Made by a program: the position numbers and the translations under genes. From the NCBI GenBank assembly GCA_049852185.1, contig CP187540.1: DNA of 64,000 nucleotides; one strand, given 5' to 3'. Of the stretch, positions 1 through 64,000 are shown one piece after another. Positions within the stretch are counted from its first letter, which is position 1. Each line of letters opens with the position of its first letter. This stretch comes from Methanocaldococcus sp. 28A. GTDB taxonomy: Archaea; AGJL01; Methanococci; Methanococcales; Methanocaldococcaceae. The notes below the pieces were generated by a model that saw only the letters and a program-made list of their open reading frames with translations, did no database searches and was not told the origin of the DNA.

Positions 1-339
1 GCAATTAGGAACTCTGGCCAACCATTTGATTACCCAGTTAAAAGTGATACTATAGGTACTCTCTACCCTAACCAAACAGGTACTGGAGTTATAGTTATAG
101 ACGTTGATAAATCTGCCAAACCAAAACCATATATAATAACTCTTGAAATAAGATGTGCAGGAGATAGTGATGAAGGGGATTACAACGTCTATGTCTATCA
201 AGAGCCGTTAAAGGTTGTAGTAGTTAATAATTCAAATTCAGAAAGTTTTTGGATATTAATTGGAATAATAGCAGTTATTGCCATTGTATTAGCTGTAAGA
301 TATGCATTTAAAAGAAAAAATAATAAAGATAAAGAATAA
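1..339 (+). CDS. 3' part of S-layer-domain (COG1361-like) membrane-anchored protein, truncated by window edge
   Basis: Frame 1 is open from base 1 (AIRNSGQPFDYPVKSDTIGTLYPNQTG...), followed by a hydrophobic helix and basic tail (FWILIGIIAVIAIVLAVRYAFKRKNNKDKE), TAA at 337-339; T-tracts follow. Confidence 0.7.
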   Translation, partial: AIRNSGQPFDYPVKSDTIGTLYPNQTGTGVIVIDVDKSAKPKPYIITLEIRCAGDSDEGDYNVYVYQEPLKVVVVNNSNSESFWILIGIIAVIAIVLAVRYAFKRKNNKDKE

Positions 340-400
340 TATATTCTTCTTTTTTTAAATTTTCATTTTTAATTTTTTATTTTAATGTTTAGGTGGTTTT

Positions 401-1561
401 ATGGGAAAATTAGAGAAAAATGTGTTTGTTATCTGGATTACTACCTTTACAACAATGCTTGGTGTTGGTTTTATAGCTCCAATTATGGCAATATATGCCC
501 AAACATTGGGAGCTACAAATTTACAAATTGGTTTAATATTTGGTTCATTTGCATTAGCGAGAACAGTAGCTCAAATTCCTGTTGGTGTTTTATCTGATAT
601 ATATGGAAAGAAGTTTTTTATTGTTTGTGGGACATTTTTTTATGGAGTTTTTACCTTGATGTATAATTTTGTTAGTACAGTTTTAGGTCTTTTAATTGTA
701 AGGACTTTCACAGGAATTTTTTCAGCATTTGTAACGCCAGTAGCAGGTTCTTATATAGCAGCAATAGCTCCAAAAACAAGATTAGGAGAATATATGGGAA
801 TCTTTAATTCTGCAATTACATTAGGTTTTGGAGTAGGTCCTTTTATAGGAGGTTTTCTTGCAGATATATATGGAATTAAAACGCCATTTTACTTTTGTGG
901 TTTTTTAGGGATTTTGGCGGCAATTATAAGTTATATGAAATTAGAAGATATTGTTTTTAATGAAAATACAAAAAATAGGAATATTAAAAATATATCTAAT
1001 TTATTTTCATTTGAATTTTTAAAAAATAGAAACTTTTTAGCTTCTTTTATTATTAACACATCAAATGTAATGATAAATGCAGGAATTTTTGCTTATTTGG
1101 CATTGTATGCAACTAACTATGATATAACTTTAACTCAAGTAGGAGCTATGATTGCATCTACAAATATCTTAATGGCGTTGCTTCAAAGAACATTTGGAAA
1201 GCTTTATGATAAATTTGGAAATGTGATGATAATTATAGGAATTTTTATAATATCATTTGGAATGTATTTACTTTCAATCTCAACTACTTTTTTGAGTATG
1301 ATAATTTCTTTAATAATTGTAGCAGTTGGTAGCTCAATTTCCTCCACTGCAACAACATCTCTCGCAGTTAAAGACATTCCAACACATAGAAAAGGAGAAG
1401 CTATGGGACTATTTACTACAAGTATAAACATTGGTATGTTTATTGGTGCAGTATCGTTTGGATTTTTGGCAGATATTTTGGGGATAGCAAATATGTATAA
1501 ATTTTCATCAATATTTTCAATTATTGTTGGAATTATAAGCTATTTAAGAATAGTGAGATAA
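401..1561 (+). CDS. MFS transporter (DHA1/NorA-like)
   Basis: About 12 hydrophobic segments; MFS motif A (GVLSDIYGKK), repeated as GKLYDKFG. Confidence 0.9.
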   Translation: MGKLEKNVFVIWITTFTTMLGVGFIAPIMAIYAQTLGATNLQIGLIFGSFALARTVAQIPVGVLSDIYGKKFFIVCGTFFYGVFTLMYNFVSTVLGLLIVRTFTGIFSAFVTPVAGSYIAAIAPKTRLGEYMGIFNSAITLGFGVGPFIGGFLADIYGIKTPFYFCGFLGILAAIISYMKLEDIVFNENTKNRNIKNISNLFSFEFLKNRNFLASFIINTSNVMINAGIFAYLALYATNYDITLTQVGAMIASTNILMALLQRTFGKLYDKFGNVMIIIGIFIISFGMYLLSISTTFLSMIISLIIVAVGSSISSTATTSLAVKDIPTHRKGEAMGLFTTSINIGMFIGAVSFGFLADILGIANMYKFSSIFSIIVGIISYLRIVR

Positions 1562-1566
1562 TTATT

Positions 1567-1668
1567 TCAATTCAAATTCAGCACTTTATTTAATATTTTC
1601 TTAAACAATTCATCCCTATTTTCAACAGTTAAGGTATATCTTTTTTTATTCTTATATCTAAAATATAT
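1567..1668 (-). pseudogene. C-terminal stub of a THEP1/COG1618-type NTPase
   Basis: Minus strand reads ...RYTLTVENRDELFKKILNKVLNLN*, resembling the L(T)xENR(D/E) C-terminus of archaeal THEP1 NTPases; in-frame stop upstream and no start. Confidence 0.45.
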
Positions 1669-1687
1669 CTATTTAGTTTGTATAACT

Positions 1688-1823
1688 GCTCACCGTTCTA
1701 GAGGAGTGGGACGGAGCCGTTCTGGTTATCTGCTACTTTTGAAACAAATGAAACAATTGTAGAGGATAACCTTCCAGTTTCCTATCTTCATCGGCTAGCT
1801 ATTGGAGGAAACGGGAACTTCCC
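1688..1823 (-). ncRNA. GC-rich structured element, HgcC-like / tnpB 3'-end (omegaRNA-like) remnant
   Basis: GC-rich island in AT-rich DNA; stems TTCC-GTTTCCT/AGGAAAC-GGAA, GGTTATC/GATAACC and CCGT/ACGG; AGAACGG twice on minus strand; strand uncertain. Confidence 0.55.
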
Positions 1824-1882
1824 ATGGTTAAATTATTGTTATGTAGTTAAGTAGTTAATAATTACTATTCGAGTTAAAGAAT

Positions 1883-1996
1883 TATAGTTGCGTGCAAAAC
1901 TATTTTAATTAAAATAAGGTATTAAAGAATGCCTTCCTTAAAGAAGGCAGTCAAATTATCCTTTTTAAAGTTTATTTCATTTTGCACACAACTATA
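1883..1996. mobile_element. MITE family A, copy 1 (114 bp)
   Basis: Terminal inverted repeats (TIRs) TATAGTTGCGTGCAAAA / TTTTGCACACAACTATA; central hairpin TGCCTTC-CTTAAA-GAAGGCA; inverted copy of the same length at 56840-56953. Confidence 0.85.
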
Positions 1997-2184
1997 AACT
2001 GTTACTATAAATATAAAAATAATGATGCATATTCTTTTATTTACAAATGAATCAAATTTCCAGTTCTTAAATCTCGATTATAAAAAATTATATACTTTAT
2101 GACCAAACTCCACCCACCAAATAGAAAAATTTATATGTGCTTTCTATAATGTATGAATATCAAAATTAGAAGATTGGTGATATC

Positions 2185-3468
2185 ATGGATATTGTGTTGT
2201 TCCTTGGATATCTGTCCATTCTTTTTGCTGGAGGTGCTATAATAGCAAAAATTGCTAAAAAGATAGATATTCCTGATATACCTCTATTATTAATATTTGG
2301 GCTTATATTATCTGCTTTAAATATTATTCCAAAAAATATTGTTGCAAGTTCTTTTGATTTTATTGGAAACTTTGGGTTAATAATTTTATTGTTCATAGGT
2401 TCTTTTGAAATGGAATGGAACGTTATGAAGAGAGTATTAGATGTTATTTTAAAACTTGATATATTAGCGTTATTAATAGTTTGGTTTATATCAGGAATCG
2501 TATTTAACTTCGTCTTTCACCTTCCAATATTGTCATTAATAGGTTTGTTATTTGGAGCTATTGTCTCTGCTACTGACCCAGCTACTCTAATCCCAATATT
2601 TTCTAAAATGGATATAAATCCTGAAGTAGCAATAACATTAGAGGCAGAAAGTGTATTTAACGACCCATTAGGAATCGTTGTAACGTTAATATGTTTATCA
2701 GCTCTTGGTTTGGCAAAAGCTGAGAATCCAATCCTCGAGTTTGTTTCATTAGCTGTTGGAGGAATTATTCTTGGATTAATTGCAGGTAAGTTTTATGAAA
2801 CTATTATATCAAAAATTAAGTTTGAAGATTATATTGCTCCATTTACATTAGGTTTGGCTATTGCTTTTTGGTATTTTGCTCAGGGTATTTTTCCATCAAT
2901 AACGGGCTATGAAATTAGTGGATTTATGGCTGTGGCTATCATGGGTCTATACATTGGAAATGTTATAGTCCATAAAAAAGAACATAAAGAAGATATGGAA
3001 AAAGTTGCTATATTTTTCGATGAATTATCAATATTTATTAGAATATTAATTTTTATATTATTGGGGGCAAGTATCTCAATACCTCTATTAGAAAAATACG
3101 CTGTTCCAGCGTTTATATGTGCATTAGGTTCTATACTTTTAGCAAGACCTATTGGGGTTTTAATAGCTACAGCTATCCCACCTATTAGACCACTTGCTGA
3201 AAGAATTTATATAGCTTTAGAAGGGCCAAGAGGTGTAGTTCCAGCAACATTATCAGCAATGGTATATACCGAAATTATGAAACATCCAGATATTGTCCCA
3301 AAAAGTGTAGCAAGTTTGATGCCTCCAGCAGAATTAGCTGGAACTATACTAGTAGCAACCTTTATGACAATAATAGTTAGTGTTATTTTAGAAGCTTCAT
3401 GGGCAAAACCATTAGCAAATATATTGTTGAAAAGTAAGACATCAAATAAGACCTCAACGTCCTCATAA
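2185..3468 (+). CDS. nhaP: Na+(K+)/H+ antiporter, CPA1/NhaP family
   Basis: Multi-pass membrane protein with SATDPA, ESVFNDP and GPRGVVPA motifs. Confidence 0.9.
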   Translation: MDIVLFLGYLSILFAGGAIIAKIAKKIDIPDIPLLLIFGLILSALNIIPKNIVASSFDFIGNFGLIILLFIGSFEMEWNVMKRVLDVILKLDILALLIVWFISGIVFNFVFHLPILSLIGLLFGAIVSATDPATLIPIFSKMDINPEVAITLEAESVFNDPLGIVVTLICLSALGLAKAENPILEFVSLAVGGIILGLIAGKFYETIISKIKFEDYIAPFTLGLAIAFWYFAQGIFPSITGYEISGFMAVAIMGLYIGNVIVHKKEHKEDMEKVAIFFDELSIFIRILIFILLGASISIPLLEKYAVPAFICALGSILLARPIGVLIATAIPPIRPLAERIYIALEGPRGVVPATLSAMVYTEIMKHPDIVPKSVASLMPPAELAGTILVATFMTIIVSVILEASWAKPLANILLKSKTSNKTSTSS

Positions 3469-3621
3469 TATTAAATTATATTAAATTATTTATTATTTTT
3501 TATTTAAAACATATTAGTAGTGTCACTTAAAAAAGTAAATATAAACCAGTGAAAAAATATAAAATTATTTAAAAAATTCTCAATTTTTAACATAAAATTT
3601 TTCATTATAATATGTGAAACT

Positions 3622-4251
3622 ATGATTTATATAGTTGGAGTTGGTCCAGGAGATAAAGATTATCTAACACTAAAAGCAATAAAAATCATTGAAAATGCTG
3701 ATTTAGTTGTTGGCAGTAAAAGAGCTTTAAAATTGTTTAATATAGATGAAAAGAAAATAATTCTAACAAAAAATTTAATTAATGAATTAAAAGAAATAAT
3801 AAACAATGAAGATATAGAAAACAAAAAAATTGTTATACTATCAACAGGAGACCCATGTTTTAGTGGTTTATTAAAAACACTATTAAAGATTGGTGCTAAA
3901 AAAGAAGATATTGAAGTTATCTCTGGAATTTCATCTATACAAATAGCAGCAGCAAAATTAAAAATCTCATGGGAAGATTATAATATAGTAACCCTCCATG
4001 GAAAAGAAGAAAATAAGGAAAAACTTTTAAATTTAATAAAAAATCATAAGAAAGTTATATTCTTACCAAACAATTTAAAGGAAGATGCAAAGTTTTTGAT
4101 AGATAATGGTGTAAATCCAAATACGAAAATTTGGGTGCTTGAAAATCTAACATATCCTAATGAGAAAATTAGCTTAAAATCTTTAATGGATATTGTTAAA
4201 GAAAATTTTTCTTACTTAACCGTCTGTGTTTATGAGGGAAACAATGATTAG
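3622..4251 (+). CDS. cbiE: Cobalt-precorrin-7 C5-methyltransferase
   Basis: IVGVGPG, STGDPCFSG, GISSIQIAAA and LENLTYPNE motifs. Confidence 0.9.
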   Translation: MIYIVGVGPGDKDYLTLKAIKIIENADLVVGSKRALKLFNIDEKKIILTKNLINELKEIINNEDIENKKIVILSTGDPCFSGLLKTLLKIGAKKEDIEVISGISSIQIAAAKLKISWEDYNIVTLHGKEENKEKLLNLIKNHKKVIFLPNNLKEDAKFLIDNGVNPNTKIWVLENLTYPNEKISLKSLMDIVKENFSYLTVCVYEGNND

Positions 4252-4618
4252 AGAGCTACTATTAATAGGGATTGGAGGATTTTTTGGGGCTATTTTTAGA
4301 TATTTAATTAGCGGAATTGTCCCAGTAAAATTTGGATTGCCTACTGGAACATTGATAGTTAATTTAATAGGTAGTTTTATCTTAGGATTTTTGATGTATA
4401 GCTCTCTACTAACTTCAATACCAAGTGAATATAAATTGCTTATTGGAACTGGCTTTTGTGGAGCTTTAACTACATTTTCAACATTTTCTTATGAAACCTT
4501 TGCCTTAGTTGATGAAGGACTATTATTTAAAGCTCTGCTAAATATATTACTAAATATAATTGGCTGTTTAATTATGGTTTATCTTGGTAGAATTGTAGTT
4601 TTAGCCATATTTAGATAG
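4244..4618 (+). CDS. crcB: Fluoride channel CrcB/Fluc
   Basis: GGFFGAIFRY, GTLIVN and GFCGALTTFSTF signatures; ATG at 4244 preferred. Confidence 0.95.
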   Translation: MIRELLLIGIGGFFGAIFRYLISGIVPVKFGLPTGTLIVNLIGSFILGFLMYSSLLTSIPSEYKLLIGTGFCGALTTFSTFSYETFALVDEGLLFKALLNILLNIIGCLIMVYLGRIVVLAIFR

Positions 4619-4620
4619 AG

Positions 4621-4956
4621 GTGAAATATATGATAAAAGTAAAAATTTTGAAAATTTATTCAAGAGAAGGAGATAAATTTAAAGGGGAGCTAATGTATAA
4701 ATATATAGTTAAAATGCTGAAAAGGGAGGGAATTAGTGGAGCTACCGTTTATAAGGGAATATGCGGTTATGGGGTTAGAGGAATAGCTGAAGTAGATATA
4801 TTTAGATTGTCCATAAACCTTCCAGTAATTATTGAATGCATTGATATTGAAGAAAATATAAATAAGGTATTGCCTAAATTACATGAAATTATCAAAGATA
4901 ATGGGTTGATAGTAATAACTGATGGCTATGTGTATAAAGGTGAAAATCATGAGTAA
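4621..4956 (+). CDS. DUF190 (PII-like) protein
   Basis: GISGATVYKGICGYG and LSINLPVIIECID; usual crcB neighbour. Confidence 0.85.
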   Translation: MKYMIKVKILKIYSREGDKFKGELMYKYIVKMLKREGISGATVYKGICGYGVRGIAEVDIFRLSINLPVIIECIDIEENINKVLPKLHEIIKDNGLIVITDGYVYKGENHE

Positions 4957-7729
4957 AGTATTAGAAAAAATAAATAATTTCTTTAAAGAAAAGAGCTGGA
5001 TAAAAATCTTTTTAATTGTATTAATGTTAATGTTTCTAAGTTTCCAGCTGAGAGCTCAAACAGCTGATATGAAATTTGCTCAAGATAATGAGTTTTTAAA
5101 AAAGATGTTTTCAGATGAACATGGAAGGATGTATCTTTTAGGGTTAGACCCTTACCACTACTTAAGATTTTCTGAAAACCTTTACAATCATGGATATTGT
5201 GGGGATACACTAAAAGTTATTGATGGAAAAGTAGTGCCTTATGATTTATACCAATATGCACCTCCAGGACATCCTATAAGTTGGGAACCTCCTATAATTT
5301 GTTTAGCAACATTAGCAATCTATTTCATATGGCATTCAATTGATTCAACTGTAACAATTATGAACGCTGCTTTCTGGGTTCCTGCAGTTTTAGGAATGCT
5401 TTTAGGAATTCCAATTTATTTCATAGTTAGGAGGGTTACAAATAGTAATATTGGAGGAATTGTTGGAGCTATAGCTCTAATATCTGCTCCTGGTTTGTTA
5501 TACAAAACATCAGCAGGTTTTGCTGACACTCCAATATTTGAAATTTTACCTATACTCTTCATAGTGTGGTTTATCCTTGAAGCTATACACAGTCAAGAAA
5601 AAACAGCCTTATTTAAAAAAGACATTAAAAATCCAGTCTCATTATTTGTAATTATTGCATTAATTACTGAACTAATAATTGGAGCTTATCTAAATATTGC
5701 ATCAGGAGAAAGTGTAGTTATTGCTTCAATATTATTCTACACTATCTCAATATTAATCATATTAGTTGGTTTAGTAATAGCAGGAATTAAGAAATTAAAA
5801 GGTAATGACGTAGAGTTTGAATTATTTGCTTTATTGGCAGTAATCTTAACAGTTGTAGCTCCAAAAATGTGGGGTGCATGGTGGTATGGATTTGATATAA
5901 TAACAGCTTTCTTAATAATTTATATAATTGCATTGGCATTACTAAAATCACAAGTAAAAATAAAAGATTTTGTTTTAATTGGAAACTTTAAGAATGTTAT
6001 AAATTTAGCTGTCTTTTACATAATTGTGGTATTTATATTATTAACAGCCATATATGGAATAGGAATGGCATTATCTCCAATAACTAATCCAGTAGGGATT
6101 AATAAAATACTTTCTACCTATACTCTATCCACGGGTTGGCCTAATGTATATACAACTGTTGCAGAACTTGAAAAACCAAAGTCATTTACTGAGATATTTA
6201 TAAATGCTATTGGTTCAGACATTATGGCAATTTTAGGGATATTTGGAATAATATTATCATTTATTTCATTGAGATATAATAAAATAAAGTTTGATGTAAA
6301 ATATGCTATACTATTGGCAATTTGGTTATCAGTAACATTATATGCAGCTACAAAAGGGATTAGATTTGCATCTTTGGCTACACCTCCATTAGCTATTGGT
6401 TTAGGAATTCTTATTGGACAATTAGATAGATTATTAAAGATGAAAAATGACATAGTAATATTTGGATTAGGAATACCAATAGGAATATTTGGATTATTAG
6501 TAATTTCAAAATATGCTACAAAAATTTCTGAAATATTATTGCCAACAACCTATGTCCCTCCAATAGCTTACGGATTTTTAATTGTCTTAGCATTATTGGC
6601 TATTTATAAAATCTCAGATATCGTTACAGTAATAAATGATAAAAAAGAGACTATAATAAAGCTTTCTGCAGTATTGCTTTGTATTGGTGTAGTAATTCCT
6701 CCACTATCTGCAGTAATTCCATTTACAGCCGTCCCAACATTTAACAATGGTTGGAAATCAGGTTTAGATTGGATAAAGGCTAATGCACCAAAAAATGCAG
6801 TTATAACCTGCTGGTGGGATAACGGGTATATCTATTCATATGAAGCAAGAAGAATGGTAACATTTGATGGTGGGTGTCAAAATACCCCAAGAGCCTACTG
6901 GGTAGGTAGGGCTTTTGCCACATCAAACGAAAACTTGTCTATTGGAATAATTAGGATGTTGGCGACAAGTGGTGATGAGGCATTTAAAAAGGGAAGTGTC
7001 TTAATGAACTTTACACATAACAATGTCTCAAAGACCGTTGAGATATTAAATGAAATTCTTCCAGTAAGTAGAAGTAAGGCTTATGAAATATTAACTAAGA
7101 AATATGGCTTAACTCCTAAGGAAGCAAAATTAGTTTTAAATGCTACCCATCCAGAGCATCCAAATCCAGATTATTTAATAACCTACAACAGAATGACAGA
7201 TATTGCTCCAGTTTGGAGTATGTTTGGATTCTGGAACTTCTCTCTACCTCCAAACACTCCTGATACTAAGAGAGAGAAAGGAGCATTTTATAAAGGAATA
7301 GCGCTATACTTAGGAAATGGAACATTAGTTGCAAATGTAAATGTTTATGGATATAGCTATGTTACATTAATAAACAGAACAAATATTTCTACAGCAATAG
7401 TTCAAAAAATAAATGGACAGACAAGAATTATTGGAACATTTAAGATACATAAGTTGTATATTAAAACACCTTTAGGTGTTAAAGAAATTGTATTAAATAA
7501 AGATGGGCAGTTATCAGAGTTTATTAGAATAGAAGCAGATGGAAGAGGTTGGGCATGGTTATCAACAAGAAACTTAGAAGATAGTATATACGCTAAATTG
7601 CATTTCTTAGATGGATATGGGTTAAAGCATATAAAATTGGTTAAAGCAACAATAGACCCAACAGACTTTGGCGTTCAGCCAGGATTTAAAATATATGAAG
7701 TTGATTATGGAACTGACTATCTAAACTAA
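4949..7729 (+). CDS. aglB: Oligosaccharyltransferase AglB (STT3)
   Basis: LDPYHYLR, GFADT, TVAEL and WWDNG motifs; ATG 4949 follows GGTGA. Confidence 0.95.
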   Translation: MSKVLEKINNFFKEKSWIKIFLIVLMLMFLSFQLRAQTADMKFAQDNEFLKKMFSDEHGRMYLLGLDPYHYLRFSENLYNHGYCGDTLKVIDGKVVPYDLYQYAPPGHPISWEPPIICLATLAIYFIWHSIDSTVTIMNAAFWVPAVLGMLLGIPIYFIVRRVTNSNIGGIVGAIALISAPGLLYKTSAGFADTPIFEILPILFIVWFILEAIHSQEKTALFKKDIKNPVSLFVIIALITELIIGAYLNIASGESVVIASILFYTISILIILVGLVIAGIKKLKGNDVEFELFALLAVILTVVAPKMWGAWWYGFDIITAFLIIYIIALALLKSQVKIKDFVLIGNFKNVINLAVFYIIVVFILLTAIYGIGMALSPITNPVGINKILSTYTLSTGWPNVYTTVAELEKPKSFTEIFINAIGSDIMAILGIFGIILSFISLRYNKIKFDVKYAILLAIWLSVTLYAATKGIRFASLATPPLAIGLGILIGQLDRLLKMKNDIVIFGLGIPIGIFGLLVISKYATKISEILLPTTYVPPIAYGFLIVLALLAIYKISDIVTVINDKKETIIKLSAVLLCIGVVIPPLSAVIPFTAVPTFNNGWKSGLDWIKANAPKNAVITCWWDNGYIYSYEARRMVTFDGGCQNTPRAYWVGRAFATSNENLSIGIIRMLATSGDEAFKKGSVLMNFTHNNVSKTVEILNEILPVSRSKAYEILTKKYGLTPKEAKLVLNATHPEHPNPDYLITYNRMTDIAPVWSMFGFWNFSLPPNTPDTKREKGAFYKGIALYLGNGTLVANVNVYGYSYVTLINRTNISTAIVQKINGQTRIIGTFKIHKLYIKTPLGVKEIVLNKDGQLSEFIRIEADGRGWAWLSTRNLEDSIYAKLHFLDGYGLKHIKLVKATIDPTDFGVQPGFKIYEVDYGTDYLN

Positions 7730-7795
7730 AACTTTTTTATTTTTTAAAATGATAGTTAAAATATTATAAATTAAAGATTAAAAAAGGGATTTTTT

Positions 7796-8926
7796 ATGTT
7801 TCTATTAGACCCATTTTCTGGAATTAGTGGAGATATGTTTTTAGCAGCTATGATTGATTTTGTTAATAAAGAAAAGCTTATAAATACAATTAAAAAAGTT
7901 ATTGATGTTGATATTGAGATAAAAAGAGTTAAGAAATGTCATATAATTGCAAATAAGGTTAATATAATTCCAAAGTATAATGTTGATTATAAAGCAAATA
8001 CTTACAAAGATATTAAAAAAATTATTAAAAAAGCTGAGATTCCAAAAAATATTAAAATCTCTGCTTTAGAAATTTTAAAGATATTGACTGAGGCAGAAAG
8101 CAAAGTTCATAATGTAGATATTGAGGATGTTCATTTTCATGAAATTGGGAATTATGATACAATAGCTGATATTGTTGGAGCGGCATATATTATAAATGAA
8201 TTAAATTTAAAAAATAACTGTTTTTATAAACCAATAAATGTTGGAGGGGGTTTTGTAAAGACATCTCATGGAATAATGCCAGTTCCAGCACCAGCAACAG
8301 CTGAGATATTAAAAGGGCTTGAGATATTTTTTTCAAACATTGAGGAGGAGCTTACAACACCAACTGGAGCGGCTATCATTAAATATATAAATCCAAAACT
8401 GATTAAAGGAAGTTTTACAATAAAGGAAGTTTCTTATGGAGCAGGAGATAAAGATTTGGAGATATTGAATGTTTTGAGAGTATTTAAAATTGAAAATATC
8501 AAATTGGAAGATATTGTTTTATTGGAAACAAATGTTGATGACATTTCAGCAGAGATATTAGGTTATTTATATGAAGTTTTAGATGGAAAAGTTAGAGATT
8601 TACATTTTATTCCAACGTATATGAAAAAGAATAGACCTGCATATACAATAAGGGCAATCGTTAAAAGAGATAAAGTTAAAGAGGTAGCTAAGATTATAAT
8701 GAGAGAAACAGGGACTTTGGGAATTAGAGTTTATGATATAGGAAGAATAACCGCAGATAGAGAATTTGAAACTATAAAATTGTTTAATGAGCCTATTAAA
8801 ATAAAAATTGGAAAAATAGATGATGAAATAATATCAAAAAAAGCAGAATTTGAAGATTTAAAAAAGATAGCTAAAAAATATAAAATTCCATTGAAAGAGC
8901 TGTACTATTTTATTTTAAAAAACTAA
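7796..8926 (+). CDS. larC: Nickel pincer cofactor biosynthesis protein LarC
   Basis: GISGDM, VHFHEIG, PVPAPAT, TTPTGAA, LETNVDD and MKKNRP motifs. Confidence 0.92.
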   Translation: MFLLDPFSGISGDMFLAAMIDFVNKEKLINTIKKVIDVDIEIKRVKKCHIIANKVNIIPKYNVDYKANTYKDIKKIIKKAEIPKNIKISALEILKILTEAESKVHNVDIEDVHFHEIGNYDTIADIVGAAYIINELNLKNNCFYKPINVGGGFVKTSHGIMPVPAPATAEILKGLEIFFSNIEEELTTPTGAAIIKYINPKLIKGSFTIKEVSYGAGDKDLEILNVLRVFKIENIKLEDIVLLETNVDDISAEILGYLYEVLDGKVRDLHFIPTYMKKNRPAYTIRAIVKRDKVKEVAKIIMRETGTLGIRVYDIGRITADREFETIKLFNEPIKIKIGKIDDEIISKKAEFEDLKKIAKKYKIPLKELYYFILKN

Positions 8927-8970
8927 ATTTTTAAAATTTTTTATATTTAAAATTTAAAAATAGGGATATT

Positions 8971-9507
8971 ATGGTTGTTGAAGTTTTAAGATTAGGGCAT
9001 AGGGGAGAGAGAGATATGAGGATATCAACACATGTTGCTTTAACAGCAAGGGCATTAGGAGCTGAGAAGATAATATTCACAACTGAAGATGAACATGTTG
9101 AAAATAGTGTTAAAAAAGTTGTGGAAAGTTGGGGAGGTAATTTTAAGTTTGTTGTTGAGAAACATTGGAAAAAATACATTAGAGAATTTAAAAAAAGAGG
9201 TATTGTAGTTCATTTAACAATGTATGGTGCTAATATAAATGAGATAATGCCAGAGATTAGAGAATTGAGTAGAGAGAAGGATATATTGGTTATTGTTGGA
9301 GCTGAAAAAGTGCCAAAGGAAGTGTATGAATTGGCAGATTACAACATTTCTGTTGGAAATCAGCCACATTCTGAGGTTGCAGCTTTAGCAATCTTTTTAG
9401 ATAGGTTGTTTGAAGGTAAAACCCTCTATAGAGAGTTTGAAAATGCAAAAATAAAAATAGTCCCATCAAATCATGGAAAAGTAGTTATAAGAGAAAAACA
9501 AAATTAA
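8971..9507 (+). CDS. trm56: tRNA (cytidine(56)-2'-O)-methyltransferase
   Basis: [32 protein letters not shown] and [11 protein letters not shown]. Confidence 0.95.
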
Positions 9508-9529
9508 ATAATATTAAATCATAACTGGA

Positions 9530-10123
9530 GTGATAACCATGGAAGTCTTACTACCTGAGATAGAGGAAATAAAGTTAGAGGATGTTTTATTAAAGAGGAG
9601 GTCCGTAAGGGAATATATCTCCTCTCCTTTAACTTTAAGGGAGCTATCTCATATTTTATTTGCCGCTTATGGAGTAACTAATGAAGAAGGCTTTAAAACT
9701 GTTCCCTCTGCTGGAGCAACTTATCCATTAGAGATTTATGTTAATGTGAAGGATGTTGTTGGTTTAGAGGAAGGGGTTTATAAATACATTCCTGAGAGAC
9801 ATTCAATTGTTAGAGTTTTAGATGAAGAAGTAGGATATGAATTAGCGTTAGCATCATTAAAGCAGATGTTTATTGCTGTAGCTCCAATAGTTTTAATTAT
9901 AACTGCTAATTATGAAAGAACAACAAGGGTTTATGGGGATAGGGGCTTTAGATATGTCTATATGGAAGTTGGATGTGTCTCTCAGAATATTTATTTAATG
10001 GCTACCTCTTTGGGATTGGGAACTGTGGCTGTTGGGGCATTTTATGATAATGAAATAAAAGAAATTTTAAAGATAGATGAGTATCCTCTATTGTTAATGC
10101 CAGTTGGTAGAAAGATAGATTAA
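9530..10123 (+). CDS. SagB/ThcOx-family nitroreductase
   Basis: RRSVREY, PSAGATYPLE and LGLGTVAVGAF; start may be ATG 9539. Confidence 0.88.
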   Translation: MITMEVLLPEIEEIKLEDVLLKRRSVREYISSPLTLRELSHILFAAYGVTNEEGFKTVPSAGATYPLEIYVNVKDVVGLEEGVYKYIPERHSIVRVLDEEVGYELALASLKQMFIAVAPIVLIITANYERTTRVYGDRGFRYVYMEVGCVSQNIYLMATSLGLGTVAVGAFYDNEIKEILKIDEYPLLLMPVGRKID

Positions 10124-10190
10124 TATAATTATATCGCTGGCATCATTGTATATTATATTTGTTTTTAGTTTAATTAATTGAGGTGAGAGT

Positions 10191-10961
10191 ATGATAGACA
10201 CTCACATACATTCAGATACAAGGGGTTTAGAGGATTTAGAGCTAATGGCAATGTGCTTAGATGCTGTTATTACATTAGCCCATGACCCATTTGAGATGAA
10301 AAATATTAAAGTTTGGGAAGCTCATGTTGAAAAGCTATTGATTAATGAGTTGGAGAGGGCTAAAAAAGTAGGGTTGAATTTATTTGTATGTGTTGGAATG
10401 CATCCAAGGGCTATTCCTCCAGAGATTGATGAAGCTATAGAAAAGATAAAGAGCTATATAAACTATAATAATGTTGTGGGAATTGGAGAGATTGGTTTAG
10501 AAAAAGCTACAAAGGTAGAGAAAGAAGTTTTTATAAAGCAGTTGAGGTTAGCTGAGGAATTAAATATGCCTGCTGTAATTCACACACCAAGAAGAAATAA
10601 GGAAGAAGTAACTAAAACTATATTGGATGAAATTTCTACACTAAATTTAAAAAATAGAGATATTGTCATTGAACACTGCAATAAAGAAACTACAAATTGG
10701 GTTTTAGATGGGGGGTTTTATGTTGGACTAACAGTTCAGCCAGGAAAACTAACACCATTAGAAGCAGTTGAGATAGTTAAAGAAAATAAAGATTTTGCTG
10801 ATAAGATTTTATTAAATAGTGATTGCTCTTCAAATGCATCTGATGTCTTAGCTGTTCCAAGAACTGTTTTGAAAATGAAGATTAATGGTATTGAGAAAGA
10901 GATTATCACAAATGTAGCTCATAAAAATGCTGTAGAGTTGTTTAAGTTAAATATAGAATAA
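10191..10961 (+). CDS. TatD-family hydrolase
   Basis: IDTHIH, GMHP, GIGEIGL, IHTPR, IEHC and LNSD. Confidence 0.88.
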
Positions 10962-10987
10962 ATAAACTTTTTTTATTTTTTATTTTT

Positions 10988-11104
10988 TAGAACTTTCGCA
11001 GGAATAAATGTTAAAAGGTATATTGAAGCCCTTTGGGCATCATATTTTCATTAGCAAATATATAAAGTGCGAAAGTCCTATTAAACATAGTTGCGAAAGT
11101 CCTA
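10988..11104. mobile_element. MITE family B (93 bp, 10988-11080) plus an extra right TIR (11092-11104)
   Basis: TAGAACTTTCGCA ... TGCGAAAGTCCTA; central hairpin GCCC-TTT-GGGC; TIRs match the IS at 39134-40268. Confidence 0.8.
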
Positions 11105-11116
11105 TGAAATTCTACT

Positions 11117-11215
11117 AACCATAGAGCTTCGCCCTATTGTTTTACCCCCATAGGGGCAAAGCCCCTATTGGTATACCCCAGGATGCATTGCCTCGCTTCG
11201 CTCGGCAATGCCTCT
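11117..11215. repeat. Cluster of GC-rich palindromic repeats (MJRE-like)
   Basis: ATAGGGGC-AAA-GCCCCTAT and GCATTGCC-...-GGCAATGC hairpins; 11147-11179 recurs inverted at 19365-19397. Confidence 0.8.
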
Positions 11216-11236
11216 TAATATGTAAAAGGTGAAACC

Positions 11237-12244
11237 ATGAAATTCTACGATAGAGAAAGAGAAGTAAATTTTTTAAAAACCTACTGCCAATTAGAGCCGA
11301 ATTCTATACTATTTGTTTATGGGCCAAAATCATCAGGTAAAACTACTGTAATGCTTAGGGTTATTGAAGAATTGTCTAAAAATGAGGATATTATTTTCTT
11401 TTATTACGATTTGAGGAGGTATGCAACACCTACAAAAGAAGAATTTTTAGAAATATTTTTTGAGAAATCAGATAAAAAATATTTACTAAATAGATTTGAG
11501 ATTAATCTAAAAATATGGAGATTTGGGGTTGAGGAAAAGTTTGATTTTAACAATATAAAGTTAAATGATGTGTTTGATAAGATTTATGAGGGCATTGAAG
11601 CAGTTATTAAAGATGGAAAAAAACCAGTTTTAATTATTGATGAGTTGCAGAAGTTGAAAAATATTTATTTTAATGGAGGTAAATCCTTATTAAATGAATT
11701 GTTTAATTTATTTGTTCATTTAACAAAAGTTAGGCACTTATGTCATGTAATTTGCTTAACTTCCGATACTTTGTTTATTGAAGAGATTTATAAGAACTCT
11801 ACATTGGAAAATACTTCTGAATATTTCTTAATTGATTGGTTGAGGAAAGGAACTATAAGGAATATTTTAAAAGAGGAGGGTTTTAGTGAAGAAGAGGTTA
11901 ATTATGCTTTAAATTATCTATCATTACCTTATGAGATTACTCAATTGATAAATAATAAAAAACTTGGGTTGAGTGTTGAAGAGACAATAAAAAAGTGGAT
12001 AAATATTGAAAAAGATAAAATAAAATACATAATAAGGAAAAATTTGGACAAAAAAGATGAAATCCTAAAAATACTATCAAAGTTTAAAGATAATATAAAA
12101 ATAAAAAATGATGAGATTGAGGATGAATTATTTGAGACATTAAAGATATTAATTGAGAATGAAATACTGTTTTATGATGTTATTAATGGGATAATTAAGC
12201 CAACATCTATAAAGAAGTGGTTTGCTATAAAGGATATAATCTAA
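11237..12244 (+). CDS. Archaeal ATPase (COG1672 / MJ-type STAND), paralogue 1
   Basis: FYDRERE, Walker A GPKSSGKT, Walker B IIDELQ, C-terminal winged-helix-like tail. Confidence 0.9.
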   Translation: MKFYDREREVNFLKTYCQLEPNSILFVYGPKSSGKTTVMLRVIEELSKNEDIIFFYYDLRRYATPTKEEFLEIFFEKSDKKYLLNRFEINLKIWRFGVEEKFDFNNIKLNDVFDKIYEGIEAVIKDGKKPVLIIDELQKLKNIYFNGGKSLLNELFNLFVHLTKVRHLCHVICLTSDTLFIEEIYKNSTLENTSEYFLIDWLRKGTIRNILKEEGFSEEEVNYALNYLSLPYEITQLINNKKLGLSVEETIKKWINIEKDKIKYIIRKNLDKKDEILKILSKFKDNIKIKNDEIEDELFETLKILIENEILFYDVINGIIKPTSIKKWFAIKDII

Positions 12245-12282
12245 CAAATATTAAAATACATAAAAATAGAGTGGGTGGGTTT

Positions 12283-12729
12283 ATGAGTGAGGATATAATT
12301 GGAGCAACATTTCCAATACCTAAACCCTTAATAGGAAGAATATTAGATGAGCATAAAAATGTTTTTGTCAAGCCCGCAACATTAACCAAGCTTGAGAAAG
12401 GTATGAAAATTATATTTTATGCTTCAAGGGAGGAACAAGGATTTTATGGAGAGGCTGAGATTGAGAAAGTAGAGTTTTTTGAAAATCCAATGAAAATATT
12501 GGAAAAATATAAAGATGAGATGTTTTTAACTGAAGAGGAGTTTAAAGAATATATTGACTCCTCCAAAAAGTGGGGTTATGGTAGAAAAAAGAAAAAACCT
12601 TGGATGGTTATTGTTCTAAAGAATATTAAAAAGTATTCTAAGGTTGTTAAGCCAAAGAGGTTTATTACTGTTGGAGGGCGATATGTTAAAGAGAAAGAAT
12701 ATAAGGAAATTTTAAATAGAGCAATCTAA
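12283..12729 (+). CDS. DUF365-family PUA-like (ASCH/EVE-related) protein
   Basis: GATFPIP, KNVFVKP, GMKIIFYAS..GFYGEA.I pattern; ATG 12283 follows GGGTGGG. Confidence 0.75.
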   Translation: MSEDIIGATFPIPKPLIGRILDEHKNVFVKPATLTKLEKGMKIIFYASREEQGFYGEAEIEKVEFFENPMKILEKYKDEMFLTEEEFKEYIDSSKKWGYGRKKKKPWMVIVLKNIKKYSKVVKPKRFITVGGRYVKEKEYKEILNRAI

Positions 12730-12820
12730 ATTATTAATTTAAATAATGAATTTTATATAATTTTATATATAGTAAAATATTGGGGATTAAACTATTGCAT
12801 TAATTAAAGGGGGTTAATAT

Positions 12821-15800
12821 ATGGAGAGATTTATAGAGAATCCAAAGTTTCCAATAAGAGAAATTAATGAGAAGAGTGAAAAAGAGAAAGGTGCTGCAAG
12901 ACCTCCATATTGGGAAATGGTATTTTATTGGACAAGAAAACCATTAATTGGAGCAAGAGGAGTTATTGCTGGCTGTTTATTACCTTATGACATTGACTTA
13001 GAGAGATTTAAAAATGCTATAGCACTTAATGAAAAAACTCCTCACAGGGAAAGTCCAAAAATTCGTAATGATTGGAAGAAGTATTTTGAAGGTAAAAAGT
13101 TATTAGACCCATTTGCAGGTTTTGGTTCTATTCCATTGGAAGGGTTGAGATTAGGTTTAGATGTTACAGCAGTTGAGTTATTACCCACAACTTATGTATT
13201 TTTAAAAGCAGTTTTAGAATATCCAAAAAAGTTTGGTAAGACACTTATAAAAGATGTGGAAAAGTGGGGGAATTGGATAACTGAAAGATTGAAAGAAGAT
13301 GAAGATATAAAAGAACTTTATGATGAAGATATTGCTGTCTATATAGGAACTTGGGAGATAAAATGCCCACACTGTGGGAAATTTACCCCTGCAATAGGCA
13401 ATTATTGGTTAGCGAGAGTTAAAGACAGCAAAGGATACAAAAGATTGGCATATATGAAACCAGAGTTTAATGGGGAGAGTGTAAATATAAAAGTTATTGA
13501 TTTAAATGCAATTTTTGGTAGTGTTGAAAATGCAAAGGTGGATACTAAGAACAACACTATTGTTTTTGTTGGAGATAATTATATAGAGAAGGTTAAGAAG
13601 GCTGTAGAAAAGGGAATTTTAAAAGAGGGTGATTTTGTAATTGATGGTAATAAAGTTGTGTTTAAAGTTCCTTCTGCTAATATAGAATCAAGAAGAAGCC
13701 AATTAACATGTCTATGTTGTGGAAATATTATAAAATATGCAGATGAAGAGGGAAGGCATTACATTGACAGAAAGAAGGGGAATAATGAATTTTATGTAAA
13801 ATTTGCTTTAAAGAAATATCATTCTGGAGATGAAAATTATGCAAGGCAGAGGTTATTGGTTAAGGTTAAAATTAAAGAGAGGGATTTAACTTTTGAACCA
13901 TGCATTGAAGAAGATAACAATAAGTTGTTAATTGCCAAACAAAAGATTAATGAGTTGTTGAGTAATGGGGATGTTGATATTCCAACCGAATCTGTTGCTC
14001 CCTGGGGTTCAAAAGGAATGGGAGGAGATATTAAAACTATCACATGGGGATTAACAACGTGGGATAAACACTTTAATCCAAGGCAGTTATTGACATTGAT
14101 AAAAATAGTTAAACTAATTAGAGAAGTTGGTAAAAAAGTAGAGGAAGAGAAAATTAATGAAGGTTGGGATAAAGATAAAGCATTTGAGTATGCTGAGGCT
14201 ATTGCTACTTATTTGAGCATGGCTATGTTGAAATATGCTGATTATAGTTCAATTTCTACAAGGTGGAACTCATCTTTAATTATGGCTAATACATTATCTA
14301 CACGAGGTATAGCAATGGTTTGGAATTATTTTGAAATCTCACCATTTGCAAAATGGACTGGCTCATGGAGACAGGGAATTGAATATACAATTCCAAAATC
14401 CTTAGAATATCTTACTGATGCCATCTCACCTAAACAAAAAACTCTAACTGAAATAATAAAATCAAATTCAATAAATATTATACAAGGGGATGCTACTTCA
14501 TTAAACCTAAATGAAAAATTTGATATTATTGTTACCGACCCACCTTATGCTGATGATGTTCCTTATACAGAATTATCTGACTTTTATTATGTTTGGCTTA
14601 AAAGAGCTTTATCTGATGTTGAAAACAACAAGTTAATTCCAAGATTCCATAAAGATGCATTCTTTAAAAAAATAGGTAAAAAATACAAGGAGATAAAAAC
14701 CCAATGGCAGGAATTTGCTAAAAAAGAAGTATCTGAAAATGCTGGAAGATTTATGAATGAGGAAAATAAAAAAGAACTTGCTAAAAAACACTTTGAAAAT
14801 CTCTTCTCTCAAGCATTTATATCTATGAGAAACCATTTAAAAGATGATGGGATTTTAGTAACCTATTATGCCCACACAAACCCAGAATCATGGGCAAATC
14901 TCTTAGAGGCTGGCTGGAAGAGAGCAAAACTAACAATAACAAGAGCCCTACCTTTAACAACTGAATCAAAGCAAAACATTGTATCAAGAGGCAAACTATC
15001 CTTAGATACTTCCATAATTGCCATCTGGAAAAAGAAAACTCTAAAAGATAAAACTTTAATCTCTACCCTAATACCAAAATTAAGAGAGAAAGGAAGAGAG
15101 ACAGCAGAGTTGTTAATAAAACATGGACAGCATGATTTAGATTTATTATATGGTGTAATGGCTGGTATATTAGAAGAGATAACCCAATACAATGAAATTG
15201 TTAGTCCAGAAGGAAAATTAACAACAAAAGATATCCTTGATAAATATGTTTATCCATTAACAATATACAGCATTATAGATGCAATTTCAAAAGAAAAAGA
15301 GGGGGCCTTGAAAATTACTACAAAACCAGCCCTCTTCTATACCACTTACAAAATCCTATTTGGTAGTAAAACATTGGGAAGTGGTGATTTAATCTTATTA
15401 AATATTTCAACAGGAATTGATGCTAAAAAGGCTGTTGAATATAATCTAATAAAAGAAGAGAGTAAAGGATTTGTCTTAAACTCTCCTGACTTAATAAAAG
15501 AACTTAATGAAAAATATCTCTACCAGTTTTTAATTGAGAAAGACATAAATCCAACAAATCCAGAAATAAAAACATCAATAGATATATTGCATTTGCTTGA
15601 ATACTATGCCTTTGCTTATGCAATAGATGCATTCAAATCTAAACTTGAAGAATTGAAAAGTAAATACCCAACAGAAACTGAAGAAGCAATAAATATTGCC
15701 AAACTAATAAACAAATATTATGCAAGTGTATTTAAAGAAATATACGCAGGCAAAAAAGACAGTGAGATTGATAAACTACTCCAAAAAGATAAAATTTATG

Positions 15801-15853
15801 AAATCTATCTAATAAGAAGATTAGTAAGATTCTTAGAAGGAAAAGCATTTTAA
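12821..15853 (+). CDS. DUF1156-domain adenine-specific DNA methyltransferase with Zn ribbon (COG1743)
   Basis: YWTRKPL (DUF1156), motif I DPFAGFGSIP, CPHC and CLCC, motif IV TDPPY, ELSDFYYVWLKR. Confidence 0.9.
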   Translation: MERFIENPKFPIREINEKSEKEKGAARPPYWEMVFYWTRKPLIGARGVIAGCLLPYDIDLERFKNAIALNEKTPHRESPKIRNDWKKYFEGKKLLDPFAGFGSIPLEGLRLGLDVTAVELLPTTYVFLKAVLEYPKKFGKTLIKDVEKWGNWITERLKEDEDIKELYDEDIAVYIGTWEIKCPHCGKFTPAIGNYWLARVKDSKGYKRLAYMKPEFNGESVNIKVIDLNAIFGSVENAKVDTKNNTIVFVGDNYIEKVKKAVEKGILKEGDFVIDGNKVVFKVPSANIESRRSQLTCLCCGNIIKYADEEGRHYIDRKKGNNEFYVKFALKKYHSGDENYARQRLLVKVKIKERDLTFEPCIEEDNNKLLIAKQKINELLSNGDVDIPTESVAPWGSKGMGGDIKTITWGLTTWDKHFNPRQLLTLIKIVKLIREVGKKVEEEKINEGWDKDKAFEYAEAIATYLSMAMLKYADYSSISTRWNSSLIMANTLSTRGIAMVWNYFEISPFAKWTGSWRQGIEYTIPKSLEYLTDAISPKQKTLTEIIKSNSINIIQGDATSLNLNEKFDIIVTDPPYADDVPYTELSDFYYVWLKRALSDVENNKLIPRFHKDAFFKKIGKKYKEIKTQWQEFAKKEVSENAGRFMNEENKKELAKKHFENLFSQAFISMRNHLKDDGILVTYYAHTNPESWANLLEAGWKRAKLTITRALPLTTESKQNIVSRGKLSLDTSIIAIWKKKTLKDKTLISTLIPKLREKGRETAELLIKHGQHDLDLLYGVMAGILEEITQYNEIVSPEGKLTTKDILDKYVYPLTIYSIIDAISKEKEGALKITTKPALFYTTYKILFGSKTLGSGDLILLNISTGIDAKKAVEYNLIKEESKGFVLNSPDLIKELNEKYLYQFLIEKDINPTNPEIKTSIDILHLLEYYAFAYAIDAFKSKLEELKSKYPTETEEAINIAKLINKYYASVFKEIYAGKKDSEIDKLLQKDKIYEIYLIRRLVRFLEGKAF

Positions 15854-15876
15854 ATTTAAACTTTTGAGGGATAAAA

Positions 15877-16464
15877 ATGTCTAATTATCTAAAAGGAATA
15901 TTTGAAGATTTGGAACCAGAGGAAAAAATCATCCTCTATGCATTGGGAGCTTTAAACAACACTCCCTTAAATAGCAAAATAAAACTCCATAAATTGTTAT
16001 TCTTAGTTTCTAATGTATTTCCGCAACTAAATGAATTACTTGAATTTGAAGAACACTTTTTAGGTCCTTACAGTGAAAAAATAAACTATATCCTCGACGA
16101 TTTAATTAGTTTGGGATTGGTAGAAAAAAAAGGTAGCAAATACAAACTTACTGAAAAAGGAATGGAGATATATAAACGACTAAAACCAAAACCAGGACTA
16201 AAAGAGGTCTTAGAAGATTTTAAAGAATTTATACACGATTTAACAGATGATGAAATATTGGCATTTATCTATGTCTCATATCCAAAATATACCAAAGAAT
16301 CTATAAAGTGGGATGAATTGAAAAAACAAAGAGTTGATTTAGCCATCTCATTACTAAAAAAACAAAAAATTAGTTTTGGAAAAGCTGCACAAATAGCTGG
16401 ACTCTCTCCTATGGAATTTGAAGAATTGCTTTTAAAAAGAGGGATAAAGTGGAGGGGAATATAA
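15877..16464 (+). CDS. YwgA/Panacea-like winged-helix domain fused to UPF0175 HTH (putative antitoxin)
   Basis: N-terminal KLHKLLFL...F....LGPYS; C-terminal ISFGKAAQIAGLS..EF..LL.KRGI. Confidence 0.7.
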   Translation: MSNYLKGIFEDLEPEEKIILYALGALNNTPLNSKIKLHKLLFLVSNVFPQLNELLEFEEHFLGPYSEKINYILDDLISLGLVEKKGSKYKLTEKGMEIYKRLKPKPGLKEVLEDFKEFIHDLTDDEILAFIYVSYPKYTKESIKWDELKKQRVDLAISLLKKQKISFGKAAQIAGLSPMEFEELLLKRGIKWRGI

Positions 16465-17027
16465 CGGTCAAAATTCTTGATAATACAGTAATAAGTGCAA
16501 GTTTAAAAGAAATAAAAACCATTAACCTCATAGAAAGATGTTTAAAAAGATATAAATTAGTTACATCAGAATATGTATTTGTAGAGACATTAAAAGGATT
16601 TTCAAATCCTACAATCGAAAATTGCTATTCAGATATTGAAGTCCATGAAATTAATGAAGAAATGTTTAATTTTCTTTTAGATTACTTAGAAAGGAGATTC
16701 CCATATTTACACAGAGGAGAACTTTCATCCTTCTTAGTGGCTTTATTAAAATATGCTGAAAATGGTAAATCATATTACTATGTAACAGACGACCGTAGAA
16801 TGAGAGATACAATCTCTAAAATTTTAAATGACCCGATAGTAAAATCAAAATTAAAAAATCCTATAACTCCAGAAAATTTTAACCTAACAGGGACTATTGG
16901 GCTTCTTTTAAGATTAAAATATAGGGGATTAATATCAAAAGAGGAAGCTAAAAAGATTGCAGATGATTTAGAAAACAGTTCTTTTAGAGTAACTCCTGAA
17001 CTATTAAAAAAATTGAGAGAGGATTGA
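16449..17027 (+). CDS. PIN-domain nuclease (DUF3368/COG2405 type)
   Basis: ILDNTVIS, LHRGE, VTDDRRMR and TGTIGLL; overlaps upstream gene. Confidence 0.85.
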   Translation: MEGNITVKILDNTVISASLKEIKTINLIERCLKRYKLVTSEYVFVETLKGFSNPTIENCYSDIEVHEINEEMFNFLLDYLERRFPYLHRGELSSFLVALLKYAENGKSYYYVTDDRRMRDTISKILNDPIVKSKLKNPITPENFNLTGTIGLLLRLKYRGLISKEEAKKIADDLENSSFRVTPELLKKLRED

Positions 17028-17028
17028 T

Positions 17029-18126
17029 ATGGGCAAGCTGAAAGTTCATATAAACTCTATAGATGAAAATTTAATGTTTAGAAGCTTGGATATAAAGGTA
17101 GGTTCTAAAACAATGGCAACCACTCCAATAAAAGTTAGCCCTCCAGAACACCCAATAAGTCCTATAAATGAGGTATATAAAAAATTTTCTATTGATAAAT
17201 TGAAAAAATGCAATATTGACAACTCTATAGAAACAAAGACAAACCAGGAAATAAGAAAATGTTTAATAGCAGATAAGTTAAATATGGTTATTGTTGATTA
17301 TACCTCTGATATTTTACCTAAAAAAGAACACTTAGAAGTTTTAATGGATTTGCAATATAATGGAGATGTTGTTATAACTCCAATTTTCTCTAAACTCGTA
17401 AAAACTCTTAAAGAGGAAAAACTAAAAAATACATTCATTAAATTAACAAATCAATGTATAGAAATAGCAAATACCTTAAATAATAAAACTATAGTTGGAA
17501 TAATCCCAGCAAAGATGCCAAGACAATTTATTGAGGATATTATAAAAAACTATGTTGATAAAAATATAACTCATTACATTATAGACCTTGATAGGAGAAC
17601 TATCTCAGCGAATACTTCTTGGATTATAAAGTTATTTAGAACTATCCATGATAATGGAATTCTTGATGAAACTTTGTTATATTGTGTTAATGGTAGTGAA
17701 GGTAAATTCTTAAAAAATGCTGAGGTAATCCCTGCTCATGATTTTATAAATTCTGGTTTTGGAATTGATATATTAGGTTTGAAACATGTCCCTCCTCAAT
17801 TACCTCCAGAAGTATGGGCAAAATTAAAAAATATAAAAAAGGAAGAAATTTATAGAATATTTAATAGAAATACTTATGGTTATCATAAAGTAAATGTGGA
17901 GATTCTCCAAAATTTGGGACTATTTCCTAACCAAAATACTGTAAAAATCTATAATATAGAAAAACAGTTTGATGAAGCCATTTATTTACAAAACCTTCTT
18001 AAGGAAGAATCAACCGTAGAGCAATATGTGTCATCAAAATCTCAAATGAAAGATATAATTCCAGAAATCAAAAAAGTTAAACATGAAGTTAAAGAAAAAT
18101 CAATGAAACTTGATTTTTTCCTATAA
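17029..18126 (+). CDS. Uncharacterised protein, probable divergent tRNA-guanine transglycosylase-like TIM barrel
   Basis: R...IKVG.K...TP, LQ..GDVVITP, IVGII, GIDILG and YN......EA..LQ..L.E echo the TGT layout; DSGG and Zn-binding Cys absent. Confidence 0.45.
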   Translation: MGKLKVHINSIDENLMFRSLDIKVGSKTMATTPIKVSPPEHPISPINEVYKKFSIDKLKKCNIDNSIETKTNQEIRKCLIADKLNMVIVDYTSDILPKKEHLEVLMDLQYNGDVVITPIFSKLVKTLKEEKLKNTFIKLTNQCIEIANTLNNKTIVGIIPAKMPRQFIEDIIKNYVDKNITHYIIDLDRRTISANTSWIIKLFRTIHDNGILDETLLYCVNGSEGKFLKNAEVIPAHDFINSGFGIDILGLKHVPPQLPPEVWAKLKNIKKEEIYRIFNRNTYGYHKVNVEILQNLGLFPNQNTVKIYNIEKQFDEAIYLQNLLKEESTVEQYVSSKSQMKDIIPEIKKVKHEVKEKSMKLDFFL

Positions 18127-18207
18127 ATAAGTTGATAATTAATATATAGACTTGGATTTGCTTATTCCATGGTGATAAAATGAAATTCTACTAACTTGGT
18201 GAATATT

Positions 18208-19227
18208 ATGAAATTCTACGATAGAGAGAAAGAAGTTAAATATTTAAAAACTTACTGCCAGTTAGAGCCAAACTCTATATTATTCGTCTATGGACCAAAA
18301 TCTTCTGGCAAAACTACTGTAATGCTTAGAGTTATAGAAGAACTAAACAAAAGGGATGATATAATATTCTTCTACTACGATTTAAGGGAATATGCGACAC
18401 CAACAAAAGAAGAGTTTTTAAGTATATTCTTTGAAAAATCAGACAAAAAATATCTTTTAAATAAATTAGAAATCGATTTAAAAATATTTAAATTTGGAGT
18501 AGAAGAGAATTTTGATTTTAATAATTTATCATTAAATGATGTTTTTAATAAAATAAAAGAAAGCATCAAAGAGGTTGTTAAAGAAGGTAAAAAACCTATA
18601 TTGGTTATTGATGAATTGCAGAAATTAAAGAGCATCTATTTCAATGGTGGTAAATCCTTACTAAATGAGTTATTTAATCTATTTGTCCATCTAACAAAAG
18701 TTAGGCATCTATGTCATGTTATTTGTTTAACCTCTGATACTTTGTTTATTGAGGAGATTTATAAGAACTCTACATTAGAGAATACTTCTGAATATTTTTT
18801 AATTGATTGGTTAAATATAGATGATATTAAAAACATTCTAAAAGAAGAGGGTTTTAGTGAAGAAGAGGTTAATTATGCTTTGAATTATATATCATTACCT
18901 TATGAAATCTCACAATTAATAAATAATAAAAAATTAGGTTTATCTGTTGAAGAAGCAATAAAGCAGTGGATTAATATTGAGAGAGATAAAATTTTATATT
19001 TAATATCAACTCAAAAGGAATTTGAGATGAAAAATTTAGAAAATGCTCTGAAATTATTTGAAGATAAAATAAAAGTTGATATCAAAGAGATAATAAAAAA
19101 CAATCTTATGGATGAGGTTAAATTTTTGATAAAAAATGAGATTTTATTTTATGATGTAATAAATGGCATAATTAAGCCAACTTCTGTAAAAAAATGGTTT
19201 GCTATTAAAGAAATAATTATGGGTTAA
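18208..19227 (+). CDS. Archaeal ATPase (COG1672), paralogue 2
   Basis: Near-identical to 11237-12244; ATG 18208 follows GGTGA. Confidence 0.9.
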   Translation: MKFYDREKEVKYLKTYCQLEPNSILFVYGPKSSGKTTVMLRVIEELNKRDDIIFFYYDLREYATPTKEEFLSIFFEKSDKKYLLNKLEIDLKIFKFGVEENFDFNNLSLNDVFNKIKESIKEVVKEGKKPILVIDELQKLKSIYFNGGKSLLNELFNLFVHLTKVRHLCHVICLTSDTLFIEEIYKNSTLENTSEYFLIDWLNIDDIKNILKEEGFSEEEVNYALNYISLPYEISQLINNKKLGLSVEEAIKQWINIERDKILYLISTQKEFEMKNLENALKLFEDKIKVDIKEIIKNNLMDEVKFLIKNEILFYDVINGIIKPTSVKKWFAIKEIIMG

Positions 19228-19289
19228 AAGCCTCTAACTTAATGCATTCAGTATTCGAATAAGCATTTGACGCATAGATTGACGAAGTC

Positions 19290-19398
19290 TTGGGGTATCC
19301 CGAACCATAGGGCTAATGCCCTATTGGTATGAACCTTTTAGAAAAAGGTTCATCAAAAAATTTTGGGGTATACCAATAGGGGCGAAGCCCCTAATGGT
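19290..19398. repeat. Cluster of palindromic repeats (MJRE-like)
   Basis: ATAGGGC-TAAT-GCCCTAT, ATGAACCTTTT-AGA-AAAAGGTTCAT and TAGGGGC-GAA-GCCCCTA. Confidence 0.8.
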
Positions 19399-19416
19399 AA
19401 TGAAATAATCTAAAAA

Positions 19417-22400
19417 GTGGAGGGGAGAAAAATGCAAAAATTAAAAGTTTGGGAGGATGTTTTAGATGAGACATTAGATATGCAGGTAGCTCCTGAATTG
19501 GGAGATGTTGTAAATAAAACTGCTCACAAAATTTATACTGAACCAGAGGAATTCTTTAAAAGAACTTACTTTACTGATTCCATGGTTCAAATACTTGATA
19601 GGCTATTAAATACCTTAAGTGGGGATGAAAGACACAATATATTCTTAATATATTCTCTTTTTGGGGGAGGGAAGACACATACAATATTAACCATATACCA
19701 TGCAGTTAATAATCCTGATTCACTTACAAATGAAAATATTCTAAAAGATTATCCTGAAGATAAAAAAGAGAAAATAAAAAGTATTGGAATAAAATTAAAA
19801 GACTTTCAAAATCAAAACATAAAAATACTTCCAATATATGGTAAAGGAAGCTTAGGGCAACCAAGTAATCCATTAAACTTCGGTGCTTATGAAGTTAAAA
19901 CCTTATGGGGCTATATAGGACATTACTTAGGAAAGTATGCACTTGTTGAAAAATATGATAAAAACTTAACAGTTCCTCCAATAGACACAATTAGAGAACT
20001 TTTAAAAGGAAATAAAGTTGTGTTTTTAGTTGATGAAATTGTTCATTATATTGATAATTTATACAATAGTGGAAATGAAGATGATAGGAGATACGCAAAA
20101 AATATCTGTAAGTTTTTTGACGCTTTATCAACTGCATTAATTGGAACTGATAGTATAATGATTCTAACCTTACCAATGGAAAAAGATGGGGAAAAAGTTG
20201 AAAAAGGGTATAATAAGGAGATAGTTCTTTCACTTCATAGAGCAGTTGAGAGAGTCGGGGGAGCAGAACTTTACTCACCACTAAGAACCGAAGGAATTTC
20301 AGGTGGAGAAATTGTTGAAATTTTAAAAAAGAGAATTTTTGAAGACATAGACAAAGATTTTAAAGAGAAGATTATTGAAAAATATAGAGAAGCTTATTCA
20401 AACACTGATATATTTGGTAGATTTGAAAATAATTTATCAAAAACATATCCTTTTCATCCAGATTATATAGCAACGCTTAGAACTATAGTTGAAAGAGGGA
20501 ACTTGCAGAAAACAAGGGATATGGTTAGAATAACAAGAATTGTTATAAGAAACTTATTACAAGAAGAAGAGTTTCCTACCTTAATAATGCCATATCATAT
20601 AAATCCAAGAAATGAAAAACTAAAAGGGATATTGTTTGGAAAAAATCAAACATTTGCTGATTATGGAGGAGCTGTATTAGATGTAGATTTATCTCTTGAA
20701 AAATTTAAAAGATTTTCAAAACCAGAATTGGCAGAAATTATTTTGAGATACATATTCTTAAAAACCTATCCTTATGATTCTCCAATACCACTTGAAGGAT
20801 TCCCAAAAAAAGATAGTATTGCAAGGGCAGTTTATGAAATCAATTTCTTTGAAAGATATGCATTGCAATTAACTGATATTCCAAACACAATAAGTGAAAT
20901 TGAAAAAAGCTCATCATTCATATATTTAAACAAAAAAGATGGAATCTTCTGGTTTTGGAGAGTTGCAAATGTATCTCAAATGGTTGAAAGTAAAAAAGAT
21001 GAATTACTCTCCCTCCATATAATTGGTGTTTATAGAAAACTTGAAGAATTTGTTAAGAGGCATGTAGGAGGAAAAGGATTAAAAACCAAAAAAATTGAAG
21101 AGAATAAAATAACATTTTTTAAAAAGAATAATATTGTAGTATCAAGAGACGCACAAGAGTTCCAAGATGATGAAGATTATAAATTGCAAATACTCATAAG
21201 AGATGATGTTGATAAATCTACACTTTATAGAATAATTTATCAGTATGGGACTGGAACAAGAACATATAGAAATACAATAACTGTTTGTTATGCTGATAAA
21301 TCCCTAAACAAATTGCTTGAAATAACTGCTCGTATAATGGCATGTGAGAAAGTAAAAGACGATATTAAAGCAAAATATAAATCTTATGGAGAGGAGGTTG
21401 TTCAAATACAATCAAATATGGTAAGGACTATTGAAGATGATGCAAAAGCAGAATTTGATGAATCTGTAGCCAGCATATTTAAAAAAGTTGCATATCCTAA
21501 AGATAATGATGTGGAAATTGTTGATGCTACTCCAACATCCAAGTCAATACTTGAAAATGTATATTCAACACTTGTTGAATGGGGAAAAATTCCATCAAGT
21601 CTAACTTTTGAAGGTCTTGAATATTATTTAAATGAGGTAAATATATCCTTTGATAAACCAATTTATTTTTCAGAACTTAGAAGTATTATTAGAACTAATA
21701 CAAAACTTCCATTTATTACTGATGAACAATTAAAAGAAGTGATAAAAGAAGGAGTTGAAGACCTAAAAATTGGTATTGAGAGAGATGGAAGAGTTTTATT
21801 TAAAAGAATCTATCAAAATGTTCCTAATCATAATGAATCTGGAGTTCCTCTCAATGACATAAAAGAAAATGATATAATCTTGCCTCAAATAATGGCATTA
21901 AACAAACAAATAAACCAGATTTTAAAAGAAGAAAAGGATGAAGTTGTTGATAATAAGTATAAAAAGGTTTGGTATGAGGTTTATATTTCAGATTCTGAAT
22001 CATTGCCACTAAGAGAACTCGTTGAAGAAACAGAAGATGGCTTTATTGTTAAATCTGAGTTTGTAGATTTAGTAATAAATGGATATATAGTAAGAAAGAG
22101 TGAAGAGAAGATTATTGGAGAAAGAAATGAGTTTTCTTTGAAATTGGATAGACATAATATTGAAGGAAAACCAGGAGAAGATGTAGATGTAAAAGTAATA
22201 ATAACACCGTTAAAAGGCAATGATTTTGAAGTGAATATTGAAGTTGAAGAAGGGATATTAGATTTAACACATGGAAAGGTTCCTTATGAAACAATTTGGC
22301 ATATAAAAATTCCTGAATCTAAAAAAACTTATGAGATAAAAGCAATATCTGAAGATGGTGTAGTAAAAACTGATAAAATAACCATCACTCCAAGAACTGA

Positions 22401-22746
22401 TATTGTAGATGTTCATGAATTATCTGAAAACTTAAAAGGAGGAAAATTATTAGAAATAAAGGGAATTAAATCCTATGATGATTTATGTATGATTCCTGAA
22501 AACTTAAATGTCAAAGTTAGAGGAAACTTTATTATTGAAAATGATGAATACTTTAAAGCAGATTTCAATAATCTACCTCTTGATGTTGTAAAATATATTA
22601 TTGAAGAGATAGAAGGAGTTATAGAACATAAGGCAAAGTTAGACGTAGATATTATTTTTACAGAAGAGATAAAAATTGATGACTTAATATTTGAGAAACT
22701 TAGATGCTTAAATAAAAAAGTAGTATTTAAAATTAAAAAATGCTGA
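19417..22746 (+). CDS. DUF499-family AAA+ ATPase (anti-phage associated)
   Basis: PEEFFKRTYFT, Walker A FGGGKTH, Walker B FLVDE, EILKKRIF, YPFHP, LQKTR; start may be ATG 19432. Confidence 0.9.
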   Translation: MEGRKMQKLKVWEDVLDETLDMQVAPELGDVVNKTAHKIYTEPEEFFKRTYFTDSMVQILDRLLNTLSGDERHNIFLIYSLFGGGKTHTILTIYHAVNNPDSLTNENILKDYPEDKKEKIKSIGIKLKDFQNQNIKILPIYGKGSLGQPSNPLNFGAYEVKTLWGYIGHYLGKYALVEKYDKNLTVPPIDTIRELLKGNKVVFLVDEIVHYIDNLYNSGNEDDRRYAKNICKFFDALSTALIGTDSIMILTLPMEKDGEKVEKGYNKEIVLSLHRAVERVGGAELYSPLRTEGISGGEIVEILKKRIFEDIDKDFKEKIIEKYREAYSNTDIFGRFENNLSKTYPFHPDYIATLRTIVERGNLQKTRDMVRITRIVIRNLLQEEEFPTLIMPYHINPRNEKLKGILFGKNQTFADYGGAVLDVDLSLEKFKRFSKPELAEIILRYIFLKTYPYDSPIPLEGFPKKDSIARAVYEINFFERYALQLTDIPNTISEIEKSSSFIYLNKKDGIFWFWRVANVSQMVESKKDELLSLHIIGVYRKLEEFVKRHVGGKGLKTKKIEENKITFFKKNNIVVSRDAQEFQDDEDYKLQILIRDDVDKSTLYRIIYQYGTGTRTYRNTITVCYADKSLNKLLEITARIMACEKVKDDIKAKYKSYGEEVVQIQSNMVRTIEDDAKAEFDESVASIFKKVAYPKDNDVEIVDATPTSKSILENVYSTLVEWGKIPSSLTFEGLEYYLNEVNISFDKPIYFSELRSIIRTNTKLPFITDEQLKEVIKEGVEDLKIGIERDGRVLFKRIYQNVPNHNESGVPLNDIKENDIILPQIMALNKQINQILKEEKDEVVDNKYKKVWYEVYISDSESLPLRELVEETEDGFIVKSEFVDLVINGYIVRKSEEKIIGERNEFSLKLDRHNIEGKPGEDVDVKVIITPLKGNDFEVNIEVEEGILDLTHGKVPYETIWHIKIPESKKTYEIKAISEDGVVKTDKITITPRTDIVDVHELSENLKGGKLLEIKGIKSYDDLCMIPENLNVKVRGNFIIENDEYFKADFNNLPLDVVKYIIEEIEGVIEHKAKLDVDIIFTEEIKIDDLIFEKLRCLNKKVVFKIKKC

Positions 22747-22826
22747 TTTTAAGTAGTTTTTTATATCATTTTATATTATTTTTTCCTTCCTATTATTTTT
22801 TTATTTCTTTTTTGTGAGGTGATTTT

Positions 22827-23282
22827 GTGAAAGGAAATACTCAATATATGGTTAAACTTAGATATATTAAGCCTATAAAATTGCCAATTGTAAAAGAACA
22901 AAAATTAGCAGAATTTATTCCTATAATTCCTCTTGAGGACAACAAATACATAAAAGGTAAAATTGAAGGAGTTGCGAGAGTATTTCTTCCAGAGTTTATT
23001 AATTTCGCTAAACACCTTGGATTTGAAGTTTCTGGTAAAAAGAGGATAACATTAAAAACTGATGATGATTATGCATATCTAAAATTGTTTGTCTATGCCA
23101 TGGTTATGCAAGCATTAAAAGATAATACAATGTGGGGAAAGTTAGAAGACCACATTCTTTCTATGGAACCTCTATCCTTACGTTATTGGGCATCAACTTT
23201 TAGAAGTAGATATTGGGAATATAATAATAGAAGAAAATTATTAAAAATAGCAAAATGTTTTTTGGAAGTTGAAGAACTTTAA
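22827..23282 (+). CDS. Small protein at the DUF3780 position of DUF499 systems
   Basis: Lies directly after DUF499; C-terminal M....LRYW motif; the family call relies on context. Confidence 0.5.
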   Translation: MKGNTQYMVKLRYIKPIKLPIVKEQKLAEFIPIIPLEDNKYIKGKIEGVARVFLPEFINFAKHLGFEVSGKKRITLKTDDDYAYLKLFVYAMVMQALKDNTMWGKLEDHILSMEPLSLRYWASTFRSRYWEYNNRRKLLKIAKCFLEVEEL

Positions 23283-23285
23283 AAA

Positions 23286-23334
23286 TAGGACTTTCGCAGG
23301 AATAAATATATTAGTATTGAATATAGACACCTAA
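23286..23334. mobile_element. Truncated MITE family B (left half)
   Basis: TAGGACTTTCGCAGGAATAAAT matches the 10988 copy; GTATTGAATATAGACACCTAA matches the 42024 copy. Confidence 0.75.
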
Positions 23335-23353
23335 TTATGTGGGGGGATGAAAA

Positions 23354-26353
23354 TTGCAAAATAAAATAAAAAACTATCTCATAAAAAAGATATTTTTGCA
23401 TGACCCATTACTATTTTTCTATGCTTTAAATCATCCTGCATCAAAAAAACAAATAAAGCCATTTATACACCAAATTTATCTCCTATACAATGCTATGCTT
23501 CTTCGTCCAGTCCGTTTTTTAATTGCAGATGAGATTGGCTTAGGTAAAACAATAGAATCTCTTACAATAGCAAGATATTTAGAACTAAAAGATGGGATAA
23601 AAAAGATTTTAGTTTTAACTCCAAAAATTTTAAGAGAGCAGTGGGTTTCAGAAATAAAAAGAGTTGGAGGAATTCCAAGGATTGTTAAAAATGGGAATGA
23701 TATAAATAATATTAAAAGTTTTTTACAGTATTATGATTCTGCAGTTTATATTATAATCTCAATAGACCTTGCAAAAAGGTATGTTGATAAAATATTGCAA
23801 ATTGATTGGGACTTAGTTATTGTTGATGAAGCCCATAACATTACCAAAAATACTCAAAGGGGAAAATTAGTAGAAAAACTTTCAAAAAAAGTAAGAAATA
23901 TGCTTTTACTTTCCGCAACTCCACACAGAGGAGACCATCAAGATTATCTATATAGATTAAAGATTTTAGATTACACACTTATAAATGATTTTGACAAATT
24001 AAATACTCAAAATTTCTATCGTAAGACTCATGACATATTAGTTTTTAGAAGGACAAAAAAATTAGTAAATGCCCTTGAGAATAAAAAAGTCTTTAAAGAT
24101 TGCCAGTTTAATGCAGTAGTAGTGGATATATCAGAAGAGGAAAAAATATTTTTTAACCTTCTTGAAAATACTCTTAAAAATATACTGAAAAATACAAAAA
24201 AGAGTTCTCCAATAGCTCTTTTAGCAGTGATTTTAGGTAAGAGGGCATCTTCAAGTTATAAAGCAGCAATTGAAACACTGAATAGGATTATAAAAAGTAG
24301 CATTTTAAAAACTGATGATATTGATGTGTCAGAAGATATTCAAAACCTCTTCTCATTAAGTTTTGAAGAAATAGAATTTGAAGATTATAGAGAAGTATCT
24401 GACATAATAAATAATATTGTTGATAAATATTCACCCTATTTAAGCCAAGAACAAAAAGAATTATTTGAAAATCTCCTTAAAACAACAACTAACATTATAG
24501 TTAAAAAAGATAGTAAAATTGATGCTTTAGCAAAAATTATTGCAGAACATATTGAAAATAATGAGAAAATTGTAGTATTTACTGAATATGTTGATACTCT
24601 CAAATATCTTCAAGAAAATCTGCCTAAGTATCTAAATAACTATGGTGTTAAAATAGACACAAATGAAATATTAACACTTTCAGGAGAGGACAAAAATAGG
24701 ATGGAGAATATTACTGAGGAGATTAATAAAAAATTTGGGGATTATGGAAAAATTTTACTGGCAACAGATGTCGCTTCTGAAGGTCTTAATTTACAAATTG
24801 CAAGTGTCCTAATAAATTATGACTCCCCATGGAGTCCTATAAAATTAGAGCAAAGAATTGGTAGGGTTTGGAGGTTAGGGCAAGAAAAGGACGTGTCTAT
24901 TTATAATATTTTCCTTTCAAATAGAATGGACTTGGAACTACTCAATAACCTTTATAAAAAAATTATGAATATTAAAACTGCACTTGATAATCAATTAGCA
25001 ATAGGTAAGGAGATATATATTGCAAATGCTGAAAATCTATTTAACTTAGAAGAATTCGCATACATAAAAAACTTGTCCGAGTATGATATTATAATTTCAG
25101 CAATAATTGGAGAGTTAGGCAGTTATACAGAAGAAATTGTCAAAACTCTAAAAGTTATTAGAAATAAGCTAAAAATAATGGGTATTTTTCCAGAAGAACG
25201 TGCTGAAGAAATAAAAAAGGAAGTTTTAAATGTTATCCAAAACGAAAATTATTTAGAGATTGAAAAGGTTGAAGAAATTTTGAGGGACTATCATGATAAA
25301 GTCTTAAATGACAAAATAAATACCCAAAATATGTGGTATCAAATCATAAAATCAAAAAATGATAAAGATTTACAAATATCAAGAATTGTTATAAAGAATC
25401 AATTTAAAAATAGGGAATATTTGTTTTTTGTAAAGATATTAAATGAAGATAATGAGATTGTTTGGGAAATTCCATTGATGGTCTCTTATCAAAAAAAAAT
25501 TAAGTTAATGACAAGTGTTGAATTGTTAAAATACTTAACAACAATCTTTAGCAAAGATTTATTTTTCACAGAATACATAGAAAAACCTAATGAAAAGCAA
25601 GTATTGGCTATTAAAGGAAATGTCCTTACTTATGCCAGAAGTATTGTAAGTAACATAAATAAAAGAATTTCAAATTACGAAAATCTCATGGATTCAGGTT
25701 TAAAAGATGATAAATTATTTAAGAATTTGAAAATAAGTGTTAGTAATCCTATAATTATTGATTATCTGCCAGAGAAGGAATTTTCAATTGGAAAAGTTAT
25801 TCCTTTAGATATTGTGGATAATTTAGATAGAGATAATATTATTTTACCAGATGAAAATGATTTAAAGGTAATAAATAGGAATTTTCTGCCCCTTGAAGAA
25901 CTTGTGAAAATTGAAAAATTGGCTATGAATGTTATAATGAATCTCGAAGAACAAAGATTAGCAAGTAAATATGGATATGAAAATAAAGGTAAGATTTGGG
26001 ATGTTTTAGATGTCTCTCTACATGAGCATTATGATATAAAAGTTATTGAAAATGGAGAGGAGAAGTATATTGAAGTAAAAGGTCATAAGGGATTATTACC
26101 AATTGCAGAACTTACAGAGGCGGAATACAGATTTGCCATGGAAAATAAAGATAAATACTACCTATATATTGTTTGTAATATTGGGGAAGATGGGAAAAAT
26201 GCTATAATATTTGAGATTCATAATCCTTTAGACAATGAAAATAGAAAAGTTTATTTAATTAGAGATGGGGAAAAAATAGATATAAGCAAACACTATAAAA
26301 ATACTAACATCGTTGAAAGAAAAAGATATCTCCTAAAATTGGGACAAAAATAG
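23354..26353 (+). CDS. SNF2-family helicase with C-terminal DUF3883 (PD-(D/E)XK) nuclease
   Basis: ADEIGLGKT, DEAH, SATPH, SEGLNLQ, QRIGRVWR; C-terminal YDI......YIEVKG. Confidence 0.9.
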   Translation: MQNKIKNYLIKKIFLHDPLLFFYALNHPASKKQIKPFIHQIYLLYNAMLLRPVRFLIADEIGLGKTIESLTIARYLELKDGIKKILVLTPKILREQWVSEIKRVGGIPRIVKNGNDINNIKSFLQYYDSAVYIIISIDLAKRYVDKILQIDWDLVIVDEAHNITKNTQRGKLVEKLSKKVRNMLLLSATPHRGDHQDYLYRLKILDYTLINDFDKLNTQNFYRKTHDILVFRRTKKLVNALENKKVFKDCQFNAVVVDISEEEKIFFNLLENTLKNILKNTKKSSPIALLAVILGKRASSSYKAAIETLNRIIKSSILKTDDIDVSEDIQNLFSLSFEEIEFEDYREVSDIINNIVDKYSPYLSQEQKELFENLLKTTTNIIVKKDSKIDALAKIIAEHIENNEKIVVFTEYVDTLKYLQENLPKYLNNYGVKIDTNEILTLSGEDKNRMENITEEINKKFGDYGKILLATDVASEGLNLQIASVLINYDSPWSPIKLEQRIGRVWRLGQEKDVSIYNIFLSNRMDLELLNNLYKKIMNIKTALDNQLAIGKEIYIANAENLFNLEEFAYIKNLSEYDIIISAIIGELGSYTEEIVKTLKVIRNKLKIMGIFPEERAEEIKKEVLNVIQNENYLEIEKVEEILRDYHDKVLNDKINTQNMWYQIIKSKNDKDLQISRIVIKNQFKNREYLFFVKILNEDNEIVWEIPLMVSYQKKIKLMTSVELLKYLTTIFSKDLFFTEYIEKPNEKQVLAIKGNVLTYARSIVSNINKRISNYENLMDSGLKDDKLFKNLKISVSNPIIIDYLPEKEFSIGKVIPLDIVDNLDRDNIILPDENDLKVINRNFLPLEELVKIEKLAMNVIMNLEEQRLASKYGYENKGKIWDVLDVSLHEHYDIKVIENGEEKYIEVKGHKGLLPIAELTEAEYRFAMENKDKYYLYIVCNIGEDGKNAIIFEIHNPLDNENRKVYLIRDGEKIDISKHYKNTNIVERKRYLLKLGQK

Positions 26354-26369
26354 TTAGATATGCGATATT

Positions 26370-26810
26370 ATGACATATTGGCTCTGCATAACAAATGAAG
26401 ATAATTGGAAAGTGATAAAAGAAAAGAAAATTTGGGGAGTGGCAGAGAGACATAAGAATACACTAAGTAAAGTTAAAGTTGGAGATAAACTAATTATTTA
26501 TGAAATTCAGAGGAGTGGAAAGGATTATAAACCTCCATACATTAGAGGCGTTTATGAAGTAATCTCTGAAGTTTATAAAGATTCTACAAAAATTTTTAAA
26601 CCAACTCCAAGAAATCCTAATGAGAAATTTCCATATAGAGTTAAACTTAAAGAAATTAAAGTTTTTGAACCTCCAATTAACTTTAAAGATTTAATTCCAA
26701 AACTTAGATTTATCACCAATAAAAAGAAATGGAGTGGGCATTTAATGGGAAAAGCAATGAGAGAAATTCCTGAGGAAGATTATAAATTAATTGTTGAATC
26801 TAAAGCTTAA
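26370..26810 (+). CDS. EVE-domain protein (UPF0310)
   Basis: [32 protein letters not shown] and MREIPEEDY. Confidence 0.9.
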
Positions 26811-28663
26811 AACCTATTTTTTATACTTGCATCAAGCTCATCTAAGGAATATACATTTAACTCTCCTTTTTTTACAGTTTCTATTGCTTTAACTGCCGCT
26901 TTAGCTCCTGGAATTGTTGTAATGTATGGAATACCCAAATCTACTGCTGCTCTTCTTATATAATATCCATCTGACTTTGCCTTTTTTCCTGAAGATGTGT
27001 TTATTATTAAGTGTATCTTTCCATCTCTCATTAACTTTAAGATGTTATCATTTGGGCTTTCAGATATCTTCTTAACAAGTATTGTTGGAATGTCATTTTC
27101 TCTTAACACTTTTGCAGTACCTTCTGTTGCATATATTGTAAATCCAAGCTCATGTAATTTTTTAGCAACTTCAACAATATGCTTTTTATCTCTATCCCTA
27201 ACACTTATAAACACATTCCCAACAATTGGCAATTCCATATTTGCAGATAATTGGGATTTATAATATGCCCTACCAAAGTCTTTATCAATTCCAATAGCCT
27301 CTCCAGTAGATTTCATCTCTGGTCCTAAAACAGGGTCTACTCCAGGCAATTTTTGGAATGGGAACACAGCCTCTTTAATTGATACATACTTTGGCTTAGC
27401 AATCCAAACTTTTTCTCCCACTGTTTCAACATCATAATCTTTAATTAACTCCTCCAACTTTTTACCAAGCATAACCTTTGTAGCCAACTTAGCTAATGGA
27501 ATTCCTACTGATTTACTTACGTAAGGAACAGTTCTTGAAGCTCTTGGGTTTGCTTCCAAAACATAAACAACCCCATCCTTAACTGCATACTGCACATTCA
27601 ACAATCCTACTATATTTAACTCCCTTGCTAACTTTGCAGTGTAATCAATGACAGTATCAATTATCTCTTTAGGTAGTGTCTGAGGAGGAATTACAGTTGC
27701 TGAATCCCCACTATGCACTCCTGCCTCTTCAATATGTTCCATTATAGCTCCAATTAAAACACTCTCTCCATCACATACTGCATCAACATCTAACTCAATG
27801 GCATCTTCTAAAAATTTATCTATCAAAACAGGATGCTCTTCTGAAACTCTAACGGCTTCTTCCATGTATTCAATTAACTCCTCTTCACTATAGACAATTT
27901 GCATCGCCCTTCCTCCCAAAACATAGGAAGGTCTGACTAAAACAGGATATCCAATTCTTTTAGCTATCTCTAAAGCCTCTTCTTTTGTAAAAGCAGTTCC
28001 TCCTTCAGCTTGAGGAATATTTAACTTTTTTAATAATTTAGAAAACTCTTCCCTATCTTCAGCAACATTTATATTTTCTGGGGTAGTTCCTAAGATATTA
28101 ACACCAGCTTTTTTTAACTTCATAGCTAAGTTTATTGCTGTTTGCCCACCAAATTGAACTATAACTCCTAAAAGCTCTCCTCTCTCTTTCTCTCTTTCAA
28201 CTATATTTAAAACATCTTCAAATGTTATTGGCTCAAAATATAACTTATCTGATGTGTCATAGTCAGTTGAAACTGTCTCTGGGTTGTTATTTATAATTAT
28301 TGCTTCAAATCCCATCTCCTTTAAAGCTAAGACTGCATGAACACTTGAGTAATCAAATTCTATACCCTGTCCAATCCTTATTGGTCCAGAACCTAATATA
28401 ATTACTTTCTTTCTATCTGATGGGTTGCTTTCATCCTGCTCCTTATAGACATAATTTTCATAGGCTGAATAATAATAAGGTGTTTTTGCCTCAAACTCTG
28501 CAGCACAGGTATCTACCATTTTATATAGTGGGAGGATATTAAGTTTTTTTCTCAATTCTCTAACTTCCATCTCATCCATTCCTAATAAATTAGCTATTTG
28601 TTTATCAGAAAAGCCCATTTTTTTTGCTTTTAATAAAATTTCCTTTAATTTTTTCATTTCCAT
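26807..28663 (-). CDS. carB2: Carbamoyl-phosphate synthase large chain, C-terminal section
   Basis: [34 protein letters not shown] and MGS domain. Confidence 0.95.
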
Positions 28664-28685
28664 AGTTTTTCACCTAATAATTATT

Positions 28686-30143
28686 TTAACTGCTTAAACT
28701 TAATTCCTTAATTTCTTCTTTAAGTTTTTCTAACTCTTTTTTCATATCAACAATATTTTTAATCTTCTTAATGAAGAACTCATCAATATTTGTTAATTCA
28801 CAGATTTTTTCAACACTCCATCCTTTCTCTAAAGCCTTAGCTATAACAAAAATCCTCTCATCAGTTGGATTTTTCAATATGTTTTTAATTTCTTCATCAC
28901 TATAGTCCTTATCCTTCCTATCACCAATTAAACCTAATCTACCAATATCTAAACTTCTAATAGCTTTCTGCAGAGCTTCTTCAAAGCTTCTACCAATTGC
29001 CATTACTTCTCCAGTAGATTTCATACTAGTTCCTAATCTCTTATCTACTGTTTTAAACTTATCAAATGGCCATCTTGGGATTTTTACAACAACATAGTCT
29101 AAAGTTGGCTCAAAGCTTGCTGGTGTCTCTTTTGTAACATCATTTAAAATTTCATCTAATGTTTTTCCTATAGCTATTTTTGCAGCAATCCTTGCTATTG
29201 GATAACCAGTAGCTTTACTTGCTAAAGCTGAACTTCTTGAAACTCTTGGATTAACTTCAATAACCCTATACTCAGTCATTTCCTTATTTACTGCAAATTG
29301 TATATTGCATCCTCCCTCAACTCCTAAATGTCTTATAATCTTTATAGCCGCATTTCTTAGCTTTTGATAAAACTCATCTGGTAATGTTTGTATTGGAGAA
29401 ACAACAATACTCTCTCCAGTGTGTATTCCCATAGGGTCTATATTCTCCATACCACAGACAATTATACATGTATCTTTTCTGTCCCTCATAACCTCTAACT
29501 CAAACTCTTTCCATCCCAAAACACTCTCATCAATTAAAACTTGGTTAATTATTGAATATTTTAAACCTTTTGAAGCAATATCTATTAATTCTTCTTTGTT
29601 ATGTGCAATACCTCCTCCTGTTCCTCCTAATGTAAATGCAGGTCTTACAATAACAGGATAGCCAATCTCTTCAGCAAACTCAAGTGCTTCATCAACAGAA
29701 TTAACTGCTTTACACTTTGTAACTGGCTCATTAATTTCAGCCATTGCCTTAGCAAAAAGCTCTCTATCCTCTGCTATTTCAATTGTCTTTATATTTGAAC
29801 CAAGAAGTTTTATTCCATATTTGTCTAAAATCCCTCTTCTATGTAACTCTAAAGCTAAGTTAAGTCCTGTTTGTCCTCCCATTGTTGGTAAAATAGCATC
29901 GGGTCTTTCCTTCTCAATAATCTTTTCAACAATTTTTGGATGTAATGGCTCTAAATAAACCTTATCTGCCATGTCTGTATCTGTTTGGATAGTTGCGGGG
30001 TTTGAATTTACTAAAATAGTATATATTCCTTCCTCCCTCAAAGCTTTACACGCCTGAGAACCTGAAAAATCGAACTCTGCTGCCTGTCCAATAACTATCG
30101 GCCCAGAACCAAAAACCATAACTTTCTCAATACTTTCCATCAA
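28686..30143 (-). CDS. carB1: Carbamoyl-phosphate synthase large chain, N-terminal section
   Basis: [29 protein letters not shown] and [18 protein letters not shown]. Confidence 0.95.
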
Positions 30144-30325
30144 TATCCACCATAATAATATTTTACAATATTTATATATTTGACTATTATAATTCAGATT
30201 ATCTCAATTATTGAAGATGAGCTTTTTAAAATTGCATAAATTATAATATAGTTACTTACATTTAAGTATCCTTTCCATAATAATCAGTTAAGGTTTTTAA
30301 AGTTAATGGTTCTAAAGGTGGTAAT

Positions 30326-31984
30326 GTGGAAGAGAAGATTATGACAATTGCATTAAGAAATGCCATAAAATATAATGGAAAAGCTAATCCAAAAGCAGTT
30401 TTAGGGATATTTTTGTCAGAAAATCCAGAATATAGAAGTAAAGCTAAGGAAGTAATGCCAATTATAGAAAAAATTGTTGAAGATGTTAATAAACTATCGT
30501 TAGAAGAAATGAAGAAAAAGTTGGAAGAATTGAATATAGATGAGAAAAAGAAAGAAAAGAAAGAGAAAGGTTTAGAACTACCAAACGTAAAAGATAAGGT
30601 AGTTATGAGATTCGCTCCTAATCCATCAGGGCCTTTACATATAGGACATGCAAGAGCTGCGGTATTAAATGATTACTTTGTTAAAAAATATAATGGAAGA
30701 TTAATTTTAAGATTAGAAGATACTGACCCAAAGAGAGTTTTACCAGAAGCTTATGATATGATTAAAGAAGATTTAGATTGGTTGGGAGTTAAAGTTGATG
30801 AAGTTGTTATTCAATCAGATAGAATAGAGCTTTATTATGAATATGGTAGAAAATTGATTGAAATGGGGCATGCTTATGTTTGTGACTGTAATCCAGAAGA
30901 GTTTAGAGAGCTAAGAAACAAAGGAATGCCATGTAAATGTAGAGATAGAGCTGTTGAAGATAACTTAGAACTTTGGGAAAAAATGTTAAATGGAGAACTT
31001 GAAAATGTTGTTGTTAGATTAAAAACAGATATAAAGCACAAAAACCCATCTATAAGAGATTTTCCAATATTTAGGATAGAAAAAACTCCACACCCAAGAA
31101 CTGGAGATAAATATAGTGTCTATCCATTAATGAACTTCTCAGTGCCTGTTGATGATTATTTATTGGGAATGACCCATGTTTTAAGAGGAAAAGACCACAT
31201 TGTAAATACTGAAAAACAAGCCTATATTTACAAATACTTTGGCTGGGAAATGCCAGAATTTATACACTATGGAATTTTAAAGATAGAAGATATTGTTTTA
31301 AGCACATCATCCATGTATAAAGGAATTAAAGAAGGGCTTTATAGTGGATGGGATGATGTTAGATTAGGTACATTAAGAGCATTAAGAAGAAGGGGGATTA
31401 AAGCTGAAGCAATATATGAAATAATGAAAAGAATTGGAATTAAGCAGGCAGATGTTAAATTTTCATGGGAAAACTTGTATGCAATAAATAAAGAATTTAT
31501 AGATAAAGATGCAAGGAGATTCTTCTTCGTCTGGAATCCAAAGAAGCTTATTATTGAAAATGTTGAAAAGAGAGTTTTAAAACTTAGAATGCATCCTGAT
31601 AGACCAGAGTTTGGTGAAAGAGAATTAATATTTGATGGAGAGGTTTATGTTGTTGGAGATGAGTTGGAAGAGAATAAAATGTATAGATTAATGGAACTCT
31701 TCAATATATTTGTTGAAAAAGTTAATGATATTGCATTGGCAAAATATCACTCAGATGACTTTAAAATAGCAAGAAAAAATAAAGCTAAAATTATACACTG
31801 GATTCCTGTAAAAGATAGTGTAAAGGTTAAAGTTTTAATGCCTAATGGTGAAATAAAAGAGGGTTTTGCTGAGAAAGACTTTAACATGGTTGAAGTTGAT
31901 GATATTATCCAATTTGAGAGATTTGGATTTGCAAGAGTGGATAAAAAAGATAGTGAAGTTGTTTGTTGCTATGCACATAGATAA
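30326..31984 (+). CDS. gltX: Glutamate--tRNA ligase
   Basis: [23 protein letters not shown] and QFERFGF. Confidence 0.97.
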
Positions 31985-32006
31985 ATAATAATCTTTTATT
32001 TTATTT

Positions 32007-33074
32007 TTATTTTATAATTTCTTTAATGGCAAACCATTCAATTATAGAAGTAGGCTTAATAATGCCATTAATAACATCATAAAATAAAATTTCATTTTCA
32101 ACTAAGAATTTAAACTCTTTTATATATTCTTTTTTAATAATTTCATAATCTTTAACCATAATGTTATTTTTAAACATACTTAAAATTTTATTTATTTTAT
32201 TTTCATCTGTTTCATCAGGAATGTTTGCTATTAAATACATTAAACTATCCGATTCAATATTTATCCATTGTTTTATAGTTTCCTCAACAGTTAATCCTAA
32301 TTTTTTATTGTTTATTAATTGAGAGATTTCATAAGGAAGAGATAAATAATTAATTGCATAGTTTATTTCCTCTTCATTAAAGTTTTCTTCTTTTAAAATA
32401 TTTTTTATAGTTTCTTTATTTAACCAATCTATTAAATAATATTCTGAGGCATTTTTTAATGTTGAATTTCTATAAATTTCTTCAATAAATAAAGTATCAG
32501 AGGTTAAGCAGATAACATGACATAAATGCCTTACCTTTGTTAAATGAACAAATAAATTAAATAGCTCATTTAATAAGGATTTACCTCCATCTCCGAAGCG
32601 AAGCGAAGGAGACGCTGAAAATCTTTGATTTTCAGTGTTAAAATAAATATTTTTTAATTTTTGAAGTTCATCAATTACCAAAACAGGTTTTTTTCCATCT
32701 TTAATAACAGTTTCAATACTTTCATAGATTTTGTCGAAAACATCATTTAATGATAAATTATTAAAGTCAAAATTCTCCTCTATACCAAATCTAAAGATTT
32801 TTAAATTTATTTCAAATCTATTTAATAAGTATTTTTTATTTCCTTTTTCAAAAAATATTTTTAAAAACTCTTCTTTTGTAGGTGTTGCATATCTCCTTAA
32901 ATCATAATAAAAAAATATTATATCATCTCTTTTATTTAACTCCTCTATAACTTTAAGCATTACAGTAGTTTTTCCTGAAGATTTTGGTCCATAAACAAAT
33001 AATATAGAATTCGGCTCCAACAGACAATAATTTTTTAAATATTTTACTTCCTTCCCTCTATCGTAGAATTTCAT
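32007..33074 (-). CDS. Archaeal ATPase (COG1672), paralogue 3, with 16-aa in-frame insertion
   Basis: Same motifs as paralogues 1 and 2; extra TENQRFSASPSLRFGD after Walker B. Confidence 0.9.
   Translation of the reverse strand: MKFYDRGKEVKYLKNYCLLEPNSILFVYGPKSSGKTTVMLKVIEELNKRDDIIFFYYDLRRYATPTKEEFLKIFFEKGNKKYLLNRFEINLKIFRFGIEENFDFNNLSLNDVFDKIYESIETVIKDGKKPVLVIDELQKLKNIYFNTENQRFSASPSLRFGDGGKSLLNELFNLFVHLTKVRHLCHVICLTSDTLFIEEIYRNSTLKNASEYYLIDWLNKETIKNILKEENFNEEEINYAINYLSLPYEISQLINNKKLGLTVEETIKQWINIESDSLMYLIANIPDETDENKINKILSMFKNNIMVKDYEIIKKEYIKEFKFLVENEILFYDVINGIIKPTSIIEWFAIKEIIK
32589..32636. repeat. 48-bp palindromic element inserted in frame in ATPase paralogue 3
   Basis: Absent from paralogues 1 and 2; hairpin CTGAAAATC-TTT-GATTTTCAG and CTCC...GGAG enclosing CGAAG x3. 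Confidence 0.85.
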
Positions 33075-33113
33075 AATACTCACCTTATATAAACAAAAAG
33101 ATATTTAAAATTA

Positions 33114-33854
33114 TTAAGACTTAGAGTGTAATTTCCTCATCTCTTTAATTTTTTTTACTAATAACTCATTATTGCCTTCATCTTCAACTTTATTAATTCT
33201 TTTTATTCTATCTTCCTCTTCCCATTTTTTTCCAGTGTATCTCTTTGCTATAACATAAACTTCAGCACTTTCTTTTCTTGAAGCTTGAGGCTTTGTAATA
33301 TAAACCTTTTCAAAGTATTTTTTAACTAAATTTTTATAATCATCTACCATATCTCCATAAAATACCTTAGCTACAAAATTCCCTCTTTCTTTTAGTATCT
33401 CAGTAGCTATTTGTAAGGCAGTAGTTACCAAGTCAATTGAACGAGCGTGGTCTATATCCCAATAACCACTTATATTTGGAGAAGCATCACTTATAACAAC
33501 ATCTACTTTTTTTTCTTCATTTGGGATGAGTTCTCTAATTTTATTTAGGTTCTCTTCTAAGGTGAAATCTCCTTTTATTGCAACCACATTATCATATTCA
33601 AATGGCTTAACCGCTTGTAAGTCAATACCAATAACAAATCCCTTATCTCCTACTATTTCTCTCGCTACCTGCATCCATCCGCCTGGAGCACAACCTAAAT
33701 CCAAAACTATTTTTCCTGGTTTTATTACATTAAATTTTTCATTTAATTGCATTAATTTAAAAGAAGCTCTTGAACGATATTTAAGTTTTTTAGCTAATTT
33801 ATAGTAAAAATCTCTTTTTCTTTGTAAAACCCACCTTTTATCTTTTCTTCCCAT
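33114..33854 (-). CDS. rlmE: 23S rRNA Um2552 2'-O-methyltransferase
   Basis: [24 protein letters not shown] and [11 protein letters not shown]. Confidence 0.95.
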
Positions 33855-33915
33855 AAGTTTCACCACAAATTTTAAAAATATTAAAAACAATTTTATGTAG
33901 TTAAAATAGGATAAG

Positions 33916-35181
33916 ATGATTTTTATGAGTTTAGGTAAAGATAGTATTTACATATTAATCTCAAATATTTATTCAAAAGGTATGGCATATCTATTTTATT
34001 TTATAACTGCATTTTTGTTAGGAACAGAGGCATTTGGGATTTTAAAAGGTTTAATGCCAATAGTTGATACTCTAACAATTTTATTCTCTTCTGGCATTCC
34101 TCCTGCTATAGCAAAATTTTTATCTGAGGAGAAAGAGGTAAATATTAATAAATACATTCAAATATTATATTTAATGATTTTGTTTTCAATTTTTGGATTT
34201 GTTTTAACTCCCTATGTAAAATATATATTGGGAGGGTATTATTTATCTTTGGACAACTCATTATACTTAGCAGTTGGTTTTTGTATAGTAGCTTCAACAT
34301 TAATAGCCTTTTCAAGAGGAATACTACAAGGATTGTTAAAGATTAAATATCTCTCATTTACATGGATTGTTGAATATACAGTAAAGGTTATTTTAGTTTT
34401 TATTTTAACCCTATATTTAGGAATTTTTGGTTCTTTATTATCAATATCACTATCCTATTTAATAGCAGGGATTTTTGGAATGTATTTAATTTATAAAGCA
34501 TTAAAAGGAAAATTAGACTTTAAAAAATTAGTAAATATAAAAAATATAACAAAAAATATCTTTTCAGATTTCAATTTAAAGGTTTTAAAATACTCAATTC
34601 CTATTGCTTTAACATCATCATCTTATAGATTGTTTGGAGATATTGATAATGTTGTGATAATGTCTATTATGGGAGGATTTTGGAGTGGAATTTATGGATA
34701 CTCTTCTTTAATATCAAGAGGAATATTTATGTTTGCTTCAGCTGTTAGCATCCCTCTCCTTCCAAGAATATCTAAGACAAAGGATTTAAGTTTATTAAAA
34801 GAAGGAATTATCCAAAATACTATATTTTCATCAATTTTTGTTATTGGTTGTTTATTTTTTCCAGAAATTCCATTAATAGCATTTTTTAAAATAGCTAATC
34901 CAGAAGGAATTTTATGCCTAAGAATTTTAGCAATCTCTTCTTTATTTATGAGTTATTATACTCTCATTTCTTCTGCACTTCAAGGTTTGGGATATGCAAA
35001 AATCTCATTTTATATAATTTTATTTGGAATACTTTTAAATGTTGTTTTAAATTTAATTTTGGTAAATGCCTATGGAATTGTCGGAGGTAGTTTAGCTACA
35101 CTAATAACATCAATAGCGGTTTTTTTACTTGGAGTTTTTGCTATTTTAAGAATAAAAAAGCATAATTATTTAATTAACTGA
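33916..35181 (+). CDS. Polysaccharide flippase (Wzx/MOP superfamily)
   Basis: About 12 TM helices; [27 protein letters not shown]. Confidence 0.8.
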
Positions 35182-35966
35182 TACTTATAGTTCCCATTTA
35201 AAAGCTCAACTTTCAATCCTAATTTTGCTGGAATAACTTCTATTCCAGTATTTTGGGAAATATATTCTGCCTCTATTTGAGGATTTGTCATCTTAACTCC
35301 CATGTGGTTCATTATCAATAACTCTGGCTTTTTACTCATTGAGTTTATTAAATCTATAGCATCATTTGAACATAAATGTCCTCTAATCCTTTCATTTTTC
35401 TTTCTAACAATATTTGCTATTAAAATTCTGACTCCATCAAAGTCTTCAATCAATTGAGGTATTAGCTCAGTGTCTGATGTATAGCCAATATCTCCATAAA
35501 TTGTTTTCAACCTAAAACCAATACCAAATGGGTCTCCATGTTTTGTATGTGTTGCCTTTATTGTTGTATCATACAATTCTACTTCATCTCCAGGATATAA
35601 AACCTGAACTTTTTCAAGCTTAGATTGATGATATTTTGATATAACATATTCATACTCTCCAAAACCTTTAACTACTGAGAGATTTCCTAAAAAAACCCCT
35701 CTTTTTTTTGTCATCCCTTGAGTTATAGCTTCAACAATAATTTCTCCATCAGTGTAGTGGTCTGGATGGCAATGAGAGATAAATAAAGCGTTAGTTCTCC
35801 ATGGAGATATTTTTAGCTCGTTTAATCTTACTATTGCTCCCGGCCCCGGGTCTACATGCATTCTAAGTTCATTTGTATGGATTCTAAACCCTCCTGTTGC
35901 CTTTTTTTGTGTTATTGTTGCCCATCTTCCACCACCACATCCTAAAAAAATAACTTCCACCCTCAA
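35166..35966 (-). CDS. Metallo-beta-lactamase-fold hydrolase
   Basis: FLGCGGG, VDPGPG, SHCHPDH and YTSDT. Confidence 0.9.
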   Translation of the reverse strand: MRVEVIFLGCGGGRWATITQKKATGGFRIHTNELRMHVDPGPGAIVRLNELKISPWRTNALFISHCHPDHYTDGEIIVEAITQGMTKKRGVFLGNLSVVKGFGEYEYVISKYHQSKLEKVQVLYPGDEVELYDTTIKATHTKHGDPFGIGFRLKTIYGDIGYTSDTELIPQLIEDFDGVRILIANIVRKKNERIRGHLCSNDAIDLINSMSKKPELLIMNHMGVKMTNPQIEAEYISQNTGIEVIPAKLGLKVELLNGNYKYQLIK

Positions 35967-36021
35967 AATACCACATCTCCACTTTTGTGTTTTAAACTGT
36001 AAAATTATTATATTTAGCCTA

Positions 36022-36534
36022 TTAATCTTTTATCTCTTTACATTCTACTTCATATGTTCCATTTACTGATATTTTTATATAAGGGTAGGTTATAACCATT
36101 GCTGCAAATTCCTTTGGTGGAACAACTTTATAATAAACTACAATTCTGTTATTAGTTTCTGTTATATTTATTATCTTTATTTTATATCCTGCAGTAGGCA
36201 TCTCTCCTAAGTTTATCACTATTATAGTTTTGTTGTCTTCATAATAGTAATAATATCCACTACTTTTTTCTCCAAAAGCTCCATAAGCAATTATTTCATA
36301 ATTTAATGTTTTTGGAAGATTGGTTTTATTATCTATATTATCTATTGTATTGTTGGTAGTGTTTTGAATACTTTGATTTTTAGAGATATTTGAATTACTA
36401 TATATGTTATTTTTTATATTATAATATTTTATTTTATTTTTTTCAGAGATATTTTTTTCAAAAGAGATACAGCCACACAAAGTTACAGAACAAAGAATAA
36501 CAGTAAATAATAATATAATTATGTCCTTTTTCAT
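36022..36534 (-). CDS. Lipoprotein with PrcB C-terminal domain
   Basis: Lipobox-like LCGC, Asn-rich linker, LGEMPTAGYKIKI and VITYPY. Confidence 0.75.
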   Translation of the reverse strand: MKKDIIILLFTVILCSVTLCGCISFEKNISEKNKIKYYNIKNNIYSNSNISKNQSIQNTTNNTIDNIDNKTNLPKTLNYEIIAYGAFGEKSSGYYYYYEDNKTIIVINLGEMPTAGYKIKIINITETNNRIVVYYKVVPPKEFAAMVITYPYIKISVNGTYEVECKEIKD

Positions 36535-37376
36535 TTTCCAAACCTCCTATGTCTCCTTTGATATTCTCTAATAGCTCTTAAAAAATCCACTCTCCTAAAT
36601 AACGGCCAATATATGTCACAAAAATACAACTCTGAATAAGAACTCTGCCAAATTAAAAAATTACTAATCCTTTCCTCCCCAGAAGTTCTAATAATCAAAT
36701 CAGGATTTGGAAATGGTAAATCAGCAGTGTATAAATGCTTATCTATCAGCTCTTTATCAATATCTTCTGGCTCTATCTCTCCCCTCTTAACCTTCTCAGC
36801 TATCTTTTTTACAGCATCTATTATTTCTTGTTGTCCTCCATAAGCTATTGCAATATTTACAAAAAATTTATTGTAATTTTTTGTTTTATCTTCAGCATAT
36901 TTTATTGCCTTTTGAACATTTTTTGGTAATAAATTAATCCTTCCAATAGCCTTAATCTTAACTTCATATTTATGAACTTCTTCATCTTCTGCAATTTCAT
37001 AAAACTTTTTTTCAAAAAGTTCCATAAGTTTATCAACTTCTTCTTTTGGGCGGTTAAAATTTTCTGTTGAAAATGCATATAAGGTAACAACCTTTATCCC
37101 CAAATCCCTTGCCCATCTTAAAACTTCTCTTACTTTTTCAGCCCCCAAGTAATGCCCGTAATATCTATCCTTTCCATAAATCTCTGCCGCTCTTCTATTT
37201 CCATCCATAATTATAGCCACATGTTTTGGTAGCTTGTTTTTATCAATTGATTCTTCTAAAATCTTTTCGTAAATTTTTAAAACTCCAGAATTTTCTAAAA
37301 ATCTATAAAAATCAATGGCAAATCTTTTTCCAATACTCTTTAATTTGTTTTTTATATTATTATCCAAAACACCCAC
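36531..37376 (-). CDS. uppS: cis-prenyltransferase (undecaprenyl-diphosphate synthase)
   Basis: HVAIIMDGNRR, YAFSTENFNR and IRTSGEERISNFL. Confidence 0.95.
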   Translation of the reverse strand: MGVLDNNIKNKLKSIGKRFAIDFYRFLENSGVLKIYEKILEESIDKNKLPKHVAIIMDGNRRAAEIYGKDRYYGHYLGAEKVREVLRWARDLGIKVVTLYAFSTENFNRPKEEVDKLMELFEKKFYEIAEDEEVHKYEVKIKAIGRINLLPKNVQKAIKYAEDKTKNYNKFFVNIAIAYGGQQEIIDAVKKIAEKVKRGEIEPEDIDKELIDKHLYTADLPFPNPDLIIRTSGEERISNFLIWQSSYSELYFCDIYWPLFRRVDFLRAIREYQRRHRRFGK

Positions 37377-38097
37377 CTGTTAAAAATTTAACAGCATTAT
37401 AATACCTCTTCCAATCAGCATTTCTACTTGTATCAATAAAATTAACATTTTTATCTGACAAAATAACAGCTCCATAACCCTCAATTTTACAAATTAATCC
37501 TAAACATCTAAAAATTATATTTCCAGTAATTCCATCAATGGCAATAATAATATTATATCCCTCTTTTAAATATTCTTCTATTAATATACCATTATGTATT
37601 ATATCAAGCTCTCCTCTAAAGTAATTCACAATTTTTTCAGCTTCATATATTGTTTCATCCACTACTTTATTTCTTCCTAAATCACTCAACCTTCCTCCAG
37701 AGAGCACAGCAACTTTTGGTTCAATATTATGGTTCTTTAAAAACTTAGAGGCATATTTTATAATTTTAATTTTATCCTCTAACCTTTCATTTTTATCCTC
37801 GGATATGTCATCAATCCCTACAGGGGACAGTAAAAAAATTTCATTAGTAAATGGATTTTTTAAAATAGATGCTCTATAAAATTTTCCTATTTTTTTTCTT
37901 AAATATGGAATAACTTTTGATGAAGATAGAGAGCCCCTAATAGCTCCTTTTAATTCTTTTGATAATAGTTTATCTATTAACAGTTTATGATTATTAATTA
38001 ACTCTACTTCAATTCCTTCTTCTTTTAATTTTTCATAAGCTTTTAAAATTTCTTTTCTATTTTCTTCTCCTAAACCTATCGCATACATAGTTATCAC
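37360..38097 (-). CDS. mtxX: Methanogenesis marker 4 / MtxX
   Basis: AIRGSLSS, PVGIDD, LSGGRLSDLGR and DGITGNIIFR. Confidence 0.85.
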   Translation of the reverse strand: MITMYAIGLGEENRKEILKAYEKLKEEGIEVELINNHKLLIDKLLSKELKGAIRGSLSSSKVIPYLRKKIGKFYRASILKNPFTNEIFLLSPVGIDDISEDKNERLEDKIKIIKYASKFLKNHNIEPKVAVLSGGRLSDLGRNKVVDETIYEAEKIVNYFRGELDIIHNGILIEEYLKEGYNIIIAIDGITGNIIFRCLGLICKIEGYGAVILSDKNVNFIDTSRNADWKRYYNAVKFLTGGCFG

Positions 38098-39081
38098 TTA
38101 AAACTCGACCTCTATCCCTAAAATATTTCTTTTACCTTTTAAAATATCTTCAGCTATCAAAGCTCCTCCAATAGCTCCACTCTCTCCATATAATGCAAAT
38201 ACTTTTGCCTCAACAAACTCTTTAATTCTCTTTGGAATATCTATTGGATTTCTCAAAGTTCCTATAGAGCCAGCTAAAATAACTCTTCTTTTATTTTTAT
38301 CTAATAGGGGCAATAAGCTATTAATCTCCATAGAGACACTTAAAATTAAACTATCAACAGCTAACTTACAATTTTCATCATTAAAATAGTTATTAATTAT
38401 CTCTTCTTTTGTGTTTTCAACACCTTTGTAAAGCTTAGCTATTTTAACTGCCCCTGCTTTAGAAAATGCTTCATTAGCAGTAATTTTTTTAGCATCTATT
38501 TCTCTAATCATCTCTAAATCTATTGGTCCGTGTAAGATACCAATAGCTCCAATGCAAGCGTCAAATCCTCCAAAGATTTTAGCATCTTTTATTAGTAAAG
38601 TTACAGTGTTTGAGGAAATATCGGATAAAACAAAATCATTAAATCCAAATAACTTGTAAGCATAATAAGCAATCGAAACTTTTTCTGGTGAGGCTATATG
38701 AGAATATAAAGCTCTAAACCTCTCATCTAAGCATTTAACATTTCTATGCAGCCCAGGGATAACAACTGCTGGTAAGCAATATTCTTTAATCTCATCATAA
38801 ACCTTTGTTCCTCCTCCAACCTTCTCTCCAGCCCCTTCGATACTCAAAACTCCTCTATTTTTAACTTTCTCTATGGGAAGGATTTTGCTTATTCCATCCC
38901 CCATAGAGTAAGTTAAAGCAATCAAATCAATATCTTCCAATGGAATGTGCTTCTTTAATTCTTCCAAATAAGATTTCTCTTTAAGCTCTGACCTTTTTAG
39001 TTTAAATATTATCTTTTTATCATTATTTTTTATGCATGTGGTTATTCCAGAAGTACCATGGTCTATCCCAACGGTTATCAT
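38098..39081 (-). CDS. Methanogenesis marker 12 protein (ASKHA fold)
   Basis: VGIDHGTSG, YSMGDG, GAGEKVGGGT and DISSNTVT; ATG 39081 preferred because the longer ORF runs into the IS. Confidence 0.85.
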   Translation of the reverse strand: MITVGIDHGTSGITTCIKNNDKKIIFKLKRSELKEKSYLEELKKHIPLEDIDLIALTYSMGDGISKILPIEKVKNRGVLSIEGAGEKVGGGTKVYDEIKEYCLPAVVIPGLHRNVKCLDERFRALYSHIASPEKVSIAYYAYKLFGFNDFVLSDISSNTVTLLIKDAKIFGGFDACIGAIGILHGPIDLEMIREIDAKKITANEAFSKAGAVKIAKLYKGVENTKEEIINNYFNDENCKLAVDSLILSVSMEINSLLPLLDKNKRRVILAGSIGTLRNPIDIPKRIKEFVEAKVFALYGESGAIGGALIAEDILKGKRNILGIEVEF

Positions 39082-39133
39082 AATAACCACCAAATTGTTG
39101 TTGATACTAAGTTTATCATTTTGTTTTTTATAA

Positions 39134-40268
39134 TAGGACTTTCGCATCCACATTTAAATACTTAGATTAACGATAAACCAATTTCTTCACACAAAGAGAT
39201 TATGGCATTACCAACAGCTATTCGATTTAGTTTTCTTCTAAGTTCGTACCAACTGATATTTTTATCGATTCTAATTTTCTCTAAGAGGTAGAAGGCTCTC
39301 ATAGAAAGGGAGATATGACCTAAAATTGGAAATTTTTTTCTAACGAAGAAATTGCCTGTATTACAGCACTGTTTAACACCCCTATGGAATTCCTCGATTC
39401 TCCAAGAGGCGTTTTTGACCTCTTGGAATTCTTCGAAACTCATAAATAGGTTATTAGTTATATAATATTTTGCCTTTCCGTTTTTGGAAAGGCAGAAGAG
39501 TCTGACATAGCCAACTTTTCGTAGATAAACGATTAATCCATTCTTAGGAATTTCCTTAATGTCTTCGATTGATACCCACTCTCTGTTTTTGGAGAGTTTT
39601 ACCTTTCTATTCCTTTTAATTCTGCAGAGGTAGAATAAACCTAAACTATCGATAAGTTTTAAGTTATCTTTACTTGAATACCAACTATCGAAACAGATAT
39701 ATCTAATATTTAATCCTTTATCCACTAAAGACTTTATTATCTCCCTACATAAATTATTTTTCGTCTTTCCATCTCTTGGTCTGTCATATACTCTAAAATC
39801 GATTGGAATAATATGTTTTCCATTTGTAATTATGCAATCAACGATATGTATGCCTTTAATTACTCGTTTATGTAGATTACTCCAACAATAATAAGCAAAT
39901 TCAGTCGATTTAGAGTAAATTTTATCTATAACAAAGTCATCTATAACGACAATATTATAATCAGGAGTGATAAAATCTTTAACGAAATTAAAAAGCTTTT
40001 CTTGTGGGAAGATTCCTTCTTCCCAAAGTATTCTATTTATTGTATCGTGAGATATGTCGATTCCGAAAATACGCAACGTTTTCGATAACTCTACACACGA
40101 ATTAATCTCTGAAAGTAATATAAAAAGCATATAAAAGATAGTCCTCGACATTTTTAGCATATTTTCCCCAAAATAAACTTTTTGTTTCGAAAAATTATAA
40201 TATCTAATAAAAATAGATTATCATGAAATGTTATAATAAAATATTTAAATATGCTTGCAAAAGTCCTA
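39134..40268 (-). mobile_element. IS701-family-like insertion sequence, apparently intact
   Basis: TIRs TAGGACTTTCGCA / TGCAAAAGTCCTA around one transposase ORF; symmetry extends into the TTATAA flanks; CG-richer codons than host genes. Confidence 0.85.
39162..40160 (-). CDS. DDE transposase (IS701-like)
   Basis: SHDTINR, VIDD.VIDK, FDSWYSS and WRIEEFHRGVKQ. Confidence 0.88.
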   Translation of the reverse strand: MLKMSRTIFYMLFILLSEINSCVELSKTLRIFGIDISHDTINRILWEEGIFPQEKLFNFVKDFITPDYNIVVIDDFVIDKIYSKSTEFAYYCWSNLHKRVIKGIHIVDCIITNGKHIIPIDFRVYDRPRDGKTKNNLCREIIKSLVDKGLNIRYICFDSWYSSKDNLKLIDSLGLFYLCRIKRNRKVKLSKNREWVSIEDIKEIPKNGLIVYLRKVGYVRLFCLSKNGKAKYYITNNLFMSFEEFQEVKNASWRIEEFHRGVKQCCNTGNFFVRKKFPILGHISLSMRAFYLLEKIRIDKNISWYELRRKLNRIAVGNAIISLCEEIGLSLI

Positions 40269-40280
40269 TTATAAAATACA

Positions 40281-40537
40281 TTTTTTACAATCTATTTGCT
40301 AATTTTATGGATATAGTCATTAAAATAATTTCTTCATAGCTAACTTTGATAATCACTTGCAAATTGTGATTTAACTCTCGCTATCTCCTTAGCAAACCAT
40401 CATAATTTAGACTACAAATTTTTCCATCATATTAGTGGCTGTTTTTCTCCGAACTTGAAATCGATACCTTGCTTTTCTTTGAGATTTAGCCATGTGATTT
40501 TTAATTTCTGTAAAACTGCTTGTGCTGATTGCGAAGA
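40281..40537 (-). pseudogene. tnpB: Heavily deleted IS200/IS605 tnpB remnant
   Basis: Collinear fragments SQSAQAVLQKL..TW, WFAKEIARVKSQ and RNYFNDYIHKISK*IVK, separated by stops and frameshifts. Confidence 0.6.
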
Positions 40538-40748
40538 GGTTTATAAAAAGATATAAAGATAAAAAATATAATAAATAATATATAAAAAAATATAATTAGG
40601 GTTTAAAACAGTTTCCTGGTTTTTGTAGCATATTGTGTAATATAAATAATTAAGAGGTAAATATTAATTTATTGGCTGATGAGAGGGCATTGCCTTCGAG
40701 GCTAACATACTATGATAAGCTATTGAAATGGAAAATGGTGATTAAACA

Positions 40749-41984
40749 ATGACTATACATAAAGATGTAATAAAAGTGGGAGTAGGACAATCTGAAAATC
40801 CTAAAGAGGCTGTAAAAGAGGCTATAAAAATGTCTGGAGAACCTAACTTAACAATAGTATTTTCTTCATCTAATTTAAATCCTGAAGAAATTTACAATGC
40901 TATAAAAGAAGAAGTTGGTAATTCTGCAATAATTGGAGGCACAACTGCTGGGGAATTTTCAAGTGCTATAGATAAACCAAAAACCAATACTGTTGCTGTT
41001 ATGACTATAAAAAGTCCATATTTAAAAGTTGGTATAGGTGTGGGAAAGAATATATCCGAAAAACCATTTGAAAGTGGAAAAGAGGCTATTAAAGAGGCAT
41101 TTTCTTCATTAAAAAGTAATCCTACGGCTTCGGCAATATTATCAATATCATTCATGAAAAAAGATAGTTTAGATATTTTAAGAATGAAACCGTTTGTAAA
41201 TATTGTAATACCTGATGGGTTATCAGGTCATGAAGAAGAGTTTTTAAGGGGAATAGTTTCAGAGATAGGTTGTAATGTGCCAATTATTGGAGGTTCTACA
41301 GGAGATGATTTAAAATTTGAAAGGACTTATCAATTTGCAAATGGAGTTTATACAAATGTAGGAGTTGTTACTACGTTAAGTAGTGCTTTAAAAATTGGAA
41401 CCGGTTATGGACATCCATACATTCCGACAAAAAAGGGAGCTGTTGTTACAAAGGCTAAGGGTAGAGTTGTTTATGAACTAAACCATAGACCAGCAGTAGA
41501 AGTTATGAAAGAATTACTAAATGTTGATGAATTAACTCCAGAAATTTTTGCTCAGAATCCTTTAGGTGTTAAATCTTCAGATGTTTTTGGAGAATATACA
41601 ATAAAAAGTGGAATGTGTGCTAATGATGATGGAAGTATAACCTTCTATGCTGAAGTTCAGGAAGGGGCTTATTTGACATTAATGGAAACTAATAGGGAAT
41701 ATGCAATACATTCTTTTAAAAATGCATTAAAAAATGCTATAATTAATGCAGGTAATCCTAAAAAAATAGGGGCAGTTATAATTTTCAATTGTATATTAAG
41801 GCATTTACTTAATGAACGATTAAATATTAACGATATGGAAATAATAAGGGAAATGCTTGGAGAAGTCCCAGTAATTGGATTTAATACTTATGGAGAGCAA
41901 GGAACTACTAAGGGTGGCTCTATAGGGCATTACAATCAAACAGCGACAATATTGGTAATAGGCAATGAAGCAATATCTGAATAA
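40749..41984 (+). CDS. Stand-alone FIST-domain (FIST_N + FIST_C) protein
   Basis: IIGGTTAGEF, PIIGGSTGD, VYELNHRPA, FNCILR, GFNTYGE and YNQT. Confidence 0.9.
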   Translation: MTIHKDVIKVGVGQSENPKEAVKEAIKMSGEPNLTIVFSSSNLNPEEIYNAIKEEVGNSAIIGGTTAGEFSSAIDKPKTNTVAVMTIKSPYLKVGIGVGKNISEKPFESGKEAIKEAFSSLKSNPTASAILSISFMKKDSLDILRMKPFVNIVIPDGLSGHEEEFLRGIVSEIGCNVPIIGGSTGDDLKFERTYQFANGVYTNVGVVTTLSSALKIGTGYGHPYIPTKKGAVVTKAKGRVVYELNHRPAVEVMKELLNVDELTPEIFAQNPLGVKSSDVFGEYTIKSGMCANDDGSITFYAEVQEGAYLTLMETNREYAIHSFKNALKNAIINAGNPKKIGAVIIFNCILRHLLNERLNINDMEIIREMLGEVPVIGFNTYGEQGTTKGGSIGHYNQTATILVIGNEAISE

Positions 41985-42023
41985 TAAAAATATTAATACT
42001 TTATCTTTACTTATTATTTTTAA

Positions 42024-42107
42024 TAGGTCTTTAAATATATTGTATTGAATATAGACACCTAAAGGTGTCAGAGTTCTAAATTTGATATATAAAGTGCGAA
42101 AGTCCTA
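42024..42107. mobile_element. MITE family B, degenerate left end
   Basis: TAGGTCTTT ... GACACCT-AA-AGGTGTC hairpin ... TATATAAAGTGCGAAAGTCCTA. Confidence 0.75.
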
Positions 42108-42312
42108 TACTCATTTTATAAGGTTTATTGAGTTATTAAAAAATTTTTGATATTTTTATATGTAAATTTATTGAAAGAAAAGGATGTTTCGAACATCGTT
42201 TTTTAGATTAAAATACTGTTAATAACAAAAGGTGATATTAATTATTAATTGCGAAATAATTTTAGGATAAAACACCAAACTTATATTTTAGTAAAAAATA
42301 AAAAGTAATATT

Positions 42313-43452
42313 TTAGTTGCTAATTATTTCTTTATATGTTTGTAAGTCAAATATTATGTTCTTAGCCTCTTCTGATGAAACATTTTTCAACTTACCATTT
42401 ATTAACCCTTGAAGTCTCATAGCATCAACGAATTTTATAACTTTTGGAATTACTGGTTCTAATCTATAATCATATTTTATATGTTTTACTGAAGCTTCTT
42501 CTATAGTTATATTAGTTCCAAGCCATTTAGCTGATGATTTAATAGCCAACTCTTTGTTTTTGTTAATTTCGTCAGTTGCGTCTTTTAAGAGTTTAGCAAA
42601 AGTAATTACAGCATCTCTTTTATTATTTAAAGCATTTTCAGAAGCTACTAAACAGCAACATGGATGGTTTGCCCATGTCCCCCCTGTAGAGCTTGGTAAT
42701 TCTTCACTGTAAGCAATAACTTTTCCGATTCCTCTACTTTTTATAATTTCAGGCATAGGCTCCCATGCTATAACTGCATCTAATTCCTTTTGAGCTAACA
42801 TTTGAGGCATTGTTTTTTGACCTTTACAGTTAATTAATAAAACCATTGCACTTTTGTTATTAGGGTTTTCAGTGTATGTAATTCCTTCAGCTTTTAAAGC
42901 ATCTTTAATCATGACATATTGGATTGATGTAGGAAGAGGATGCCCTATTTTTACTTGATATCCTTTTTTATGTTCCTCTTTTATCCAATTTATAAATTCT
43001 TCCCAATTATTTGCAGGAATATCATTTCTAACGACTACTGCTGAACCTTCTGTATGCAAATTCATTATAACCTTAGCTTTTGTACCCTTGTCAATGTAGA
43101 AGATTACAGGAGGATATCCTAATAAAGCAACATCAACCTGTCCCTGAGTCATTAAGTTCATGATACTTGCTCCACCCTCAGTAACTTCAACAAGTCTTAT
43201 ATTTGCAATCTTTTTATCTCCTTTGTATAATTCATACTCTTCTTTATCTTTAACTGCTTTTAAGTAAATTCCATATTTATTTTTAAACAAATCTGGGTAG
43301 TCACAGGCTACAAATAACGCTGCATGGTGGTCTGTTGGTAAATAAGCTACTGTTAATGTAGGAACTTCTGATGTTTGCTGGTTTTGGACACATCCCGCAA
43401 ATAGAACTATAGATGAAATTAATAAAGCCATCACTGCATATATCTTTTTCAT
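42313..43452 (-). CDS. ABC substrate-binding lipoprotein, NitT/TauT (SsuA-like) family
   Basis: Lipobox FAGC; [14 protein letters not shown] and HPCC. Confidence 0.85.
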
Positions 43453-43622
43453 AATATCACCTTAAATTAATGTAGTAATTTTTATTTTTATGATTGATTA
43501 TATGAACATAAGAAAATTTTGAATGAGTAGTATATAAAATTTTTTATTTTTTTGTAGATAATTTATCCTATAAGAAAACAATGATAGGATTAGAAATTAA
43601 TTATAAAAGATTAAAAGAGGCA

Positions 43623-44078
43623 TTAGAGTTTAATCTCTTTATTGCAAAATCTCCTAATTATTTCCTTCACAATATCAAAAGAGCTGTGAAATGGACACTT
43701 TTTATATCCTTCAAATCTAACAATCTCTGGATATAAATTATATTTAGCAAGTTCTTTTTTTAGTGTTTCTTCATCAAAAGTTGTTTGGTCAGGGCCAAGA
43801 ACAATAACATCTGGTTTTAATTTCAATATTGGTTCTAATTTATTTTTTAAACTCCCCAATACTGCTTTATCAACAGGTTTTAATGCTTCAACCATTTCTC
43901 TTCTCTGTTCTTCTGGAATTATTGGTTTTCTACCTTTTATTTTTTTAACTGTTTCATCCCTTGCAACAATAACTATAAGTTCATCTCCTAAACTCTTAGC
44001 AAATTTTAAGGTCTCATAATGTCCGGGATGCAATATATCAAATGTTCCTGCAGTGACTACTCTTTTTTTCTTTTCCAT
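43623..44078 (-). CDS. ribL: Archaeal FAD synthase
   Basis: [23 protein letters not shown] and C-terminal CPFHSS. Confidence 0.9.
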
Positions 44079-44089
44079 ACTCTACCTCT

Positions 44090-45091
44090 TTAAATCTTTC
44101 CATCTCTATATTTTGCCAAATAAAAAGCATTTAATGCTCCAACAACTAATGGACCTATAGCAAACCCACTAAATCCTAATGAGAGTGGAGCCATTAAGAA
44201 TGCAATAATTACAAAAACTGGATGAATATCCACATCTTTTTTAACTAAATAAGGTCTTATTACGAAATCTGGAGCTATGGATAAAAAAATTTCTCCATAA
44301 ATAAACATAAAAATTGCTTTTGTATAATCATGAGTTAAGAAATAATATATAGCTATTGAAATATATACCATCCATCCCCCTAATATAGGCAATAGGGCAA
44401 ATATTCCTGTTATGAGTGCAAATAACTCCGCATATGGTACTCCAACAATAAGATACCCAATATAAGATAAAATTGCTATAATTACAGAAAGTGAAACACA
44501 GCTGATAAATAAATTTTTATATGACTCGTGAAGATATTCTAAATAAATTCTCATCCTTTCTTTATCCTCATTAGAAGATAATGATATTATTAAATTTTTA
44601 ACTTTATCACCATCTTTTAAAAAGTAAAATGTTATGAATAATATCATAACAACTTTAATTATTAGATATCCCACATCAATAATCTTCCCAGAAAATTGAT
44701 TAATTAAATATTTTACGAATTCATCAATATATTTTGTAAGGATTTGCTCATTAATTATTCCCTCCAAGATAGAGGTTTTATATAGCGCAAAAATTACTTC
44801 TGTATATTGCTCTATGGATTTAGTATTAAATGAGAATATGATTTCCATAAGTGCGATTAAAGCATAAGTGGTTATTATTATAATTGGAATTAAATATATG
44901 CTAATTGCCAATCCAGCTGAAATGGTTTTATTAAATTTTTTTCTTAATAGGTTATATATTGGTAAAGCCATATATGCAAATGCTACAGAATATGCTAAAA
45001 CATCAATAAATGGCCAAATTATATATAACAACATTATCAACAATCCAATAATAATTCCTTTCCTAAATAATTTAAACTCATTAAATCTCAT
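44090..45091 (-). CDS. AI-2E family transporter
   Basis: FYFLKDG, LLPILGG, IRPYLV, IHPV and FAIGPLV. Confidence 0.88.
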   Translation of the reverse strand: MRFNEFKLFRKGIIIGLLIMLLYIIWPFIDVLAYSVAFAYMALPIYNLLRKKFNKTISAGLAISIYLIPIIIITTYALIALMEIIFSFNTKSIEQYTEVIFALYKTSILEGIINEQILTKYIDEFVKYLINQFSGKIIDVGYLIIKVVMILFITFYFLKDGDKVKNLIISLSSNEDKERMRIYLEYLHESYKNLFISCVSLSVIIAILSYIGYLIVGVPYAELFALITGIFALLPILGGWMVYISIAIYYFLTHDYTKAIFMFIYGEIFLSIAPDFVIRPYLVKKDVDIHPVFVIIAFLMAPLSLGFSGFAIGPLVVGALNAFYLAKYRDGKI

Positions 45092-45108
45092 ACTACCACG
45101 TGATAACA

Positions 45109-46164
45109 ATGAAAGTTTTAATGCCAACTATATACTATCCTCATGTTGGAGGAATTACAATACATGTAGAAAATTTAGTTAGACATTTAAAAGATATTGA
45201 GTTTCATATACTAACTTATGATAGTTATGAAGAAAACGGATATAAAAATGTAATTATTCATGATGTCCCCTATTTAAAAAAATTTAGAGGGATTAGTTAT
45301 CTAATAAATGCCTACAAAATAGGGAAAGATATTATTAAAAAAGAAGATATTGATTTAATCCATTCCCATTATGCCTTTCCACAAGGATGTGTTGGAGCTT
45401 TATTAAAAAATAAATTTCATATTTCACATATTCTAACTTTGCATGGTAGTGATGCTTTAATACTTAAAAATTCTTTAAAAGGAAAATATTTTTTCAAATA
45501 CGCAGTAAAAAACTCTGATAAATTAATTTGTGTAAGTAAATATATAAAGAATCAACTATATGAAAATTTGAAAAATAAAGCAGTTGTTATATACAATGGA
45601 ATAGATAGAGAGCTATTGTATGATGAAGGAGATTACAACTTTGGATTGTTTGTTGGAGCTTTTGTTCCACAAAAAGGAGTTGATATATTAATAGAAGCTA
45701 TAAAAGATATTGATTTTAATTTTAAGCTCATAGGGGATGGAATGCTATATAAAAAGATAGAAAACTTTGTTATAAAAAATAACCTAAATCATATTGAACT
45801 CTTAGGAAAAAAGAGCTTTAATGAAACAGCCTCATTTATGAGAAAATGTAGCTTTTTAGTAGTTCCTTCAAGAAGTGAGGGCTTTGGAATGGTAGCTGTT
45901 GAAGCTATGGCTTGCTCTAAACCTGTAATTGCTACAAAAGTTGGGGGATTAAAAGAAATTGTTATTAATGAATACAATGGATTATTAGTTGAAAAAAATA
46001 ATCCAAAATCATTAAAAGAAAAAATTTTAGAGCTAATAAATAATGAAGATTTAAGAAAAACCTTGGGAAAAAATGGGAAAGAATTTTCAAAAAAGTTTTC
46101 TTGGAAAAAATGTGCTGAGAATGTTAGAGAAATATATGAATACATAACCAAACATAAGATTTAA
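45109..46164 (+). CDS. Glycosyltransferase family 4
   Basis: PHVGG, IHSH, TLHGSD and PSRSEGFGMVAVEAMAC. Confidence 0.92.
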   Translation: MKVLMPTIYYPHVGGITIHVENLVRHLKDIEFHILTYDSYEENGYKNVIIHDVPYLKKFRGISYLINAYKIGKDIIKKEDIDLIHSHYAFPQGCVGALLKNKFHISHILTLHGSDALILKNSLKGKYFFKYAVKNSDKLICVSKYIKNQLYENLKNKAVVIYNGIDRELLYDEGDYNFGLFVGAFVPQKGVDILIEAIKDIDFNFKLIGDGMLYKKIENFVIKNNLNHIELLGKKSFNETASFMRKCSFLVVPSRSEGFGMVAVEAMACSKPVIATKVGGLKEIVINEYNGLLVEKNNPKSLKEKILELINNEDLRKTLGKNGKEFSKKFSWKKCAENVREIYEYITKHKI

Positions 46165-46278
46165 ATATAAGAATTTTTATTATAATTCCATATGGTATAT
46201 AAATGATAATTCATAATAAATAAAATGAAATGATTATAATAATTCATTCACTTAACTTAAATTTACTCGGTGATAATT

Positions 46279-47571
46279 ATGGTTTTTGAAGAATTTATTT
46301 CATCTGAATTAAAAAAAGAAAAGAAGTCATTTACTGAAGAATTTAAAGAAGAAAAAGTTACTAATAAAGATAATTTGAATAATAGTGATTTACTTAGAGA
46401 AGAACTTCAAGAAAAAGCAAGAATTGCGGAATTAGAGAGTAGAATTTTAAAATTAGAATTGGAGAAAAAAGAGCTTGAAAGAGAGAATTTACAGTTAATG
46501 AAAGAAAATGAAATTTTAAGAAGAGAATTAGATAGAATGAGAATTCCGCCATTAATAGTTGGAACTGTAGTTGATAAAGTAGGAGAGAGAAAAGTTGTCG
46601 TTAAAAGCTCAACAGGTCCAAGTTTCTTAGTTAATGTCTCTCACTTTGTAAATCCAGAAGATTTAGCTCCTGGAAAGAGAGTCTGTTTAAATCAGCAAAC
46701 ATTGACAGTAGTTGATGTATTGCCAGAAAATAAAGATTACAGAGCTAAGGCTATGGAAGTTGATGAGAGACCAAATGTTAGATATAGTGATATTGGTGGA
46801 TTAGATAAGCAGATACAAGAGATTAGAGAAGTCGTTGAGCTTCCATTGAAACATCCAGAATTATTTGAAAAAGTAGGAATTGAACCTCCAAAGGGAATAT
46901 TGCTTTATGGTCCTCCAGGAACTGGTAAAACTTTGTTAGCTAAAGCAGTTGCTACAGAAACTAATGCAACATTCATAAGAGTTGTTGGTTCTGAATTAGT
47001 TAAGAAGTTTATTGGGGAAGGAGCTTCATTAGTTAAAGATATATTCAAATTAGCTAAAGAAAAAGCACCATCAATTATATTTATAGATGAGATTGATGCA
47101 ATTGCAGCAAAGAGAACAGAGGCTTTAACTGGTGGAGATAGAGAAGTTCAGAGAACATTAATGCAATTATTAGCTGAAATGGATGGATTTGATGCAAGAG
47201 GTGATGTTAAAGTTATTGGAGCTACAAATAGGCCTGATATATTAGACCCTGCAATATTAAGACCTGGAAGATTTGACAGAATTATTGAAGTCCCAGCTCC
47301 AGATGAAAAAGGTAGATTGGAGATATTAAAGATTCATACAAGAAAGATGAACTTAGCAGAGGACGTTAATTTAGAGGAAATAGCTAAGATGACAGAAGGA
47401 TGTGTAGGGGCTGAATTAAAGGCAATCTGCACAGAGGCAGGGATGAATGCAATTAGAGAGCTTAGAGATTATGTAACAATGGAAGATTTCAAAAAAGCTG
47501 TTGAGAAGATTATGGAGAAAAAGAGAGTTAAAGTTGAAGAACCAGCTCATTTAGAAGTTCTTTATAGATAA
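46279..47571 (+). CDS. pan: Proteasome-activating nucleotidase
   Basis: Coiled coil, OB fold, [21 protein letters not shown] and C-terminal HbYX (LYR). Confidence 0.97.
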
Positions 47572-47637
47572 ACTTTTTTTATTTTATAGCTATTTTATTT
47601 TTATTTTTTAAATAATTAAAAATTTTTGGTGACATTA

Positions 47638-48762
47638 ATGAACACCTATGGGGATATGTTCAGAGTTACAGTTTTTGGAGAAAGTCATGGAAAAGCTGTT
47701 GGGGCAGTTATTGATGGTTGTCCAGCAAATCTACCTTTATCTGAAGAGGATATTCAAAAAGAGCTTGATAGAAGAAGACCCGGGCAGAGTATATTTTCAA
47801 CACCAAGAAAAGAAGAAGATAAAGTAGAAATCTTATCAGGAATTTTTGAAGGAAAAACTACTGGAGCTCCTATTTGCTCTATAGTGTATAACAAAAATAT
47901 GAGGTCTAAAGATTATTCAGCAATAAAAGATACCCCAAGACCAGGACATGCAGATTTAACCTATAGATTGAAATATAAAAATTATGATTATAGAGGAGGA
48001 GGAAGAGCAAGTGGAAGAGTAACTATAGGACATGTTATTGGAGGGGCTGTTGCTAAAAAACTTCTATCATACACTTACAACATAAAAATTGTTGGCTACA
48101 CTATAAAAATTGGAAAGATTGTAGGAGATTTTAACTATTACAAAAATCCAAACATTTTTGAGAATGGAATATCTTTAGAGAGATTAATGGAGCTTATTGA
48201 AAGTAATCCACTAAGATGCCCTTCTATGAATGAAAAAGATATGGAAGAGTATGTTTTAAAAGCTATGAATGAGAAAGATAGCGTTGGAGGAGTTGTTGAA
48301 ATAGTAGCTTTAAATGTTCCTGTTGGAGTTGGGAATCCAATATTTAATAAGTTAAATGGTGAATTGGCAAGAGCTTTGATGAGTATAAATGCTGTTAAAG
48401 GCGTTGAAATTGGTAGGGGTTTTGAATCTGCAGAGATGTATGGAAGTGAGATGAACGATGAGATATATTTTGACGATGAGAAAAATATAAGATTTAAGAC
48501 AAATAATTGTGGAGGTATATTAGGAGGAATTAGTTGTGGAACTCCAATAGTTTTAAGAATTGCTGTAAAACCAACTCCTTCAATTGGTAAAAAGCAAAAA
48601 ACTATAAATTTAAAAACATTAGAGAATACAGAAATTGAGATTTCTGGAAGGCATGACCCAATTATAGTTCCAAGAATTATTCCAGTAGCTGAGGCATTGG
48701 TTGCTATAACATTAGCTGATTTAATGATTAAAGGAGGGTTTATTCATCCATGTAGTTTATAA
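47638..48762 (+). CDS. aroC: Chorismate synthase
   Basis: GESHG, RRRPGQS, PRPGHAD, KPTPSI and GRHDP. Confidence 0.97.
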   Translation: MNTYGDMFRVTVFGESHGKAVGAVIDGCPANLPLSEEDIQKELDRRRPGQSIFSTPRKEEDKVEILSGIFEGKTTGAPICSIVYNKNMRSKDYSAIKDTPRPGHADLTYRLKYKNYDYRGGGRASGRVTIGHVIGGAVAKKLLSYTYNIKIVGYTIKIGKIVGDFNYYKNPNIFENGISLERLMELIESNPLRCPSMNEKDMEEYVLKAMNEKDSVGGVVEIVALNVPVGVGNPIFNKLNGELARALMSINAVKGVEIGRGFESAEMYGSEMNDEIYFDDEKNIRFKTNNCGGILGGISCGTPIVLRIAVKPTPSIGKKQKTINLKTLENTEIEISGRHDPIIVPRIIPVAEALVAITLADLMIKGGFIHPCSL

Positions 48763-48813
48763 AGCATTAAATAATGCATTAATGAATATCTTCCTTTTTA
48801 ATGTTATATTTTA

Positions 48814-48830
48814 TTTTGCACATAACTATA
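48814..48830. repeat. Isolated MITE family A terminal repeat
   Basis: TTTTGCACATAACTATA versus TTTTGCACACAACTATA in the full copies. Confidence 0.6.
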
Positions 48831-48831
48831 A

Positions 48832-50451
<1,620 letters not shown>

Positions 50452-50530
50452 TTATGAATAAAATTATAAATATTGAATATAAATTCTCTTTTTTAATTTA
50501 TTTTGATATAATAAGAGAAAAATTTTATAT

Positions 50531-51352
50531 TTAAATTAAATCTTGGTTGCTATCAACTGATATATATAATTGTCCTTTTGGTTTATTATAAACATAATCT
50601 CCTGAGAATTTATAGAATGTTCCTTCTATTGGAAATCCTTCATCTTTTTTACTTAATTTTATAACTGGATTTTCAACAATTCCTTCGAACTTAAATGATG
50701 GTAAAATTTCTTCAACCTTTCCATAAACTACTATAGCTCCTGCCTTCATTTCTCCTCCAACTCTTACATCAACATCTCCATCAATAATGATTATTCCTCC
50801 GTTTTGGTGAATTCCAGCCAACATTCCAACGTTTCCTTTTATATGTATGAGACCTTTACGCATAAACTCTCCAATCTCGTTTCCAGCGTTTCCTTCAACA
50901 ATGATTGTTCCTCCACTCATACCTCTCCAATCTCCTCTATAAGCAGAACCTACATAATCTCTTGCATCTCCTTTAATTAACAACTCTCCTCCTTTCATAT
51001 TCTGCCCAGCCCAGCTGTCAGCATTTCCATTAACAATTATCTTTCCTCCTTTCATTTCAGCTCCAACATACATTCCTATATCTCCTTCAACAATAATTTC
51101 TCCTTTTGTCATCTTTGAACCAACATATTTTAATTTTGGACATGAGTTTTTAATTACAATTCTTGGCTCTCCTTCGATATCGTTTAATTCAACATCAAAA
51201 ATGTCTCCAACTTTAATTCTCTTTCTTCCTTGAACCAACTCAATGTTTTTTATTTCCTCTAAGCTCATCTTCTCAATAACTTCTGGCAAAACTTTATCCA
51301 TCTCTACTGGAACTATTATCTCTTTTTGTAATGTTAATATCAACTCTTTCAT
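50531..51352 (-). CDS. fwdC: Tungsten formylmethanofuran dehydrogenase subunit C
   Basis: G..M.GG.I.V.G beta-helix repeats; GSAYRGDWRGM. Confidence 0.93.
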   Translation of the reverse strand: MKELILTLQKEIIVPVEMDKVLPEVIEKMSLEEIKNIELVQGRKRIKVGDIFDVELNDIEGEPRIVIKNSCPKLKYVGSKMTKGEIIVEGDIGMYVGAEMKGGKIIVNGNADSWAGQNMKGGELLIKGDARDYVGSAYRGDWRGMSGGTIIVEGNAGNEIGEFMRKGLIHIKGNVGMLAGIHQNGGIIIIDGDVDVRVGGEMKAGAIVVYGKVEEILPSFKFEGIVENPVIKLSKKDEGFPIEGTFYKFSGDYVYNKPKGQLYISVDSNQDLI

Positions 51353-51368
51353 ACCATCACCGGCTTTA

Positions 51369-51647
51369 TTATTTTTTATCATTAATTTTCTTAACTATAA
51401 CAGCTGTTCCATAAGCATAGTAAGTTAATTCTGGAACTACATAATTTTCATCAGATATAATTTCAGTAGTTAATTCATTAGAAATCCTTATACCAATAAC
51501 TGCATTAGCTCCCATATCTTCAGCTACATCTATTAAATCTTCTAAGGCATCGTCTGGGTCGTCTCCATAACCAATTACAACGCCTAAATACTTGATGATT
51601 TTAAAACCCTCTAAGTTGTCAGTTGTAGAAGTTATCATCAAAATCAC
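51369..51647 (-). CDS. YbjQ-like (heavy-metal-binding, UPF0145-related) protein
   Basis: TTDNLEGFKIIKYLG, GANAVIGIR and AYGTAV. Confidence 0.8.
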   Translation of the reverse strand: MILMITSTTDNLEGFKIIKYLGVVIGYGDDPDDALEDLIDVAEDMGANAVIGIRISNELTTEIISDENYVVPELTYYAYGTAVIVKKINDKK

Positions 51648-51690
51648 GTATAAAAAATTAAATTTAAAGTAAAAAACTTAACTAATATCA

Positions 51691-53394
51691 TTAACTAATA
51701 TCAGTTGCATCTATCTTTATAACTTTCCAACTGTTTGCATATTCCTCTGAAACTGGATAGTTTTCTAAGTTAATTGAGTAGTATCTTGTGAATTTCTCCC
51801 TCAAGTCTTTCATAATTTCTTGTTCTAATGACTCATCTACCTTAACATCAACATAGATTGTGTCTCCAAAGATTTCTTTGACAACATTTCCATCTTTAAC
51901 AACTAATTCTCCCTTCTTCAATACATACTTGGCATATCTAAATGCCTTCTCTATCTTCTTACCATCTTTTTCTTCTGGGTTTATTTCATAAATTGCTATA
52001 TCAGCATCAGCTCCAACTCCTAAATGACCTTTCTCTTTACTTAATCCTAAAACCTTAGCTTGGTTAGCTCTTGTTATTTTTGCTATCTCATAAAGGTCGT
52101 ATTCTTTATCGCTATCAGCTACCTGGCTTCTCTGCTGAGCCCACTTATGAACCTTGTTGTATAACCATTCATCTCTGTATTTTTTGCTCATTAACCATGC
52201 AATAACTCTTGGGTATCTTGTAAATGGTCCTGCGTTTGGATGGTCTGTTGTTAATAATACTTTATCTGTATTTGTGTATAGGAAGAGTTCTAAACCAATA
52301 GCCCATTGGACAGCATAAACAGGACCTTTTGGTGAGTAGATGAATGGAACTACTCCTGAACCTGTTTCAAGCTCAACATCACAGTTTGCCCATTTCAATC
52401 CATTTGTCATGTGTAAGTCATACTCCATTGGACCATCAGCAGTCATGGTTGTTGTTTCATCTAATGTAATTTGCCCAACATCAATCACTACATGGTCGTT
52501 TTTATTTACATATTCTGCAATTTCAACTCCTTTACTTTCAAAGTTTTTCCATGAGGTACCTCCATAAGAGTGGAATTGTACATGGGTGTTGTAATAGATA
52601 TGTTCTCTTTCTCCATATCTTGGTTTTGCTTTTATACCTTTAACACATTCCATTGTTGCAAGTGTAGTTTCCCAGTTTCCAGGGTGCCCTAAGTTGTTTG
52701 GGTGAACGTGGATTGAGTGGGGAAGTCCAAGCATTTCATTAACTTCACAAAGCCCTCTAACGATTTCTCTTGGAGTTATGTCAAAGTATGGAACAGGGTC
52801 ATCTATACTATGGACGTTTTTACCCCAACCCCAAGCTTCTGTTCCTCCTGGGTTAACTATCTTTATAGCAAAACCTTTCGTAGCTCTTAAAAGCCATGCT
52901 ACATAAGCAGCACATTTTTTAATATCTCCTTCTTTTAAATACTCAAGAACAAACCAGTTGTTACCCATTAAGGTTAAAACTGCTTTATCTAATTGAGGTG
53001 TAGTCATAAACTCTTCATGTGTGTGTCTTGCTAATAATGGGGGCATTGCCGCTTCAAAAACTGTTGTGTATCCCATCTCTGAGTATTGATAACCAGCTTT
53101 GTATGTTGATGGAACTGAGAAACCTGTACCACTTCTTAATCCTTTCTTAGCAAAGATTTCTTTTTTACTATCTTCTGGTCTAAATATTCTACCAAGGTTA
53201 ACTTTACCTCCAGCAACGTGGGTGTGGGAATCAATACCTCCAGGCATAACTACGCATCCAGAGGCATCAATAACTTTAGCATCATCAGAGACGCTTTCAA
53301 CTATCTTACCATCTTTAACACAAATATCCATTTTTTCTCCGTTAATCCCATTTAATGGGTCATAGACAATTCCATTTTTTATTATATATTCCAT
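51691..53394 (-). CDS. fwdA: Formylmethanofuran dehydrogenase subunit A
   Basis: PGGIDSHTH, KIVNPGG, HVHPNNLG and TTDHPN. Confidence 0.96.
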   Translation of the reverse strand: MEYIIKNGIVYDPLNGINGEKMDICVKDGKIVESVSDDAKVIDASGCVVMPGGIDSHTHVAGGKVNLGRIFRPEDSKKEIFAKKGLRSGTGFSVPSTYKAGYQYSEMGYTTVFEAAMPPLLARHTHEEFMTTPQLDKAVLTLMGNNWFVLEYLKEGDIKKCAAYVAWLLRATKGFAIKIVNPGGTEAWGWGKNVHSIDDPVPYFDITPREIVRGLCEVNEMLGLPHSIHVHPNNLGHPGNWETTLATMECVKGIKAKPRYGEREHIYYNTHVQFHSYGGTSWKNFESKGVEIAEYVNKNDHVVIDVGQITLDETTTMTADGPMEYDLHMTNGLKWANCDVELETGSGVVPFIYSPKGPVYAVQWAIGLELFLYTNTDKVLLTTDHPNAGPFTRYPRVIAWLMSKKYRDEWLYNKVHKWAQQRSQVADSDKEYDLYEIAKITRANQAKVLGLSKEKGHLGVGADADIAIYEINPEEKDGKKIEKAFRYAKYVLKKGELVVKDGNVVKEIFGDTIYVDVKVDESLEQEIMKDLREKFTRYYSINLENYPVSEEYANSWKVIKIDATDIS

Positions 53395-53420
53395 TTTATC
53401 ACCATTCATTTATATTTGAT

Positions 53421-53822
53421 TTATTCTACTGATTCTATGTATTTTTTCCTCATTAAAGTCCTCATGTCTAAGACATCTTCATCAGTTTTCTCAATTTCTA
53501 CATAAAATCCAGGATATCCTTTAAAACATGGCATTCCTGTGCTATGTGTATTTGGCTTAACTACACAGTTCGCCCATGGACCCATTGGTATGAAAACCAT
53601 ACCTTCTGGCATCCTTTGAGTAGCTTTTTTTACCTTAACTACAACTTCACCATACTCTGACTTAACTTTAACATTATCTCCTTCCTTAACTCCTAATTTT
53701 TCCATATCCTCCTCATTAATATATACAACTCCAGCAGCCTTAACATACAAATCAAGGTTTTTTCCTGCTTCTATAGCTTCCCCTTGCCAGATAGTTCTTC
53801 CAGTGTTTAACACAAATCTCAT
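53421..53822 (-). CDS. fwdD: Formylmethanofuran dehydrogenase subunit D
   Basis: LNTGRTIWQG, FIPMGPWAN and TGMP.FKG. Confidence 0.93.
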   Translation of the reverse strand: MRFVLNTGRTIWQGEAIEAGKNLDLYVKAAGVVYINEEDMEKLGVKEGDNVKVKSEYGEVVVKVKKATQRMPEGMVFIPMGPWANCVVKPNTHSTGMPCFKGYPGFYVEIEKTDEDVLDMRTLMRKKYIESVE

Positions 53823-53834
53823 TATCTCACCAAA

Positions 53835-54083
53835 TTATTTTCTTTTAAAAACTAACTCTATGGCATTTACAGGACATGCTTCTATACAAGCTCCACATCC
53901 ACCACATAAATCTTGATTTACTATATTAACAACTCCATTCTCTACTCTAATAACTACTTCATCACTGTAAGGACCTTTTCCTCCCCATGTCTCTGGATGT
54001 TTTGCATTTACTGGGCAAGAAACAACACAGTTTCCACAACCATGACATCTTTCCGGATATACAACCAACTCATAAGCTTTCAT
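53835..54083 (-). CDS. fwdG: Ferredoxin subunit FwdG
   Basis: Two CxxCxxCxxxCP motifs; position in fwd operon. Confidence 0.9.
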   Translation of the reverse strand: MKAYELVVYPERCHGCGNCVVSCPVNAKHPETWGGKGPYSDEVVIRVENGVVNIVNQDLCGGCGACIEACPVNAIELVFKRK

Positions 54084-54119
54084 TTCCTCACCTTTCAATG
54101 ATTTTTAATTATTTTTTAT

Positions 54120-55187
54120 TTATCCCATTAACTTTTCAAATGCTTTCTTCCAAGCTATTGCTTTTGGTTCTCTTTCAAAGTTAATTTCTGTTCTTTTAAC
54201 TTTTATAGCGTTAACTGGACATGCCTTAGCACAAGCTCCACATAAAACACATAAGTTTTGATTAACAATTAATCTTGGAACTTTTTCAGCTTTATCTCTT
54301 GGTTTAGGGAATTCTAAAGCACTACATGGACATATAGCAACACAAGCTCCACAAGCGTTACATGCATCAACATCAATTATAACCTCTCCTTTGAATGGTT
54401 TCTCAACTTCAATAGCTTCTGCAGGACAAATGAAAGCACACCATCCACAGGTTACACAGGCATCTTTATCAACGACTGTTTTTCCATTTATATCTTCATA
54501 TAATTTTGCTTGTGGAATTCTCTTCATCATTGGACACTTGTAACAAATAACTTCAATAGCATCATGTGGGCAGACAAACTCACAAACTTTACAGTAAACA
54601 CACTTGTCTCTATCAACTTCAATGTCAGTTATTGGTTTTGGATTTGTTGGTGATGGATAGTTGTATTTTAAATCAATAGCCTCTGCTGGACAGTATTCAG
54701 CACAAACTCCACATAAAACACACTTCTCTTTGTTTATATTTATCTCACCAATAACAAACTTCTCTCTCTCAGCTAATGTTCTTTCAACTTCTATTGCTGA
54801 TTGAGGACAAACTATTTCACACTGCTTACATAAAACACACTTATCTTGGTAGATTTTAATATCCCTCTTAATTTTTGGATATCTCTCATCCTCTTTTATT
54901 GATTTTCCATTGATTTTTAAATCTATAGCATCAAAAGGACATGCTGATGCACATAACCCACATAAAGCGCAGACATCTTTATCAATATCCAATTTTGGTG
55001 CTATTATATTCCCCTTAGCTATAGCCCCTAACGGACCCATAGCTATAGCACTTACTGGACAGATATCAGCACAGATTCCACAACCTACACAGAAGTCATC
55101 ATTCCAAAACAGCTCTCTTTTTTCTACTGCTCCCTCTCTATATATAATAAATCCATTTTCATAAACTTCTTTTACTTGCTCAATCAT
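54120..55187 (-). CDS. fwdF: Polyferredoxin FwdF
   Basis: Eight CxxCxxCxxxCP motifs. Confidence 0.92.
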   Translation of the reverse strand: MIEQVKEVYENGFIIYREGAVEKRELFWNDDFCVGCGICADICPVSAIAMGPLGAIAKGNIIAPKLDIDKDVCALCGLCASACPFDAIDLKINGKSIKEDERYPKIKRDIKIYQDKCVLCKQCEIVCPQSAIEVERTLAEREKFVIGEININKEKCVLCGVCAEYCPAEAIDLKYNYPSPTNPKPITDIEVDRDKCVYCKVCEFVCPHDAIEVICYKCPMMKRIPQAKLYEDINGKTVVDKDACVTCGWCAFICPAEAIEVEKPFKGEVIIDVDACNACGACVAICPCSALEFPKPRDKAEKVPRLIVNQNLCVLCGACAKACPVNAIKVKRTEINFEREPKAIAWKKAFEKLMG

Positions 55188-55626
55188 AACTCTCCCTCAC
55201 AAATTTTAGTGAATTAGTAGGACATCTAAATATGCAAGATGCACATAGACAGCAAGAATTTTCATCTATATTGATGGTGAAATCATCAAGTGTGAGTGCT
55301 ACACACACCAAGCAAGAACCACAAGCTATGCAGGAATTTTCATCCCATAAAAGCTTTACATTGTATAATTCTTTTATTAAGCTCTTTGCAAGTTCTTTAT
55401 CATCAGTTAAAGAATGAATTATTTTTGCCCCATATTTTGGAGGTAGTTCTTCAATAGTTTTCGCTATTTCTAAAATTTTCTTCTTTGGATATCTTCCAGA
55501 GAGATAATGAGAGACAATTGACCTATCACTCTTGATAATTTTTGCTATTTCTTTCTGTGTAAGTTTTTTTCTCCTTAATTTCATTACCACTATTGCCTTT
55601 ATTCCTGATAGAATATGCTCTGGCAT
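55180..55626 (-). CDS. fwdH: FwdH: HTH plus 4Fe-4S domain
   Basis: LTQKEIAKII...RSIVSHYLSG HTH and two Cys clusters; first gene of the operon. Confidence 0.85.
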   Translation of the reverse strand: MPEHILSGIKAIVVMKLRRKKLTQKEIAKIIKSDRSIVSHYLSGRYPKKKILEIAKTIEELPPKYGAKIIHSLTDDKELAKSLIKELYNVKLLWDENSCIACGSCLVCVALTLDDFTINIDENSCCLCASCIFRCPTNSLKFVRESYD

Positions 55627-55711
55627 TCTCCCACATGGACATACTTTTAGTTAGATAATTTCATTTATAAATACTATGTATGAAGTTTAAGTAGAAAATC
55701 TTTTATATTAC

Positions 55712-55728
55712 TGTGTGCTATGCTCACA
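55712..55728. promoter_or_regulatory. Imperfect palindrome, candidate operator of the fwd operon
   Basis: TGTGTGC-TAT-GCTCACA (6 of 7 positions symmetric), directly upstream of minus-strand TATA-like TAATATAAAA (55701-55710). Confidence 0.4.
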
Positions 55729-55864
55729 TTGTTAATTAATAGTTCACCATAGATGAATATAACTTCTATTTTTGGTAGAAAAACTTTATATTAGTAAAGT
55801 TGATAATATAAAAAATACTAACCGCAAAAAATAAATATTATATGGATTTAAATTAGAAAGTTTT

Positions 55865-56821
55865 ATGGTGATGATTATGAGAGAAATTTTAATATCTGAA
55901 TGTATAGAATTATTAAGAGCTCACAAATTTACAGTTTCAAAACCCTTAGGTAGAAGTTGCTTTGATATGGTTGCAAGTAGGGAGGATGTTAGATTAATTT
56001 TAAAGATTTTAAAAAATATTGATAGTTTGAGTAGAGAGCAGTCAAGAGAGTTGAAAAAGATTAGTAAAATACTACATGGTACTCCCCTAATAATTGGAAT
56101 TAGAACAAGAAATGCCCCTATGGAGCCTGGGGTTGTTTATGATAGATACAATATAAAAGCAGTAACCTTTGAAACGTTTAGGGATTATTTAGAAGGAAGT
56201 CCTCCAGTAGTTTATGCAAATAGGGGGGGATTCTTTGTAAAGATAGATGGAAAGGTTTTAAAAGAAGTTAGAGAAGCTCTGGGAATATCTGTTGGAAAAT
56301 TGGCTGAAATAGCTGGAGTTTCAAGAAAGGCAATATATAAATATGAAACTCAAATGGCTAATCCTTCCGTAGATGTAGCTATAAAGATTGAGGAATACTT
56401 AGATGTGCCTTTGGTTAAAGGTATTGATTTATTTGAACCTGTTAATGATGAAGATATTGACAATAAATTAGAGAATTTAGAAGATTTTAAGAAAGAAGCT
56501 ATAAATTTTCTAAACGAGTTAGGATTTAAATCATTTGTTGTTGAAAAAGCTCCATTTGATGCTGTAGCTGAAAAAGATATGAATAACAATCTAAATATCC
56601 TATTAACAAATATTGAAGAAAAGAGTAATGAAGAAGTAAAAAGAAAAGCTTTATTTGTTAGAGAATTATCAAGGTTGTTAGATGGATATTCATTATTAAT
56701 ATTAGAAGAGAAAGAGAAAGAATATAAAAACCTACCGGTTGTTAGTATTGAAGAGCTAAAAAAGATGGATGATGCTCTTGAGTTAATTGAACACATAAAA
56801 TCAATGTTAAAAAATATATAA
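55865..56821 (+). CDS. Archaeal HTH transcriptional regulator (COG1395)
   Basis: SCFDMVA, LKILKNID, YANRGGFFV, Xre-type HTH and KAPFDA. Confidence 0.85.
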   Translation: MVMIMREILISECIELLRAHKFTVSKPLGRSCFDMVASREDVRLILKILKNIDSLSREQSRELKKISKILHGTPLIIGIRTRNAPMEPGVVYDRYNIKAVTFETFRDYLEGSPPVVYANRGGFFVKIDGKVLKEVREALGISVGKLAEIAGVSRKAIYKYETQMANPSVDVAIKIEEYLDVPLVKGIDLFEPVNDEDIDNKLENLEDFKKEAINFLNELGFKSFVVEKAPFDAVAEKDMNNNLNILLTNIEEKSNEEVKRKALFVRELSRLLDGYSLLILEEKEKEYKNLPVVSIEELKKMDDALELIEHIKSMLKNI

Positions 56822-56839
56822 ATAATAAAAGCTTTTTTA

Positions 56840-56953
56840 TATAGTTGTGTGCAAAATAAAATAAACTTTTATAAGGACAATTTGAATGCCTTCTTTAAGG
56901 AAGGCATTCACTAATTCCTTATTTTATTTAAGATAGTTTTGCACACAACTATA
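56840..56953. mobile_element. MITE family A, copy 2 (114 bp, inverted)
   Basis: TATAGTTGTGTGCAAAA / TTTTGCACACAACTATA; hairpin TGAATGCCTTC-TTTAAG-GAAGGCATTCA. Confidence 0.85.
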
Positions 56954-57602
56954 AATCTATTGGCTCACCAATCTTTGGAACTACTACCTCAACACCCAAA
57001 GCCTCTGCTTTTTTTACAAACTCATATACATCAACTTCAATCAATGGAAATGTGTTATAGTGCATTGGAATAACTATTTCTGGATATATTAGCTCAATAG
57101 CCACTAACGCCTCATCAATTCCCATTGTGTATCTTCCACCAATTGGTAATAAAGCTATCTGTGGAGCATATATTTCTCCAATCAACTCCATATCTCCAAA
57201 TAAACCAGTATCTCCTGCATGATAAACTCTATCATTTATAATAAATCCCGCAGCCACACCTCCGCTTATAGTTGGAGATATGTCTGATGAATGCTCAGCT
57301 TTAACCATTGTTAATTTTGCTCCATTTATCTCTATAGTCCCTCCAATATTCATTCCTTCTGCATTAACTCCTCTCTCTGATAAATAAACACTAATCTCAT
57401 GATTTGTAACCACTGGAACATTGTAGGTTTTAGATAACCCTTCAGCATTACCTAAATGGTCTGCATGTCCATGAGTTACTGCTATTACATCAACACCTTC
57501 CATTATCTCATCAAAAGGCAAATTACACAAAGGATTAGGAACAAATGGATCAATCAATACATTATCTACTTTAAAGCATGCATGACCATACCATGTTATC
57601 AT
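56949..57602 (-). CDS. UPF0173 metal-dependent hydrolase (MBL fold)
   Basis: WYGHACF, THGHADH, YHAGDT and IPMHYNTF. Confidence 0.9.
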   Translation of the reverse strand: MITWYGHACFKVDNVLIDPFVPNPLCNLPFDEIMEGVDVIAVTHGHADHLGNAEGLSKTYNVPVVTNHEISVYLSERGVNAEGMNIGGTIEINGAKLTMVKAEHSSDISPTISGGVAAGFIINDRVYHAGDTGLFGDMELIGEIYAPQIALLPIGGRYTMGIDEALVAIELIYPEIVIPMHYNTFPLIEVDVYEFVKKAEALGVEVVVPKIGEPIDL

Positions 57603-57683
57603 CCTATCACCTCCACATAATAATTTTAATGTTAAGCTATTAAAATTTTATTGTGTCTTATATAATATAAATTGGTGAAAATT

Positions 57684-58328
57684 ATGAAAATTGTAGGGAT
57701 TACAGATTTGCATGGAAAACTTCCAGCAGTAGTTAAAAAGTTTAAGGATTTTGCAGATATTTTAGTTGTTTGTGGGGATATAACACACTTTGGTAAAGGA
57801 ATTGAAGTTATAGAAAAGTTGGCTGAATTATCAGATTATATGGAAGTTCTTTGCGTTCCAGGAAATTGTGATACTAAAGAGGTTGTAGATGAGTTAAATA
57901 GCTTTAATTTAAACATAGATGGAAAAGTGAAAAAAATAGACAATATAAATTTTGTTGGAATAGGGGGGAGTAATAAAACCCCTTTTAACACTCCTAATGA
58001 ATATACAGAAGAAGAGATATATAATAAGCTTATAAATGTGGTTAAAAATTTAAAAAATATATTTTTAGTTAGCCATGCTCCTCCATATAATACAATGGCG
58101 GATATTGTTGATTTAGACAATGATATTCATGTTGGATGCAAATCTATAAGAAAGATAATTGAAGATTTTAATGAAAATATAATATTCTGTGCCTGTGGGC
58201 ATATACATGAAAGTAGATGTATAGACAAAATTAGAAAAACAATAGTTGTAAATCCTTCTCCAAAGAGTTATTTTGTTTATGATACAAAAAAGAATGTTGT
58301 AGTTTTAGAGGATTTTAAGGGGATTTAA
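57684..58328 (+). CDS. Metallophosphoesterase
   Basis: TDLHG, CGDIT, PGNCD, SHAPP and CGHIHE. Confidence 0.9.
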   Translation: MKIVGITDLHGKLPAVVKKFKDFADILVVCGDITHFGKGIEVIEKLAELSDYMEVLCVPGNCDTKEVVDELNSFNLNIDGKVKKIDNINFVGIGGSNKTPFNTPNEYTEEEIYNKLINVVKNLKNIFLVSHAPPYNTMADIVDLDNDIHVGCKSIRKIIEDFNENIIFCACGHIHESRCIDKIRKTIVVNPSPKSYFVYDTKKNVVVLEDFKGI

Positions 58329-58337
58329 TTAATTAAG

Positions 58338-58763
58338 TTAAATTTTTGGTTTTTTAGATAGAATATATGTAAAGAAAGCTATTATTAGTAAATAAACATT
58401 TAATGGAATTGGGGCTTTTGTAGTATTTTTGTTAAAATTGTATTCTATTGGATATATATAAACTCCAATATTGTTAATAGTAACTATATTAGTATTCCTA
58501 GGACTTTGATGAAATATCCAATTATATCCTGAAGTACTCACTGAATTCCCACTATAATTTGGGTCAATTGTTATGTTGATGGTATATTTTCCAATATAAA
58601 TTATCTTTTGGAAATATTCATTATTTGGAATTATTTTCTGATAAATAATTTCCCCACTACTCACATTTTTTATAGTTATATTTATAGCATTAATTTCTGC
58701 AAAACAATTCTGTAAAAACAATAAAGACGTTAAAATTAATAAAATAATTTTAATATCTTTCAT
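58338..58763 (-). CDS. Small secreted protein with PIP-CTERM-like sorting signal
   Basis: Signal peptide; C-terminal TKAPIP + hydrophobic helix + KKPK. Confidence 0.65.
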   Translation of the reverse strand: MKDIKIILLILTSLLFLQNCFAEINAINITIKNVSSGEIIYQKIIPNNEYFQKIIYIGKYTINITIDPNYSGNSVSTSGYNWIFHQSPRNTNIVTINNIGVYIYPIEYNFNKNTTKAPIPLNVYLLIIAFFTYILSKKPKI

Positions 58764-58872
58764 ATTCTTACCTCCTAAAAATTATTTAATAGATAGATAT
58801 GTTATATAAAAAAAATTTATGTTTAATTCATAGTTATGACAGTGTGATTACAATAGTCTTTTCTTTATTTAC

Positions 58873-58959
58873 ACTACTACACTTTTTAATTACTTCATAA
58901 AATGATATGTTGTATTTATTGCTTAAATATTTATATTTTACTACTACACTTTTTAATTA
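58873..58959. repeat. Perfect 20-bp direct repeat in a divergent promoter region
   Basis: ACTACTACACTTTTTAATTA at 58873-58892 and 58940-58959. Confidence 0.8.
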
Positions 58960-59072
58960 ATTGTGAATAATCGCTACAAATTTAATAAAACCGATATTAC
59001 ATTTGAGGTTAGATAATTACTTTCACATTGAATCAACTATCGCAACGATTTATGGTAAAATTAGGTGAAAAT

Positions 59073-59504
59073 ATGGAAAAGAAGAAAGAACTTTTAAAGA
59101 AAATCAGAGAATTTATGATTTTGAATTTAGAGATTAAAAAACTATCAAAAGAATTAGGAATTAATGAAATATATGATATTTATGAAGAGGTTACAAAACT
59201 TGTTAGAGAACCAAATAAAAGATTATATAAAATGCTTTATGATGTAGCAATGGAAATAGAATATGAAGAATTTGGTGGAAAGAAAAGGAAAGAAATTCCA
59301 TGGTTTCCAAAGATTGATTATGAAAAATGCAAAAATTGTAAGAAATGTGTAGAATTTTGTCCTAAAGGTGTTTATGATATAGAAAACGGTAGAGTTATTG
59401 TTAAATACCCATATAATTGCATAATTAACTGCAACGCTTGCTCATATATGTGCTGTGAGAACAACGCCATAATTTTTCCAGAGAATAAAATAGAAAAATT
59501 ATAA
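59073..59504 (+). CDS. Ferredoxin-family protein with N-terminal helical extension
   Basis: CKNCKKCVEFCP and CIINCNACSYMCC; ATG 59073 follows GGTGA. Confidence 0.8.
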   Translation: MEKKKELLKKIREFMILNLEIKKLSKELGINEIYDIYEEVTKLVREPNKRLYKMLYDVAMEIEYEEFGGKKRKEIPWFPKIDYEKCKNCKKCVEFCPKGVYDIENGRVIVKYPYNCIINCNACSYMCCENNAIIFPENKIEKL

Positions 59505-59514
59505 GTGATAGATT

Positions 59515-60195
59515 ATGAAAATTGGTTATTTGAGTATTAGTGATAAAACAACAGTTATGTGTTACGGATGTAATTTTAAATGCAAAAATTGTTTTGTTAA
59601 GATGGAGAGTTTCAAAGATATACCCCCAAAAAAATTATGCAAAATAATTGATGATTTATGCACTAAAAAGAAAATAAATAATATCTTAATAGCCGGTGGT
59701 GAGCCTACTCTCCAGAAAGATTTGCCTGAATTTACAAGATTGTTAAAGAGTAAAAATAGAGAAGTGATTTTAACAACAAACGGTTATTATTTAAAAAATA
59801 TTGTTGATGATTTATTTGTTGATGAAATACATGTTGATTTAAAAGCTTATGATGATGAAAAACATAAATATCTAACTGGAAAATCAAATAAAAATGTCCT
59901 AAAATGTATAGAATATTTAGCAAAGAAAAAATTTAATTTTGAGGTAGATACTGTTCTAATTCCAAATATTGTTGATATAGATGAGATTGAGAAGATTGCA
60001 AAATTTTTAAGTAAATGGGACGCTAAATATAGAATTATTGGATATACTCCATTTAACAATAATTTAAATGCACGAAAACCTACAAAGGAAGAACTTTTAA
60101 AGGCAAAAGAAATTGCAAAAAAATATTTAAGTAATGTAACTACCTCATTAGATTTTAGAAGGCATAAAAAAGTTAAAGAGATTATAAAATTTTGA
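59515..60195 (+). CDS. Radical SAM protein (activating-enzyme-like)
   Basis: GCNFKCKNC, GGEPTLQ, TTNGY and VDLKA. Confidence 0.88.
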   Translation: MKIGYLSISDKTTVMCYGCNFKCKNCFVKMESFKDIPPKKLCKIIDDLCTKKKINNILIAGGEPTLQKDLPEFTRLLKSKNREVILTTNGYYLKNIVDDLFVDEIHVDLKAYDDEKHKYLTGKSNKNVLKCIEYLAKKKFNFEVDTVLIPNIVDIDEIEKIAKFLSKWDAKYRIIGYTPFNNNLNARKPTKEELLKAKEIAKKYLSNVTTSLDFRRHKKVKEIIKF

Positions 60196-60207
60196 TGAAT
60201 AAAGTTT

Positions 60208-61353
60208 TTAATTTTTAGATAAATTTTGATAGTATTTTAATAGTTGAGCCTCTAAATCTTTAATGCTTCCATTGAATTTGATAACTTTTTTTCCATTCTC
60301 TAAAAGTTTTAAGTTTAGTCTATTCATCTCACCAACTGGAAAGTTTGTATCTATAACTACATCACACATTTTTAAGTATTTTAGTGCCTTATTAAAACTA
60401 TCTTCTGAAATTGGTTGATAAGCTTTCTCTTCAATAATCTCAACTTCCATAGTTTTAGCTATTACATAATCAATATCATTCTCATGTAAGACCCCACAAT
60501 AAACCTTATATCCATTTTTAACCAAATATCTCAAAACATTGGCCCCACTTCCTCCTCCACAAACAACAAAAACTTTTTTATCACTTGTATTTTCATTTTT
60601 TAATTCAAAATAACCAATTTCTTTACTAAAATTTGCATTTTTTAAATCATAGAGGTTATTTACTGTTTCTTTGTCCATAACATCTTCTGGATGTCCATAA
60701 GCTATTATCCTACCATTTTTGATTAGTGCTATTTTGTCGGCAATCCTTAAGGCGAGTTCTATATCATGAATAGTCACAATTATAGCGAGATTTTTTTCTG
60801 TTGCCAATTTTCTCAACAACAAAGTAAGCTCTATCTTGTGCCTTGCATCTAAAAAGGATGTGGGTTCATCTAAAATTAAAACCTTTGGTTCTTGTGCTAA
60901 TGCCCTTGCTATCATTATCTTCTGTCTTTCTCCATCACTCATTTCAAGGAAGTTTTTTTCTAATAAGTGAAGAGCATTAACAGCTTTCGCAGAATTTATA
61001 ATAATTTCCTTATCCTTCTCAGATAATCTTCCAAATAAATCTGTATAGGGATGCCTTCCTATTGCAATTATATCAAATCCTGTTAAATTTCCTGGATTTA
61101 CTCTTTCTGTTAAAACTACAGCCATTTTTTTAGCAAGTTGAGAAGGTTTTAGTTTATGTATTATATTTGAATCTAAATAAACTACTCCTTTTATAGGTTC
61201 TAAGTATGTCGCTATACACTTCAATAGTGTTGATTTTCCAACACCATTTGGTCCTATTATTGCCAAAATTTCTCCTTCTTTAACTTCTAAATTTACATTA
61301 TCGACGACAACCCTCTTATGATAACCAACGGCAAGGTTCTCAGTTTTTAACAT
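60208..61353 (-). CDS. Metal-chelate (Fe/cobalamin-type) ABC transporter ATPase with C-terminal extension
   Basis: GPNGVGKST, GRHPY, MSDGERQ, LILDEPT and VVCGGGSG extension. Confidence 0.9.
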   Translation of the reverse strand: MLKTENLAVGYHKRVVVDNVNLEVKEGEILAIIGPNGVGKSTLLKCIATYLEPIKGVVYLDSNIIHKLKPSQLAKKMAVVLTERVNPGNLTGFDIIAIGRHPYTDLFGRLSEKDKEIIINSAKAVNALHLLEKNFLEMSDGERQKIMIARALAQEPKVLILDEPTSFLDARHKIELTLLLRKLATEKNLAIIVTIHDIELALRIADKIALIKNGRIIAYGHPEDVMDKETVNNLYDLKNANFSKEIGYFELKNENTSDKKVFVVCGGGSGANVLRYLVKNGYKVYCGVLHENDIDYVIAKTMEVEIIEEKAYQPISEDSFNKALKYLKMCDVVIDTNFPVGEMNRLNLKLLENGKKVIKFNGSIKDLEAQLLKYYQNLSKN

Positions 61354-61387
61354 TTAATCACCTTAAGAATATTAAAAATTAAAACCA

Positions 61388-63421
61388 TTAAAATCTTCTA
61401 TTATATATTTTAATTAAAAATAGCCCTATTAAAAATCCAATTAAAGTAATTCCCGTATTAAAGCTATTGTTTGTATCTTCCTCGATTTCTACTCTTTTTG
61501 TGATTGTGTAATTTTTTACAATTTTATTAATCTTTATAATAACTTTTGATTGATTAATTGTTAAATTGTAGTAATAATCTTTGAATTTCATCTCTTTTGG
61601 CTTTATGATTTCAACAGACTCTTTAAAATTCCATATATAATCTTTTAATCTTTTATAAGGCATATAATATATAACATAACCTTTTATTTCTGTGCTTTGT
61701 GAAATATTTATTGGAATTGAAAATATTTTTGTTTCATTTGGCGGTAATTCAAATGAAATACTTGTTTTATTTGGTTTGTAGTTATCATAATCTACAAAGT
61801 AAATATATCCTCTAATCTTCTTATTGAATGGATTTTTAACTGTAATATTGCAATATATTGTTACATTTGTCTCATTAGTTCCATTAAGATATATTGTTTT
61901 ATTACTAAGAGAAACATTGATAAGATTTAACTTTTTTATTTCTATTACACATTCATCAGATGTTGTATGACCAAAAGTATCATTAACTTTTAATTTTACA
62001 AGATAAACACCTTCTTTTTTATATTTATGAACAGGGTCTGGAGTTGTTGATGTTGAATTATCACCAAAATTCCAATAGTAGTAAAGTTCAGTACTACCCT
62101 GACATAAAGAATAGAAATGTACTTCGTAATTATCAACAATCTCAAAAGCAAAGTATGCTTTTGGTAATGATATATTTTCCTCTGATATCGGAATTATATG
62201 AACAATCATTGTGTCTTTCAATGGAACTTCTACAATTTTTCCATTTTCATCAAACAGGTAAATATAAGAAATTTTTATCTCTGTCGTTAGATTTTCATTC
62301 TTTAGTGGTTCTATCCAGAAAGACAAAATATTAAAGTTACCACTTTTTGTTCCATTTATTCTAATATCAAAATCTAATGTTCCATTTTCAACAGACCAAT
62401 TTTTTTCAATAGTATTTAAACTTGTAGATATATCACTAATTTTTAGTATAGAAGAATTATATGTTATTTTTCCTTTAATTTCAGATATATTTGCATCAAT
62501 ATTTTTTGCTTCAATGTAACAAAGTTTAATATCTCCATAGGTAATATTTTCTTCAGTAGTATAAAAACCAACATACTTTTCTGTAGTAATGGTCTCATTC
62601 CCTATGGTAAAATTTGCGGGTTTTACAATAGTTTCATTACCATTTATTTTTATAGATGCATTAATTATATAATTTCCAGTTTTATTGGTAAAAAATGTTA
62701 ATTTCATCAAATCAAAATCTTCTTTTGAGGTATTTAAATTTATAAAAAAAGATAAACTGTTATCATTATAATTCAAATTTACATTTGAAATGTTATCTTC
62801 TAAATAATAAAAGTTTAAATTTACTAAAGTTAAATTAGGGTAATATATTGTTCCTGTTATATTGGTTATATTTCCTTTTGCATTTTTTATTGAAACAATT
62901 GTATCAAAATTCTCATTTAACTTTGGATTTATAGGGGTTATTTCTACAATTGTTAAATTTAATCCAATAATAGTTATATTTACAGAATTATAGGTTACAT
63001 TTTTTAATACATCCCCATTTTCATCAGAAAGTACAGGCTTTTGAAAAATTGTATATGTCCCATTATTTAATGTCCTAAATTTCAAAGTAGCGATTGTAAT
63101 GTTCCCAGATGGATAATTACTAAACCATGCTAATTGTATATTTATTATGCCATTCTCAACAGAAATTTTCTTTAAATTTGCATTATTACTTATATCACTT
63201 AAAATTATATCATCTGGAGTTATATTTAGAGAGGTTGGGTAATATATAGTATCTTGAAATCCACCCAATTTTTCAGATGTATTAACGGTTAGGGTTAATG
63301 TAAAGGAGTCATATTCCTTGATAGTAATATTCTCTGGAATTAGTTTAACCTCATCACCGAAACTTGTATGAAAATATAATATAAATGGAATTAAAACTAA
63401 TATTAAAAATTTCTGTCTCAT
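61388..63421 (-). CDS. Surface protein with about 3 cohesin-like domains, a PKD domain and a C-terminal TM anchor
   Basis: Signal peptide; repeated G.I.Y....L / G...I..L.F / L.DENG beta-sandwich pattern; PKD WNFGD...P.H.Y...G.Y.V.L.V. Confidence 0.7.
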   Translation of the reverse strand: MRQKFLILVLIPFILYFHTSFGDEVKLIPENITIKEYDSFTLTLTVNTSEKLGGFQDTIYYPTSLNITPDDIILSDISNNANLKKISVENGIINIQLAWFSNYPSGNITIATLKFRTLNNGTYTIFQKPVLSDENGDVLKNVTYNSVNITIIGLNLTIVEITPINPKLNENFDTIVSIKNAKGNITNITGTIYYPNLTLVNLNFYYLEDNISNVNLNYNDNSLSFFINLNTSKEDFDLMKLTFFTNKTGNYIINASIKINGNETIVKPANFTIGNETITTEKYVGFYTTEENITYGDIKLCYIEAKNIDANISEIKGKITYNSSILKISDISTSLNTIEKNWSVENGTLDFDIRINGTKSGNFNILSFWIEPLKNENLTTEIKISYIYLFDENGKIVEVPLKDTMIVHIIPISEENISLPKAYFAFEIVDNYEVHFYSLCQGSTELYYYWNFGDNSTSTTPDPVHKYKKEGVYLVKLKVNDTFGHTTSDECVIEIKKLNLINVSLSNKTIYLNGTNETNVTIYCNITVKNPFNKKIRGYIYFVDYDNYKPNKTSISFELPPNETKIFSIPINISQSTEIKGYVIYYMPYKRLKDYIWNFKESVEIIKPKEMKFKDYYYNLTINQSKVIIKINKIVKNYTITKRVEIEEDTNNSFNTGITLIGFLIGLFLIKIYNRRF

Positions 63422-63438
63422 TGTTATCCCCCATATTA

Positions 63439-64000
63439 TTATTTAAATCTTGTTAATATAAATCCAAAAATAACTCCTACTATCACTCCAAATACTAAAT
63501 AAAGAATATCCGTTTCTATATTATTAGAATTGACCTTTTTTTCAACAATTATCTTAACAACAGGCTGATATTCAGTTACATTAATCTCTTTAACAATAAC
63601 TTCTGGCCCATTAACATTTGGGGTTATATATATTCTGTTTACTATGGTAGAAGGTGAGGTAGTTCCCAAAGATACATCTTCTTCTTTTAAATTTTGGATA
63701 GATATGTTTGTTAAACTTCCTATTCCTTTAATAATAACCTTTGCTCCAAAAAATTCAGTACTAGGATACTTTTTCCATTGAAGAGTTTGATACTCTTCAT
63801 ATGAATTTATGCCATTGTATGCATATCCTAATGCTGAACTAATAGACCCTGAAATATTTAATTGAGTTTCTCCTTCCTTAATTGGAACAAACATTATTTC
63901 TCCAATACTAAAATCTTCTTCAATAGGGTTTTTAAAAACGATTTTTAGTGAGAACGTCCCATTTTTGAAATCATAAGATTTTAGCATACCCTCTTTATTA
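63439..64000 (-). CDS. Cohesin-like membrane-anchored surface protein, 5' end outside the window
   Basis: Frame stays open to the window edge; IGEIMF...KEGETQL strand pattern; C-terminal TM helix + RFK. Confidence 0.6.
   Translation of the reverse strand, partial: NKEGMLKSYDFKNGTFSLKIVFKNPIEEDFSIGEIMFVPIKEGETQLNISGSISSALGYAYNGINSYEEYQTLQWKKYPSTEFFGAKVIIKGIGSLTNISIQNLKEEDVSLGTTSPSTIVNRIYITPNVNGPEVIVKEINVTEYQPVVKIIVEKKVNSNNIETDILYLVFGVIVGVIFGFILTRFK

Follow-up and report, generated by a model that had tools for sequence, protein, structure and literature searches.

The question raised by this locus is whether three tightly linked genes lying behind a DNA methylase gene of Methanocaldococcus sp. 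28A form one functional unit, or whether an ordinary toxin-antitoxin pair happens to be followed by an orphan gene. In the window (i.e. the whole 64,000-nucleotide stretch of DNA analysed in this study), translation of the ORFs revealed the trio A-B-C (195, 192 and 365 aa, respectively) 3' of the DUF1156 methylase gene. The stop codon of the latter (1010 aa, 12821-15853) is separated from the start of A by 23 nt, the frame of A runs 16 nt into that of B and the gap between B and C is 1 nt; the tight coupling described in the first-pass annotation, including the coordinates, was reproduced in full. By gene order alone, A and B are arranged like a type II toxin-antitoxin system, with the antitoxin-like gene placed first and the frames overlapping. 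A run of six T residues is present just 5' of the stop codon of gene C. The genes of the locus are as follows:

12821-15853, plus strand: HmaB, DUF1156 N6-adenine DNA methylase (Pfam DUF1156; PADLOC MTase_II, E 0, and HmaB, E 1.8e-50)
15877-16464, plus strand: gene A, 195 aa, predicted DarG C-terminal-like N-domain plus UPF0175; putative antitoxin, adaptor or regulator
16449-17027, plus strand: gene B, 192 aa, GTG start, DUF3368/COG2405-type PIN-like protein; putative RNase toxin
17029-18126, plus strand: gene C, 365 aa, unnamed family with a predicted tRNA-guanine transglycosylase (TGT)-superfamily fold; putative second effector or target-recognition subunit
18196-19227, plus strand: ATPase_2 (MJ1010-like) gene between the trio and HmaC (Pfam ATPase_2, E 1.6e-55)
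19417-22746, plus strand: HmaC, DUF499 ATPase (Pfam DUF499, E 5.7e-292; PADLOC HmaC, E 3.9e-43)
23354-26353, plus strand: HmaA, SNF2 helicase with a C-terminal NOV_C nuclease-like part (Pfam SNF2-rel_dom, Helicase_C and NOV_C; PADLOC HmaA, E 2.7e-61)

The matches to all three components (HmaA, HmaB and HmaC) indicate that the host locus is Hma, a DUF499-centred system related to BREX, with the trio inside it. The neighbouring system, initially called restriction-like, is indeed of the restriction type, and Hma is its more exact name. A paralogue of the ATPase_2 gene lies at 11237-12244 (also E 1.6e-55) and shares approximately 80% DNA identity over 300 nt with the copy that follows the trio. 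The 151-aa ORF located between HmaC and HmaA showed no similarity to the similarly placed small ORFs of two other Hma loci (G001 and L012). Elsewhere, the genome carries ArcTGT and a second, weaker match of the TGT type, and the organism presumably makes 7-deazaguanine precursors (archaeosine pathway).

Protein B contains DUF3368 at residues 147-189 (Pfam, 40.5 bits, above the cut-off of 27.3; E 2.5e-10), the Pfam model covering only the C-terminal 46 positions, and it matches the PADLOC candidate PDC-S70 (E 1.4e-5). The DUF3368/COG2405 family has been assigned to PIN (PMC5499597). Five acidic residues of B (D11, E46, E91, D114 and D115) are invariant in all 10 aligned homologues. To judge from its sequence, B belongs to the DUF3368 PIN proteins, retains their acidic residues and is a putative RNase toxin.

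Protein A is of two parts. UPF0175 (PF03683) occupies residues 143-192 (46 bits, above the cut-off of 27.9; E 4.4e-12) and HTH_45 was also matched in Pfam. The first-pass annotation had proposed that UPF0175 carries here an extra domain with the pattern of YwgA/Panacea proteins. The extra domain is present, and its KLQKL...GPxS motif is common to this domain and Panacea (PanA) antitoxins; the family assignment did not hold. Panacea (Pfam PF13274) matched neither A, nor the A homologues scanned, nor anything else in the genome, and a profile-profile comparison of A with 26 Panacea proteins (hhalign) gave a Prob of 3.4% over the 39 columns that span the motif. With the Pfam model silent and hhalign weak, membership of the family was rejected, and the motif and the resemblance in fold were retained. 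In the structural model of A (pLDDT 92.7), the N-terminal domain, of approximately 150 aa (about residues 12-166), contains a wHTH and is most similar to the C-terminal domain of DarG (7yk3, DarTG complex; Z 11.6, 147 residues aligned; Foldseek E 9.5e-4). The NCBIfam DarG model gave E 0.003, far below its cut-off, and the PADLOC matches of A were PDC-M19A (E 2.1e-12), DarG (E 2e-6) and PDC-S70 (E 7e-5). DUF4065 (Panacea) and the C-terminal domain of DarG have been called homologous (PMC13621843). As modelled, A is a domain of the toxin-binding type (DarG C-terminal-like) fused to UPF0175.

Protein C matched nothing in Pfam or PADLOC at E<=0.1, and in NCBIfam nothing beyond one sub-threshold, chance-level match. 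Its structural model (pLDDT 96.1) was compared with known folds using VIA-align, and this revealed similarity to bacterial TGT (3unt_A; Z 20.6, rmsd 3.6, 290 residues aligned), ArcTGT (1iq8_A; Z 20.3, 306 residues aligned), QTRT2 (Z 17.6), Cap10 (Z 14.9) and DpdA (Z 13.7), compared with Z <=12.2 for unrelated TIM barrels; moreover, the top 50 Foldseek matches in the PDB were all TGT. The TGT layout proposed for C from its sequence is borne out by these comparisons, and the motifs quoted in its favour (R18..I22..G25.K27...T32P33, L108Q109..G112D113, V156GII, G245IDIL and N309......E316) are all found in the translation. C is predicted from its model to be a (beta/alpha)8 barrel of the TGT superfamily, belonging to an unnamed family. 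At the level of sequence profiles, none of 124 members of the C family matched PF01702 (TGT) at E<=1, a PDB search with the C profile yielded nothing below E 0.8, and hhalign of C against 30 ArcTGT catalytic domains gave Prob 6.9% and E 0.005.

The residues on which catalysis by TGT depends are another matter. The motifs of TGT, DSG(G) and GxDxFD (the latter with the nucleophile Asp), are also seen in this genome's own ArcTGT. The DSG motif is absent from C, in which the position matching its Asp is occupied by D90, a residue that is not conserved, and the Zn site (CxCxxC...H) has no counterpart: no Cys is conserved, and Cys does not exceed 24% in any column of an alignment of 136 sequences. 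Both absences had been anticipated. The last-strand segment of C reads GIDILG and, from strand order and inspection of the motif, we infer that Gly250 stands in place of the nucleophile Asp. This equivalence is graded as no firmer than that because hhalign is weak and conflicts with the strand-order mapping; it sets GIDILG against the Zn motif, and the residue mapping of C onto ArcTGT by this method was rejected as too weak. The nucleophile and base-binding aspartates of TGT seem not to be kept in C, and therefore TGT-like chemistry should not be assumed. The family has its own near-invariant polar set, consisting of E48, D186, N221 (100%), D238, D247 and H253 across the 136 sequences, whose identity goes down to approximately 20%. 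Longer, fused forms of C, of 731-2085 aa, were not found.

A neighbourhood survey of C homologues showed that the triad recurs. The order A-B-C is the same in 12 of the 14 loci on genome contigs, with B-C spacings between -13 and +1 nt. Among 25 metagenome loci, 19 were judgeable (6 were not): 10 of them carry the complete trio, 6 are truncated by a contig end with B directly upstream of C, and the remaining three have A-B convergent with C, A divergent from C, or neither A nor B. B, or A and B, stand directly upstream of C in 16 of these 19 loci, and C homologues accordingly co-occur with the PIN/UPF0175 pair. Four of the loci (L011, L012, L013 and L096) have identical HMM scores, and L002 and G008 are one and the same element, so the trio loci are not all independent. 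Trios with overlapping or abutting frames were found in Methanococci, Altiarchaeales, Thermoplasmata, Methanosarcinales and Hodarchaeota, as well as in MAGs of Clostridia and Gammaproteobacteria, the identity of C across these taxa being 33-47%. A, B and C are translationally coupled and co-inherited.

The constant partner of C is the closest A N-domain subfamily. In the Methanococci-level phylum, a strong match to the A N-domain (E<=1e-10) adjoins a C match in 7 of 8 genomes; one strong match (G026) lies in a genome that has no C. Among haloarchaea, the top three A N-domain matches of the sample (E<=1e-45) all adjoin C. A accompanies C even in loci of changed orientation, and loci in which A-C pairs lack B, or in which A and C are divergent, are known (G022, L014, L044 and L109); in L103, neither A nor B is upstream of C. 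The A N-domain subfamily closest to that of gene A travels with C. Among the 12 C-bearing haloarchaeal genomes, an A-like match was found near C in only 4, and in 6 a small Zn-ribbon ORF is located beside C in its place. Relatives of the A N-domain with other neighbours were present in 47 of 301 haloarchaeal genomes, and this wide spread fits a promiscuous antitoxin domain.

The distribution of the module is patchy, with a match in 8 of 40 related genomes, and decayed copies occur as pseudogenes (G015 and G002). At E<=0.001, the C family comprises 292 representative clusters, mostly archaeal according to the sparse taxon records of the Atlas. On plasmids, one C copy was identified (on a Haloarcula megaplasmid, annotated as hypothetical). 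The phage records searched contained no match to the C family, and none of 149 pattern matches in IMG/VR was confirmed.

Among the loci that harbour the trio are: (i) Hma loci (the window, G015, L012, L013, L096, L092 and L091, and also G001, with a distant C-like gene), (ii) type I loci (L090, with the order HsdR-HEAT-ABC-HsdS-HsdM, and L097), (iii) type III loci (L086 and L008), (iv) a type IIG-like locus (L005) and (v) surroundings of housekeeping genes (L003, L004, L089, L095 and L102). Embedding of the trio in restriction-type loci is the rule and not an accident. A defence-island neighbourhood is, taken alone, weak functional evidence. Of nine candidates embedded in Hma loci, seven were reported to defend against phage (10.1101/2024.01.29.577857), and both PIN back-up effectors (in BREX and BREX-related loci) and TGT homologues (in BREX-related capture systems) have been reported (PMC12839542).

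The trio is conserved and recurs in the restriction-type loci of archaea and some bacteria, and therefore it probably constitutes a hitherto undescribed unit of three parts, for defence or of the toxin-antitoxin kind. Our favoured reading, to which we give a probability of roughly 0.55 with the proposed mechanism included, is that the trio is one module, conserved and horizontally mobile, of the toxin-antitoxin or abortive-defence type, which tends to reside within R-M-like systems. A would keep both of its partners inactive, with UPF0175 acting on the PIN protein and the DarG-like domain on C, and would probably autoregulate the operon too. Upon infection or loss of A, B would be freed to cut RNA and C would be freed to act on a nucleic acid, which may be tRNA or DNA. 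C would be a base-directed enzyme of remodelled chemistry, or else it would recognize substrates on behalf of the PIN protein. The module would then back up the restriction system around it. A tentative, unlikely elaboration gives C the larger part: it would be a new TGT-barrel nucleic-acid toxin that damages or exchanges a base of tRNA or DNA, or delivers tRNA to PIN, and that is silenced by the DarG-like domain, while the trio guards restriction systems. A virus that disables or evades the Hma or R-M machinery would then cause the loss of A, and the two effectors would shut the cell down. Such a shutdown would parallel PrrC in type I loci.

C may instead have no catalytic role. As a sensor, scaffold or chaperone governing the stability or release of A, it would leave PIN as the sole toxin and would be likened to the third component of tripartite toxin-antitoxin-chaperone systems, or to QTRT2. 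The missing DSG motif and Zn cysteines of TGT are in accord with such a role, as are the match (Z 17.6) to QTRT2, which is itself a non-catalytic TGT paralogue, the remodelling of the same fold for protein binding in Cap10 (10.1101/2025.04.06.647259) and the sensor role proposed for the Panacea domains of multidomain antitoxins (PMC10440598). However, PIN-less A-C pairs exist (G022 and L014) and a near-invariant polar set points to a catalytic or ligand pocket more readily than to a scaffold, so we regard a non-catalytic C as rather doubtful. The possibility that C is a DpdA-like DNA-modifying or base-exchanging accessory of R-M or Hma, accompanied by A and B as an ordinary addiction pair that stabilizes the island, appears distinctly unlikely. 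It draws on the match to DpdA (Z 13.7), the DNA methylases that the trio adjoins in many loci, the ArcTGT and weaker second TGT-like match in the genome, and the TGT homologues of BREX-related capture systems (PMC12839542); nevertheless, the constant partner of C is the closest A N-domain subfamily and not a type of methylase, the hosts differ (Hma, type I, type III and type IIG-like) with some loci having none, and the catalytic motifs of TGT are missing. The first-pass annotation had noted no Que/Dpd or CBASS genes in the window. Furthermore, no QueC or Dpd family match was found among the neighbouring ORFs scanned (partial ORF sets), nor were DpdB/C, or Cap9 with CD-NTase partners, found among these neighbours, and C itself has no PADLOC DpdA or Cap match.

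Chance adjacency of an ordinary UPF0175/PIN pair and an orphan gene, with which we began, is highly improbable. UPF0175 and DUF3368 do form a known predicted pair (PMC5499597; PADLOC PDC-S70), but the genes of the trio keep the same order and overlapping or abutting frames across archaeal groups and in the MAGs of Clostridia and Gammaproteobacteria, with C diverged to 33-47% identity, and A remains with C in loci of altered orientation.

Proteins with the TGT fold are coming to light as components of defence, as exemplified by DNA modification in Dpd and protein deazaguanylation in Cap10. If the favoured reading of the trio is true, C would constitute a third, chemically remodelled branch of TGT-fold defence, which is tied to a toxin-antitoxin pair. 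In addition, a family hitherto recorded as hypothetical (292 representative clusters) is delineated, and the UPF0175/PIN candidate PDC-S70 gains a three-gene form, which provides a concrete, testable case of a module that recurs inside Hma, type I and type III loci. The trio is useful to the study of archaeal immunity because the latter is poorly charted.

Compared with the TGT superfamily, C has in common the (beta/alpha)8 barrel, the N-terminal beta-hairpin followed by the TP motif, the GxD segment of the final barrel strand and the C-terminal helix with N...E, whereas it differs in having no Pfam TGT match, DSG or conserved Cys and in possessing its own polar set. The absence of a Zn site is shared with Cap10, a TGT-family protein whose remodelling fits it for binding a protein partner (10.1101/2025.04.06.647259). 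The partners of C are a DarG-like/UPF0175 protein and PIN, in contrast to QueC, DpdB/C or CD-NTase for the known TGT homologues.

The closest counterpart of A and B is the UPF0175/DUF3368 (COG2886/COG2405) type II pair, PDC-S70, reported as a mainly archaeal PIN candidate (PMC12988326), in which the UPF0175 gene is likewise located upstream of, and overlaps, the PIN gene. In the trio, UPF0175 (a Pfam model of 75 positions) forms the C-terminal end of a protein of 195 aa, and a third gene, of 365 aa, is coupled downstream. The composition had been put forward as a candidate undescribed one; A and B resemble a candidate already listed in PADLOC, and therefore it is not wholly so. C has no PADLOC model. 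UPF0175 and DUF3368 are unmentioned in the main text of PMC12839542, and TGT and transglycosylase have no occurrences in the main text of the preprint 10.1101/2024.01.29.577857; a literature search gave no link of UPF0175/DUF3368 to a TGT-fold gene, though the supplementary tables of these two papers could list one. As for DarTG, it is the C-terminal domain of DarG, which binds DarT, that the N-domain of A resembles most in structure, but the trio has neither a macrodomain nor DarT, and in A the N-domain is fused to UPF0175.

Lastly, the trio is located inside restriction-type operons, as are the defence genes embedded in Hma, BREX and R-M loci, including back-up PIN, HEPN and Schlafen effectors. 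PrrC, too, sits within a type I locus. The placement of the trio fits both the concept of 'guilt by embedding' (10.1101/2024.01.29.577857) and the idea of back-up effectors (PMC12839542).

The three genes under study, here called A, B and C, lie where the first-pass annotation had placed them and with the same tight spacing: B shares its first 16 nt with the end of A, and a gap of 1 nt separates B from C. The start of A is preceded by GAGG (at about 9 nt) and lies 23 nt from the stop codon of a 1010-aa DUF1156 methylase, and at the 3' end of C a run of six T just ahead of the stop codon is followed by an AT-rich, TATA-like stretch before the next gene. Pfam and PADLOC matches identified the flanking genes as an Hma system, i.e. 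a BREX-related defence system of the type renamed 'DUF499-centred BREX-related type 1' in 2026 (PMC12839542). Since Hma genes stand on both flanks (HmaB on one side, HmaC on the other), the trio is located within a multi-gene defence locus.

Genes of the trio and of the surrounding Hma locus
12821-15853, plus strand: HmaB, DUF1156 methylase (Pfam, PADLOC)
15877-16464, plus strand: gene A, UPF0175 fusion protein, 195 aa
16449-17027, plus strand: gene B, DUF3368 PIN protein, 192 aa, GTG start
17029-18126, plus strand: gene C, predicted tRNA-guanine transglycosylase (TGT) fold, 365 aa
18196-19227, plus strand: MJ1010-like ATPase_2 gene, in the HmaB-HmaC interval with the trio
19417-22746, plus strand: HmaC, DUF499 ATPase (Pfam, PADLOC)
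23354-26353, plus strand: HmaA, SNF2 helicase with NOV_C domain (Pfam, PADLOC)

The ATPase_2 gene has a paralogue at 11237-12244, the two being about 80% identical in DNA sequence across 300 nt at their 5' ends and across 92 nt at their 3' ends. These paralogues bracket the stretch DUF365-HmaB-A-B-C, in which the gene of the DUF365 protein (12217-12729, E 5.6e-45) begins inside the 3' end of the first ATPase_2 gene and stands closely 5' of HmaB. ATPase_2/DUF234 genes are also present in the Hma loci of G001 and G015 (G-numbers denote genomes of the window's phylum, L-numbers loci with C homologues). A 151-aa ORF between HmaC and HmaA (22827-23282) matched no family and showed no similarity to the similarly placed small ORFs of G001 and L012.

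Protein B carries DUF3368 at residues 147-189 (Pfam, 40.5 bits against a cut-off of 27.3) and matches the PADLOC candidate defence model PDC-S70 (E 1.4e-5). Its residues D11, E46, E91, D114 and D115 are invariant in 10 aligned homologues, and make up the acidic set that an active PIN should have. In A, UPF0175 occupies residues 143-192 (Pfam, 46 bits against a cut-off of 27.9) and a winged helix residues 70-103 (Pfam), while PADLOC matches were obtained to the candidate model PDC-M19A (E 2.1e-12, residues 16-153), to DarG (E 2e-6, profile positions 160-279 of 329) and, for the UPF0175 portion, to PDC-S70 (E 7e-5).

The extra domain of A had been described as Panacea-like. Pfam Panacea matched neither A, nor any A homologue scanned, nor anything elsewhere in the genome, and hhalign of a 14-protein A profile with 26 true Panacea proteins gave a Prob of only 3.4% (E 0.013) over 39 columns, exactly those of the KLQKL...GPxS motif noticed in the first pass; membership of the Panacea family was therefore rejected. 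What probably stands is a resemblance at the superfamily level. DUF4065 (Panacea) proteins are stated to be homologues of the C-terminal domain with which DarG inhibits DarT (PMC13621843), and the structure nearest to the predicted model of A (pLDDT 92.7) is that of DarG in the M. tuberculosis DarTG complex (7yk3; Foldseek E 9.5e-4, prob 1.0; VIA-align Z 11.6 with rmsd 3.9 over 147 aligned residues, within positions 12-166 of the model), with ordinary winged-helix proteins next in rank (Z<=9.5). Judging by the model, A appears to be a DarG-C-terminal-domain-like module fused to UPF0175, which is a more exact description than 'Panacea-like'.

Protein C represents a real yet nameless family: there was no match in Pfam or PADLOC at E<=0.1 and only a sub-threshold one in NCBIfam, the 90%-clustered collection holds 14 members (three carry a name, always 'hypothetical'), and an exhaustive search yielded 292 representatives at E<=0.001. 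Pfam TGT matched none of 124 members at E<=1, and the C profile found nothing below E 0.8 among PDB sequences. With a model built from 136 sequences (pLDDT 96.1, pTM 0.93), the best 50 Foldseek PDB matches were all TGT (E about 1e-7, TM 0.5-0.56, identity 7-10%). A Foldseek-independent search placed bacterial TGT (3unt_A; Z 20.6, 290 aligned residues) and ArcTGT (1iq8_A; Z 20.3, 306) ahead of QTRT2 (Z 17.6, 284), Cap10 (Z 14.9, 271), DpdA (Z 13.7, 245) and unrelated TIM barrels (Z<=12.2), and in the ESM Atlas the TGT cluster reached TM 0.67 vs ~0.5 for other barrels. Because these searches rank TGT above other barrels, the fold proposed from the sequence alone holds, and the motifs named in support of it are all found in the translation. 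The sequence-level link is faint: hhalign with 30 ArcTGT catalytic domains gave a Prob of 6.9%, and the alignment made sense only at the two ends of the protein, in the TP-bearing hairpin (N-terminal) and in the N...E helix (C-terminal).

As had been noted earlier, the DSG motif is absent from C, as are the Zn-binding cysteines; since no column of the 136-sequence alignment exceeds 24% Cys, the family is devoid of a Zn site. By strand order in the model, the last barrel strand is GIDILG (245-250), so that Gly250 would occupy the position of the TGT nucleophile Asp, a placing with which the weak hhalign alignment disagrees. N221 is invariant in the 136 sequences (identity down to about 20%), and at least 90% of them retain E48, D186, D238, D247, G250, H253, P33, P118 and K337 as well as several aromatic residues; C is not a decayed barrel.

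The neighbourhood survey confirmed that the triad recurs around C homologues. Twelve of the 14 loci of the genome set (one genome per species) showed co-directional A-B-C (Pfam; confirmed with purpose-built HMMs), with a B-C spacing of -13 to +1 nt. Their hosts are archaeal (Methanococci MAG, Altiarchaeales, Thermoplasmata, Methanosarcinales, Hodarchaeota and Methanocellaceae/Methanosaeta) or MAGs labelled Clostridia and Gammaproteobacteria, and the remaining two loci are haloarchaeal, with A divergent from C. Among 25 metagenome loci, the trio is complete in 10, cut by the contig end in six (B directly 5' of C in each) and unjudgeable in six that start inside or just before C; in L107 an A-B operon and C converge, L109 has A divergent from C, and L103 has neither A nor B in the about 520 nt available upstream. 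The loci are not all independent (L011, L012, L013 and L096 have identical scores, and L002 is the G008 element). In L004 (Altiarchaeales A3) the PIN gene is broken across two frames (4360-4503 and 4478-4921), with A and C intact.

Within the window's phylum, C was matched in 8 of 40 genomes, and several copies are decayed, e.g. that of G002, interrupted by a stop codon. In G015 (L036 about 6990-9170, minus strand) the trio follows HmaB as here, but is broken by frameshifts/stop codons in all three genes. The A N-domain profile (E<=1e-10) also found eight genomes, in seven of them within about 1 kb of C; the exception is G026, whose genome has no C. G022 possesses A and C without B. Directly 3' of this pair, and ahead of a resolvase, a true Panacea protein is encoded (L033 6460-6891, minus strand; SocA_Panacea, E 1.8e-18), the sole Pfam Panacea match among the 40 genomes. 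In 301 haloarchaeal genomes, C was found in 12 and an A-N-like match in 47, the three best (E<=1e-45) all adjoining C and the weaker ones mostly in genomes without C. An A-like match lies near C in four of these 12, and in six (L045-L050) neither A nor B is nearby and C is adjoined by a conserved 140-160-aa ORF, convergent with C or just 3' of it, that ends in a zinc-ribbon-like CPxC...H...C motif and may be an alternative partner. Such an ORF was also observed beside C on plasmid CP050016.1 (207551-208015). The picture is of an A N-domain that seems to be a promiscuous antitoxin-type domain, one subfamily being dedicated to C, with the PIN as a frequent, not obligatory, third member.

The trio or the A-C pair repeatedly lies inside or against restriction-type systems. 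Hma embedding was found in the window, G008, G015, L092 and L091 (the latter two with trio or A-C pair), and in L012, L013 and L096, whose order, HmaA-ABC-HmaB-x-HmaC, is unlike that of the window and whose C is only 33% identical. Type I systems are represented by L090 (HsdR, HEAT protein, ABC, HsdS, HsdM) and L097, type III by L086 (Mod, Res, then ABC) and L008 (ABC, then Mod), and a type IIG-like system by L005; other contexts include a KwaB gene (L087), a HEPN gene (L107) and integrases/resolvases (L088, L010, L005, G022). No defence genes were evident around L003, L004, L006, L007, L089, L095 and L102, and no viral copies of C were found in phage records or IMG/VR. The HEAT-repeat protein of L090 (4617-6467, 617 aa) is encoded between HsdR and the trio, within the type I operon. 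Another Hma locus, in G001 (a genome from the same genus; region 5644-8200 of L034), contains a distant C-like gene of 449 aa (E 4e-22 to the family profile) that lies 8 nt 5' of a DUF1156 HmaB. The gene preceding it encodes 220 aa and matches the A N-domain weakly (E 1.3e-11), and the PIN is absent.

Defence is a frequent function of the genes that lie embedded in Hma and similar systems, with 7 positive among 9 tested (10.1101/2024.01.29.577857), and the PIN, HEPN and Schlafen RNases of BREX and BREX-related loci have been described as back-up effectors (PMC12839542). The trio may be read in general terms, with a probability of roughly 0.55, as a toxin-antitoxin-like back-up defence module, in which A would be the neutraliser and B and C the effectors. 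The UPF0175 part of A would act with the PIN, because UPF0175 has been reported exclusively with COG2405/DUF3368 (PMC5499597), and the DarG-like domain would pair with C, on the model of DarG holding DarT and in view of the A-C linkage; A probably regulates its own expression. Upon loss or displacement of A, B would degrade RNA and C would act on tRNA or DNA, either as an enzyme that is directed at bases and uses new catalytic residues or as the substrate-recognition partner of the PIN, any particular chemistry for C being far less certain than the general reading.

The data directly support the composition, folds, coupling, co-inheritance, defence embedding, intact PIN residues and polar set of C. 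A non-catalytic C, serving as a sensor or scaffold, is unlikely, and a role for C as a modification accessory to the restriction system, in the manner of DpdA, is more doubtful still. Chance adjacency of an ordinary A-B pair and C, which the first-pass annotation had held open should C homologues occur apart from the pair, is highly improbable: both the recurrence of the trio in genome and metagenome loci and the linkage of the A N-domain with C contradict it.

No description of the three-gene unit was found in the literature (supplementary tables of PMC12839542 and 10.1101/2024.01.29.577857 might list it), nor of the DarG-like/UPF0175 fusion or of a TGT-fold family with the remodelled pocket of C. 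The main text of PMC12839542 does not mention UPF0175 or DUF3368, and 'TGT' and 'transglycosylase' do not occur in the text of the embedding preprint (10.1101/2024.01.29.577857). Together A and B vary on a pair that had already been predicted, PDC-S70, which is reported to be a mainly archaeal PIN candidate from the embedding approach (PMC12988326), and embedding in Hma loci is likewise a known pattern. The three-component PIN systems known from PMC5499597 differ from the trio in composition, involving a DUF955 protease together with an HTH protein. TGT homologues are already known in defence, in Dpd, Cap10 and BREX-related capture systems, and Cap10 shares with C the absence of the Zn site (10.1101/2025.04.06.647259).
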